Part shown: positions 1 to 64,000 of the stretch, one piece after another
How positions within the stretch are numbered: position 1 is the stretch's first letter
Layout of the letters: every line of letters begins with the position of its first letter
Assembly: GCA_905178155.1 (NCBI GenBank)
Contig: CAJINV010000007.1
Span: forward strand, 1,395,341 to 1,459,340
Length of the DNA: 64,000 nucleotides
Reading direction: 5' to 3'
DNA from: Amoebophrya sp. A120
Lineage: Eukaryota > Protista > Dinoflagellata
Notes under the pieces: model-generated
The model's input: the letters and a program-made list of their open reading frames with translations, nothing else
The model's database searches: none
Told to the model about the DNA's origin: nothing
Translations under genes and position numbers: made by a program

Positions 1-90
1 GGGCGGATCCCCTGGGGGAAGGCGGATCCCCGGGGAATGGGCGGATCCCCTGGGGGAAGGCGGATCCCCGGGGAGCGGGCGGATCCCCCA
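1..90. repeat. Short tandem repeat of about 19-21 nt, GGGCGGATCCCC(T)GGGG(G)AA, about 4.5 copies, truncated by the window start
   Basis: GGCGGATCCCC recurs at about 2, 21, 40, 59 and 78. Confidence 0.85.
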
Positions 91-1099
91 AAAAAACACA
101 CAAATCGAAATCGCGACGGTGTGCTTATTTTTTTCCCATCATTCGAAACACAAACAAACCACGCTGCCGTCGTGTTTCGCTGGTTTGGGTCTCACAGCGT
201 CAGGGTCTCAAAAAAAAATCTCAAGGAAATTCTACCGACGGCCTAAGGAGATTCTCCCTCAAGGAGATTCCCCCCCCATAAAATTTAGATTATGAGCTGA
301 CGTCGAGCTTCGTGCTCATATTAGCATAAAAAGAAATAGTAGACAAGACGAGCGCTGGCGCCCGTGCAAGATGAAGGGATGAGCGTGGGCCAAATTACGT
401 GCGCGCCGACCGTTTCCACCAAGAGCCCCCGGCCCGCCTGTGCACCGGGGGCGGAAGACTTTTTGGCCCTGCCCTTCGCCCGCCTGCCCCGCCCGTTTGG
501 CGCCAGCCTTGCTGCAGCATTAGCCCAGGCTGCGCTCCGTCCTTACATACAAAACGCGCGCAGCAGCTCTCCTCTTGATTGGCTCCCGGCGGCGCGGTGC
601 TGGCGGCATTTCTTTTGTTCGGTGTTTGCGTCTTTGAAACTGAACAGAAGGCGACAGCTTCTACTTTTGCGCGCGACCCAGTCGCCAATGCTTAGCACAA
701 AAGCAAAAAAATTTTCGCGTTGCGCGCGTGCCCCTGCCTGTGGGTCCCTTTGTAGCCGGTTCGGTTGTGCGGTTTGCATGGCCGACAGCAAGAGCCGGCA
801 TTTTCTATTCGCGTGCACTCCCGGGCCTTGCAGAGCAAAGACCTTGCTCCGCACACGAGCAGCGCGCGCTGCGTCCTCTCTTTCTTTGCGCCGACGGCGC
901 TGCGCTTCAAGTTCCTGCACCGTCGCAACGGCTTTTTTATTTCGCGCGCGCGCCGCGCCCGCTCTGCCCGTCGTTGCTTCGCACCGACGGCCCTGCGCCT
1001 TCGTTCGCGGACCTTCAAAATTGCCTCCGCCCGCGCGCAGCACGTGCTCCGCTCCTCGTTGTTTCGCGCCGACGGCTTTGCGCTTTTTTTCACGTGCGC

Positions 1100-2340
1100 A
1101 CGGCAAAAATTTTAGTCGCGCGCGTGCCGCGCGCGTTCCACACTTCGCTGCGCCGCGCCGAGGCCCTTGCGCTTTCATTCTTTCATGGGCGGCCGGCCGA
1201 CAAAAAAAAACTTCTCTCGGGCGCGCTGCGCGCGCTCCACGCTTCGCTGCTTCGCGCCAGCGCCCTTGCAGTTTGTTTCCTGCGTTGGTGCCACACAAAA
1301 TTTTTTTGCATGCGCGCCACACCTTCACCCCTGCACGCACTTTCTTGCATGGGAGCCCGACAAAATTTTTTTTCGCGCGCGCGGTGCGTGTGCCCCATCC
1401 CTTGTCGCTTCGCGCCAGCGCCCTTGCAGTTTTATTCTCACGCGGGTGGTCAGAAAAAAATCGCGCGCGCTGCGCGCGCGCCATTTTTCGTTGCGCCGCG
1501 CCATTGACCTTGTACTTTCTTGCGCGGGCGGCGGACAAAAAAACTTTTCGGGCGAGCGCTGCGCGCGCTGCATCCTTCGATTCGTCGCGCCAGCGCTCGC
1601 GCAGTTTCTATCTTGCACGGACACCCGACAAAAATTTTTCTCGCGCACGCGCTGCGCGCGCTTCATCCGTCACTGTTTCGCGCCAAAGGTCCGGCGGCTT
1701 CTATTTTGCGCGGGCGGCCAAAAAAATTTTTGTTTGCAGCGCGCGCTGCGCGCGCCCCTTCCTTCGTTGCTTCGCACCAATGCCCTGGCGGTTTCTATTT
1801 TGGACGGCCGGGCGACCATAAAATTTTTTTTTCCCGCGCGCGCTGCGCGCGCGCCATCCTTTGTTGCTTCGCGCCAACGCCCTGGCGGTTTCTACCTTGC
1901 ACGGCTGGCCGGCAAAAATTTTCTCTCGCGCGCGCGCTGCGCGCGCTCCAACCTGCACTGCCTCGCGCCAACGCCCTCGCCGTTTGGTTTCTTGCGCGGG
2001 CGGGGCGGTTGACTGACAAAAAGTTGGCTCGCGCGCGGCGCGCACTGCTCCATCCTTCGCTGCTTCGCGCCGGCACCCCTGCAGTTTCTCTTTCTATCTC
2101 GCACGGGCGACCGACAAATATTTCTTTGGCGCGCGCCTGCGCGCGCGCCGTCCTCGGCTTCACTGTTTTGACCTGGCGCCCTTCTAGTTTCTTGCACGGG
2201 TGGCCGACACAATTTTTTTCGCGCGCCTGCCGCGGGCGTGCCCTTCTTCTTCGTTGCCCTGCGCCGAAGGCCATGCACAGTACGCGTCCGTTCGCTCGCG
2301 GCTGGCCGGCGAAAGTCTCTTTCACGGGCGCGCGTTTTGG
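1100..2340. repeat. Degenerate GC-rich minisatellite, about 90-100 bp unit, about 13 copies
   Basis: Units of CAAAAA-TTTTT, then (CG)n CTGCGCGCGC, then CCTTCGTTGCTTCGCGCC, then TTGCACGGGCGGCCGA start near 1104, 1201, 1361, 1451, 1536, 1629, 1719, 1817, 1912, 2016, 2115 and 2209. Confidence 0.8.
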
Positions 2341-3185
2341 TTTCTTGGATGTGGGCATTTGGCGTGTTGTAATCGGGCTACCCCGGGTCGTGGTTCCATC
2401 CACGGGTTTGTTGCCGAGTCACTATCCCGGTGGGGTGCCGGGAGCCGGCGCAAGTTGCAGGGCCTGCTTTCCCGGTCGTTAGGAAGGGCCCGCCTTGGCG
2501 GGGTGCCCTTCCTTGAAATCGCGCCAGATGAAGAGCCCGGGGCCCGCTGCCCTTGCAGTCTCGCTGAAGTTGCTGAGGGGTGGCCTCCCTGTCAAATTGC
2601 CCGCAAGCACGCAGCGCCGGAGCGGCTTCCGGGCGCCTGGCCCTTGGGTTGGGGTTGAGCTTTTATTGTGCGACTTGCCTGGCGCGATTTGTGTTTCGTT
2701 TGACGTCGATTCTAGATGGTCGTGGGGGTGGTTTGCCTTTGAGGTCGCTTCGGAGCGGGTGTGGGGTGATCTGCCTCTGTCTGATGCGCTGTCTGTGGTG
2801 CGAACGGCTGAGAGGCGAGTTGCCGGCAAAGCGGTCGAGGGACGACTTGCTTTTCGTTGCGACCCAGCACCGGCCACATCGCGCAAAATGGCCGTGAAAT
2901 TGCGGCCGTTCTTCGGGCTTTATAGGGCAGTGCACTTGATCTTGATGTGAGATTGCATGGGGCAAACTGCCCTCGAGCGCGGCGCCATAGTCGGCAGGGC
3001 GCCCGGGAAAGGCTTCGTAGGGCCTTGCGCCCTTGAGCTTGCGTCTGCGTCGGGCCGCATAGGGCAGTGCGCCCGCACTTGAAGGTGCGCCTTGGGCCGC
3101 AGAGGGCGCCTCGCCCCGGGCATTGCACTGCGCCCGGGCGTCCAAGGGCGATAAGTTCTGCTTTTGTGGTTTTCTGGCAGGCTAT

Positions 3186-3464
3186 GAGAATCTCCTTGGC
3201 AAGGAGATTCTCCCACGTTCGGGGAGAATCTCCTTGTCAAGGAGATTCTCCATGGAAGAAGGAGACCGTGACGGCAGGAGGGAATGAAGGAAATAGAAGG
3301 AAAATGAAGGAAAAAGAAGCACATGAAGGAAAAAGAAGCACATGAAGGAAAAAAAAAGAAAGAAGAAAAAAGAAAAAAGAGAAGAAAAAGGAAGAGGAGG
3401 GGGAGGAGGGGAGGAGATTCTCCTGGGGGTCCAGGAGAATCTCCTTGGGCCAAGGAGATTCTCC
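3186..3464. repeat. Cluster of palindromes GGAGAATCTCCTTG-N(1-3)-CAAGGAGATTCTCC around a purine-rich tract
   Basis: Palindromes at 3186-3212, 3223-3251 and 3434-3464. Half-sites (AAGGAGATTC) also occur at about 246-270 and 3412. An ATGAAGGAAAAAGAAGCAC duplication lies at about 3304-3350. Confidence 0.85.
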
Positions 3465-4041
3465 GAGATTTTCCTTGAAGTCGCCCATCTGAAAATTTTG
3501 GACGAATAAGAAATTCTAAAAATCTGAACAAGAATCTGTTTGCCAGATGAACAATTGTGAACTCGAATCTGACCACGTCTGTTTGATGTCTACTGAAGAA
3601 AGTCGCTTCGGTTTGAGTTGAGCTTGCGATACGGATCTCGTCGTTTCTGTGCTTCGGGGTAAAAAACTAGCTACTTGGAGAGCTTGACCTGGCATTCGTG
3701 ACGTTTCGGTTTGGTGAGAGGACAGAATCTGTGAGTTAGAGCGTATGTTGGTTTATTTGCTGGGGTTCTTGGAACTTCTTCTACTGACGTGTCGTCCATT
3801 TCTTTGCACATGCACGCGTACGATGCTTTCTTTCGAAAAAACTACAGCTAATTCAACATCTCAGCACCTCGCATCATCGAAGAACACCAAGATTAAAGAA
3901 TAGCAAAATCACAACCAAATAGTTCTAAAGCACGACCGTAGTTGGAGCAGAACCACTGGAAGAAACAGCTCTACCCCTACTTCACGACGTTCACCTCCTT
4001 TTATTGCAGCAAAAAATCCTTGCCAAAATAAAAGGAACATC

Positions 4042-6172
4042 ATGCCGCGCGCTTCTCTCGGGTGCACCCTGGAGAACCGGGAGAGCCACTATGCGGAGTA
4101 TCAAATGTAAAAATGTCTGGGTCTGGAAGATTTTTAGATTTGTCATGCATATTTTCCATGACCCATGATGTCTGTGATGCATACTGTAGCATCACAGATT
4201 TTTAGAGCGATTTGTGATACCTCTACCGCATGAGAAATGCCCTCTACGCGTAGCACGAACTGGAGTCCTCCTGCTGGTCATGCAATACAATTTTTTTCAG
4301 ATGAATCCAGAGACAGCATTACAAGTTTAGAATTTTCCAGACCCAGACACTTTTGCATTTGATACGGAGCCCACGGACCCCATGTGGAACCGGGACGTGC
4401 GCGGGAGCGAGCCCGGCCCGGGGACCTACGATCCCTACCCGCTGCTGAACCCGGCAACACACAGCATGAGATCCGCCAACTATTTCCCGGACCGCGCACT
4501 CCAGTACCCCGGTGGGTCCCTGTACGCGCAGCAACCGATGTGGCTCTCATTGCCGCAAAAGGAGAGAAATCGCTTCTGGATGCAGCACCGAGACCAGCTG
4601 GACGCGCGTAAGTTGAAGAAGCTGGAAAAAGTTTTCGTCGACTGGCGCGACAAGACGTCCGCGCCGTCCAGCTCCCAACAACCCGGCGGGCCGACGTCGC
4701 CAACCGCACGCCATTTCACCTACCAGGCGAACCAGATTTCCACGGAAGTGTTGTCCAACAAGATGCCCGGCGTCGGGAAGCCAATATCCGAGTGCAAAAC
4801 AACTAGTCCTCGGCCTCCTCGTCCCTCTCATTTGTACTTTTACTTCTATGTGCAATGAATAGAGCCCAACCCCAAGAATCCAGCACCAACAGTGAACGCC
4901 CTTTGATGTTGGCATAGTCTGCATGAAAAATTCATTCGGAGGTTGTACTAGCGGCCTACTAGGAACTTTTGTCATGCACACCAGGGTCCTCGTCGTTCAT
5001 GTGGTCTCCTGGTGTTCTTTCTATTGATGTGTAAGTATAGTAAGTATGCCTGCCTTTCAAAAAATGAAGGGGACGACGAGCAGCGGGACGACGAGTTGTG
5101 CACTCTGATAGCCGAGTCAAGTGGAACAAATGTCCAGGACGGTCCCGGCGCGATTTTTCGACTCGGGCATGGGGCCGACAAACTCGAGCTCCTCCTCGAA
5201 GAAGGATATCACACAGAAAAAAACTGGCAGGTCATATTTGGAATGCAAAAATAAATAGACACAAAAAATTTGTATTGCGTAGCCTAAATAGCATGCTATG
5301 AGGCCGCCCATGACAGATCTCCCTTTGTATTTATTTTTGCATTACAAATATGCCCTGCCAGCTTTTTGCTGTGGGATAAAGGACACGAAAAATTTAACCG
5401 GATTGCGCAAGGACGGGGAGTTTGTGCTGACAAAAACCGCCAAGGAGCTGGTGTACACGAACCGTGACTTGCCGATGTCTTCGTTTGCCCGCGTGCCCAA
5501 CAACGTGGGAAACAAACCCTTGCTGAAACGGGTGATCTCCGAACCCTGTTACGAGCAGTACGACACGGCGACCAGCACCTTCTCCTTCGGGGAAAGAAGA
5601 TCACTGCAGCGGAAGTTCAGGTAGATGAAACAGATAAGGAATTGTGGGTGTTTCTTGTGACCTGCAATTTTTTTTGCTTTGCTGGGATCGATACCTGTAA
5701 TGCAACATCATGTCAACTACATGAATCATTGTCATTGTATGATTCTGCTTCTGTACTAGTTCTAGTTGCAATTTCATCTAATTTTGATTCACCTTGGTGG
5801 AGCCATCGAATGAATATTGTGTCAAAGGAAATAAACCCTATCAGGCTCACTCGTGGTCTTTCGAAGATTCAGCGCAAAGTCCTGGAATCCAGGAAATCTG
5901 TCGCGTCGATCGCGAGTCTGGCCCGCGACACGACGAAAAAGCAGAAGCAGGGGAGGACGGAAGAGCCAAGTTGGTACATCCCGCCACTGCCGAAGGAAGA
6001 AGGTCTGGGCGAAATTTTAGCGAACAAATCGCTGAAGAATTACAAGGTGACCGCGCGGGCGCGCGACATCGAGCCGAACGAGCCAAATCAGCAAGACTGC
6101 ATCCCAACGAGGTGGACTGGAATTGGCACGCGGGATTACGACTTGTACAATTTGCTAAACATGACATTGTAG
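4042..6172 (+). CDS. Hypothetical protein of about 375 aa with a PGPGTYDP (SHIPPO/STPG-like) motif. Exons 4042-4098, 4370-4784, 5116-5206, 5384-5620, 5845-6172
   Basis: Removing three inverted-repeat inserts (each with one direct repeat) and one GT-AG intron (5621-5844) gives an uninterrupted 1128-nt frame, MPRASLG...YNLLNMTL. Confidence 0.7.
4099..4364. mobile_element. Introner-like inverted-repeat intron, family A (266 bp, direct repeat CGGAG)
   Basis: Ends TATCAAATGTAAAAATGTCTGGGTCTGGAA and TTCCAGACCCAGACACTTTTGCATTTGATA. CGGAG lies at 4094-4098 and 4365-4369. Removal joins HYAE to PTDPMW in frame. Confidence 0.9.
4785..5110. mobile_element. Introner-like inverted-repeat intron, family D (326 bp, direct repeat GCCAA/GCCGA)
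   Basis: Ends TATCCGAGTGCAAAACAACTAGT and ACGAGTTGTGCACTCTGATA. Removal gives GKPSQVEQM in frame. Confidence 0.75.
5207..5378. mobile_element. Introner-like inverted-repeat intron, family C (172 bp, direct repeat AAGGA)
   Basis: About 50-bp near-perfect inverted repeats, TATCACACAGAAAAAAACTGGCAGGTCATATTTGGAATGCAAAAATAAATA and its complement. Removal gives SSKKDTKN in frame. Confidence 0.9.
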
Positions 6173-7356
6173 GGGTTTGCTTTGATGTGCTTATTTGTGC
6201 GTCACAGAGCAGTTTGATACTCCTGCATCTGTCAACCGACGAAATAATAAAGTCGATCACGGTCAAAAAAATTAGAGGAGAAAAGTCAAGACCTTTGTTG
6301 CTTCCCATCGGGATGAATGGGGCAATGAGGTAGCTTGTACTACTATTTGCCACTTGCACTTGCAAAATCTTCTACAAACGAAAGACGCTTGTTTATTACG
6401 CTTAACAGTTTCGAATTGCAAAAAAAAAATGTACTACTACCGATCAAATATTACAATTGTCTCAACATCAACCGACTTGAAGTGTCACATTTGTTCATAT
6501 TGGAAAATTACAGAACCTGTCCAATCTGTAGTTCTATATCGCGGTGCTCCTAATTGCAGCAGAATCTAGATCTACACATAAAAGAACTTCGATGTTTATT
6601 CCTACAGTACTTCTTTATCACGAACTTCAACTTGTATCCTACGACCATTGTGAATACGAAAAGGACATGACTTTGATTGTCCGACCAAATAAAAAGCAAT
6701 GTACTGGAGACGGAGTCCACGTCCTCCCCGGGGCGCAAGAAAATTGTGAAAATTGCTGCGTGCTGCAGCTTTTCATCATCTGCGTTAGCGTTCGCGGAAA
6801 CATTACTTGTTAGGCGCGATGTTTGCTAGTACTTGGCTCCTACACAACCAAAGCTAACAAGATCTGCTGCTTGGTCTTGAACCGGAGGAAAGATGCTCAA
6901 TAAATGAACGAGAAAACAACTTCAGAGAGATGATCAACGTACTTCTTCATCAAGGTCCAGGTCTGCTCCTGCAATCGAACTGTCGTGCGCAGGAACAAGG
7001 TCCGCACGCCGTTTCAGCTCCCGCCCGAAAACATCTGCAAGCTTTAGTGTCGCGGCTCGTTTGATTATATTCTGAACATCAACAGTCAGAATGGCGGGTT
7101 TGGCTCGGGGACAAGTACGTAACTGTTGAATACCTCTAACGAAAAATAAGTACTTCTAATGTCTACTTACTTGCAGACATTCGGGTTCGGCTCGTTCTCC
7201 TGCGATCATTAGAAGGAAAATTCTTATGGTCGTGCGATTGCGATTTTTTATCCTTTTTTATTGCGTTGGCTTGTCATTCCTTTAGTACCATCTCCCGCAG
7301 AGGACTCTGACCCATTCGCGACCGACTTATCGTCCTTTCCCAGACGCCTTGTCAAA

Positions 7357-8402
7357 ATGAACTTCGTGAAACGCGAAACCCTGACCACGGAAATCACCGA
7401 CACCGGTGTGGTGGAAAAAACGAAACGACTAGAATTGACGGAGAATGACCAGGTGCGGGATAGGATCGCGGCACTTCCAGAATTCAGCCGCAATCGGATA
7501 ACCCAGGCAGAAACGGAAGCGCCAAAAGAACAGCAAGCAGGTACAGAATTATTTTGACGTAAATTTGAATTTCACAGTATGTTGAAACAAAATAATTTGT
7601 TCGTTGCACGAAGCAAACGCTGCTGTGACAAATTTCATGACTCCAAATTCCAAATCCAACAGATGAGTTCGCCGAGCGCCATCGCTTTCTGCGGCAGGAG
7701 GAGGAGAGGATACACAGCGAGTCCCAGGCGCATCTGAAAGACATGCGGGAGAAGCAGGAGCAGTTCCACAATCAGGTCTTCGCCCGACAGCAGAAGGACG
7801 CGTCAGACTTCGAGCAGGGGCGAAAGAAGCTTCTCAACGCGGACAAATCCAGCGTCATCACTGCGAAAATCGGAGATACGGCCGCCAACGCGAATAGCAA
7901 TAAAGGGACAGCAACTACAGGGCCTACTGCTACAAGTTCGAGCAGCACAGGAGGGGGCGGAACATCAAATAATAACCCGAATAACCCGCGGCCGGGAGAT
8001 GCGATTTCGAAACGGATCATAGAAACGGAATCGAAGTTTTTCGACGACAATATGGTGAATAAGTTCGTCGGGAGGACAAAAGCAAGAGCGGAGTTCAATG
8101 TGAGGAAAGACATTGTTGGGAGTGGCGGAACCGTCACAAAAGTGAAGAAAATCGGGAACATGGTGATAAATTCGACAAAGGGATTTCCTGACAAGAACCC
8201 GATAGAATACAACCGGGAAAGGAGCCCGAAACGAGCGACAGTGGCTTTGGGGCCGCCAGCGGTTTCGAAAGTTCTGACAACGACGAGCAGTACTACAAAG
8301 GCTGTACAGAATGCTGCGACATCAACAAACAGTGCCGGCGCGACAAAGAGTAAGCCTGTTGTCAGTGTCGTAGCAGGATATAGCGACTCGGAGTCGGATT
8401 GA
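7357..8402 (+). CDS. Possible FAM192A/NIP30 (PSME3IP1)-like nuclear protein. Exons 7357-7540, 7663-8402
   Basis: GT-AG intron 7541-7662 joins the frames. The N-terminal FV...QQADEFAERHRF charged helical region and acidic YSDSESD C-terminus resemble this family from memory only. Confidence 0.5.
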
Positions 8403-8888
8403 TAGATACCCCTCAAAAAGTTTTCGACGACTCCAGCACAGAAAGATAAAAAACAAAAAAAGCGTGCAAGCGGTCCTTAACGGCGCTGCCTTCTTTGCAC
8501 TGCACGGAAGGACATGATCCTGCATTCGTGTTCGGAACCTGCGATCGTTGGTAGCTTTATCGAGTCCAGAATGCGTCGCTCGTTTGTCGGTGACTTTTAA
8601 GTAGCAGTGGCACCAAAAGTCAACATCTTCGGTAAACAGCTCGGTACTCAGTCGGTGGTATGCTTGCCAAGAAGCTCTCTGCCGTAGAAGCGAAAGAAGC
8701 GCTTTTAGCCCCCCCAGAAGTATCGAGCTCAAAAATCTGTCGTGTCACTTTCACATTTCAGAGCCAGCCGCCTGACCGATACGGCTTGTGCGCCTGATAA
8801 TTTGGGTGCAAAAACATGCTGACCCTCTTGTAAGTAGAGATCGATGTAAAGTCGATCCCAACTACATTCTTCATTTCCTCCGCACAAA

Positions 8889-11800
8889 ATGTCCTTTGCG
8901 ACCATCTTTTTTGACTTTTCCGGACCGGAGGAAGGGGAGGAGATTCACCGAATCGAGTGGGAGGATGCGTGGGCACCACAAGACGAAAGTGATGCACATT
9001 CAGAATTGCACACCATACAACTTCCGTCCATGAGCATAATACAGCATCAAGTAGACAACAACCGCGCAAGCAGGACGACCAAGAACATGTTGACTTCGGC
9101 ACAGCCACAGGTGGACGTCGTCGCTGCTCCCGAAGTAGTAGTAGATCCTCGTCGCTCTCTAGCAGCCACGACGACCCAAACCGCCCCGATCACCCCGATT
9201 CCCGTCAATTGTCCGGACAACACGTGGACAAAATTTACCTACAACTTGGTCCAGGACGACACGCACCACACCGGCGCTTCTAGCAACTTCGACGTGCAGA
9301 AGGTCGTGGCGGAATCTTGCTACAAGGTGATCCAAACGCAAAACGCGTGGACCAGTCAGATGGGGGCTGGGGTGCAGGGCTGTTTGTTATTGAGAGGAAA
9401 ATCCCCCTTTCCCCATATCGAAGCGGTACATTTCCGAAAATTTGTGTTGCTGATTTGAGACCACAAATCACGGCTTTCTTGCTAGAAGACAAGTGCAGAG
9501 GCCTCCGCGCCATTGTGGAAGCGATTTGGCATGCTGTTGAGCCTAGGGGACTGCCGTTTGTATATGCGAAACAACTAGACCCTAACGCCCCTACCTAGGC
9601 TGAGGATCTGGCTGCGATGCCTCACTGCAAGACAGCGCGCATCTGTGTGCGGAGGTCTAGCACCAGAAACTTCGTCTCGATATGGAGAGGGGAGATTTTT
9701 CCTTACGATGTTTGTACTGCGAGAAACTGTGTGAGGATGAAGGCGGGACGTTAGTCACCATCACGGAGGAAAACCTAGAATTCGTCGCGAAACTTACGGT
9801 ATGGATTGCAAAAGTGTCTGGGTCTGGAAGAGTGCGCGACTTGTCATGCTGCTTTTCCATGACCCATGAGGTCCGGAATGCAAGACCTAGCATGACAGAT
9901 TCTGTGCGATCTCTCTCATGCCAATCCTGCATGAGAAACTCCCTCCCGACTTGGTCAAAACTGGATCTTTTGGTAATCATGCAACAGAGATTTTTGCATG
10001 CTTCAGATTTAGCATGACAAGTTGCATTGTTCTTCCAGACCCAGACATTTTTGCAATCCATATACGGACGACGCGGTGAAGCCTCTGAAGGGGTATAGCG
10101 CAGCAGCCTGCGTCGGCTTGTACCGGGGCTGGTCCTCGTTCAAGCGCGATTGGTTCTGGATCCGGGAGGAACTGACGTATCAGCAGGTGGTCGGCGGGGG
10201 AACAACAACGACTGTCGGTTCTCCAGTTTACAACCTGACGGGCACGGGGTTGCGAGAAAAGGCCAAATGGGTCGACTGGCAGGTGGGGAACCCGCGGGAG
10301 GGAGCCGGGATTCCGCAGGACTGCGGGTTTATGTACTCCGGCCGGATGAAGCGGCCGGGGCGGTTGTACAACGTGCCGTGCAAGCCGTACAAATCGTTTG
10401 GGGAACGGGAGTGTATCTGTCAATCCCCCGGGAGGCCGCACTTGAAGTGGGCACATGACAAGGCGAGACTGGAGGCGACAATGGACATGAGCGACGGAAT
10501 GGACAAATTTTTCTACGACACCGCCACATTCTACTTACCGCTTCCGTTTTGCGGCCTGTTTGGTTTGATGCTTCTACGCGCGCTGTTTGGCTGGTTGTGC
10601 GCCAGCCGGCGGGGAACTACCACGATAGCGGGAGGAGGTTCCGCCGCGAGTACTAAGCAGAAACAGGCTGGAGCGTCTGTTGGTGTTGACCATGCGGGCG
10701 AAAGTCAAAAGGAATCTGGAACAGCGGAAAAAGCAACGCCGGCGAACATCCAAGCGTCCTCTTCGCACGAGCAAGAGCAAGCCTCTGGCTCGCATTACGA
10801 GGCCGTTCAGATTCTGCCGGGGCTACGATTTTTTGCGATCTGGCCGCTGTGTCTCACGGTGCGAAGTATTTGTCATGACAATTATGGCACTGCGAGAAAC
10901 GTCTACAGCAGTACGACGCCAGGGACGAACGCCGGAGTAGACCTGAGCGGCCCCGGAGTCGCGATCGGCGCACCAGACTCCTACAATTACGACGATGCGC
11001 ACCCTCTGACAATAAACACCGCAGAACATCAGCTCTCCGCTTCCCCCGACTCCGGCTGTTGCAACTACGGGAGAACCTGTTTAATTTTCCCTGCTTGGCT
11101 CTGTTCTTCCTACTGTCTCACCGATTTCTCCGTGCGTTTTGTCTGGCGGCTCCTCGTGGCTGTTTACTTCGCACTCCGGGCGTTTTTGTTGGCGGAGGAG
11201 GGTTTCATCGTGCTTGGTGCTTACTATGTGGGCATGGGAGTCGTCAGTCTGGTTGCGCACTACACCTTAGGCCGCGTGCTGGTGGACTCGCCGGATCGGG
11301 TTAGGAAAATTTTGGCTTGCTACTCTACTACTGCTTCGAGCGGTTCAGCTGAACAAGCCCCGTTTATTGGGACTGTGCAGCGCCATCTCCTCCAATCTTG
11401 GCCGGAGCGACTCCGGCAGGCGCAGAGGAGAATGGTGACTCGCAGACTGCTCCCCGTGTTATTGGTCCGCGCAGTGTACTTCTTCATCCAAGAACGGTTT
11501 CGTGGCGGAATCCAGACCTCGGTGTTTTTCTTCGGCGCGCTGCAGCCGTTGTTTTGGCTTCTCGCCGTGCTGTCTCTGACTTCCGACGCGCTTTGCGAGC
11601 AGTTGGAGAGGTTTGTGCTGAAGAGGATCGAGGGGTGCATTCTGGCGAACAACAGCCAATTTAACAGTACAACCGGCGGGACCACCACGTGGACGACGAG
11701 CAAAGAGAGCAAGACGAGCGGGGTGAAGAAAGAAGAATTACAGGCACTTTCAACAACAACAGCATCTTCTGCAGCAAACGACAGTTTTTTGTCGCGTTCA

Positions 11801-12495
11801 TCCTCGCCTCCCCTGCTGCAGGTCTTCGCCGACCACTTCAAAAGACACGGGAAGATGATGGAAGCGACCCGGAAAGTGTTCGGCACCTCCATCGCGGTGT
11901 GCTTCGGGACTCTCACCGTGGGGCTGTTGTGCAACCTCCTCTTCGCGTTGACCGGGTCTCCCTTCTGGATGGCGCAGCTGGTGATTTGGTTTGTGCTCTT
12001 TTTCGTGTTCATGCGGCTCTTGTCGCGACTAGGCGACGCGTACAACACCGCCTTGCAGAAAATTCGGGAGTTACTGCTGTTTGTAACCGCAACGACGACG
12101 ACCGGAAGTACTTATTCCGGTTTTACAACAACCGCTGCAGGTGCACTAGCTTCTTCGAACAACGCAGGCACGACTGCTACCGTGCCAGTCGACTTTTCAC
12201 CCGCTGCTCCTGGTGGAGCGGGAGGAGTTTCCGGCGGCGGTCAACATTTTGTGGGCCCCCAGCAACAGCTTCAGCATTACGCCAATATCGTCCCCCCGAC
12301 AGTCGGCGGGACGATGCGGGCGAATCTGGAACTGATCGTGAAAACCATGGAAGACCGATTGGTGATGAAGCAGCACACGTGGGTGCTGTTGGGCTCCCCG
12401 ATTACTGCGGACGTTTGAAGCAGACTACTGCGTTCTTAGTAGCGAGCTGCTTACTCACCTTCGCACCGATGTTTCTACAGAATACGCAAGGATAG
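8889..12495 (+). CDS. C-type lectin domain plus about 8-TM membrane protein (about 977-1000 aa). Exons 8889-9387, 9716-9799, 10068-12418, or to 12495 if a 1-nt frameshift is corrected
   Basis: After removing two inserts the sequence reads CPDNTW...SCY...CEKLCEDEGGTLVTI...VGLY...WFW...WQVGNP...QDCGFM...NVPC...CICQ, the C-type lectin pattern. Many hydrophobic helices follow. Confidence 0.8.
9388..9710. mobile_element. Introner-like inverted-repeat intron, family B (323 bp, direct repeat TTTGT)
   Basis: Ends TATTGAGAGGAAAATCCCCCTTTCCCCATATCGA and TCGATATGGAGAGGGGAGATTTTTCCTTACGATG. Removal gives QGCLYCEKLC in frame. Confidence 0.85.
9800..10062. mobile_element. Introner-like inverted-repeat intron, family A (263 bp, direct repeat TACGG)
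   Basis: Ends TATGGATTGCAAAAGTGTCTGGGTCTGGAAGA and TCTTCCAGACCCAGACATTTTTGCAATCCATA. Removal gives AKLTDDAVK in frame. Confidence 0.92.
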
Positions 12496-13551
12496 GACCA
12501 CGTTGAGAGAACTGAAAGCAGTTCGGCCTTTTGTTGAAAATATTTCCGGAATCGAACAGAAGCGATAGTGTCGCTTTATTTCCCTATTCAATTTTCTATC
12601 AAGTGCTCAAACAGACTTTGAGAACAGTTGTACTACCATTGGAGTATCTACTTCAACGAGGTGGTAAGTATCGACGCTGATCTTGACCATGTTCCCTTGA
12701 AACGCGAACCTGGAATAAATCGGAGTGGCGTCTTGAACGTTCCTTGCCACCCCTCGAGAGAAAAATGTCGGATATGATGCAAAGATTTCGGTTCGGTATT
12801 TCTGATTGCAGCTAATATCACTGTGAGATAATCTACCTGATGAAAAACGTGCTCTTTCATCCATCGAAAAAGTACTCCGACTGAATTACATTTTGTATAT
12901 TCACCCAACGGAACAATCGGAATAAAGTCGGAAAAAATCTATCGCTCGTCATCTTGAACCCAAATCAGCTCTCATTTTCCGAGACCACAAACCTCAATCT
13001 GAAAGATCTAGATCCCATGGTAATTTTCGGCCTTTAGTTGTAGCATTTCAAACTGGACGTAAGATTCAAGTTTGCAAATGGGTGCATTTTGGTTACTTCG
13101 AAAAAAGCTTGAAGTGGCCTCAGGAGGCAACGAGCAAGGTTTTTGTCGAGGTGAAAGAACAACTGAACTAAGTTTTTAGTAGTTTCACTTCGTCGAGCTC
13201 GAGCTACCTCCTTCAAAATCAAACTTGGCTAGTTTTTGCTGCCTCTTTTTCACTACGCTACATTCGTTTACGTTTATGTTGCCTTATGTAAACAACTTAC
13301 TGAAAGAGAAAGAATTGCAATGTGCTCGCTGTATCTGCTAGACTTTCTTTGACACGACCACGAAGCGTGAAGATCAACACTGCTTGAAATTCGAAGCTGT
13401 TACTACACAACGAGTTTCCGCAAGTGCAGTTGGATCCTAGCAATCAAAAACCAATTCGCGCTGCTGACCTAAGAATCTAAGCCCTAAACCCGAAAGAACC
13501 GTCGGCAAACGCGGCAACCAACCCTAAACCGTAACCGTACTATTTTACACA

Positions 13552-16500
13552 ATGCCGCCGCCCAACGCAACCAAAGGGGGCGGGAAAAGCCCCACAGGAG
13601 TCGGAGGGCAGGAGCCAAGCTCTGGCACACCTACAACTTCTACCACCTCCGCTCCCATCGTGGGTGGTATGGCGTGCCGTTTCCCCCAGTCCCGGACGAC
13701 TGCAGAATTCTGGGAGAACTTGATCACGGGAAAAAACATGATTACCCAGGACGACGAGCACTGGGAATCGGGTTTCCACAACCAATTACCCCTGGGAAAA
13801 GGATCGGTCCAGAAACAGGAGTACTTTGACACGTTCTTTTTCAACATGAGCGGCGCGCAGGCCGAAAAAACCGATCCGCAGCTACGGTTTCTGTTGGAGC
13901 TGTCGTATGAAGCACTCTGTGATTCCAACCTGGACATCCAGAAACTGAAAGGGAGCAACTGCGGGGTGTTTGTCGGTACCGTAAAGTGTTTATTCGGTTG
14001 GTTCTTGCATCTCTTGGTCTTGCCTGAGCAGGCCCTTCAATGGTTGAGTTCAAGTTCTGACGGTTCAACATGCATCAAATCCACCGCATAAAGACCGAGT
14101 GAACTCCATGCGCGAGATACTTAAAATTAAAATCCGCCATCAATTATTATGAATCAGGTTCCTGTTTTTCCGATTGCCACAAGGCTTGGCTGCACGACGT
14201 CCCGGCCATCACCGGTTACGAGAATACGGGCTGCGCGCAGTCCATGTACGCGAACCGGCTTTCGTTCTTCTACGATTTCCACGGACCTTCCTTCAACGTC
14301 GACACGGCTTGCTCCTCTTCCCTCGTGGCCTTCTCCCAAGCGTGCCGAGCTTTGGAGGCAGGCGAGTGCGACGTGTGTCTGGTGGGAGGAAGCTCCATCA
14401 CCCTCCACGCGGGCGTCTCCGTGGCGTTCAACCGGTTGCACATGTTGAGTCCGGACTCCGCGTGCATGAGTTTCTCGAAGAACGGGAACGGGTACGCGAG
14501 AAGCGAGGGCGTCGCGATGTTGGTGCTCTACCGGGAGGACAAGGTCGGGCAGTATTGTCGGAATCCGCTCTGCAAAAACCCGACGCCCAACAGTTACTTC
14601 AAGGTCCTCGGGTTCGGGATAAACAGTGACGGGTTCACGAAGAAGGGGATCACCTTCCCGAATGGCGAAGCCCAGTACGACCTGTACAGACAGGTGTGCA
14701 AACAGGCGAACGTGGACCCGTCAGAAATTTTTTACATCGAAGCGCACGGAACCGGGACCGCGGCGGGGGACGGACAGGAGCTGGAGGCGCTGAGAAGGGC
14801 GTACTTGGAACCAAGGAAAAAAATAAATTCTGCGGAAAATAGTAACAAAAAAGCGAACCTCGATAGTTGTACAACTAGCACATCAACAAGCGTACAGCAG
14901 CCACTCCTGCTCGGGTCTGTGAAATCCAACATGGGCCACGCGGAGGGCGCGAGTGCCATGGCGGGTTTGATCAAGCTCTGTCTGTCCTGGTCCCAGAAAC
15001 AGATCCCGGCGAACTTACACTACACCTACGAGGACCGGAATAAGGGGTGTGAGCAGATGCTGGGCGATTTGACGAAGTGCCAAGTGGTCGAGAAGAACTA
15101 CCCGATTGAGGAGCCAAACGAGAAAAAAGTCGCAATTTCTTCCTTCGGGTTTGGAGGCACCAACGCGCACGCAGTGCTGTCGGGTCAGGTAAACGCGGAC
15201 AACATGACCTCAGAGGACTCGAAGATGAACAAAGTGACCAACCGGGCGCTGTCTGAGAAGATTTGTGAGGAGGAGAAGTGGCGGCTGATTACGCCGATTT
15301 ACGGCAGGACTGCGGACGGGGTGCACGCGGCGTTGGAGGCTTTGCAGGAGAAAAACATCGCGTTTGACCACTTGGTCGGGCCACCGAGCGTCCACGACCA
15401 CTTGAAAGAATTTCCCGCGATGGGGTACAAGACGCTAGGGGGTGATATCGTCACTTCCGACGAGCCGCAGCCGTACGTGGTCGGTCGTGCGGAGAGTGGT
15501 GAAGAATCTTCACCACTACAGGAGGAGCAAAAGAACGACCAAAAGCGCCGTCCCCTCTGGCTGCTCTTTTCCGGCAACGGCGGCATGTGGCCGTTGATGG
15601 GGAAGGACTTGTACGAAAACAGTAAAATCTACCGCGAAACCTTCGACAAGTGCTGCGAGCATTTGCACAAAGAGCACAACTACGACAAATTGAAGCAGTT
15701 TCTGACCGAACCGGACGTGACGAAGTACACAGCGGTGGAAGGGGTTTGCGGTTTGGCGGCCGTGCAGATCTCGCTCATCGAGGTGTTGCGGCGAGCGGGG
15801 CTGCAGTGGGACGGCATGTTCGGGCATTCCGCTGGGGAGACCGCGATGGGGTATGCGGACGGGTGCTTGACGCTGGAGGAGACCATGTCGGTTGCGTACT
15901 ACCGGTCCCTCTGCGGTGCGGATTCGGTGGACAAGGAAAACCCGGGGGGGATGTACGCCTGCGGGGTTTCCCGCGAGAAGATGGAAGAGCTGCTGCAAGC
16001 GTACCACTGCACGCGGCTCACGCAGGTGGGCTGCGACAACGACCCCTCGATGGTGACGCTGAGCGGGTCGGAACGGGAGATGAAGCCGATTACCGTGGAA
16101 CTGACCGCGAAAAAAATCCTCTGCCGGAAGGTCCCCACCTTCGGCGTCGCGTTCCACTCCGCCATGCTGGAACCGGGACTCGCGAAGTTGAAAGAGCAGC
16201 TGGAGAAAGTTATTGACAACGCACCGGGGAAACCGAAAGAGCAGCGCCGGCGATCTTCCAAGTGGGTTTCCACGTGCTACGACGACGATGTGATCCGGAA
16301 AGACCCGAATCACCCCGGGAACTTCGTGTCCGCCGAGTACCACTACTACAACTTCCGCAACACGGTAGAATTTTACCGGGCGGTGAAATCCCGAGTGCCG
16401 GCCAACGCGGTGGTGGTGGAGGTGGGACCGAGCGGCTTGTTCCGGTCCTCGATCAAAAAGATCGCGGCCGTGGAGAAGCGGCCGATGCACTACTTTTCGC

Positions 16501-19500
16501 TGATGTCGCGGGACAAAAATTCGCTCCACACCTTCCAAAACGCGTTTGGCCAGCTGATGTTCCAGGGTTTGGTGAAGGAATTGACCGTGGACTTCGCAAA
16601 GCCGGAAAAGCAGTTGTTGCCGAAGGACATTCCCGTGATCGCGTCCGATTTGAAACTGAAGCAGGTGTTCACGATGTGGGACCACGGGACGATCTACCCG
16701 ATCCCCGGGATTTCCGATATGGTCAACAAAACCGGCGCGGTCGGGGAGCAGGAGATGGGAAATTTGTCCGGGGAGGACTGGAAAAACATCCACATCGTGG
16801 AGTTTGATTTCTCGACGGAGCGAGACAGTTTCATCATGGACCACGTGATCGACAACACGGTCTTGATGCCGGCGTGCGGCTACATCTTCGCGGCCTGGGA
16901 GTCGTTTGCGAACGTGTTGAGGAAGAGAGGTTTAATCCAGGAACTGAACGAGGCCCGGGACGTGAAACTGGTGGACTTCAAGATCCACCAGGGCATCAGG
17001 CTCGACGAGTCGAACGTCCAGATGAAGCTGACCGTGCGGTTCTCGCCGGCAAGTGGAGACGGTGCCGCGAATGTGAACGGGGAGGAGTATAAAATCTTCT
17101 ACGGGGAGGAACACATTGTGACTGGAAGGATCAAGTTGGAGAAAAGTACGACTTCTGGTGGTCCGGCCGCTGCTCCACCAAACACGACTGTCGTCGCACC
17201 GCTCGGAGGTAGTCCAAACGAAAACATGAATAACGTGCCAGACTCTGACACGTTCGGGCACGCCCTGGGCGCGGTCACTGCGAACGAGTTTTACTGCCGG
17301 ATTGCGCGGAACGGCTACAATTACGAAAACGCCTTCCAACTGGTCGAGAACGTCGGGATTGACGACAGTTGGGCGTGGGTCAGGTTCGACCACGCAGTGG
17401 AATTGGTGCAGTCCGCGGTGCAAGCCGCTACGGCCGATGTCGCGAAGGACCAGACGGGGGCGAGCAATGTCGCGGAGAAGGGGCAGTTGGGGGACAGCAG
17501 TTCCAAGCAGAAGTTGGAGCTGCAGGACGACATCGTTTTCAACCGCTACTGGATCTCGTTTCTGGACAACTTGCTGCAGGTGTCTCTGCTGAAAAACCTG
17601 AACGATTCCGCGACACTGCGAGTGCCGACGTCCATCCGCGAAATCTGCATCCGCGGATCGCAATTTGGGAATTTCCTGCGGAAAATGCGGGAAGGGACGG
17701 TGGGGATGCGGCACATCGAGTCGACGGATTCGGTGCAGTCCCGGGCGTCCTCCTTGGAGAACAAGGAGCCGGGGGTCATGATGGACAAGGAGCGGAAACT
17801 GTTTCTCGTCGAAGCCCAAGCGCAGTCCGGGACGCAGTTGGTGAAAATTTTGCCCTACATGAACCAAGTGGCCAGTGACATCGCGGACGTCACGGGGTTA
17901 GCGACCTCGATTATGGCCCGATCGACCAAAGCGAAGGAGAAACGGGTACTGCACGTGGCGCGGAAAAAGATCTTCGACTTGAAAAACGCGGTCAACGTGC
18001 GGAAGGACGCGGTACTTTTTAGAAAACATAAACATCTCTTAGTACATGAATGTGCTTTGGCATAAGACACCGACTATGCAGTATCTTGCAGTATCTACTT
18101 ACTTTTTCGTCGTTTATTTTTGCATGACAAGTTCTCTGTTGACATTCTCCAAAAACCACACCATCGAAACAGACCGCCATTTCTCTCCTTCTCTCCTACC
18201 TGAAAGAGCAATTTGTCTCTGGAAACTTCACCGTTGTCGACTTTCTCCCGGTGTCCATGCAGGAGCTGACGCAGAAGGTGATGGAGACTTCCAATGTGGA
18301 AAAGTTTTCCGTATGAAATGCAAATATGTCTGGGTCTGGAAAGTTGTGATGCTGGGTGGCGTATCATGAGGTGGCCAGCACAAGTGCTGGCTCAGCATGA
18401 CAAGTTTCTGAGCTTCTAGGTGCTGCCTATTCTGCATGACAAACTGCGTGTCTGCATGACAGAAAAGTGGGGCTCTTGGGTAATGTGCATGACAAATTTA
18501 AGAGTCATGTCCATGTGAGACAAGCATGACAAACTCGCACTATTCCAGACCCAGACATTTTTGCAGTTGATATTCTGTTCTGTTCGACAAAACTCTCGAC
18601 GAAACGAAGAAGCAGGAGTACCAGCAGAAATCCGACGGGGTGTGTGAAGAAGTGAAAGAGAACGAAAAATTCGATGTCGCTCTAGTCCACGACGAGAGTG
18701 TCTTACCGGAGCAGATAACGAAGGTGGACTCGCTGCTTGCGACGGAAGAATCGAAAGCGGAGGAGTTTCAACCCCCGTTCGTGATCGTGAAGTCTGACAC
18801 AACTGGGAAGATGTTGCAGGGCCAACTACCGGTCGCGAACTTGTTCTCCAAAGTGATTCGTGTGAACGCGTTGGAAACCGGGAATGAATTCATATTGTAC
18901 AAAAAGACACCGGCGAAGCCAGCACTGAGTGCAAGAACTTCTGGCACTTCGAACAATCATGCAGAACTACAGGGCACCAGCAATGCCTCTGCCACGGCAC
19001 ATCAACTGAACCCCGCGTTGCTCCAGTCGCAAGTGCTGCAATTTTCCGGCTACGACGGGTTGGAAGTGAGCAAAGAGCAAGTAAAAGAATATGAGCAACT
19101 TTTCCTTCGGTTGTCTGACGACTGCTTCACGAAGGACAACATCAGGAAACTCGCACAGTTTCTTCAGGAGGTGAACGACAGCGAGAAGTACCCCAAACTG
19201 CAGAAACTGTTTCTACTCGCCGGCGCAAACGGCTTCCCGGGCTTTCTCCGTTGCGTGCAGAAGGAGCCGAGTTTTTCGAAGATCCGCGGAGTCCACTTGG
19301 TTTCAAACTCATCTGCGAATATATCTGTCGGGTACAGTAACGAAGCCTCCGAGCGGATTGCGAATGCTCTCCCCCAAATCTCTCAACTCGACGCCAGACT
19401 GATCCGGTTGGACGTGAAAACCAAGCAGCTCTCGGTCGAGCTTTCCTTTTACGAGGAGGAGCAGCCGAAATACCCGGCCCCGTTTGGGGAGTTCCTCACC

Positions 19501-22500
19501 TTCCCGCAGCCGGGGAACCTAGAGGCGTTCGCCTGGAAGGCGCACCCGCACTTTTCCGTGTTGTCGCTCGGGGACGAGGTGGAGAACCCGAGGGAATTTG
19601 GGACCATGCTGCTGCCGCAGATTGTGACGAAAAATTCGTCCGGCGTCGGGACGACAAGCTTACTATTGGACGAAACGGAAGCGAGTCTACCGCCGAACGG
19701 AACAGGAGCAAATACTGGCACAACTTTGCTGCAAATTGAAGTCGCGGCGGATAAATATACGTGCTTATCCTCCAGAGCAGCGGAAACGTTGCCGCAGAAA
19801 TCCACCAGCAAGGGAACCACTACGAGCGAAAACGAACGGTCGACCTCCGGATTGTTCTCCAACCTCTTCGGCGGAGGGAGTAGCAACAACCTCCAGGCAC
19901 TGAAAAAGGACAACGGCACCCCGGGAGGGAATAAAGTCGCAGGTAGTACTATCGCGAAAAACTACTCCCCCAGTTCCGACGGAAAGATACAACAAGATGG
20001 GGACTTTCTCTCGGACACGGACGCGAATCTTTTCACAGAGGCAGCGCTCTCCCGGAAGTTGCAAACGGAATATTTGAAGCAGGTGACGGCGAACGCGACG
20101 AAGGATCTGCAGCAGTTCAACCGGCTGAACAACACGAACGGGAATAATAAGACCGGCACTTCTAGCAAGAAAAGACAACTCCGGTCCGTCGACGTTTCCT
20201 TCGCTGCCTTGAACTTCCGGGATATCATGCTAGCGTATAACAAAATCGACAAAGACGCGATCGTCGGCCATAGTAAGATGGGCGACGGGTTCGGTTTGGA
20301 GTTCGCGGGGTACTACACCCCCTCCGATTCGTTATCCGGCTTCGCCGAACAGGCGTACCACGGCTCCGACATGTTTTCCGGACACCATCATCACCTCAGT
20401 GGGAATGAAAATGAAAACAAAATCAAGGTGATCGGCTTGACCTACAACAGTATCGCAAGAAAAAACTGTTTCATTGTAAACTTGTGATGCAGAAAATGCA
20501 TCTGAGAAGTGTTTGTCTTGCTACACATGCAAGACAATAGCTGTGTTTTCCCTAGGGAATCTCGCATGGCAAATTTTCTCTGTGATGTAGAGCAAACTTG
20601 TGACGCAGATCTTGCAAAATCATCACAATGAAACAGTTTTTTCCTGTGATAAACAGTCTCGCGACGAAGGTCACCGTTCCGGCGAACTTGTTGTGGGAGT
20701 TGAAACCCAATCAGGAGTTGCGGCATTATGCCACCGTGCCCTGCGTGTACGCAACCTGCTACTACAGCTTGCTGGTTCGGGGGCAATTCACGCCGGAAAC
20801 TTCGGTCTTGATCCACGCGGGCGCGGGCGGGGTGGGGCAGGCAGCGCTGTACATCTGCTTAAAGAGGACCAGTGACCCGAGTCTTATCTTCACAACCTGC
20901 AGCACGAAGAAGCGGCAGTATTTGCTGGAGAAGTTCGGGCATTTGGGGTTGCAGGAGAAGAACATCGGGAACACGAGGGACACAAGCTTCGAGCAACTTG
21001 TGATGAAGAACACCAATGGCCGCGGGGTGGACATCTGTCTGAACAGCTTGTCCGACGAGAAACTGATGGCGAGTGTCCGGTGCGTGGCGGCGTTCGGTCG
21101 GTTCTGCGAGATCGGGAAGTACGATTTGATGCAGAACACCGGGCTGGGGATGCATTGTCTGTTGAAGAACGTGTCGATTATGGGGATCGATCTGGACCAG
21201 ATCCTGAACCAGCCGAGAGAGTGGGCGACCGTGCACAGGTTGGTGCAGGAAGGGATTCTGTCTGGCGAGGTCGAACCCTTAGACGTCGGTGGGTGTTTCT
21301 CGATGCGGCAAATCACCGAAGCGTTCCGGTTCATGGGCGCGGGGACGCACGTCGGCAAGGTTCTGTTGCAGTTTGACAATACTAGCACGAAGGGAGATGA
21401 TGTTGGCTCCGGCTCCGCCTCCACCACTGCGGGCGACATGACCAGCCGGTCCGAGTCTAGAGAATCAGACGCGGCGGGAACTATAATGGCAAACAAAGCT
21501 GCGGCGGGAACTATGGGCTTCAACCCACCAGGACGAACGAATATTGCAGGCGCATCAAATAGTACTTCTTCTACCGTTGAGCAGTCCCCAGCTTCTTCAT
21601 TATCCAACAACGGCGGAAAATGGTCGGTATTAACCGACGCCCACAGCGAGCATCTAGTCGCGGACACGCCGAACTTCACTCCGAAGAATCCGAACCGGGA
21701 CGGGTATTTGATTATCGGGGGTCTCGGTGGGTTCGGGTTGGAGTTAGCGGAGTTTCTGGCGATGAAGGGCGTGAAGCACATCGTTCTCTCGTCCCGCGGC
21801 ACCATCCGGAACGGGCTGCAGGCGAAGTATTTGACGAAAATCTGCAAGGTGTACGGGTGTCACATTTCCGTCACGAACGTGAATTTCGCAGACAAGGCGA
21901 AATGCGAAAAGTTCCTGAACCAGAATAAGCACATCGCGGGGTTTTTCAACCTCGGAATGGTGTTGGCGGACGGGCTGTTTCACAAGATGGAGGGCAACCA
22001 GTGGGCGACGCCGATCTTGGCGAAGGGGATCATCACGGAGAATTTTTCCGAAGTCGCACAGAAACTGAATCTCGAGTTCGACCACTTTGTGTGTTTCAGT
22101 TCGGTTTCCGCCGGGCTCGGGAACGCGGGGCAGACGAACTACGGGTTTGCGAACGCCGAGCTCGACCATTTGATCCGAATGCGGAACCAAAACGGGTTGT
22201 CCGGGTTGTCGTTGCAATGGGGCGCGATCGGGGACGTGGGGGTGTTGTCCCGGGCGAATTCGAAGAAAACCGGGCTGGTAGACGCGGTTCTGCCACAGGA
22301 AATCCAATCCTGTCTGCAGGAACTGGAGAAGCTTCTCGCGAGCAACAGTACCGGGGTCCACACGGTCTACTTGACGCCCAAACGGGTGAAGGACGACTCG
22401 ACTTCGAACGATAGCTCGGTCCCGTTGGAGCAGAAAGTACGGGAGATCGTGGGGGCAAAAGCAACCGTGAAAGACACCGCGACCTTGGAAATGTTGGGTG

Positions 22501-22619
22501 CGGATTCGCTGCAGTCGATGGAGATCCAGTCTCTGATCAAAATGCGGACCGGAGAGAAAATCGCCATGGACAAACTCAGCAAGATGACGCTGAAGCAAAT
22601 CCGGGAGTTGGAAGGGTAA
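13552..22619 (+). CDS. Single-module type I fatty acid synthase/PKS (KS-AT-DH-ER-KR-ACP, about 2720 aa), animal-FASN-like. Exons 13552-13975, 14158-18011, 18263-18311, 18578-20450, 20657-22619
   Basis: KS motifs DTACSSS, EAHGTGT, KSNMGHAE and FGFGGTNAH. AT motifs GHSAGE and AFHS. DH motifs DHVIDNTVLMP and DNLLQ. ER motifs LNFRD and LIHAGAGGVGQAA. KR motifs GGLGGFG, GQTNYGFAN and QWGAIGDVG. ACP motif LGADSL. The joined exons total 8163 nt in frame. Confidence 0.93.
18312..18572. mobile_element. Introner-like inverted-repeat intron, family A (261 bp, direct repeat TTCCG/TTCTG)
   Basis: Ends TATGAAATGCAAATATGTCTGGGTCTGGAA and TTCCAGACCCAGACATTTTTGCAGTTGATA. Removal gives EKFSVLFDK in frame. Confidence 0.88.
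20451..20651. mobile_element. Introner-like inverted-repeat intron, family C-like (201 bp, direct repeat AACAG)
   Basis: Ends TATCGCAAGAAAAAACTGTTTCATTGT and ACAATGAAACAGTTTTTTCCTGTGATA. Removal gives TYNSLATK in frame inside the ER domain. Confidence 0.9.
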
Positions 22620-22955
22620 ATAAATGGGGTTGGCGGAAAAAAAGAATTGCAATTGGTTTAGTAGCTCTTGTACTAGCTGCGGCTACGCAAGAACCTTGCT
22701 TCTACCTCTTTTTTTGGACACCGCCGATGCAGAGCAGCAGTCTCTTCTTTGTAGTACCTCCGTGGGTTACTCATTCTTTTTTTGCCTCAGACTCCAGATT
22801 CATCTCGAAGCTTCAACTATCCCCGCTGTAAATTGGTGTAGCATAGCGTTTTTGACTGGGGAACGGTTGAAGCTTACTTGGTGCTTGGAGAGCTGAGAAA
22901 TGGTTGATAAAAAGCTGTTGACACGCAGGCGCTAGACGAAGTAGTCACTGACACG

Positions 22956-23079
22956 TATTTTTATGAGATAAATATTCGTAGAGAAAAGTCGTGAAAACTC
23001 GTGAAATGTGTCGTTTTTCATGTATATTCGTTCATATTCATATCCATTTCCGGCTGGGAAATTTGATTTTCATTTTCTC
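22956..23079 (+). repeat. Split direct repeat A1 (124 bp)
   Basis: Reads identical to 34678-34801. Confidence 0.95.
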
Positions 23080-23609
23080 TGTATGAGATTATGTTTTCTG
23101 CTTAGTACTCTCGAGTACCGAGCAGAGCTTACTCTGTACTTTTGTCCGCCTCTCTGTTTCTCTTCTCGAGCGTCAGGCTAGCCTGGCAATCGAGTAGAAA
23201 ACATTGAGGGTCCTGGAGGGGACACCGGCCTTGTTTTCTTTCCGCATGTCAGAGGACACGCGTGATAGAATCAAGGACAGAGTTAGCGTCATTTATGCCC
23301 TGTATAGTAAATCGCTTCGGCGAGCCCCTCGTACTTCTTTTAAGTGCGTTATCATAGGCATCCAGTGGTAGCGAGATTCCTCGTTGTTTCAGACTCTCGC
23401 AGACACGTATCACCGTACTCTGTTCAGTGCAAAAGCACTTAAAATGACATGTTCACAGCTGTTTCAGTCTTCGCTTTCAGAGAGCACTTTGCACGCATCG
23501 CAATGAATCGAGTCGCTTGCCAGCCTGAGGGAAACTTTTTCTCGTCTTGATTTCAGTTTCACTTCCCTTTCAGTTTTACACCATCCACCGACCATAGACA
23601 CAGAGAGAG

Positions 23610-24760
23610 ATGGAAGGGTACGAGCCGGGAGCCGACGGCTCCAGGCTGACAAAAAAGGAGGCGCTATTCGCATCGCCCACTGCTCTAGTCAAAAAATATG
23701 GGACCGAGCTAGTCCGCACCGGCCCAGTCCACCTGCTCACGCAAGTGCCCAAAATCATCCGCGACGTAAACCCGTTCTTTCGATCCCGGAACGCGGGCAG
23801 AGTAGACCTCACTCCGGTGTGGTACATTGATCGTGGCAGGTCGATTTTCCAGCGGCAGCCCGTGTTTGTCAAGCACAGCGCCTACTTTTTACCGTCGCTT
23901 TCGAGCTTCGGTTCGTACCGGGCGCAGGTCTTCAAGTGTGAAGCAGAGTGGACCTTGTCCCGACGGTCCAGCCTAGGATTGCAGCCGGGGGACTTCCATC
24001 CAGGGGCCGAGGAGTGGTTCACGCAGTTCACTGACCAAAGATCACCGGCATCCACGCTCGCTTCGGAGGACTCACCGCGCGACCCATGCAACAGTACTGC
24101 CTATTTTCAGATGTTTTGCACACAGACACTTTCACAGTTTTTCATGTTCACACCAGGCATTGTTTTGCTATTTTACACCCATTCCGCATTTTATCACCAG
24201 CCCGACCGGAGCTACTGTTTCGCGTCGAGATGATCTTGCACATCCAGCAGCATACCATGCACCCGGCGAAGTGGCAGAACGACGGACCCCAGATGCAGCC
24301 CGAGCAGCTCTGGAAGCTGGCCTTCCCCTTGCACGTGGAGATCAATCATTTACAAAAAGTGCGTTTTGTTTATCGCAGCGACGGAACGCTCCGCGCCAAT
24401 GAGGTGCAGCGAATTCAGCCTTATTTGAACATCAAGAAAGCCAAAAAGGACATTGAAAACTACTTGTACAACGAGCGTGACATCAGATTAGAAAGATCCA
24501 TTGCCACAGACCAGATCCGCTTACGCAATGTCCGCTCGTTCGCTCATGGCAATTTCGCAAAGCAGCTCTTCGCTAACAAGTTAGAAGATGAGCACGTCCC
24601 TTCAGCAAACAACTTCAGCTTTATCTTGCCCACCGTGATCCACAGATCCCAAGACACCCGCACAGCGGGCATTGCACATGCAACGCATGAATATGATGAC
24701 ATAGCGCGCTCTTCCCCTTTGGAAGCAGCAATCGACCAGTACACTCGTGGTGACGTCTAA
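23610..24760 (+). CDS. Retroelement ORF-A, unknown protein of about 347 aa. Exons 23610-24093, 24201-24760
   Basis: GT-AG intron 24094-24200 fuses two ORFs in frame (PCN-T-RPELL). No recognisable motif. Confidence 0.65.
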
Positions 24761-24877
24761 CATGTTTCGTTTCGATTTACAGTTTCAGGCTCAGTTTTAC
24801 TTCCACAAATGCACCGTGCTTACAAACATTTTTCAGGGATTCTCACTTGTGGTAACTTTTTTAGCGATTAGGACGTG

Positions 24878-25498
24878 ATGTCGAAGCCAGTAGAAAAGGG
24901 CAAATCTCCCAGCGGAGAGACCCAGAACAAAGGGAAAGGAGGAATGGATAATTATAAAAACATGTTGATCAACCAAAAACAGCAACGCATCGACAAGTTA
25001 TCTCTGCTGATGACGCATGATACTGTTGATCTGCTGGAGAAGGTTAATTGCGAGAAACGCATCGATTTCATCGTGAATGCAATCAAAGAGCACTGCGCCC
25101 AAGATCAAATCGACAAAATCAATAATTCTTGCCGAAAGTCCAAGCGTGAGTTCCTCAAGGATACTACAATGGCCGAGTACAAAATCAAAGTCCTCAAGGA
25201 CATCAACACCGCCCGCATGAATTTTTTGGAGAAAAACGAGCGCCAGGGACTCTTCTGGAAGGTGCAGCCCTGGCCTTTCGAGCACAATGAACATGATGTG
25301 TACATTTTGTCCGGTGGTGTGTGGCCGGGGACGCCCCTTGGCGAGGATGACTCGTCCGAGGAAGAAGAAGAGGAAGAAGAGGAAGAAGAGTCGTCTTATG
25401 ACGAGCTGCATGACGTCACCTTTTATGATCGTCATTTCCACCCATCGGATTACGACCAGGACTCCTCGGATTCTGATGCCTCTATCGGAAGCGGCTAA
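24878..25498 (+). CDS. Retroelement ORF-B, unknown protein of about 206 aa with a basic N-terminus and acidic poly-E/D tail
   Basis: Open frame with coding-like composition, flanked by AT-rich spacers. Confidence 0.65.
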   Translation: MSKPVEKGKSPSGETQNKGKGGMDNYKNMLINQKQQRIDKLSLLMTHDTVDLLEKVNCEKRIDFIVNAIKEHCAQDQIDKINNSCRKSKREFLKDTTMAEYKIKVLKDINTARMNFLEKNERQGLFWKVQPWPFEHNEHDVYILSGGVWPGTPLGEDDSSEEEEEEEEEEESSYDELHDVTFYDRHFHPSDYDQDSSDSDASIGSG

Positions 25499-25557
25499 TA
25501 GCTTACGATTTTATTAGAATACTTTGTATACACTCCTTCGCAGCAACTTCCAACAGT

Positions 25558-26424
25558 ATGGGTACATGCAAATCGAGAAATGAGCCTCCGAGCACCTCCA
25601 CCGCACCAGAGCAACCAGCCTCTCATGAAAATGATGGTATAGAGTGTATTTGTTTCATCGACTCCGATTTTTCAGTTTGTCTTCTGTCAGCACACGATAC
25701 GCATGCACAGTTTTCTCCTGGGTCCACCAGGAAACGCTAAGTAATGACAAAAACATCCTATGCCAGGTACTTCAGATGATTTACACGCAGTGGAGCAGCA
25801 GACCCTACAGGATCTCGGCTTCGCTTTGTTCGATGACGACACACCGGAGGAGGCCGCGCGTCGCCCTTTTTCGGTGGTGGACGCGACGGGATACAAGCTG
25901 AGTGATAAACCATCTTCGTTACAGCGTTTCAACGCTTTGGGGACGCTCACAGCCCACATCATCAGACGAGAATACAGACGGTCCTCCGGTACAGTGGAGC
26001 GCGCCGTATTCGCCAAGATCATCGTCCAAAGTATACAAGTATTATTTTTCTCTCTTTTATCACCACGCGCCTTTGTTTCAACGTGACATTCTGATATGAC
26101 ATTTCCCATCATTGCAAACCTTTTCATCTCTCAACATGACAGATCAACACCTTCGCGGACATCCAGAATCTTGACGACATGTTATCGCTTTTCTTCAAAG
26201 TCACAAAATCCATTGTGACCAAGCACGAGCTGCCTAGGCCCAGCAGGGATTATGATCAGTTGTGGTTCTCGCAGCTGAGCGCAGAGTTGCAGCAGCACAT
26301 CGCGAAGTGTGCAGCTGAGCCAGGTTGCAAGTACAAATTACTGAAAACGGTTTACAAAGTGAAAAATGTATACCCGAAATGGAAGTCGGCGAAGAAAGTG
26401 TCAGAATGCAAAACCACATCCTAA
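25558..26424 (+). CDS. Retroelement ORF-C, unknown protein of about 210 aa. Exons 25558-25636, 25767-26038, 26143-26424
   Basis: Two GT-AG introns (25637-25766, 26039-26142) join three ORF fragments in frame, 633 nt in total. Confidence 0.6.
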
Positions 26425-26733
26425 TCGCACCAATTTGGAACCACAATTTCAGCAAAGCCCAACACGGGCACCCCAGCCACGTAGGCTTGACCATCGCTTT
26501 CAGGCGAAGATTGGATGATGATTTCTCCTTTATCAGCATGTCGTCTTTTCGGGCACAGTTGAGATCAGTCTTGTCGGTCTTTTCTTCCACGTTGGGCCGT
26601 ATTCTCGTCGTATAGCACTAGCGTCACCTCAGCTCATCTCCGAGCATAGTCGTGCTATTTTCTTTTTCAATAATCAGAGCACCGACCACGGCTTAGCGCC
26701 AGAGAGATTTGAGAGGTTCTTACCTTTTTCACG

Positions 26734-29700
26734 ATGGCAAACGACGAAAACAAAAACAAAATGGCAGAGGGTGAGGAGACACCCGCTTTTTCCATGAGCT
26801 TCCAGGTCATGGACCGGATTACCGACCAAGTACCAGTCGAGTTCGAGCTAACCCCCGAAATCGTTTTTAAGAAACGAGTCAAATCAGCCGCAGCTTACGA
26901 CTATGACGCCAGAACCGAGGTAGCATCTGCAGCATCAATTCAAGCCACGCTAACGGACATCAATGAGGATCTGAATTCAGGAATCGAAGAAGATGGCCGA
27001 AAACACGCGTATTTTCTTTTCCACTGCATGACCTTTTTATGCACAGTTAGTCTCGTCTTTCTCTCTGTTTCCCTAGCATACACTATCCATTTCATCCACC
27101 ACAGGGGCTTCCACGGCATCAAGGAAGGAAAAGCGCCTGCTTTGCGTTTTTTGGAGCTTCTACAGCAAGGCGATGATTTCAACATGGATGACGCCCCGAA
27201 GCTAGTCCACCTCGGCGCATCAGCACTCCTACACCTAGGACAGTATGCACATTTTGCAGGACAGAACGCAATCAATGCACAGAGAACCATGAAAGACCTC
27301 CACAAGGACAACGCAGATGCAGTCATCTTTTTCATGAAAATGACGGGGCCCAAGGGACAGAAGCTCCTCACCTACCTCCGGACTCTTTTCAGCATCTACT
27401 TCAAGTACGTGGCCAAGGAAGATTGCAACAACTACCACGTCGCCATCAAAAAAATGTTGATGGCGCCGAACTGCAGATCCCACGTCGCACTGCTAGCTGC
27501 AGTGCTAGGGAAGATGAGAGCAGAGTGCATTCTTTTCGCGACCTGCGAGGATGCGGATTTATGGCAGACGGACTTCTTCCACGAGCTGGCCCCAGCAGCT
27601 TTACAGGAAATCATCATAAACGCCTGCAAGGAGAAGGGTCTCCTAACTCTCTCCACCAAGTGGACATGGCCTTTCAGCTGCACCAAAACCGTCGAGCAGA
27701 TCACAGTCCAGTGGGAGGAACATTTTTGCCAGAGCGGGGCGGTCTTGTACGACGCTCCAAAGAAAAACGAGCCTTTTTTGCTACCGACAAAAACCCCGTC
27801 CACATTAGACCAGAAATTAGGACGCGGAGCTTCATCATCTTCATCCACTGTGAACAGCCGAGCACTGGTGAGTCAGCAGATGGGCAGCCGCATTTCCAAC
27901 AGGAACAAAGCAGCAACGGACAGCAACTTCAACCCCTTCGAAAATTATGAGCGCACCGTTTTCCGGGGTTTCGACACAGTAGAGGGCACTTTTTGTTTTT
28001 GCTTTTTCATCTCATTTCACAGTCAAGACAAACTACAGCATGCCACTACGCATTTCACTTCCCAGAAGTTTTTTATTCCTCTCCACACCTTTACTTTCTG
28101 AAGGTAATCCGACATCTACATTTCCCGATCTGAATGCCATGTCGTGCACGGGGCCCACAGACACCGAAAACGGCGCCACCACATCATCCCAGCCAATGGA
28201 CGGAGCATTGATGAACAGAGTAGCGAGACATTTCGCAGGATCGGCAGCAAGCGCAAATCCGCAGGGATACACGCAGGGCGAATTGCAACAACTCCAGCGT
28301 TTCCGAGACGAAGCAGACCCGTCGGCATATCTGATGCCTTTCCAGCAACAGAACACCGTGCCGGCAAATCTGAGACGAGTAGCAAAGCTGGATGTCAAAG
28401 ACAACTTAGCAGCTCCGCTTTTTGTACAAACTTACGACGAAGCCGCAGCCACACTGCACCACAACTACTCGCAATTGACAACCGGGGCTTTCATTCAGGG
28501 TAGATCTTTTGTTGGTTTCTTTTCTCATTTCTCAACGATTGGTCATGTCATCTCACCTTTTCCCAACACTTAGTCCTCCCTTCACATCATTCGATCACTA
28601 CACCCAGGTGAACCAGCTCACGAGAGCGTATGGGCGTGCACCACCAGAATCGTCTTGCTGCAGTACGCCAGTTTCCTGGACCAGGGACAGGAAATCACGG
28701 AGGATTTTGTGTTCGATCTCACCACTTTAGCAATGAACGGGAAGCTGTCGCAAGCGGCCTGGGCACGATTAGGCCGCGACCATCCAAACGGAGTAAAACT
28801 GGACAAGAAAAACTGCTCCTTGCATTGGCCGAAAGGTTTCATCGACACCGAGCGCACCCTGGAAACCTACTTCCAAATATCCAAAAACAACACCAGCGAC
28901 AACTCACAGCTCTTCCAGCACCTCGACTTCAAAAATCCGACCGAGCTGACAGTCGCCAAGCAGCTTGTGCTGAAGGCGAAGGAGGATTGCAATTCAGTCC
29001 GGTCGGACTGCGGAGGGAACCCGCAGCAGGCAATGATGGACAACGCGAGGAAGTGTATCGAGAAATTACACTTCGCCCAGCTAATCGTCATCATCGCGAT
29101 GGAGTGCCACAACCCGCCGTTGTGGAAGGCGTCGCCACTGGAGACAATCAACAACTACTCCGCCTTTTTCAGCCAAATAAAATCCAGGAGCATTCACAAC
29201 AAGTTCTTAGCGAAGAGCCGGACCAAGGCGGTCATGTTTCTCATTGACGCTTTTTGCACCACGGATTTGAGCAGCATCATGCCCAACAAGTTGTGCGACC
29301 AGCTGAACGCTTGGGTCTCGCAGATTGACGAAAAATCCAACCAGGAGAAAAGGGACGAAGAGAAAAAGGGAAAGGGAAAAGGAGAAGGAAAGAGTATTGC
29401 TTCATTCACATTTTTTGTTTTGCATCTGCTTGTCGTGGCGCGATTATACAGTCTCGCCCACCAGCACCAGATCGCACGCTTTTTGATCTACAAATCATAT
29501 CATAACAGATAATGGTGGTGGTGGCAAGCACGGCGCCACAACCAAGGGCGAGAGAGACAAAGGCAAGGGCACCGGCAAGGGAAACCAGGGTACTGGCAAG
29601 GGAGACAATACTAGCACTCCTTTCGGCACCTTCGTGGGGCACTGCAAGGACACGATCGCTTACTGCTGCGAAGTGTCCGACATTCAGAAAGAGGATTGGA

Positions 29701-29936
29701 AAAAGTTGTGTGCTCCTTTTATCGCAGGAGAGTGCAAGATGCGAAATGCAAAAAATGAACTTGTGAATTGCAAACATAACAATAGTTGTCGTCACGATCC
29801 CAATCATACAGCCAGCAAGCAGTGGTTACAGTCCCACCCGGTTAAGCATGAAGCCAAAAATGCACATGTAAACAAGAAGCGTAGCAACGATGACAACAAC
29901 GAGAACACCGGCGACAAGAAGCAGAAAGTGGAATAA
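26734..29936 (+). CDS. Retroelement ORF-D, putative Gag-like protein of about 921 aa. Exons 26734-27008, 27105-27985, 28104-28499, 28608-29393, 29509-29936
   Basis: Four introns (three GT-AG, one GC-AG) give a 2766-nt frame. The C-terminus has a GKG-rich tract and a Cys/His cluster (CAPFIAGEC...CKHNNSCRHDPNH). It lies directly upstream of RT. Confidence 0.6.
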
Positions 29937-30341
29937 GTTTTTTTTTTTTTATTTTTGTACGATGAAATTTTTCACACAACTTTTTCCACGTTTCACCCTT
30001 TCCCCCACCCACAGTGACATTCAGAGCTCTCATTTTATACCAAATTGCACACATTTCTGGTGCCCTCTGTCCCATGGACAGCATGTATTGACCATCACAC
30101 AGCACGTGAACCACCTTTCCGAAGCTGCACGCGGGCAGTGCGCGCCGACGCTGTTTTCTTGTGTCTCTTCTGAGGTACAACACGAGATAAAAAGCGCGAG
30201 ATATGAGTCTTGACCTTGTAACGAGACAGCGAGATGATGAGGTCGAGATGCATGAGCCGGATATGCCTGCTCCAGTACTACAAAACTTATCATCACATTT
30301 TAATGATCCTTCGCTTTAGGAGAAAATTGCTGAATGAGAAA

Positions 30342-32774
30342 ATGATTGTCTCCCTGTGGTTGCTGCTCGCCACAGCTGCGAGTGCGATCCGCGCTCCAAA
30401 AGAAGAAGCCTACCCACGAACCTTCCAGCCAGACAGCCACCTCATCGACCACTACCTCCACCTCATCACATCGAATTCCACCGTCATGCCAGTGCTGAAC
30501 AATGACCAAGTGTACTCCATCGAGCACTTGCGTCAGTTGCATAAGTACCCCCCGGAGATCCGGTACCGCATGGAAGAGGAACGACTTGAAAAAATTATCC
30601 AAGACATCGAGACGGACCTAGTGATCAACAGCCACAAACTCGAGGAATACGAGGCTAAAAAGCCACAACACATACGCGACATCAACGAGAAATTTATCAA
30701 TCATGATGCCGAGTACGGCACTCGCAAAATGTCCGCGTACCCGATGTACAAAGCCGCCGTGGCTTGCGGGTATGTCGACGAGCCGACCCGTATGATGCTG
30801 TATGGGCCTGACGGTTTTGTGAGCCGGGGTTTCAATACAGAGGGGAAAATCCCCATCTATGGCTGCTGGCCAACAGGAAAGAAATTATCCGACAATGAAA
30901 CGGAAAAGTTAGTAGATTTTGACATGGACGATGTTGATAGAAGATTAGCGTTAGAATCTTTCTCCAAAATCCGATCAGGGCCGTGGTCTTTTGAGTCCGA
31001 GGACATCATGACCCGCAGTTACGATGCTTACCAAAAACTGATCGACAGGGGCTTAGCAACCCAGCTCTGTGACGGCTGCGCAAAATATTTACATGAATCA
31101 GGAGAATGGTTTGCAGCGATTTTCGGCATAGGCCAAAAATATAATGATTCTGAAAAGCGCTACGACAAAGTACGCCCGATAAGTAATGAGAAAATGAGGA
31201 ATAAGCTTTTGAGTCCAATACAAGAACATATGTCACTTTGCTCAATGCCAGAAATTTTACAAGCAATTTGCCTGTGCGCAAACCCCACCTACGAAGACCC
31301 TTTTTTCCAAAATAAGAAGGACACTTTGCAAAGCACACAGGCTGCGCAACAAAAAGCAAAACAGTTCGCCCAAGTTTACAAAAAGCGCTCCTGGCGCGAT
31401 GTGCGATCGCTGCCAAGACGGAAAAAGGCTTACACCGGAATTTCTTTTTTGCCCTCTATTTCAAAAGATGACGAAGCGCAAGCTTACAATCAAATGGGAG
31501 CTCAAGACCCCTTTAAAAATTTATTTCAAATTTTTAACCCTTATAAAGGATGCCAAGAATTTGGATTTTTAAAGTGTTTGAATTTCGGCAACACGCATAG
31601 CATATACGGCTTCGTAGCCTCACACAGCCAATTATTCCAAAAATACGCAAGCTTGATTTTAAAAATACCCACTTTTCAGTATGTGGATGATATAATGTAT
31701 TTTAGTGATGAAGACGCCGTACTGGCGCCGTTATATCAGCGAACAATTAGACGAATACTAGCAATATGGGGCATTGCTGTGGCGCCAGAAAAACATGAGG
31801 ATATGCTACCGCATTCCTCACCAGCAGAACTGTTAGGAATAGCCTGCAGACACCTAGGGAAAGCAATTGAATTTTACCTCCCTGAGAAAAAAGTCAAACG
31901 ATTCAACGAGGAGGTCGATAAGTTATTTAGTTTGCTGCAGGATCCAGCCAAGCGGGACGAGCCCAGCACCTTCAAAGCTTTAGAGCGCTTACAGGGCCTT
32001 CTAATACATGTGCTTTTCAATCGAAAATTTCGTCGAAATTTGCCAATTTTAAAACATATTTTCGAAATAGCCTCGAAGTCAGGCCATTTCTCGGAGGTCG
32101 TAAATTCGGACAGCAGACGAGAGCAACTTTTGATTATTCTCGAAAGAGTGCGAGACATCATAAATCGCCGCGATGTCACTCGAATCGAAAAAGACCAACT
32201 CATCAAAGCCCGCACCCACATTATGTCTGATGCGTCAGCAACACAAAAGGAAGGAAAGGTAGCGATAGGCGCCATCGCGTTTTTAGCAGACGAAAAATCT
32301 AGTGTAGGATACAGCTTGCATTGTACCCAAAAGGACTTGCCGTCCTTTTTCAAAAACAGCTCAATATTGTCTCTGGAGACGATAGCAGCAGGACTCGCGC
32401 AAAGACTGCTGTACCCCTACTACGAAAACGACAACGCGATATTGCACCTGGACAATGTCGGCGCCCTTAGCGGTATTGTTAAGGGGTATATTAACAGCCC
32501 TAAAACTGCATCAATTGTGTCTGTTTTGTGTGACAGAGCCTATCATCAAAAATGCGAATATACGTATGCATATGTCAACACGAATATGAATAGTGCCGAC
32601 GCCACAACCCGTCTAGAACAACTAAGCGAATTGCAACGGGCTTATGGCACAAAGTTTGTAGTAAGTGAAGAGAAAATCAAAGAAGAGCTCCAGCTCTTCG
32701 CTGACGAGTGCGAAGCAGCCTCGAAATGCATGATGCTAAACACTACGAAAGCCTCTTCCTCAAAGGAAGCATAA
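30342..32774 (+). CDS. Reverse transcriptase plus RNase H (pol), DIRS-type. The frame is open from 30234
   Basis: RT motifs SKDDEAQAYNQM, CLNFGNTHS, FQYVDD and ELLGI. RNase H motifs MSDAS, LSLE, HLDN and NSADATTR. Confidence 0.9.
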   Translation: MIVSLWLLLATAASAIRAPKEEAYPRTFQPDSHLIDHYLHLITSNSTVMPVLNNDQVYSIEHLRQLHKYPPEIRYRMEEERLEKIIQDIETDLVINSHKLEEYEAKKPQHIRDINEKFINHDAEYGTRKMSAYPMYKAAVACGYVDEPTRMMLYGPDGFVSRGFNTEGKIPIYGCWPTGKKLSDNETEKLVDFDMDDVDRRLALESFSKIRSGPWSFESEDIMTRSYDAYQKLIDRGLATQLCDGCAKYLHESGEWFAAIFGIGQKYNDSEKRYDKVRPISNEKMRNKLLSPIQEHMSLCSMPEILQAICLCANPTYEDPFFQNKKDTLQSTQAAQQKAKQFAQVYKKRSWRDVRSLPRRKKAYTGISFLPSISKDDEAQAYNQMGAQDPFKNLFQIFNPYKGCQEFGFLKCLNFGNTHSIYGFVASHSQLFQKYASLILKIPTFQYVDDIMYFSDEDAVLAPLYQRTIRRILAIWGIAVAPEKHEDMLPHSSPAELLGIACRHLGKAIEFYLPEKKVKRFNEEVDKLFSLLQDPAKRDEPSTFKALERLQGLLIHVLFNRKFRRNLPILKHIFEIASKSGHFSEVVNSDSRREQLLIILERVRDIINRRDVTRIEKDQLIKARTHIMSDASATQKEGKVAIGAIAFLADEKSSVGYSLHCTQKDLPSFFKNSSILSLETIAAGLAQRLLYPYYENDNAILHLDNVGALSGIVKGYINSPKTASIVSVLCDRAYHQKCEYTYAYVNTNMNSADATTRLEQLSELQRAYGTKFVVSEEKIKEELQLFADECEAASKCMMLNTTKASSSKEA

Positions 32775-32885
32775 CATGAATCATTTTTCTCTTTATCACA
32801 CATGGAAAACACACTGCATCACACACACACGAAGCATAACGCATTCATTTTGTTGTTGTTCACTTCTGAGTTTTTGTCATCACAG

Positions 32886-34139
32886 GACCTGCAGAGAAAG
32901 CAAGCGAAGCTTCCAGCGAAGGAGCACAAGTGCCATTTCGCAAAAGACGCTGGCAAGAAGAATAATAGGTATAACGGTATGAGGTCGCAGATCGAGTACT
33001 GGGATACCCAAGCGAGGCGAAAGAAGTGTCAGAACTTAGTACCCTACCATGAATCGCACAAGTGGAAACTCCTCCCGCAAACAACTCTATTGTTTTGGCC
33101 ACAAGAAAAACGGGATTTTCGAGTAAACAACGAAATAGCCACAAAAAACTCGTACTGGCGCACATGGATGAGGTGGACGCAGATCCACAGGCCGCACTTC
33201 CACTGGAATCCGGACTTGTATCACACCGAAGCTGATGTCCAGCTTTTGCGAGCAGCACATGGCAGCGTGTCTTGGGCCAGAGACGTTGTCCCGTACGCAG
33301 AATGGCTACTAGAACATGACATCGGAAACTGCAAGCCGTATTTTACTTGCTTGCGAGCATGTGCTTGTCTTCTTATGCAATGGTCGGCACTGCATACCAG
33401 GCTCTCTTTGTAGCATTTTATCTACAGATACATTCTCTCTCCACTGGTGACACACAGGTACGTATCCCAGGTGACGACTCGCCTTAGGGCTCTGCAGTTA
33501 CTGGAAACAGGGAACACATACGCAGGGAGCGAGCAGGAAGCAGCGTATTCCAGAATTGACTCCATGCTCTCAGACAAGTCCACACAAAGAGCCGCCCCAC
33601 CGATGATAGACAGACTAGGCCTGTTATCACCACGCGAAAAGCAGATCTACGCCTGCTGGGCACCCACAGGACTACGACCATCCGCTTTTGTCAGCATTGA
33701 CCAGTACCAAGTCCAGCCATGCAAACACCGGCCCGACCTCTTTGTCGGCGCTTTGGTCACCAGCGAGAAGGTTTTTGCAAACCCAGGCGAAAAATTCTTC
33801 GCACGTATCCCCAAGGACGCCTTTGATCCGAGCATCTTCCCAGTCTTTGAACACGAGATCGACATTCTCGCGAGGAAGTTGGGAACAGTTCCCTACGGAA
33901 TCCGTAGAGGTTTAGCTATATGGCTTCGCCTACGCACACTGGAGCTAGGCATCACGCCAGGATCGACAAAAGCTGTCGCGAAGTTACGGTTTGAAAAATT
34001 CAAAAGAAAAGTAACGGACCACTTTGGATGGTCCCAGGGTTCCATGCAATGGGAGCAGACCTATTCGGTTGATACTTTGAATTATGTACAACGACCGTTC
34101 TTGGTACACCCTGCACTCAAGGAGTGGTTTGTCGAATAA
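32886..34139 (+). CDS. Tyrosine recombinase, divergent. Exons 32886 (or ATG 32979)-33337 and 33458-34139
   Basis: Motifs TGLRP (Arg), SEK, YGIRRG (HxxR box), HFGW and EQTY (Tyr). GT-AG intron 33338-33457 joins CKP to YVSQ in frame. Confidence 0.75.
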
Positions 34140-34536
34140 AACAGACTGTATGATACTTCCTTATCATGTACTTTTGTTTTTTGTCAAATTGGAAAAACGA
34201 ACTGCCAGCTATTCACCAGACCTGGAGCGTACCAGGAAGTCCTTTTTTTACGCAAGATTGACAGGTGCTTCGTTTCTCGCACCGTTCGCGTTCAGCTCTA
34301 CAAGCCTCTCTGCTTCAGGGAGCTCCCAGTACACAGATCACGGCCATGATCCTAGCGATCCGATGAGATCATTTGTGTTGCCGCAGCGACTTTCCTCGGT
34401 GTCCCCTCCACACTTGGACCTGTGGCATGCTCAGATGATCCACCATCGAGTCTCTTTTGGCCTCACACACTCACAGATCGCAGTACTGCTTCGCTCGACA
34501 CGATTGGGCGAGCCGCGTGTTACGCAGTTGGTGATA

Positions 34537-34682
34537 TCGGGAACGCGATTCCCCCGTGTCGTAGCCGCGTTTCGGCTCTCGCAGAGATCCGCTACTCGGC
34601 TTCTGTCGCTCCAGTTATGATTTGATGCAAAGTCTCATAGTTCAAATACTGAGTTTCACGACAGTTTTCGCATCTAATATTT
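34537..34682 (+). repeat. Split direct repeat B1 (146 bp)
   Basis: Reads identical to 34941-35086 and overlaps A2 by TATTT. Confidence 0.95.
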
Positions 34683-34801
34683 TTATGAGATAAATATTCG
34701 TAGAGAAAAGTCGTGAAAACTCGTGAAATGTGTCGTTTTTCATGTATATTCGTTCATATTCATATCCATTTCCGGCTGGGAAATTTGATTTTCATTTTCT
34801 C
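34678..34801 (+). repeat. Split direct repeat A2 (124 bp)
   Basis: Reads identical to 22956-23079. Confidence 0.95.
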
Positions 34802-34940
34802 CCCGCCCGCCACACCCTTTGTTCTTTACCTGGTGACCTATCTTTTCATTTCATTCATCACTATGTCACTTTGCTTTGTGCTCCGTCATTCATCAGCCCG
34901 CTGGTGAATGGTGTCGCACTCTTCGGACTCGCGTCCTCCT

Positions 34941-35086
34941 TCGGGAACGCGATTCCCCCGTGTCGTAGCCGCGTTTCGGCTCTCGCAGAGATCCGCTACT
35001 CGGCTTCTGTCGCTCCAGTTATGATTTGATGCAAAGTCTCATAGTTCAAATACTGAGTTTCACGACAGTTTTCGCATCTAATATTT
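34941..35086 (+). repeat. Split direct repeat B2 (146 bp), right end of the element
   Basis: Reads identical to 34537-34682. Confidence 0.95.
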
Positions 35087-36173
35087 ATTCAAGGTATGTA
35101 GTTGTTGATTGTTACACTTTCATTTTTTTCTTTTTTCAACGTTTCGAAGAAGTCAAAGCAGTGAACTCTTTTTTTTTGTGTGAAGAAAAGTGTTAGTAGG
35201 TTTACGACCGGAAGCCCTGCGCTGTTGCTCAACCACAGTTAAGCTCATCGCAATGAACTCATTCGATTTGAAGTTTTCAGTATCTTGTCCGTTTCGCTGT
35301 ATTATCTTTTTTGTCGTAAGTACCCCGACTCGTAGTACCCTGTTATGTCTTTCACGACAGTTTTTTTTTTGCCTCGAACAAGTACAGCGACATTGGTCCT
35401 GCTGTTCTTCCTTTTACTTTTGTCCCGTCCCTACTCCCTACCTCCCCGCTTAAAGCTCTACCCTACTTCAAAAGACCAAAACTCCGAGAAAATGCACTCC
35501 ATTTAGGCTGAACGGATTTGGTTATCACATCTTCGAGCATGAGGCTATGAAGCCAGTTTCCAACCTCTATGCACTCTATATACGTTTCTCTGTGTAACAA
35601 AAAGATTTTTAAGTAGTATATGTGAGTATTCGAGTGATTATAGTTTCCGCTGTAAATAGAGTTTGACCACTTTCGCTTTCTGAGTTCTCTCTGCTCGTAG
35701 TTTTTTTCTTGCGGAATTACCTTCAACCCCCTTTAGCCTGATTGTCATCCCAGAGACCTTTGTTTTCCACACAACTTCCGATAAACCATTGAGGATCAAG
35801 CACGTTTAGAAGAAGTTTTGTTTTACCATGATGAAGAAGAAGTAGAAGAAGAGGAAAGCGCAGAAAAAGATGCGCACTTCGTAGTTTAGTGTGGATTTGT
35901 GTTCTGTAGAAGTAGCTGAGGGACTGAGAACTTAGACGGTTGCCTCAACGCATTTTTTCCCTCCGCCGCCGTTGTTTTCAGCACTGCCGGCCCCGTGCCA
36001 CGTTGTAACTGTGCAGTATGTACTTGTAGCAAGGAAGTATTGATTTTTGCGAGAAGTATTAAATCCGATCCGCCGCCGACGTCAGTTCATACTAGCTTGA
36101 ATTCAGACCACGACTGCTGCTTTCTGTGGTTCCACTTCCGCAGCAAGTTTCTCTTTCACATGCAAAGAGAAAG

Positions 36174-37554
36174 ATGGTCGAAACCAATCCCGGCACGCCA
36201 TCGTCTGCAGCGAAATCTATGAAGCTTTTCCGTGGTCTTTTTCGAGGTCAGCTGACAGTTCCACGCCCGACTCGAGCGCAGCTCGCTGCGAAAGAAACCG
36301 CAGTAGGGCCAGTTTTTCCGACTCCGGCGACAAAATCCTTTCCCTCCTCCCCGCGAACGGGCAACAGTAACACTCTTCATTTCACCCTTCAAGGCGGCCC
36401 ATACGACAGTGTGTGGCTGCGAATATGGAACATCAAAAACGCAGACGCGCGGGAAGGAGCCTGGCCGGCACTGTGGCAGCTCTTGCAGGAGATAGTAAAG
36501 AACGGTGGCGCGATTCCAAAAATCGTTGATCCGGCGAACAACATCGACCCCGGCGACGCGAAGTCTTTCGCAGGTGCCGCAGAAGTGCCCAGAATAGAGG
36601 CGCCCAAGGCGCTTGCGAGCAAGTGCTATCCGCTGTACGTTTGTCTCCAGGAGGATAGTTTGGAGGAGCTGGCGTTGCTGCACCCGTTGAAGAAGCATGG
36701 CTTTCGCTACCACCACGTGTGGCACAACCAAATGGATAGACCTGGTATAGGGCTTTGGCAATTTGGCATTCATTTTCTAGAGAATGAGGTGCTCGGATCA
36801 TGAGCACTGCCTGGCAGTTCTAATTTTTCTGTTTTAGTATCTGTTCGCGACCAACATGATTGAAGCCGAATAAAATCTTCGACCAGATACTCCTCCTGAT
36901 ACCACCACCCCAAATTCCGGCCCACCGGAAGACAAAACCGCCACGGAGTTCATATACTACAAGTGGATTGGCCGTGAGAAGGACCGGGTCCCGCCCTATA
37001 GCACGACACAGGGCGGGGTTGGCGTTCTGATTTTTAGCCCGGATTTGAGCAAGCTGCTGCTCGTGCACGAGTACGGCTGGTGGAAGCCCGTGACGGGGAT
37101 GGTCGGCTATAACGAGACAAAACTGGAGGCGGTGACCCGAGAGTGCTTCGAGGAGGTCGGTGTCCCGATCGACTTAGAAAAGGGAATGTATTTTCTCGGC
37201 GGCTGGCACTCCGGAGGCCAGTGGGACAGGGTGATCAATGATGAGTTTTCCACGTTTGCGGTCATTGCGAAAGCGGAGGAGATAAAGGTGGACGGGGAGG
37301 AGATCAAGGACGCGCGGTGGGTGGAGGTGGCAAAGATTCCGACGTCGGTTCCCGAGGCAGGAACAACCGAAGTCGGGTTTCGAAATTCGCAACCAGAAAT
37401 CCAGGTGGAGGGCTTGGGCAGGATAAACCCGATGCTGTGTCGCTGGTTGTGGAATTACAACAACAACAAGGGATTCCGTTGTCAATTGCAGGATGGTGCA
37501 GTCGGAGCCACGGACGGGCCGCCGGCGGCACCGAGATTGTATATGGGGTTATAG
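36174..37554 (+). CDS. Nudix hydrolase, NUDT6/AtNUDT2-7-like. Exons about 36174-36744 and 36887-37554; start uncertain
   Basis: Nudix box GMVGYNETKLEAVTRECFEEVGV, preceded by HGFRYHH and KW...VPPYSTTQGGVG as in NUDT6-type enzymes. GT-AG intron 36745-36886. Confidence 0.85.
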
Positions 37555-37839
37555 GCTTCCTGCGTGCTTGTCTGTGGTATCGAGATGAATTTTCGCTACT
37601 GCCGATAATTTGAGAATACAAGAAAAAGAAGACTCGCGCGCAGTAAAAGATGTTGAAGAGCTTGCGAATTGGCACCCTCTACCGACAGCGAAGCCGCCTA
37701 ATGGTTCGCTTCAAGTACTGGGCGTCGCAACTCCACCACGTGCGTTGTTCTGTGATGTAAATAGTTTCATTTGCACAAGTAGGGAGACGTTCTGCTCTTC
37801 GCGCGTTCAGGGTGTTGCGGTTTTTTCTCTAGCCGCCCA

Positions 37840-39010
37840 CTGATCTTGTGGGCGTCCGTCACTGCCGAGGTCCGTGCGCTTGGTCGCCGTTGCGCCCCGT
37901 TGCCGCAGTTGTGGCGGCCCCCGCCGGCACTGCGCGCCCCGAAGCCCCGCGCAGCCTTTAGATCCATCGCAGCGCTTTCGTCATGGCTTTCGTTCCGGGC
38001 GATTCCTGTATGAGCTCCGCCCCTGCGGCGGCTATCATGCTGAGCGAAAATCTGAAGAAAGGGCGTGGTGCCGTCGCCCGTGGTGGCATCAGCATGCAGG
38101 CCGGCGCGGGCGATGGTTCAAAGGCGCGGCCCCTAGTTTTAAACTGGCTGGCGGACGGGGCGCGGGGGGCACGCAGGGGCCCGGCGCCCGCTTGGCGCAT
38201 TTCGCGGCCGCCGGCGCCGGTCGCACGCGACGCGTGCGAGGGAGCGCGCGCGCCCGCGGGCTTCGGCGCGCTGGCCCTTCTAGTTCTATCCTGTTTACTT
38301 GAAGCGCCCGCGCCCCCTGTTAGCCCCGCAAGCGCAAGCACCGGGGCCCGCCGCGCCACGCCTCGGAGGGGAGCCGCGGCGCTTCGACAGTAATATTCTG
38401 CCACTTCGCGGATGACGGCAACGCCTGGGGCTTCAACTACGACCCGTCCTGTGAAGCCGTGTATCAGCTGACGCGCGGCGACATCACTCCCCCCCCCTTG
38501 CTGGGCGCCTTCCGAAGCCGGCCCGGGCGGGCGCCGGGGCGGCCAGTTCCTGCGGGAACGGCCGGGCCGGCGCCGGCCGGCGGACGGACCCAGGGGGGGC
38601 CGGCCGCTTTTTGTATCGGCGATAATCGCCGGCCCGCCCGCCCCCGCCCCCGCAGCGCGGCCGCCCGCCGCTTCGGTGGAAACATTCCGGTGGGCCGGCA
38701 GGCGGACGTGGCGGCCCTTCTTTGCGCGGCTTACCTATGGCCTTCGGCCCGGTCCTGAAGCACGGACGCGGCCGGGCGGGCCCGTTTCGTGCCTCGGGGT
38801 GGCGCGGCGCCACTCATTCTTCGTAAGGCGCCCACGCCAAATCCGTCGCCGCGGCCGGCGCCACGGAAGCCAGCGACGAGGGCGCCCGCGCGGGCCCAGT
38901 GATTTCAGCATTGTTGGCCTGCCGCCAGATGGCTCTTAGTCCCCCCTGCTCGGGGGGCAGTCTGACTTGGCGCGCCGCTGCGACACATACCGCTACCTGA
39001 GATCGGTGCG
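37840..39010. other. Very GC-rich, apparently non-coding intergenic block
   Basis: Sharp composition shift. Only Ala/Arg/Gly/Pro-rich spurious ORFs in all frames. Confidence 0.55.
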
Positions 39011-39418
39011 CCCTGCCCGATTGAATGTTTTCTGGGAGCCGTGCCTGATGCGTAAGAACTCGCTCTGCTTTTCAGTTGTTCTGTGGCGGGCACAAAAAAG
39101 TGCGCTGAGTTCTTTTCTTGTGTTTTGTCAGTCTAGATTCCTACCGCGCTTTGTCGGTAATTTGCGATCACATTTAATATTTGAGCATTGACCACATCCA
39201 CATCGCCGTGTATTTTACAGTTACCCTCTGCCTCTTGGTCAGCGGATGCGTCGTGTGGTGTTTCAAGCGTCACGCCTCTGATCTTTCTGCAAGCTTAGCC
39301 ACCGGCCCATGGAGGCGAAATAGATCCAGCGATCCCTCGTGCTACGGCCATCAAACACATTGCGCTGCAATGCCACTGACGGGTCGAGCTGTCGCAGCCG
39401 CCGTGAACAAAATCCAAG

Positions 39419-42284
39419 ATGCGGGTCGTCCTGGATAGGCGGGCCAATCCGTGCGCGAAAGCGATGCTGTGGCGTTGCGACAAGAGCCGGCCGCTTCGTG
39501 TAGCTTTGCTCGCCACCGCAGCTGGGACGCAACTCGCATTCCTCTTTCCGAGGCTAGCCAATGCTCAGGATCATGTCGGCGGCGCGCCACTCCCATCATC
39601 TGCAACGCTACCCGTCTCCGAGAATGGCGCCGTCGACGAGCCACTTGTTCCCTCAGACGACCCCGACCGCCTCCCGCCCGCGTCGAACAAGCTGCTGCAA
39701 TCCTACTACACCTTTGGCGCCGACCGCTTCGCCTGCGACGGCCAGTGCATGTACTGCTCCAGCTCCCACGCGCACGCCCGGTGGTCCCGCATTCGGGAGG
39801 TTTTAACCACGTACAAGGAACGGCACGACCGCGCCGTCGCAACCCACGACTACAGCTTCGCCCAAGCCTGGCACTTTGAGTTGCAGGAGCTACTCGACTG
39901 GTCGTGGGACCGACACAAGTTCGAGTGCATCCCGGGGATCATCAACTTGCGGCTCGCTTCCTACGGCTACACATCTCTGCAGCAGTTTACCGAGCCGACC
40001 GACGACGTGATGGACTGGCTGATTCAGTTCAACGCCCACACAGGCGCGTTGGATTTGCTGCAGTCCGCGTGGCCCCAACTGCTGCAAGGCGGGTGGCCGA
40101 TCTTCATGCTGTTGGACGAGGTGAGCCGGAAAATCCGCGGGTTTTTGAATCCCAAGGACGAACAGGAGAAGGAAAAAGCGGCGGAAAGTTACCCCAAATT
40201 GTGGCGGAAGTCGTTCTGCGACGCCGAGGACGCGGGGACGCCCTTTGTCGAGGAGTACTGGTCTCTGCTGAGAAACCTGCTCGACCGGGGCACGAACTTA
40301 GAATTAGGGCACCACATGGGGTTGGTCCTGAAAAGACCCAAGTGCGACGTTGGGTTGGCCACGGCCCTGCTCGGGGTGGCGTCGGAGTTGATCAACCAGC
40401 ACGAGATCTACATGAGCAGCATGGAGGAACTGCACAACGTAATTTTTGTCCTCGTCACCGCGGCGCAAGACTCCGTGATCTCCTACACGAAGAAGGATAG
40501 GTCGGACATCTCGCTGTGGTTCGACCTGCTCTTGACCAAATGGCCGATCTGGAAGATGCTGGACCGGCTGAGCTGCAAGTCCAGCAGCCAGACCTGCGTG
40601 GTGAGGTCGGAAGTCAGGTGCTACAGCCCGAAAACGAGGAGCTATCTGGATTGTCACAGCGTGTACGACAGACCGTCGTGGAAGCCGAACTACGCTTTGT
40701 GTGGGGAGCATGACGTACTACCGTGATTGATGTTCTTCATCTCGTCGTGAGTTCTGATGTAGTTGAAAGAACGTTTCGTTCTTTTATGCCAGTAGTTCGT
40801 GTACTGGTAGGAGCAAGTGCAATCCTGATCCTGTATGAGAAAGTACTGCGAAAGAAAAATCAAGCGACTTCTTTATGTCTTCAAATTTCTCAGACGTGCA
40901 CCCTTCTGAACGGAACCAACAACCTGAATTTCTCCTACTACGACACGGTGTCCTGCGTCGACTGGCGGCAACCGCGCGTCGGACACGAGTTCAAGCCGTT
41001 TCTGAGAAAACTCACGCACGACGACGAGCTGAGGGTATGTTCCCAGTGCGGCCAGGACGGGGTCCTCCGGACGATTTTCAAGAACATCCGGTTTACGAAA
41101 ACCCCGGTGGTAGAGAGGGACTTGCTCTTCGAATTGCTGAAGAACGTGACAGTTTCCTTGAACGAGTCTGCGGCCGCGGAGGTGTTATCAACAGGTGTGA
41201 ACTACAATCCGTATCCGACCCAAGGGTTGCAAATCAGCGGGTTGAACGGCACGACATCGCCAACACCCGCCAAGGGCCGCGCGGCCGTCCAGAACGGAGA
41301 GCAGCAGGACACACGACTCTCCTCCACCTCCAAAACAGACGACACCACCCCGAAAATGCTGTCTTCCCTGGAAGCCCCGCAAACTTCGATTTTTGGCGAG
41401 GAGGAAGACCAGCTCCAGTCCGTCGCGACGGAGCTGCTCACCGCGGAAAACCACATTTACGAGCAGCCCTTCTTCATCGAATTCGGCGCCCGGAAACCGC
41501 ACATGCTCAATTCCGCTTGGCTGCGGGAGCACTGCGGGTGGAAAGGACTGCTGATGGATTTCCAGCCTGGGGGCACAAAACACGGAGGGTGCGGGGAGGG
41601 CTGTGTCGGCAAGGACTTAGTGGAAAACGAGTTTATCACGGCGGAAAACGTAAATGACGTGTTTCGGAAGTATAGGGTTCCGCGGGAACCAGACCTGCTC
41701 ACGATCGGTATTGACAAAGTCACATGCTCGTCGTATTTTAGTTTTGCCCTAGGTGATGATGAATCCGTTTTGGAATTCAATCCTTGTTGCGTTTAGGTGA
41801 TGATGAATCCGTTTTGTCTGGTGAAGTTCAATTTTGTGACCGCATAAAAAAACTAGAACTTCTTCACATGTTACATCCAAAACCAATAGACATCGACTTC
41901 AACGATTATTGGGTCTGGAAAGCGATTCTGGAGAAGAAAGAATTCTTCCCGCGCGTCGTGGCCGTGGACTACAACGCAGATTTAGATTTGGAGGACACCA
42001 AAGCCGTGTACTACGACGCCAAGGGTGAGTGGGACGGAACCAGGTACACCACCGCGAGTCTGCACGCCTACTATTTGCTCGCGCAAAAGCACGGCTACGA
42101 GTACGCGTACAATTTGGAAATGGGGAGTCACGCCTTTTTCATCCGAAGGGACCTGTTACACGAAAGTGACCACAACCTCCCCATCCGTGCAGTGCGGAAA
42201 CTCAGTCACAAGGCCGACTACTCGAAGAGGCCGTTTCTAGATACGCTGTTTTCCAGTATCGGAAATGGGCGGCTGAACAAGTAA
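39419..42284 (+). CDS. Secreted or membrane-anchored protein with a C-terminal FkbM-like SAM methyltransferase domain. Exons about 39419-40714, 40894-41707, 41890-42284
   Basis: Motifs SQCGQDGVL, FIEFGA, GWKGLLMD, FITAENV, DLLTIDIDFNDYWVW, PRVVAVDYN and HAFFIR. N-terminal hydrophobic segment. Two GT-AG introns join in frame. Confidence 0.75.
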
Positions 42285-43006
42285 AGAATGAACGTCGGTC
42301 GCCTTGCTAGAGAAGAGCTGCACGACCACGAGTTTTCCAGTTTACGGGATTTTTTACCTAGCGAAGAGTCATCGTTTTTTTACGCAGAATTTGTCTAGTA
42401 CTAGAGCTGCATCTATTGATTTGCAGTGCCGCGGCCGCCGATATTTTTGAGAATAAAGATTCAGCTCAGGAAATAGAAAAGATTCAAAGCAGATCGCAGT
42501 TTGTTTGTGTGAGTTTGTCCATCGAAGATGCACGAGAACGCGTTGGACCAAAGTTAGTATGTTTCTGATTTTCGTTCAATGATGGATTTAGATGATGTGG
42601 CCAGCAAATGTGCTTCCCTGTTCTCTCGTGGCGCTACTCCGACGCCTTTTATGGTATTCAGTTCTTGTTCTCTGTGTTTGTCCTAAACCCGAGCGGCGGC
42701 ATGTTCTTCTCTGCGATCATCCGGCGTGCGCCGTGTTTTCGCAAATCCAAGATTTTCAAAACGGTATTTTTGGTTTCTTCTTCATCTTGTCGTTCGTGTG
42801 TATAAGTAGCGACAACAGATGATGCGCCGTGGTCAAAAGTAGGTGTAAACTTCTGAAAGATAGATGTTTCCAAGCGACTCTACTCTCTCTACGCTGCACT
42901 CTGCCAGCCTGTTTTGAAGTGTAAAAAAATACCGCTGAGCTACTTTCAAGGATCAAGTTGACTTACTTACTTCTTGCCGTGGTCCTAAAACGCAACAGAA
43001 AACAAG

Positions 43007-46000
43007 ATGTCTTCGTCCTCCTCCTGGAATCCGCCTACGCGGCTGCGTAGCACCCAGAAGATGTACAGTCTGGGCGTGCCAAGAACTACCTGCGAGAATA
43101 CTGTGGCTGGGTCGCGAACGATCATCCTCGACAATAAGGGGAAGCCCGTGAATAAAATTCTCGACACTTCTTCTTCTTCTCCTGCTGGTCCACCTTTTCC
43201 GAATGGTGCAGGAGGTTCGTCAAGTACCACCAGACTGCAAGTGCCATCGCCTGGGAAACAAGCTGGAGGGTCGTCCTCGACGGCGCGTGGGTCGTCGTCC
43301 CCGAACGGAAATTACCCAGGAAAAACAGTGTCACAGTTTTTTTTACTATGTTGTTCGTTCGTTCCACCAGCACGGCGACAAGCTACTTTCTCTGCCAGAA
43401 GTGAGGGGAGAACGTGCAATGCAGAGATCATAAGGTTGAAAAACGCGGACAAAAAGAAAAAACCTGCTACAGAGCTTGTCTGTTTTGCTTGTGCGACACA
43501 GTGTGTAAAGAACTGTGACACAACTGTCTTACTTTCCATAGCAAGGTAGCATCTTCCGGTACTCGCACATCCGCATCGCCGAATAGTACAAGAGGACCAC
43601 TAGCACAACAACGGAGCAGCTTCAGATCACCCAATGGCAAGACAAGTTCTTCATCATCATCTTCGTCTTTCCTGGGAAACAGTCGAAACTCGCCGAACCG
43701 GAACCTATCGAACCCGCCGCGCTCACCCGGAGAAGGCTCGGTCAGGGAGGGGAAGATAAAGGGCAGCACGGCGAGAGTAGCAGACCGGATACAGGCCTTT
43801 GAGAAAACGAGGTGGAACAGCAGCACGAGGGTCGGGGTTGGAGGTACTAGAACGTTGCGTACGATAAAATTCTTGCGATTGTTCATTTATTGCTCGCGTT
43901 CTTTGCGTTTCTTGCAACCTTCGTATACTAGGGAATAGAATTTCGTTTGTACACTAGTACGGAGTCATACATGCACTTCCCGGGCTGCCCTCGTCGAATC
44001 CGAAATTCGGGGAGAATCGTCGTGTTTAATCTCTCTAACCAACTACAGGAGCCCGCGGCGCCACGCCCGGCGCGAGCGCGTCCTCGTCTTCCACTGCATC
44101 GCCTAAACCAGCAGCGGCGGTAGAGCAGAGTAAAGACCAACATCGGAGCGTCTCCAGGTCGCTTCGCAGCTGTAAACAGGAGGCGTCGATGACGGTTTCT
44201 TCCTTTCTCCAGCCGCCGAAATCCCCCGCCTTGTTGCAAAAGCCGAATGCGACGTCGAGGAATGCGAGTATGTCCAGCTCTTCGAGGCAACCGCTGAAGG
44301 AAAGATGGCCGCCGTCGGCCACAACGTCGCAGCACAGTGGAATGAAACTGAGGTCGCCAACGCCGTCTGCAGCGTCTGCGAATAAAGCACAGCAGCTCAC
44401 AGCCAGTCGCTTGTCTCCGCAGCCCTCGCACAGAACCGTCTCGCCCACCCCAGCGTCCTCGTCGTCCAGGTTGCATCAGACCACGGCCGCAGCCGCAAAC
44501 AAGGTGTCGCCGAGAGGAGGTGCAGCAGCAGGAGGAGTTTATTCAGTAACTTCTACAGGTCCCCGTGCGCCCCCGGGGGCTTCCTCGAGAAGCACGTTGA
44601 GCGCAAGTTCGTTGTCGTCCACCACAGCAAAAAATAACGTGACAACTCCCCGACTCGTCGCAACTGGTGCGTCGACGGCGAGCGCAAAGCGCATGAATCT
44701 GGGCGACCACCGGGTTTTCGAGCCGCCAGCGAGACCGGTGTTGGCATCGTCGTCGTCCACCTCGCGGATGTTGAGCACGTCGAGGACATCAGACCTGCTG
44801 CAAACAAGCAAATCCCCTGGTCTCACTGCCTCTCCGGCCTCCTCCACGACAACGAGTAGAGACAAGTGGGTTTCTCCGCGGCTGAAGAAACAGCAGCACG
44901 AGCCAGGCCTCGTGAAAAGGTGCATTGAGAAACTCACGCAGCGGCAAACGCCGAGTCCCACGGGGAGGGCTCCTTTACTGACGCCGAGGCAGGAAGATCC
45001 GTTGACAACTTCCACAGCGAGCTCCAGACTTGTTGTGTCTCCCACCGCGGCACCAGCGCGGGGGAGTCAAGAGAAGAGCAAAAATACTCTCACTCTTCCC
45101 TCACCGCCGAACAGGGCACCCTCTGCACGGAATATTGACAGTTCCGCAGAAGTTCTGATTTCGGCACGATCTTCTTCTGGAAGTACTACTGCAGGAGCCG
45201 CGGCCCACATTTTCGGCAACGCGAAGCAGAGCCCGCGGGAGAGCACGGCGAGCCGCGGGAGCGTGAAAATCAGCTGTGGAGCTGCGAGTCGATCAAGCAG
45301 TAAGAACTCTGTTGCTAGTCACGCGAGCAGTTCGCGTACCTCTTCGTCTCGAGTAGTAAGGGAAAACAAAACGCCAGGCGCTTCTGCTCCCTCCGCTGAT
45401 TCTGTCGAGATGACCACGACAACTCCGACCTCCGAGAAGAAGGACAGCGCCATTCTGGCCGCGTTGCGGAATCTCCGCCCGATTTCCCAAGCCTCCACAT
45501 CCGTGTCCACTGCAGGGTCGAATTCCGTCAGTGCAGGTAGCTGCAGTACCACCTCCCGGGGAGGATCATCTAGTAGCGCTGGACGACGAGGGCCGGAGTT
45601 TCATACTTCCTCTACTAGTTGTAATTCGACGGTAGAACTACAGGATCAGGAGCAACTTCTGCACAGCCGCGACCAACATGATCCCAGGACCACGGAGCAG
45701 CATTCCATGGTCCTAGTGCCCGCAAACAACCTGTCCTCACCGTTGATCGGAAAAAACCTGCTGCGAGGAAGCGACTTCTCCGTTTCCTCAGTCACATCCA
45801 ACGACCCTTGCTCATCAAATAGCGCGGCCGTCGTGAGCTTCGGCTTTGACCACAGCAGGACAAAGATTGACACCCACCACTTGAGGAGCTCTAATAATGG
45901 TTCATCACTCTTGTCCCCGCCGCCGGCCGCGGCCGCGGACCGGAAGAGCCGGAGCAGCGGAAAGTCGGGCCGCAGTAGTCGGAACTCTTCGTCGCTCTTG

Positions 46001-46737
46001 ACTTCGAGGAGCTCTGGGACCTCGAGGTCCAGCAGGACCAGCAGCTACTCCAGCAGTTGTTCCGGCTCGTCGTCTCGGGGCAGCACGCCCTCGAGAAGAA
46101 GGAGCGCCAGTGTGAGAGAGAGGTATATTATAGGATCCAGATTGAGACTCGTCGTCACGGCCTGTCGTTTGGAGGATCCTACTACTTTTTGGCAAAAAGT
46201 TAATAGATATCCAAAAGAATTATGCTCACCAAAAATCAAATCTGCAGCCCGTCCTCTTCCTCCAAAGTGGCGCATTCCCCGCACCGTGAACGCGACGCCC
46301 AGCAGCAAATTGTAACTTCCAGCAGCAAGAAAGACCATCGTCGCCGTTCCTCCACCGCATCGTCCTCCATGTCCTTTGACCCCTGGGACGGGTTTCCGCT
46401 GTACGAAGATATGATCCGCCGCTCCGTTTACGATCTCGGGTTCGATCCGGCACTGTCCAACGTGGAAACCCGCCCGACCGAACAGGTGCGGTCGAAAGAA
46501 GGGGCGAAGGCGGACGCGCAGCTGGAGGACGTGCGGAAAATGCTGTCTGGTGGCTCGTCCGCGGGTGGGCAGATAGGGAACAACAGTGGGAACGGTGGAG
46601 GCGGGGGTCGGGCGAGTAAAGGGTCGTGCAAGAATTATAAAGATGGCACCAACAGTACGCAAATCATGGACAGCTTCTGGGCGGACGGGTTTGGGGACGG
46701 GATAGGAAATGCGACCGCGGTGTCCTTCGGGTTTTAG
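43007..46737 (+). CDS. Large Ser/Thr/Pro-rich, low-complexity hypothetical protein (about 4 exons)
   Basis: GT-AG introns at about 43859-44048 and 46123-46247 join the frames. The first intron (about 43313-43545) has unresolved boundaries. Confidence 0.6.
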
Positions 46738-47379
46738 GGTGGAATTACGGTAGTGGAGACTGTCAGGGAGATACTGCTCTGTTGAGGACTTCAGATACTT
46801 AGCTTCACAATTTTCACATTTATTGCAACTTGACTAACACAGCCCGATTCTGCCGCATTTGAAAAGAGACTTTTTTCCGCATGGTTCATCTACTTTCTGA
46901 ACCAAAGACAACCTGTTCTAGCCGCAACGATAGAAATAGCAAGTCTTGAGCTTTAAGACCAGCCGCACACTACTGATTTGAAGACTTTTTGTAGGAAGAA
47001 CTGGCGAAGAAGAAGGTGTTGAAGTAGACTTCAAGCTTTCGCTTGCTATCAGAAATGAACATTGCGTGTGGAGCAGCTGGCAGCTGAAGTTTGTTGCAGC
47101 CACAAATGTACACAAAAAAGGATTTGAGATGGGGCAAGTCTGCCTATGCTGGTTTCCGTTGAGGGCAAAACTGCTGCGCACTGTTTTGGTGATGAAGCTG
47201 CTAAACCTGTGGCAAGAAGAACAGCCGACGCCACAGATGGCTGTTGTGTTTGACAAAGCCTACGGCTAAAAAGTTTTGTGTTCGTCGAAATATGCGTGTC
47301 GGGTGATTTTGCGGGCGCACTTCTTGGTCGAAGCGCAAGAGGAGAGCAGCGACAATTTTGGCTCTGTTTATCACTTTAT

Positions 47380-48560
47380 GGCGCGACTCAGTGTAGAGCG
47401 CTCGTCGCCACGTTGTTCGGCACGATTCCGCTGGGGGCGGCGCGGCTTTCGTGGCTGGGGGCCATGATCGGCGTCGCGAACTACGCGACGTGGCAACTGG
47501 CGGAATTAGCGAGATGCGCGAGAGGGGCCATGACTAATCTCCGGCGCGCGCGGGCTCCCAGTCAGCGCGCTGCTAGCGGGGAACCTGAGGCAGTAGCCCT
47601 GCAAGGGCCAGCAGAGGGCGGGCGCGCGCGCCAATTTGGAGGGCCCCCCTTGGCCACCCGCTACCGGCCAGCCAACGGCAGGGCGCGAAAGCAATTCGGG
47701 GGCGGGGGCCCTGGCAGTCAGTGGGCAACCGGAAAAAGCGGCGTGGCGATGCGCCGCAGGGTCCCGGGACATGTCTGCAGCGCGGTGGGGCTGGCTCGTC
47801 TAGCGGTCTGCCCGACGGCAGCCAGGTCGGTCCCTGCCGAAGCGCCTTCAGAATGTTCAGGGGGGTGGGCCCCAGCAGGGAGGGGGCGGGGCCGCGCGCC
47901 TGCATGTGTGCCGGCCTTCCCAGACCCTGCCAAGCACCTCCCTCGGCCGGCGAGTAAGTTCTGGCGGTGGCAAGGGGCGTGCTTCGGCCGCGCGGCTTTT
48001 CCTGCCGGGGCCGCGTTTTGCGGGACCCCGCGCCCTTGCCTACTGTTGCGACCGCCTTCGGGCGATACCTGCGGCGCCCCGCCCCTTCCGGCGTTGGCCT
48101 TTAGCACCAGCCCGGCCGGGCGGTCGGTGGCTCTCATTCATTTAGCGAGCCCCCTGCCCCCCGCGTTGGGCCCGTGCGACCGCCCCCCCCCCGGGCCGGC
48201 CCCCGGCTTGTTTCCTTCATTCGGGGACCCCGTGCCCTTCCCATATCATGGCGCATGCTCGGCCTTCCTTGCCACCCCGGACGGTTGTGTGGTTTGTTAG
48301 GCAGCCGGGGGCCGCGCCGCGCCGGCCCGCTCTGTTCCTTCTTGCGTAGGGCGGCCGCGGCGGCGCCACCGCCTCCATAGGGCCCGGGATCTCGTGCAAT
48401 TGGGTTGCGCGTCCGCAGTGTGGCACCTAAATCCAATACACCGGCGCCTCTGGCCTGCTCATCGATCGCATGAAATAAACAGCAAGCCGGCGACTCCCTC
48501 CGGGACGAGGAGAGGTGACCCTGCCGGCACGGTAGCGGACAACAGCTAGCCCGGCGAAGA
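47380..48560. other. Very GC-rich, apparently non-coding intergenic block
   Basis: Composition shift like that at 37840-39010. No credible ORF. Confidence 0.55.
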
Positions 48561-49077
48561 GCTGTGAATTTGATCAATGTGTTCGGCGTATTGATTCATT
48601 AGGCCCAAGTCAATGCATGCATATGTGAAGAAGTGCCAGAAGCAGAACTGGATGTGATGAGATGGGAAAAAGGTGAGCATGCAAAACTGATGTTGCTAGT
48701 GCTTTAATATGTAAAGGCAAAGTTGTATGAAAAGCAAACTGATGCCGCCTATTGGTTCTGCTCGTGGGCAACCATGACGCTGCGTGGCTGAACTTGGTGC
48801 GTGTGCGTTGGGTCTTTCCCGTTTGAAGACTTTTTTCATGTCATCCCTTGCCTACTTTTTGCCTTTTGTTTGTCCTGGGCCTGGTCTCAAGTCGTCTTGT
48901 ACCAACTAGATGTAAAAACTGCGCAATACCCCACGCAGGTGCAGGGGTGATGATGATGATGATGATGAAAAAGCCAGAATGAGAAAGCTTTGTAAAGTCT
49001 TGCGAATTGTCTTCAACTTCGTACCCACGGACAAGTCTATGATTGCAATTTTAGCCGTGAACGCGTTTACCGAACCA

Positions 49078-52000
49078 ATGTCGATTCAGCACCCATCAAG
49101 TAGCGATGTGTATGGTGCTGCTGCACCGGCCGCGCGCACGCCCCGCCTGCCGCCAAGATTGCCGACACGGGCAGACAGTCCGAGCCCGAGCTGGCGCTTA
49201 AAGCTTGAGGCAATGCAAAACGAATGGACCGGGAGCGCAACGACCGCCGGCGCCCCCGGGAGCAGTGTATTTCTGGCGAACTTTCTTCATTCGTTCCCAT
49301 GCGTAGTAGTATAAAATTTTTAGCTCCTTCACTGTAATTGCTCGTCATGCGCTCTCGTTGATCGGCAGTGGTCTATCTCGTACTGACGACTTCGTATAGA
49401 TACAAAGAAATGCAATACTTCCAAACCTTCACGACCCAGGTAACCGGCCGAGACTCCGGGTTCGCCACTGCGGAAAAAGATTTCGCCCGACGGTCGCTTT
49501 CCCTCCTCCGAGGGACTTCGAAAACGACGAGAGACAGCACATGTGTCGATCCCACAATTACTTCGGACGAGGAACTGCATGCGTCGAAGGCTTCCACCAG
49601 CAGCGAGCGCACCACGTCCCCGCTGAAAAGCATGGAGACGCTTGGCTCGACCGCGAAGAAGATGGAGCTCTCTCCCACCGCCTCCTCGCCTTTGACCATC
49701 AACAAATCCGCCTCCAACAACAGCAACCCCACTACTGCAACGGAACAGGAAAAAATGAAAACCAAGCTGTTGGAGAAGGAGCTACTCCTGACCAGAGCGG
49801 CGTTGCAGGACGCCAAGGGGGAGCTGGAGATCGAAAAGGTGATGCACGAGGCCGACAAGCTGACGCACGACCAACAGGACGAGGAGGCGCTGATGCAGGA
49901 AATCGAAAGACAAGCCGGGGAGTTGACGTTCGTCCGGGCACAGCTCTCGCACGCGAAGGAGAGAGAGAGAACGGCGAACGCGGAACTGGTTCGGCTCAGG
50001 GGGTTGCTCGCGACGAAGGCGGAGGAGAGCAGGTAGTTGAGAGTTTGCTTTGCTGCTGTGTGAGTAGCATCAGTCACTTCTCTAGCCGGGGACTACTTCT
50101 TAACTGTACTGGCCTATGATCGGGTGTGAATCGGTGTGAATACACTCAGTGCAAAAAAAAACAATCAGCCTGCAGAGCAAAACGTCCCATCTCCGGAACG
50201 AAGTGGAGAGCGTTTTGAGCCGTGACTTGAAGGAGGAGCTGACCACTCTGCGCAGGGACATGGAGCAGAAAGTAGCCGCACGCGACCGAGAAATCAAGGA
50301 GCTGCGGGATGAAGCGGAGGAACGAGAGCAGGTAGAGACAGAGAGTTTGTTGTCATGGTGCTTGTTCTACTGTAGTATAAATTTGCATTTTTCTAATTCT
50401 ACTGCGACTGCAAGAGAAGCTTCTATGCATATGTGTATGTAGGTACACTACACAGCTGCATTCTTGAGTAGTTCGAATCTGTACTAAACAATTCATAGAT
50501 TCGCGAGGAGAAGGAGCAGGAAGCGCTTCGGCTCCTGGTCCAGCAAGCGCAGCTGAAGACCGAGGTACAAAAGCTCGAATGTGACCAGATCACCAGGTTC
50601 GTATCCCGGAGTATGCTTTGCAAAAGTAAAATATCGTATTGCCTAATAGTGCAACGTGCATCTCAATTTGTTTTGTCTACAGGAGAAACGACACTTCTTA
50701 TCATGCAGATTCTGGTAGAGAATGAGAAAGCGCATTTGTCCTGCGATGTTACAGCAATTTATTACTTTTACGAGTACGAGACTTTTGCACGGGATACGGA
50801 GTGACTACGAGCAACTCCAGAAGCAACTGGCCGATGCGTTTCGGGAGAAAGACGAAATTGTCGCGGCAAAGAATCACGAGTTGGAAGTTACCACCACCGC
50901 CTTGCGAGAGGAGCTGGAAGAAGCGAAGCAGGCAGCGTTGCAGGTAAGGCAGCAGCTGGAGGACCAGAAAGCGAGCAGAAATGCAGCCTCTTCTCCTTTC
51001 GTTCCGCAGCTCTCATCCAGCAGCTCTACAAGTAGTTCCGGTGCCTTCTTTCAGCAGCAGCATTTCGACCTCAACAACAACCTCGCGGGAGATCATGTTG
51101 CCTTGACCAACGCTGGTGGTGCTTCTAGTTCATCTAATGCTCCTACGGGCGCCGGCACGCCCACCGCGCTCCGCGCCACCTTGGCGAAGCACCGGGGCGA
51201 GATTCAGGCCATCCAGCGGGCGAAGGACAATTTGGAAGCACTGTTGCTAGAGGAGCTACACGAGCTGAAGTCAGCGAACGAGCTGAAGGAAAAGTCCATT
51301 CAGGAGCAGCAGGTGCAAATGGAAAATCTGAAACTGGACGCGGAGGAGCGGATACGGAAAAAGATGCGCGACTTCACCCTGGAACTGCGCTCGATGTTCG
51401 AACAGGATTGGCAGGAAGAGGAAGAAGCGCTGAAGCTGAGCTACGACACGAAAATTTCCCAGCTGGAGGACGCCTTGACGACGGTGCAAAAGTCCGAGTT
51501 GAAAGCGGTCGAAGAAGTGGCGGAGTTGCGAGCTGGGTAAGTACTATTTTTTGTTTAACACTGCATGTTTCAGATTCAGATGTAGTTGCAGCATGTTCAT
51601 CGTTGTTAAAACAAGGCTCCTGCATGTTAATGGCGCGGAAGAGTCAAGATGTTTTTATGAAAATTTCAGCGACAGTGTGTATGTGATTTGAGAAAAGAAC
51701 AAAAACTCCCACAGCCTCTCCCTCGCCGAGCGACAGCTGCAGCAGGTTCAGGAGAAGCAGTACGAGATGGAATCGTACCGTAGGCGCGAATTAGTCGCCA
51801 AAGAGGAGCTGCAGATCCGGTGTGAATCTTCCGAACAGGACGTAGAGAAGCTGCGACAGGAGCTCCACGAAGTCATCAACAAGGCCGAGGATGACCATTT
51901 AGCTTTCCGGTCCGCGGAGGCGTGTTTACAGCAGGAACTGCTGCAGCTACGGAAGAAGATCTTGAAGACGGAGCTGCAACAGGAACTCGACAACGGCACT

Positions 52001-55000
52001 GCAGGTGGTTATACTACTAGCAATGGTTCTGCTTCTTCTGTAGCGGCCGGCTTGAGTAGTGCGAAGCGGTTAACGAATTTTTCGGCGTTGGCGCCGGCGG
52101 TTGGAGCGGGAATCCCTGGGGGGAGAGGAAGTGGTGTTGGTGCTGTTCCAGAGTACCGAAGAAGATCAGGGTGTTTTGACCCCTAGTAAAGATACGTTTT
52201 TGGCTTTGACTTTAGCTTCTAAATGCGCTGAACTAATCCGGCCTTCTGCCTTCTGCGTAGTGATAGTGAAGGAGTCGGAGAACTATTTCCGGAACGTGTT
52301 TTGTTCACAAGCTGTTTTGTTCCACACTTGTTTCATCTGTTCGTTTATCGATCCGGCAAGAGCAATGGAGAGAAGTACCAAAAGAAGTGGAATCTCAAAG
52401 CGGTTGAGCTACCGCCGCATGCAAAACGACGTCGCAAAAGTTCAATTAGGTTTCCTGGTTTTATTCGATGAAGCCGCATTGTTTTGCTGGGTGTTTTCTT
52501 GTGTGTCTGATGTGCCACAGTGCCGTGAGAGATCCTCCTTCCTTTGTGGAAAGAGAAACAGTGTGGTGAACTTACTACAGCCAAATCGTTCCGAAATGGG
52601 ATCTTTTCCTTAGCCACTGTAGTTGCTCGTCCGCTTCTCCATTCTAGTTGAAACCACATGCGACCGCGATAAAAGACCCTCGTCTTCACACCGGGCCGTG
52701 TCATTGACGTCGTTGACTTTTTTAGCCACTTGATTGAAGTTACTCCCGTGCATCTCAGAAGCCAAGTGGAGCGGATCATGCCCACCTCTCTCCCACCACC
52801 GGAACAAGAACGCTCGGCCGAGCTCCCCACGCTTTTGCGAGGGACGCACGACGGCTCGCAGCATGGCCACAGCAGTTCCAAAACAACCAAAACTGGCGCA
52901 ACAATCCATCCGACAACCTCTGCCGGCGTGTTTGGCAAAAACCAGTTGCTACCACCCTCGGTGGACGCCACGACTCCTCACCCCATCACCGAGGAGCCCG
53001 TCGTGCCACCAGCTGCCTTGCGTTTGCCCATCCGGCACATGGTTGTAAGCACACCGGAAAAAATCGCGCGCGAGTTCTTCATGCAGCCCACGCCAGACAT
53101 CGGCGACCTGGTCCTGGACGTCGAACAGGAGGTGTTAGAAGAGGAGGAGCTGCGACTGGAGCATGAAAGGTAAGTCGATTTTTTTCAAAAGCGATTTCAT
53201 TGTTCTTGTTGCAAGGAAGGTCTTGTCATGTGTCCTCTCGCCGCAAGGAATGGAATAGAACCGCATGGCAAAAAAGTAATTAATCAAACAACAGAACCTC
53301 TCGCTCTCCTACCGTTTTCGCCTGTCCTGAGCGGCAGAACATCTCCAGTACCGAGCAGTCGCCGGACCGGAAACTGTCTTCTGACCGGACCCTTGCCGCT
53401 GCCGGCGGCTTCACTCCGACTCTGCTACAGGACTGGAATACAACGGATAACGAGAATAAAGATACGACTGAGAAAAACAAAAAGAAGCAGCAAGAACAAC
53501 TCCCCCGCTCAAGCTCCCTGAAGAAGAAGACAAATAAATTTGGCACAGTCATTTCTACTCCCGGCGCAACTATCAGCAAGACACATTCCACCGGGCAGCA
53601 GCACCAAAACATGAAAGTTAGCCAGCCGATCCAGAAGCGGGTTTCCTTTTCCGAGGAACTGTTTCTGCAGTCGATCCAGTATCTGCCTACGCCTGTCGAC
53701 GGCGAAGAGGACGGCGAGCGGGTGGATAGTACTTCTGAAAAAATCTTCACAATCGGGGAGATGAACATTAAGGCCCACAGTCGTGCAGTCAGGAAGGAAG
53801 ACCAGACGACATCGTCTTTCGGAGAAGCGGAACAACAGGAACGACAGTCCAACAAATCGATCCGCTCCCTCTCCCCCTCCATCAGCCCCAAGGTTCGGCG
53901 TGGCCGCGGCTACGCGCACGGGCGGAACTCGAGTTTGATCGGCGATATGGGGGAGGATCCCATGGTGGAGGAGGACGACGAAGACCTGTTTCTGGACCAG
54001 TTAGGTGCAGCAGCAGCAGCAGCAGCGCACGAACAACCACGCTCCGAACAATTGGATCGTGATCTTCCGCATGTAGTTGACAAAGAACTCGTCCAGGATC
54101 AAGAAACTTCCTTTTCCGCTGTCCCGACCCAGAATCTGTACGAACCGCTGGATCAAGTAGAGGATGTGACTTCCTCTGGTGCCTGTTCGCTGTACTCGCA
54201 AGAGCAGCGGTCTTTAGACGATGCTACGATCTGCGCTGCGGTGGACACGCTGTTGCCGATTTCGACCGCCTATCCACTGTAAATATGTCTGGGTCCTCTG
54301 GAAACTTGTGATGCGCGTGCGGCACTCGTGAGGACTTTCAATTGACGGCCAACAAGCATGAGAAGTTTTTGAGCTCCCACTAACTTTGGAGCTGTCGTCT
54401 ATTCTACATGGCAAACTGCGTCGACAACAAAGTGGGGCGTTTGCGTAACGTGCATGAGAGGAGAATTAAGGTTTATGCTAATCAAGCATGACAAACTCTT
54501 CCGAACGCAGACATATTTGCGATGCATACCACCGCCTTGCAGTCCTCCGCCACTATGGACCTGGAAGAAGAATGGCGGATCGACGCGGCGTTGCGAAAGT
54601 TGGCGAGAATGCAAAAGCAAAAACGGCCTTCGGAGGTGGATGACGCGGTGCTGATTGAAAGTGACGACCTGCTCTCCAATTCTTCCTCCAGCGGTGGCGG
54701 TAACTTCTATGCCACAAGCGACAGTTCGTCGGACGACTTTGGTTTCGACGGCGTCAATGTTGATCATGCGGGAAAAAAGAAGTTTTCGAAACTGGGAAAG
54801 ATCCGTTCCGGTGCGGAAACCTCGAAAATGGTGAACAGCACGGCGAAGGTGGTAGAGGGGTTGATGTTGAGTGGTCTCAACAACAGCATTCCCACTCTAG
54901 ATTTGGAGAACACAGCAGGCGAACCACAACAGCTGCAATTTGAACGGCATCTTCTTGATGACGAGGGACCTTTTTTATCGAACACAGGATCTTCTCTCTC

Positions 55001-57803
55001 TCCCATCGCGCACACAAGTTCGTTCCCCGAAGCCGCGGCGATCATGGCAACTACTTCTACAACTTCTACATCATACAATCCTTGGGAGCCCTCCTCCATG
55101 ATCGGCGAAGAAAACGTGCAGTCTACAACCACGCGAACCATCTCCCTGTCCGCGTCCCCCGAGTGCCGGAAATCCGGGGCGGAATATCTGGCGAACTTTC
55201 TCTCCACTTTGGAGAACGTCGACCAGGACCTGGTGCAGACGTTGTTTCCGTCTCTGAAGAGCAGCGGTTCCTGTGGACGAAACAAGGACGGTGCTGAGAT
55301 TACTACACTTCTGGAACAAGAAGACGAAATCGACTACGACGACCTGAACAAGACGCCGAAGAAACGGACGTCTCTAGCGGGCATGCGACCAGTGTCTTTG
55401 TCCCGGTCCCCGAAGAAGAAACCAAACTGCAAAAGTCCAAAACCGGAGATTTTGACGGAGATTCGGTCCTTCAACGAGCTAGTGATGCCGAACCGGTTGG
55501 AAACTCTGATCCCGGAGGGAAGGACGGGGTTTGAAATGATTCGTGCGGAGAAGAAGAACAATCAGAAGGACCATCCTGAAGAAGTTGAGGCAGAACAGAA
55601 AGAATCTCCTTCGAAAACCGCTTTTCCCGCCGAGAGCATGATGAAGAACGTGGTAAAAACTACTTTGCCACCCAGTAGTTCTTCAGGTGCTGTTGTTTTC
55701 CCGAGTAAATCTCACGCGGATAAAAATGTGGTGCTGGTCCGGCCGGCTTGGGAGACTTTCGCGAACAGTCCGATGGATGGTGAGCAGGGGGATGTTGGGA
55801 GAATTGTCGGTTCTGCTGGGGGAGAGAGTAATGAAAACGAAGCGGAGGTTCTTGCTGGAAATGATGACGAAATTGAGAAACAACGCGACCAGAAAACGAT
55901 GGGAATTTCTGCAAAGCCAAACTCTACTTCCTGTTCCTCTCCCACGAAAAATCATGTTGCACTAGGTCCATCTCGGCCAACAACCAATGGGGATTCCAAA
56001 GTGGTCGTAACAAAAACGACCTGTGCGGTGGGGGCTCCTTCTGCTACACAAATACAAGACACCAGTGCGATTTGTGCCAAGACCAACACTGCTGCTTTGT
56101 CCAAAATCTCCTCCACGGCAAAATTTGGAACGACATCTGGTATCCTGTTCCAACCGATTCAGCACATGAAGTGCTTGGATTTCCGTCCCAGTTTGGGCGT
56201 CGCAGCGTCTTCGGCGCGTGCGCGTGGTCCTGGGGCGCAACAGCAAATAATTTCCTCGGTGACGATGAATGAAATGAATACGGCTGATGTTGTTCCTCCA
56301 CCTCCTGCGGCTTCGGGTTTTTCCTCTGTTATCATCCCCCCCGCCGTCGTGATGAACAGGACCAATTACAAGTACGCGTTTCAACCCGGTTTTCGTACCA
56401 CCACGCAGGTGAACGCGAAGATCCAATCTTCCGTCCCGGTACCGCCACCCCAAACCCGGAAACTGATTTTGACAACCGGAGGCAGCACCACGACAAATCC
56501 ATCTAGAACCACGATTAGTAGTTCTTTTCCAGCTCAGCACGGTGTGCTACCCCAGCAGACTTCGAAAAATACTAAAACCGGGACGACTAATATTGTGAAG
56601 AAGTTGATGCAAAAAGAACAGAACTACGAAAGCGCTACGGCAGTTTCGGATCAACATGCTGTCACCGCGAAGCTGCTTATCCCTATCGATGCTAGTGCAA
56701 CTGCTGTCGGAGTAGAACAGGAAAGAGCTGTTGGTACGACCATGCAGAAGAGTCTCGCCCGGCCGACAATGCAGGAAATCCAGACAAGCGGTGTTGCGGG
56801 AAAGACGACGGTGACACAGACATTGATTGAAGACAATGTGTGCAAACATTCTCAGTCTTTACTAGCCGATGAAATATCAAACCATCCTACTTCTGGAGAG
56901 CAGCAGCCGGTCCGGAGGTTGACCAGGACGAAAGTGCGGCGGTCGATTACGCCATCGAAGAATGGAATGAAAGATGGCGGTATTTCTGCAACTAGTCGTG
57001 GTCCGAGCCTGGTGATGAACAATATCAAACGAGGATCTCCTACTACTTGTGGTTCGCCGAAAGAAGCACCCATGCCTGGAGGCTCTTTTGCAGGAGCTAT
57101 GACAACGTCGAACACGACCCCGGTGAAGAGCAGTCCGGGAAACAACTACAACAACCGCAGTACTAAGAGCAGTCCCAAGGTGCTCCGATCTACCAACTCG
57201 GCGCGGAAAATAAAAGACACGAACGCGGCGGCGGTGGCTATTTCCAACAAAACGTTGACAAGCGGAAGAACCTCGTTTACTACCAACAAACAATCGTCTC
57301 CCTCACCGGCGAAAATCATTGCGAGCAGCATCAAAACGAAGTCACCACCGAATTCCGCGGGGTTGCATCATCATATCGCCGATGGTGCTAGTACGACAGA
57401 TGCTGTGATGAAGATGCTGCACAACAACTCCGAAGATCAAGAATCTCCTCCGGTGAACCAGCAAAACATCAACGACACTATCACCCTCTCCAGCCGCGTC
57501 GAGAAGCCGCGCGCGTCCTGTCCCACCGCAATTTGCCAGCCGCAGCCGCCAAAGTTACCTGCTGGGGTTGTGGGTGGTATGCTGGACGCTGAGAATCAAT
57601 ACCAAACAGCTGCGGGTGTGATGAACCGGAGCGCGTCCGTCTGCTCGCTGAAAACCCCGACGGAAATTGCGAACAAGGTGAAGTACCAACTCCCGCGGAA
57701 GTTCCTGAAGTTCACGCCATTGCCGGAAAATCAGTCCATTTTTTTCCCAGGAGGATTGCCGATGCCGAATTGCCGGGGTGGGTTATTGCGGACTGGGAAA
57801 TGA
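49078..57803 (+). CDS. Very large multi-exon protein with N-terminal coiled coils and a disordered Ser/Thr-rich C-terminus. Start and some junctions uncertain; could be two genes
   Basis: Consecutive + strand ORFs (49368, 50149, 50722, 51767, 52730, 53611, 54522) can mostly be joined by GT-AG introns and two inverted-repeat inserts. The heptad E/K/L/Q pattern indicates coiled coil. Junctions at 52150-52680 are unresolved. Confidence 0.6.
50612..50796. mobile_element. Introner-like inverted-repeat intron, family D-like (185 bp, direct repeat CGGAG)
   Basis: Ends TATGCTTTGCAAAAGT and ACTTTTGCACGGGATA. Removal gives FVSRSDYEQ in frame. Confidence 0.8.
54271..54528. mobile_element. Introner-like inverted-repeat intron, decayed family A (258 bp, direct repeat CCGCC/CCACC)
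   Basis: Ends TATCCACTGTAAATATGTCTGGGTC and GAACGCAGACATATTTGCGATGCATA. Removal joins ORF 53611 to ORF 54522 in frame. Confidence 0.8.
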
Positions 57804-58867
57804 TGAGATAGGAGGAGTGATGAATAGAATAAGTTTTGAAGTTTTTCAATTCGGTAGTTTTAATAGTGTACGAGTACGAGTACGAATTTACCGAGCATCG
57901 CGCTGCAATTGCAAAGCCATGGGTTACTGTCGTTTCATGTTTGGGGTCACACTTTTTTTTACAAAAATTGCTACGGATTGAGGCATGTTTCTTTTTTTCA
58001 GTAAGGCGAAGTTGGGCTTGGGAGCCACGCCCACTGCACGAGAGTCCAATTGAAAATCTAATGATATACAAAATCAAAATGTTTCATCACGCACACGCTC
58101 TTCCTACCTCTACCATCATATTCCGCTTTCTTCCGAATAACATAACTGAAAGCCTATGTTGACATAGAAGTTTCATGTTTTTGATGTTGTTTCTCACTTT
58201 TAGTTTTTTGGTCGTCGTTGTGAATTTCAAAACTACAATTTCCATGTGAGCGATAAGTCTATCGCCTCTGTTGAGTTTTTTGGACACTTCCAAGAAAATG
58301 TGCATCCTATTGTCAATGCAAAGGGACAAGCAGACACGACAAGCGCTACGTCATTTATGTGACCCCGCAACTAAAGGAGATGAATGAATGATGTTCGCCA
58401 CCTTAGTCGCTTGGTTTCTCTTCCGGCGCCATCGTCTTGTAGATGGTTTTGATCGGGTTCGTGTGCGTGTTTCTCGTGTCGATGGCTCGCTGTGCTGCTC
58501 AGCGACTTCTCCTATTCTTGGTATATTCCTTGGCTATCTATGTATGTCGCAGTGGCGTTCTCGGATTCGCGGTCGCGTTCATGAGAGTCGGAGTTCGTAA
58601 GGCAGTTGGAGTTACTTCGCACTTTCGTTTTCCAAAAGAGAGTCCTGAGCGCCTAGTTGCAAGGGGTTCTTTCTACGTAAGGAAACATATTCTATTCAAA
58701 GATGTTGCGGAGGAGAACTGAAGGACGGAGTCTGTCAAGTAGCTGAAACTGAGAGCGGCAATTTGTCGCTCAGGGGGATTTTTGATGCTGAACATGGAAC
58801 ACTGAGTGAAGTTTTAGCAAGCGCGCTAGGATGATCTTTCCAGGGAAAATTTAGATATTGTTTCAAG

Positions 58868-60458
58868 ATGGTTCATCTCTACGTCCAGAAGCTCGTCAAC
58901 ATGCTCATGCTGCCGGTCGTCCAGCTCTTTCTCTTGGCGACACTTCTACCCGCACAGAAATCGCATTTTGTCGTCGCCGCTGCCTCCACCCAGGGCTCGA
59001 CATCTGCAGCACGTACCCTGTACACCGAAGGCTCCGGTCTTGTGCAACACCTCCTAGCGAAGCAGGTCACTTGGTTCGAACATGGATTATTGGGAAAGCC
59101 ACCACACCACCACCACGAACACGAGAGAGCAGATGAACATAGTTCCTCCAGCTCCTACGTGGTGAGCAACCTAGAGCGAAGCAATCAACACGGCGACCAA
59201 AGTGATCCTGTACAACCTGCTGAGCCACAGCACACCTCCCGAAGTTCCTCCAGAAACCTGTCCTTTCTTGGCAAGTTGGCGGCCTACACAGCAGCAATTG
59301 GAAACGAAGTATTTCTTGGAGCGAAACTGCTTACAAAGGCTGTTATCCAGGAATATGAGGTAGTTTGTTTTTTGTCATTCATATTAATTTGCAGAAAAAA
59401 AGCGAGCCTTTGCTTTCACTTTAAGCTCGCACTCATATTACACGCAGACAATGGCACGTCTGGTCGTGCAAGTATGCATGACAAAAAACGTGCTACAATA
59501 GGTTTACTTGTCACGCATATTAATTTGAGTTTGACTTTCGGCTTGTTCGTTTGGTAGCTCTATTTAGGTCCTTTTAGCGTTCTGTTTTTTTTTCAGCACT
59601 GAGTTTGCCAGAAAGAAATTCTGTATCCAGAATAACAAAAACCTTCAGTTTTACCGGCTGCACTACGGGAAGTACCCGAGCGGGTATCATCCGCGCAAGC
59701 AACAAACGGAGAGACGAACAGAAGCGCTGGCTGAGAAAAAGGTACTTCTTTTTCATGGATGTTGTTGAGGATCAATTAGGATTGCAAATTTTCATCAGTA
59801 GTGTCCTGCATCAGTGGCCTCATGTGGGAGGTCCTCGAGCTCTCGTGAAAAAAAAAAGCAGAAAGATACCTCAGCAGTAGATACCATTTCACATATATTG
59901 CAACAGATCAAGTCGGCCGAAGACAGCACGTCGTGGAGGACACGACCCGCAACGTCGTCTTTCGCGACCAAGTCTCCGAAGCTTCGCACGGAGAGACAGA
60001 AATACAACGAAGTAAAGGCGAACAGTCAGCATCAGCAGTCCTATGTCGAGCAGCAAACTGAAAAACAAAAATCAGCCACCGCCGCCGCTACGGCCACCTC
60101 CGAGTCGGAGGCGGCAGAATCAGAATCCGGAGTCGAGGCCGCGGCGCAGTCCACCAGCGGATCGCTCCCCGCCCCCGTGGTCGACCAGCTACTCGGGTCG
60201 ATCTTGATGTTGCTCATCTGCGCGCTCCCGTCGACTTGCTTCTACGTTTCCCACGCGCGACTATCGTTCCGGGAGCAGCAGATCGTGGAGGACGAGGTGC
60301 GGGGCAAGATCAAAAAGCAAGAGCACGACATGGGGAAAAGGATGAAGCAACAGCAGAAGGCGGCTGCACTTGCGGCGGGGCAAGCAGGAGGGACGGAAGG
60401 GGGTGCTGGGGGCATCGGAGTGATCCAGGAAGAGCCAGCAGGGGTCGTGCAGGTGTAG
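58868..60458 (+). CDS. Hypothetical protein with a signal peptide and one C-terminal TM helix. Exons about 58868-59359, 59650-59741, 59907-60458
   Basis: Hydrophobic N-terminus. Two phase-0 GT-AG introns give QEYE-FYRLH...EKK-IKSAED. TM segment LLGSILMLLICALPSTCFYV. Confidence 0.6.
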
Positions 60459-61103
60459 TCAGGTGCTGTGTGCGAATCAACGGTGAGACTTACTTAGATG
60501 AATGGATGGGTCAGGGAGTTGTACAATACGAATACTCACGTTTTGAGTCGGAGAAACTTCACCTTGTGACAGGTGGTTTCTTCATTCTGAGGCTGAAGTA
60601 CAAGCGACACCAAAAACCTAGTTTTGAAGACTACTGTAAGATCATGGCACGAGTATCTACTTTATTCGCGGTTGTAGCTGCTGTCCCTACACTATCAAAG
60701 TCTCTTTGTTCACGTCCAGTGCGTTCCTACGGCGTGCCGTGTGCCTAGATTCTGTCGCCGATTTTTTTTCGAGTCTACAAAAACGAACGCGGTTTCCTTT
60801 GGCTGATACCATCAGACACAGAGCGCTATAAAACTCGTCTGAGAGGAACGCAAACCATGCCAAAAAGTGCGATTCGATGAAGCAAATTTTGAGTGAGTTG
60901 TGTTGTGGTTTTTCGTTTTTCCAGTCCCTGTGGCTGACTGGAAAAATCCGAGAAAAATAGTTAGAATGTAGAAAGCCCACTCAAGTTTCGATTAATTTAC
61001 AATTGAGAAGCTTTTGATAAAGCAGCAGAACATTTGTGCCGACGAGTCGGTGTCGCATCAATAGTTACATTTTCACATCACAAGAAAAGGCACCACAAAA
61101 ATC

Positions 61104-64000
61104 ATGATCAAGTCCGTGTCGCATGGCAAGGCCTCGAACAAGGCCGTGGAAGACCAAGACCAGCAGCGGGTGTACGATTTGCACCGCAAGAAAATTACCA
61201 ACGTGAAGTCCCGCATTTGCTCGAACTGGTCCGAACGGGAAGTGCAGAAGCTGCAGCCTTCCCTCCGGAACGCAAAGCGAGACCAGCTGCAGTCCGAGAA
61301 GCACTCGCAGATTGAGCGGGAAAATTTCAGGCTTTTGCAACGGTATAATAAGTAGTGTGTGATGAACAAGGGTGTGAATGTGTCGCGTGAAGTAGGTGCT
61401 CAATAAAATAACTCTTTGTTGTTGTTCATGATTCTGCATCGCTATCGCACACAGCTGTTTTTTCGTCGCTCGTAGTAGTTGTAAAAATCTGTTGTACATC
61501 AATCACGAAGCCATCGATGAAAACAAAAAACGAAAACACGCACGAAGGTTTATGGAAATTGATGGTGCCAAGCCCAAAACCACACGCGCTCCGAAGACGC
61601 ACTCGATGCCAGCCGCGAGGAGAGCGGAACTGGAACGGATAGAACGGGAGAACCAGGGGTTACTGAAACGGATCACGACGCAAAAATCGACGATTAACAC
61701 GAAAAAGATGGAATCAGAGCACGAGAACCAACAGCGAATCATGCGTTTGCGGTGTGTGGAGGCCGGGCGCTACAGAGGTCCAAACGCTGTCGGGGTGCCG
61801 GGGGCGAGGGGAGTTCCGGGTAGTTGATTTTTTTTTGCAGGAGGACTCTTATGCGAAAAGTACGTTCTCGTTTTCCTTTTCTTTTCGCAAATCTCAATTA
61901 GTTCTACGACCATAGTCAATGACACTTGTTCTAATGAAAAACTACATTTTGCTCTCGCCCATTTTTGATCTCCGCTACCTCCACGCTACCATGACCAGGT
62001 TCCGCGAGCAATCATGCCACCGCCCCGGGCCGGAAAAATCAAATGAAAATTGACGCGGACGCACATGAACTGGATAGTGATTACGAGGATGATTTCGAAC
62101 AGGAGGAGAATTACGACGAGCTCGATGCTGACGAAATGCAAAAGGTCCGCATTGACCAGCCGATTGACCGCCTGATCAATCGCGGCCGACTGTTTGAAGA
62201 AGCCGAAGATAATGAGGACGAAGATGATGAAACAGTAGATGTTGATGAAGCTGCTGCTCGTCCTGGTGTGAAACCAAATGAAGACCAAGACGGCCATGAT
62301 CAACAACATCTTCTTGAGCCGCACAGCACCGAAACGTCTGCACAGCACGATGTGAGTATGCAAGACGAGGAAATTCAATCAAATGTGGAGCAAGAAGATC
62401 ACCCAACGGACGTCGAAACCCTAACCGGAAGCACAACCACTCGTCCGGAGCTGCACAATATCAAAAGGAAAAATCCCCCCTCCCCATACCGAAAACGTGT
62501 CCGTCTGAAAATTTGCGATGCGCATTTGTGACCTCAAATCCTGTCTGTCTTGCAAGAAGGCAAGTCCAAAAAGCGTTCCGCATTTTTCAGGCGGTTTGTG
62601 ATGCTGTTTGGCTCAGAGCGTGCACGTTTGTCATGCTAGGCGCCTACGTCAAAACCGCTCGGCTGAGGCTTGGCATATGCCTGGAGTCCTCTACTGCAAG
62701 ACAAATCTGATTTGTGTATGGAAACCCAGCATCAGAAACTTCGTTTCGATATGGGGAGGGGGCATTTTTCCTCATGATACACAACGGCGCGGAATTCGTT
62801 CCCTCGGCCGGTAGTTCTAGTAAAAAAACCACACCTGCTGCAGGTCGTGGCGATAAAGCCGCGGGAACCAACATAATTGCCGCGATCGGCACGACGAGAA
62901 CTACGAGAGCCGGCGATGGGGGCGAGAAGAACAGTAGTACTCCTGCAGCTCCTTACGAAGACAATGACAACACTTTAAACGAAAATTACCCCGAAGATCA
63001 ACAACAAAACGAAAACTCCTGCTCCGAACAAGCCCGTTCCCGAAGTTATTCGACGACCGAAAATCTTCACAATAGCAGCTCTAGTACTACTGCAGCAGGA
63101 CCACCAGCAGTAGCCCAACTGTCCGCGAAACAGGAAAACAAGCGGCAGAGGTTTGAACTGGACAGAGCGCTGGCCCAGTTAGAAGAAGAGTTCGGCGATA
63201 GCATGGCGTCCAAGGTGAAAAACTTGAACAAACTACTGCCCGGATTGAATGGTGGTAATAGTAACAATGCTGACCATCGAATGTTGTCCGGAATTGCACC
63301 AGGTGGTCACAATAGATCAGGCCCCTCGTCGCGGACGGTAAGTAAGCAACGCCGCAACAGCCTGCCAAAAGCGCCAAGCAGCTACAGCTCCGCTGTAGAT
63401 AGGCGGGCGGCGGGGGTGTATAACACCAGCACCAACAAGTCCTCGGCGGGGGTTGCCACCGGGAATAAACTACAGGGTAGAAATCATGATCATAAGTACT
63501 AAATGTAAATGTGGATGTGATGGAATAAATAAAATCGAGATCATGCTTCGTGCTTGTGCGTTATTGGCACGACTTTCGACTTGATGTTCTCGACGAAGAT
63601 TCTTGCTTTCGCAACATGATGCTAGAAGAGATTTAATGTTCTGTTGCCTCGAATAAGAAAGAGTAAGAACCTCAATTCTTGTTTACTCCACAGCAACGCC
63701 ATCATCCGGTCTCCCCCCGCCGGCGAAGCAAGCACCGAAGCCGGACCAACATCCCCCCGCGGCCAAACCAGAAGTGACCACGGTTTTCGTTCCTGCCGGG
63801 TTCGGGCGGAGCGCGCAGTTGGTGAAGCAGAAGAAAACGGAGGCGACGTACGGCTACACGAAGCGGGCCCCTGTGAAGCCGGCGGAGGAAATTTTGAAGG
63901 AAGCCATTCTGATGGAGGAGAAGCGGAAGAGGGTCGGGAGTTTTGACACCAACGATTTGTCGCAAATCAAAACCGCGGCGAACCAGCACTACCAGGCGAC
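61104..64000 (+). CDS. CFAP97/KIAA1430 (Hemingway)-domain protein, multi-exon, running past the window end
   Basis: HRKKI..VKSRI...KRDQLQSEKHSQIERENFRLLQRF...RRAELERIERENQGLLKRI shows the doubled IEREN..LL pattern of this domain. It has three GT-AG introns and one inverted-repeat insert. Confidence 0.75.
62459..62779. mobile_element. Introner-like inverted-repeat intron, family B (321 bp, direct repeat CACAA)
   Basis: Ends TATCAAAAGGAAAAATCCCCCCTCCCCATACCGAAAACG and CGTTTCGATATGGGGAGGGGGCATTTTTCCTCATGATA. Removal gives ELHNGAEF in frame. The inverted repeat matches the insert at 9388. Confidence 0.9.

Follow-up and report, generated by a model that had tools for sequence, protein, structure and literature searches.

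A gene for a probable gustatory-receptor-type channel protein with a C-type lectin-like domain, likely lacking its pore helix in Amoebophrya sp. A120

Here, we describe a spliced gene from Amoebophrya sp. A120 in which a lectin-like domain is fused to a membrane domain. The gene lies in a stretch of 64,000 nucleotides, hereafter called the window. The evidence leans towards a seven-transmembrane (7TM) ion-channel (7TMIC) receptor of the gustatory-receptor (GR) kind, with the lectin-like domain attached through an additional membrane helix and with a recent break in this copy.

Results

The segment 8774-12622 of the forward strand forms one mRNA. A spliced contig of 3,253 nt from sequencing run X1, which is likely RNA, matches it with 0 mismatches and 0 gaps. 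The lectin-like part and the membrane part are both found on this single contig, in line with the fusion described in an earlier note on this DNA, which two separate genes would have refuted. Runs X1-X4 were taken as RNA by inference, supported by the spliced joints and the contig ends, and run X5 is DNA-like. The raw-read runs X7 and X8 gave introner-like reads only or nothing and so do not bear on these points. Downstream of the gene, at 12625-12927, there is no depth in runs X2 and X3. The spliced product has 977 amino acids and is identical to the public gene model of Amoebophrya sp. A120. An in-frame stop is located immediately upstream of the start ATG at 8889 and, as had been noted before, no signal peptide is evident at the N-terminus of the product on inspection of the sequence. 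The transcript is composed of the following segments:

8774..12622, + strand: spliced transcript contig (X1); the contig end is at 12614 in X2 and at 12569 in X3
8889..9380, + strand: coding exon 1, an acidic, Thr/Pro-rich N-terminus and the start of the lectin-like domain
9381..9708, + strand: introner 1, 328 nt, with non-canonical ends, a 7-nt direct repeat and an imperfect inverted repeat
9709..9794, + strand: coding exon 2, 86 nt, encoding the part of the lectin-like domain around helix 1
9795..10062, + strand: introner 2, 268 nt, with non-canonical ends, a 5-nt direct repeat and a 32-nt terminal inverted repeat
10063..12418, + strand: coding exon 3, ending at a premature TGA

The two introners split the lectin-like domain, as the earlier note had claimed; the contigs of X1 and X4 skip exactly both of them, and the DNA-like run X5 retains both. 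GT-AG excision is impossible for either one. The inverted repeat of introner 2 is 97% complementary over 32 nt. Related copies are found elsewhere in the window, at 62470-62778 for introner 1, and at 4098-4357 and 18311-18573 for introner 2. Both introns have the border direct repeat, the inverted repeat, the repeated copies and the removal by splicing that define introners. Like the introner elements described in Amoebophrya, they carry direct and inverted repeats and end non-canonically, and the 5' arms of both, read from the sequence, match the A120 signature TAT-N7-AAA (Farhat 2021, PMC7789003). Both are ordinary for the A120 genome.

A homologue search found 3 proteins among 1.84 billion. 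Among 7,995 candidates of 456-1,453 amino acids there were 2 homologues, and there were none among 7,993 candidates of 235-751 amino acids or among 7,997 short candidates. Two scans of JGI metagenomes gave no relatives among 115 and 64 pattern matches, respectively. The one full-length relative found in these searches, P0004, has 830 amino acids and is 45% identical to the product of the window. It has the same layout, its reading frame is open and it is whole. Sequence identity to P0004 is 53% in the lectin-like domain, 47-62% in the membrane blocks and 22-35% in the linkers.

The lectin-like domain lies as follows:

9210..10423, + strand: C-type lectin-like domain, residues about 108-313, with 10 Cys (Atlas structure search and alignment)

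In structural comparison, this segment looks like a C-type lectin-like (CTLD) fold. The Atlas structure search with residues 100-345 returned eight rows, all of them lectin-type clusters (TM of only 0.45-0.55), two of which reach the naming bar. Nine of the ten cysteines could be aligned to P0004, and all nine are kept. Cys172/312 and Cys280/299 occupy the expected CTLD positions and are conserved, and CVGL is found at the WIGL position, which fits the two or more conserved disulfides and the WIGL-type core of this fold. There was no Lectin_C Pfam match at E≤10, and a PDB sequence search with the lectin half gave 0 matches. At calcium site II, the carbohydrate-recognition domain of a calcium-dependent C-type lectin contains WND together with either EPN or QPD (PMC7618208). 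In the alignment, these motifs are absent from both the window's domain and P0004. NPR replaces EPN/QPD in both proteins, and the WND position is LYN in the window's protein and MYN in P0004, where the motif positions were placed by eye from neighbouring Trp, Pro and Cys residues. The complete C-type lectin of the earlier note stands as a fold, but the canonical calcium-sugar motifs are missing, and the proposed glycan sensing is weakened because EPN/QPD and WND are replaced.

The remainder of the reading frame comprises one membrane helix (residues 350-372), a linker of low complexity and further helices, in the order described before:

10532..10600, + strand: extra membrane helix, residues 350-372, a hydrophobic helix between the lectin-like domain and the linker
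10811..10858, + strand: short hydrophobic segment, residues 443-458, likely the re-entrant loop TM0 (57% identical to P0004; TM0 inferred by position)
11132..11632, + strand: predicted TM1-TM4 (11132-11191, 11204-11272, 11447-11491 and 11516-11632)
11825..12046, + strand: predicted long TM5 and TM6, anchor domain, the best conserved in-frame block (62%)
12326..12415, + strand: predicted TM7a and the loop preceding TM7b (model of the relative and alignment)

The motifs that had been quoted are located at 11825-11884, 12023-12046 (SRLGDAYN) and 12380-12406 (WVLLGSPIT). The membrane domain is predicted to be a 7TMIC of the insect GR kind. The fold comparison was made with the membrane domain of P0004, to which the window's protein is 47-62% identical in the membrane blocks. 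When a structure model of P0004 residues 436-830 was compared with 48,161 solved chains, the top 8 were all GRs or odorant receptors (ORs), with Z of 14.2-9.4 over 283-316 residues, and the next, unrelated chain had a Z of 8.8 over 171 residues. A Z below about 13 is not unusual among helical bundles, and only the best row (Z 14.2, rmsd 5.0, 308 residues aligned) is clearly above. When 691 chains were re-aligned to the model, the top 17 rows were all GR, OR or Orco, with Z of 13.6-10.7, followed by 8.1. GPCR and transporter chains gave a Z of 7.6 or less over at most 135 residues, whereas GRs cover about 300. Modelling and structure comparison, as the earlier note had proposed, placed GRs and ORs on top and not a GPCR or a transporter, although a family missing from the top of such a list is not thereby excluded.

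The membrane model of P0004 is of low confidence (alignment of 3 sequences, pLDDT 51, pTM 0.41, rmsd 5.0-6.0 Å), and Foldseek gave no match to it at E≤0.001, the best E being 0.17. In the full-length AlphaFold model of P0004 (pLDDT 41.5), the lectin was unfolded, TM0 was not confidently modelled and there was no clear match; Foldseek placed GRs only at ranks 19-27, behind ABC exporters. A four-copy complex of P0004 residues 585-830 scored 0.01 against a mark of 0.32.

The membrane model can be described as a seven-TM packing with short outer loops, long TM4-TM6 helices and a split last helix, features that characterize 7TMICs. Helices TM4-TM6 have 52, 46 and 48 residues and form the anchor. 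The TM1-2, TM3-4 and TM5-6 loops have 2-4 residues, and the inner loops are long. TM7 is divided into helix 336-361, a coil and helix 372-394. The TM7 motif (T/S)Yhhhhh(Q/K/E)(F/L/M) is kept at two of four positions (S, M), both in P0004 and in the out-of-frame tail described below. Atlas features of the window's own membrane domain led to 7tm_7 and DUF3537 clusters at 0.93-0.94, with a recognition of 1835, below the bar of 2300, and top three matches without a family. No 7tm_7 Pfam match was obtained at E≤10, with four proteins and then with three, and a PDB sequence search with the alignment gave 3 chance matches, none convincing. The 7TMIC resemblance claimed earlier is supported by the GR/OR ranks of the P0004 model and by the Atlas result on the window's domain.

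The reading frame of the window stops at a TGA located just before the pore helix TM7b:

12416..12418, + strand: premature TGA, brought into frame by a shift of one base compared with the whole P0004, with the same letters in X1-X6
12415..12495, + strand: out-of-frame TM7b, the helix predicted to line the pore, which shares 16 of 21 residues with the P0004 C-terminus

The last helix, which the earlier note had placed after WVLLGSPIT, is therefore not in the reading frame. The end coordinate given there, 12495, is the end of the out-of-frame helix, so the frame shift was crossed without mention. The out-of-frame tail scores 84 against the end of P0004. None of 200,000 shuffles reaches this score, and the best other six-frame position in the window scores 28 (127,870 positions scored in all). 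An identity of 16/21 is attained by just 39 of 725 in-frame windows, with a median of 9. By codon usage, the tail (20 codons) scores best of the three frames, but too weakly (-0.04, against 0.11 for the gene body) to be counted as evidence.

The letters at the stop are identical in all six runs covering the site (X1-X6), so an assembly slip is unlikely, though X5 and X6 may be the source of the window sequence and rare variants are lost from contigs. Removal of a 23-nt micro-intron flanked by 6-nt repeats (12404 and 12427) would restore the frame; no such joint is found in the contigs. In-frame readthrough meets the next stops within 8 codons and yields no helix. RNA folding gave no stimulatory hairpin downstream of the stop (z -0.43). 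Without TM7b, the window's product would be a truncated 7TMIC member at most. Judged from the sequence, this copy is likely pore-less because its frame stops one helix early, and it is probably an allele, broken not long ago, of a receptor that remains whole in the relative. The loss would be recent on the scale of 45% divergence, since the abandoned helix is undecayed. A pseudogene reading fits poorly with the well-covered, correctly spliced transcript.

Discussion

In the proposed mechanism, the extra helix would cross the membrane with the N-terminus out, placing the disulfide-bonded lectin-like domain outside or in the lumen, and the 7TMIC part would keep its usual cytosolic start. In both homologues, the extra helix is followed by 4 basic residues and no acidic ones. 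This positive-inside bias would put the 7TMIC start inside and the true N-terminus outside, a departure from the intracellular N-terminus of 7TMICs, and makes an outward-facing domain plausible. The charge bias and the conserved cysteines favour this orientation, and the missing signal peptide is against it; export of an N-terminal domain of 350 residues is hard to explain without one. The whole protein would assemble, as in the tetrameric, ligand-gated 7TMICs, from four subunits into a cation channel that TM7b lines and whose outer mouth is flanked by the four lectin-like heads. These heads are predicted to recognise a ligand on a surface, with a protein or a calcium-independent glycan likelier than a classical calcium-bound sugar, and would then keep the ligand close to the pocket of the channel itself or open the channel by pulling on it. 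The whole protein would likely act as a contact sensor. The subunit of this strain, without TM7b, would make no pore, though its mRNA is still made and spliced.

Other readings were weighed against this one. The membrane domain might not be a 7TMIC, with matches of the kind that any helical bundle could give when the model is weak, as the pLDDT of 51, the best Foldseek E of 0.17 and the lack of a profile match would allow. However, all full-length matches in three comparisons are GRs or ORs, a language-model search with the window's own sequence agrees, and the helix pattern fits six listed 7TMIC features, which makes this reading very unlikely. If the extra helix and TM0 both crossed the membrane, or neither did, the lectin-like domain would be a cytosolic protein-interaction module. 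The absence of a signal peptide and of calcium-sugar motifs would fit, as would the 7TMIC add-ons (MORN, WD40, the long N-terminus of PHTF) at an N-terminus defined as intracellular in the accessible part of PMC9998090. Yet the ten cysteines, nine of nine aligned ones conserved, are consistent with disulfides, the basic residues that follow the extra helix would need an outside position, and TM0 is a re-entrant loop in Orco (PMC7746228); we consider a cytosolic module improbable.

Two further readings concern the stop. The shortened protein could be functional, either as a pore-less adhesion or sensing protein or as a regulatory subunit that joins 7TMICs via the anchor domain (TM4-6, TM7a). 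Its lectin-like and anchor domains are wholly in frame and conserved, and expression continues, but the lost helix is undecayed (16/21), and no second 7TMIC partner from A120 was found in searches that would miss distant paralogues; this is unlikely, if slightly less so than a cytosolic domain. Ribosomal frameshifting at the stop codon, by which some product would include TM7b and one gene would give pore-less and whole subunits, is about as improbable as the latter. In its favour, few parts are as well conserved as the out-of-frame helix (16/21), TM7b begins right where the stop falls, runs X1-X3 give good coverage of the spliced mRNA, and stop-triggered +1/+2 shifts are reported in Euplotes (accessible part of PMC10235951). 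A recent mutation, however, predicts equal conservation, and the frame of P0004 is open. The RNA downstream shows no fold that would stimulate shifting (z -0.43), a classic slippery heptamer is not seen by eye, both 'frameshift' passages in the accessible part of the A120 genome paper concern Perkinsus mitochondria, and one such site was considered.

Beyond the favoured reading of a receptor recently broken in this copy, it is possible, though rather doubtful, that syndinian parasites carry a 7TMIC gated by an outer lectin-like domain, the first GR-type channel to have gained an extracellular module for ligand binding. Touching the surface of a host cell would then be turned directly into an ion current, and the channel family would be able to gain an outer receptor module missed by screens requiring an intracellular N-terminus. 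That such gating should hold jointly with a stop that switches, by recoding, between subunits that conduct and subunits without a pore is most improbable. Amoebophrya is a parasite of marine algae. How its spores recognise algal hosts was not found in our literature search, nor was a published pairing of a lectin-like domain with a GR-type channel, and the accessible parts of the literature surveyed name no ligand or role for any protist 7TMIC. Both the ligands of protist 7TMICs and host recognition could be approached through a 7TMIC that bears a binding domain on its outside, as the lectin-like domain can be produced alone, screened for ligands and tried on the channel. The public A120 model encodes a protein without the pore helix, so the whole relative P0004 is preferable for testing.

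Several known systems can be compared with this protein. In the accessible sources, adhesion GPCRs with lectin domains (latrophilin/CIRL) offer an analogy, an outer lectin-type domain on a 7TM sensor, but with another 7TM fold; no GPCR is among the top matches of the P0004 model. Latrophilins have a signal peptide, a GAIN domain and a different lectin fold. Receptors of the dectin-1, CLEC-2 and NKG2D type are single-pass and signal through adaptors. These group V type C-type lectin-like receptors (PMC7618208) share the CTLD fold, the conserved disulfides and the lack of EPN/QPD or WND, whereas the protein described here comes from a protist and joins the domain to a predicted channel. Since EPN/QPD and WND are lacking, calcium-independent binding of a glycan or protein is likely.

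Insect GRs and ORs (BmGr9, DmGr43a, DmGr64a, Orco) resemble the predicted fold over ~300 residues, with long TM4-6, a split TM7 and short outer loops. Identity is 7-12%; here an extra helix and a lectin-like domain stand in front, the TM7 motif is kept at two of four positions, and the window's copy has no TM7b. The small sugars that GRs recognise sit in a pocket within the helix bundle and are not bound via an added domain (accessible part of PMC12635824). Alveolate 7TMICs with weak TM7 motifs are known, as are protist GRLs in Vitrella, Thecamonas and Symbiodinium and plant DUF3537 proteins (PMC7746228; 10.1101/2023.08.30.555482), and DUF3537 clusters are among the Atlas neighbours of the window's domain. 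Most Vitrella GRLs have two TM7 motif positions (Benton 2020, PMC7746228). The main texts of Benton 2020 and Himmel 2023 (bioRxiv 10.1101/2023.08.30.555482) do not mention Amoebophrya. Both screens sought an intracellular N-terminus, and that of 2020 also proteins of about 350-500 amino acids, so an N-out protein of 830-977 amino acids was likely filtered out. Trypanosome GRL1 (MORN repeats), GrlHz (WD40) and PHTF also have a separate domain before the 7TMIC core; these add-ons are intracellular, as far as the accessible part of PMC9998090 describes them, whereas here the extra helix likely puts the domain outside.

Gene structure and transcript

On the + strand, the gene consists of three ORF pieces: the first opens with the ATG at 8889, the second is a short frame in the middle, and the third spans 801 codons and ends at 12418. 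Two inverted-repeat elements separate them.

8889-12418, + strand: gene for a predicted C-type-lectin-like domain, an extra helix and a membrane domain
9381-9708, within the gene: first intron, bordered by a direct repeat
9795-10062, within the gene: second intron, bordered by a direct repeat
4098-4357, 18311-18573, 54485-54530 and 62470-62778: other copies or arms belonging to the same two introner families
13554-22619: type I polyketide/fatty-acid synthase gene with KS, AT, DH, ER, KR and ACP domains

Excision of both introns gives a single frame of 977 amino acids, identical to the public protein P0003, whose source label is Amoebophrya sp. A120. Contigs of sequencing runs X1 and X4 have joints exactly at the two introns, which the DNA-like run X5 lacks. 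A single X1 contig of 3,253 nt spans 8774-12622 with no mismatches or gaps, and thus the lectin part and the membrane part lie on the same transcript. Runs X1-X4 are taken by guess to be RNA; their contigs skip the introns and end at gene ends, which supports this. Two claims of the earlier note, a sequence-only reading, are thereby borne out: two introners interrupt the lectin-like domain, and both parts belong to one gene. In the 5' leader (8816-8849) there are two upstream ATGs, one opening a 5-codon frame and the second, in frame with the gene, followed immediately by a stop codon; they could damp translation.

GT-AG excision of either intron is impossible on the sequence. Related copies of both occur elsewhere in the window, and the arms of introner 2 are highly repeated in X5. 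Introners have been described for A120, and both introns fit that description (PMC7789003); they are ordinary for this genome. P0004, an 830-residue relative, is unbroken over both sites, which is what a gain of the introners in the A120 lineage, or a transcript origin of P0004, would lead one to expect. Downstream, a 9.18-kb likely-RNA contig starts at 12967 in the synthase region, and two CCCTAAA telomere-like words, seen by eye and possibly due to chance, lie directly upstream of the synthase start (13480-13515).

Relatives

A membrane-domain scan of 1.84 billion representatives returned three proteins: P0003, P0004 (E 1.5e-70) and P0005, a 141-residue fragment (E 5e-4). Three word-based searches and two metagenome scans gave no additional relatives. 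P0004 has its parts in the same order as P0003 at 45% identity overall (lectin-like domain 53%, membrane blocks 47-62%, linkers 22-35%), so the fusion that the earlier note proposed to search for is present in at least two divergent genomes. P0004 starts about 140 residues further in, so the gene call could be truncated. P0005 (JGI/IMG) is distant, aligning to TM5-TM6 only (31% identity across 93 residues), and may mark a wider, undescribed branch of the 7TMICs, the seven-TM ion channels that include insect GRs and ORs.

Membrane domain

Neither Pfam nor PDB sequence searches assigned this domain to a family. When the window's own domain was put through the feature search of the Atlas, a protein-cluster database, three unnamed clusters came top, with 7tm_7 at rank 6 (0.94) and DUF3537 at rank 17 (0.93); this is a lead, below the tool's bar for recognition. 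Folding was done on the whole relative P0004 and not on the window's shortened protein. At full length the model is poor (pLDDT 41.5); the model of residues 436-830 has pLDDT 51 and pTM 0.41. With the latter, BmGr9 and Gr43a lead in Foldseek at non-significant E values (0.17 and 0.27; GR TM 0.37-0.45), which counts for the improbable rival of a non-7TMIC fold. When 691 Foldseek chains were re-aligned, the top 17 rows were all GR, OR or Orco (Z 13.6-10.7; next 8.1). An independent search of 48,161 chains placed GRs and ORs at ranks 1-8 (Z 14.2 to 9.4; 283-316 residues, rmsd 5.0-6.0), the best other row being Hrd1 (Z 8.8 across 171 residues). The structural check suggested earlier therefore puts insect GRs and ORs first, on a model of pLDDT 51. 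The modelled helix layout also agrees with published 7TMIC criteria (bioRxiv 10.1101/2023.08.30.555482; PMC9998090), and the predicted fold is very probably 7TMIC.

Lectin-like domain and topology

A structure search with residues 100-345 of the Atlas model of P0003, whose mean pLDDT is 0.50, gave eight rows, all of them lectin-type clusters (TM 0.45-0.55) and two of them reaching the naming bar; feature scores of 0.87-0.89 are leads only. Residues 108-312 hold ten cysteines, and all nine aligned ones are conserved in P0004. A C-type-lectin-like fold is likely, and to that extent the lectin claim stands. However, the calcium-sugar site of C-type lectins is formed by EPN/QPD and WND (PMC7618208), and here, placed by eye, NPR and LYN occupy these positions, which makes classical sugar binding unlikely. 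Judging from these motifs, the domain may bind a protein, or else a glycan in a calcium-independent way.

A hydropathy scan gave 9 segments scoring at least 1.2. After the extra helix come 4 basic and 0 acidic residues in P0003 and P0004 alike; before it, the counts are 1 basic and 5 acidic in P0003 and 3 and 1 in P0004. This charge pattern, together with the cysteines, speaks for a linker in the cytosol and a lectin-like domain on the outer side. As already remarked in the earlier note, there is no evident signal peptide, nor does the transcript contig have an additional upstream exon; both count against an outer position, and the rival reading is a cytosolic lectin-like domain. From the sequence, the N-out orientation is the more probable.

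Frame break before TM7b

P0003 ends three residues past the GSPIT motif, and P0004 extends 21 residues further. The P0004 tail is matched by tblastn at 12385-12477 (E 3e-5) in a different frame from the gene, with 16 of 21 residues identical from 12415. This match scores 84; the next best of 127,870 six-frame window positions scores 28, and none of 200,000 shuffles reached 84. The helix that P0003 lacks is TM7b; in GRs, this helix lines the pore and makes up the gate (PMC12635824). Thus the final helix that the earlier note placed in the protein is encoded in another frame, and the window's copy stops before it.

A single base lost recently would be the simplest explanation, and the product of this allele is likely a pore-less subunit. 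All six runs (X1-X6) have the window's letters at the stop, with no gap or joint, where X5 and X6 are possibly the window's own source and contigs lose rare variants, so that minor edited forms could be missed. Recoding, by which the out-of-frame TM7b would still be made, is a less probable rival; against it, the sequence after the stop has no stimulatory fold (z -0.43) and P0004 requires no shift. Another less probable rival is that the short form is functional as such. Two copies of a 6-nt direct repeat, offset by 23 nt, flank the premature stop (12404-12432), and no spliced joint was seen there in the run contigs.

Proposed mechanism and comparison with known 7TMICs

The whole protein would assemble as a tetrameric cation channel, in which four outer lectin-like heads would bind a surface ligand and favour opening. 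A role at host contact is conjecture, based on the parasitic life style.

The lectin-7TMIC architecture proposed earlier stands, and it looks undescribed. No such fusion was found in the literature searched, including 12 of the 53 supplement files of PMC9998090; the supplementary hit lists of that paper and of bioRxiv 10.1101/2023.08.30.555482 could include the protein. The word 'lectin' is missing from the main texts of PMC9998090 and bioRxiv 10.1101/2023.08.30.555482, as is 'Amoebophrya' from those of the latter and PMC7746228. Among the matches listed, a broader search made no mention of Amoebophrya and a further one gave other proteins only. Alveolate 7TMICs (PMC7746228) and N-terminal additions to 7TMICs, MORN and WD40 (PMC9998090), are already published. 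The TM7 motif is matched at 2 of 4 positions, as it likewise is in most Vitrella GRLs (PMC7746228).
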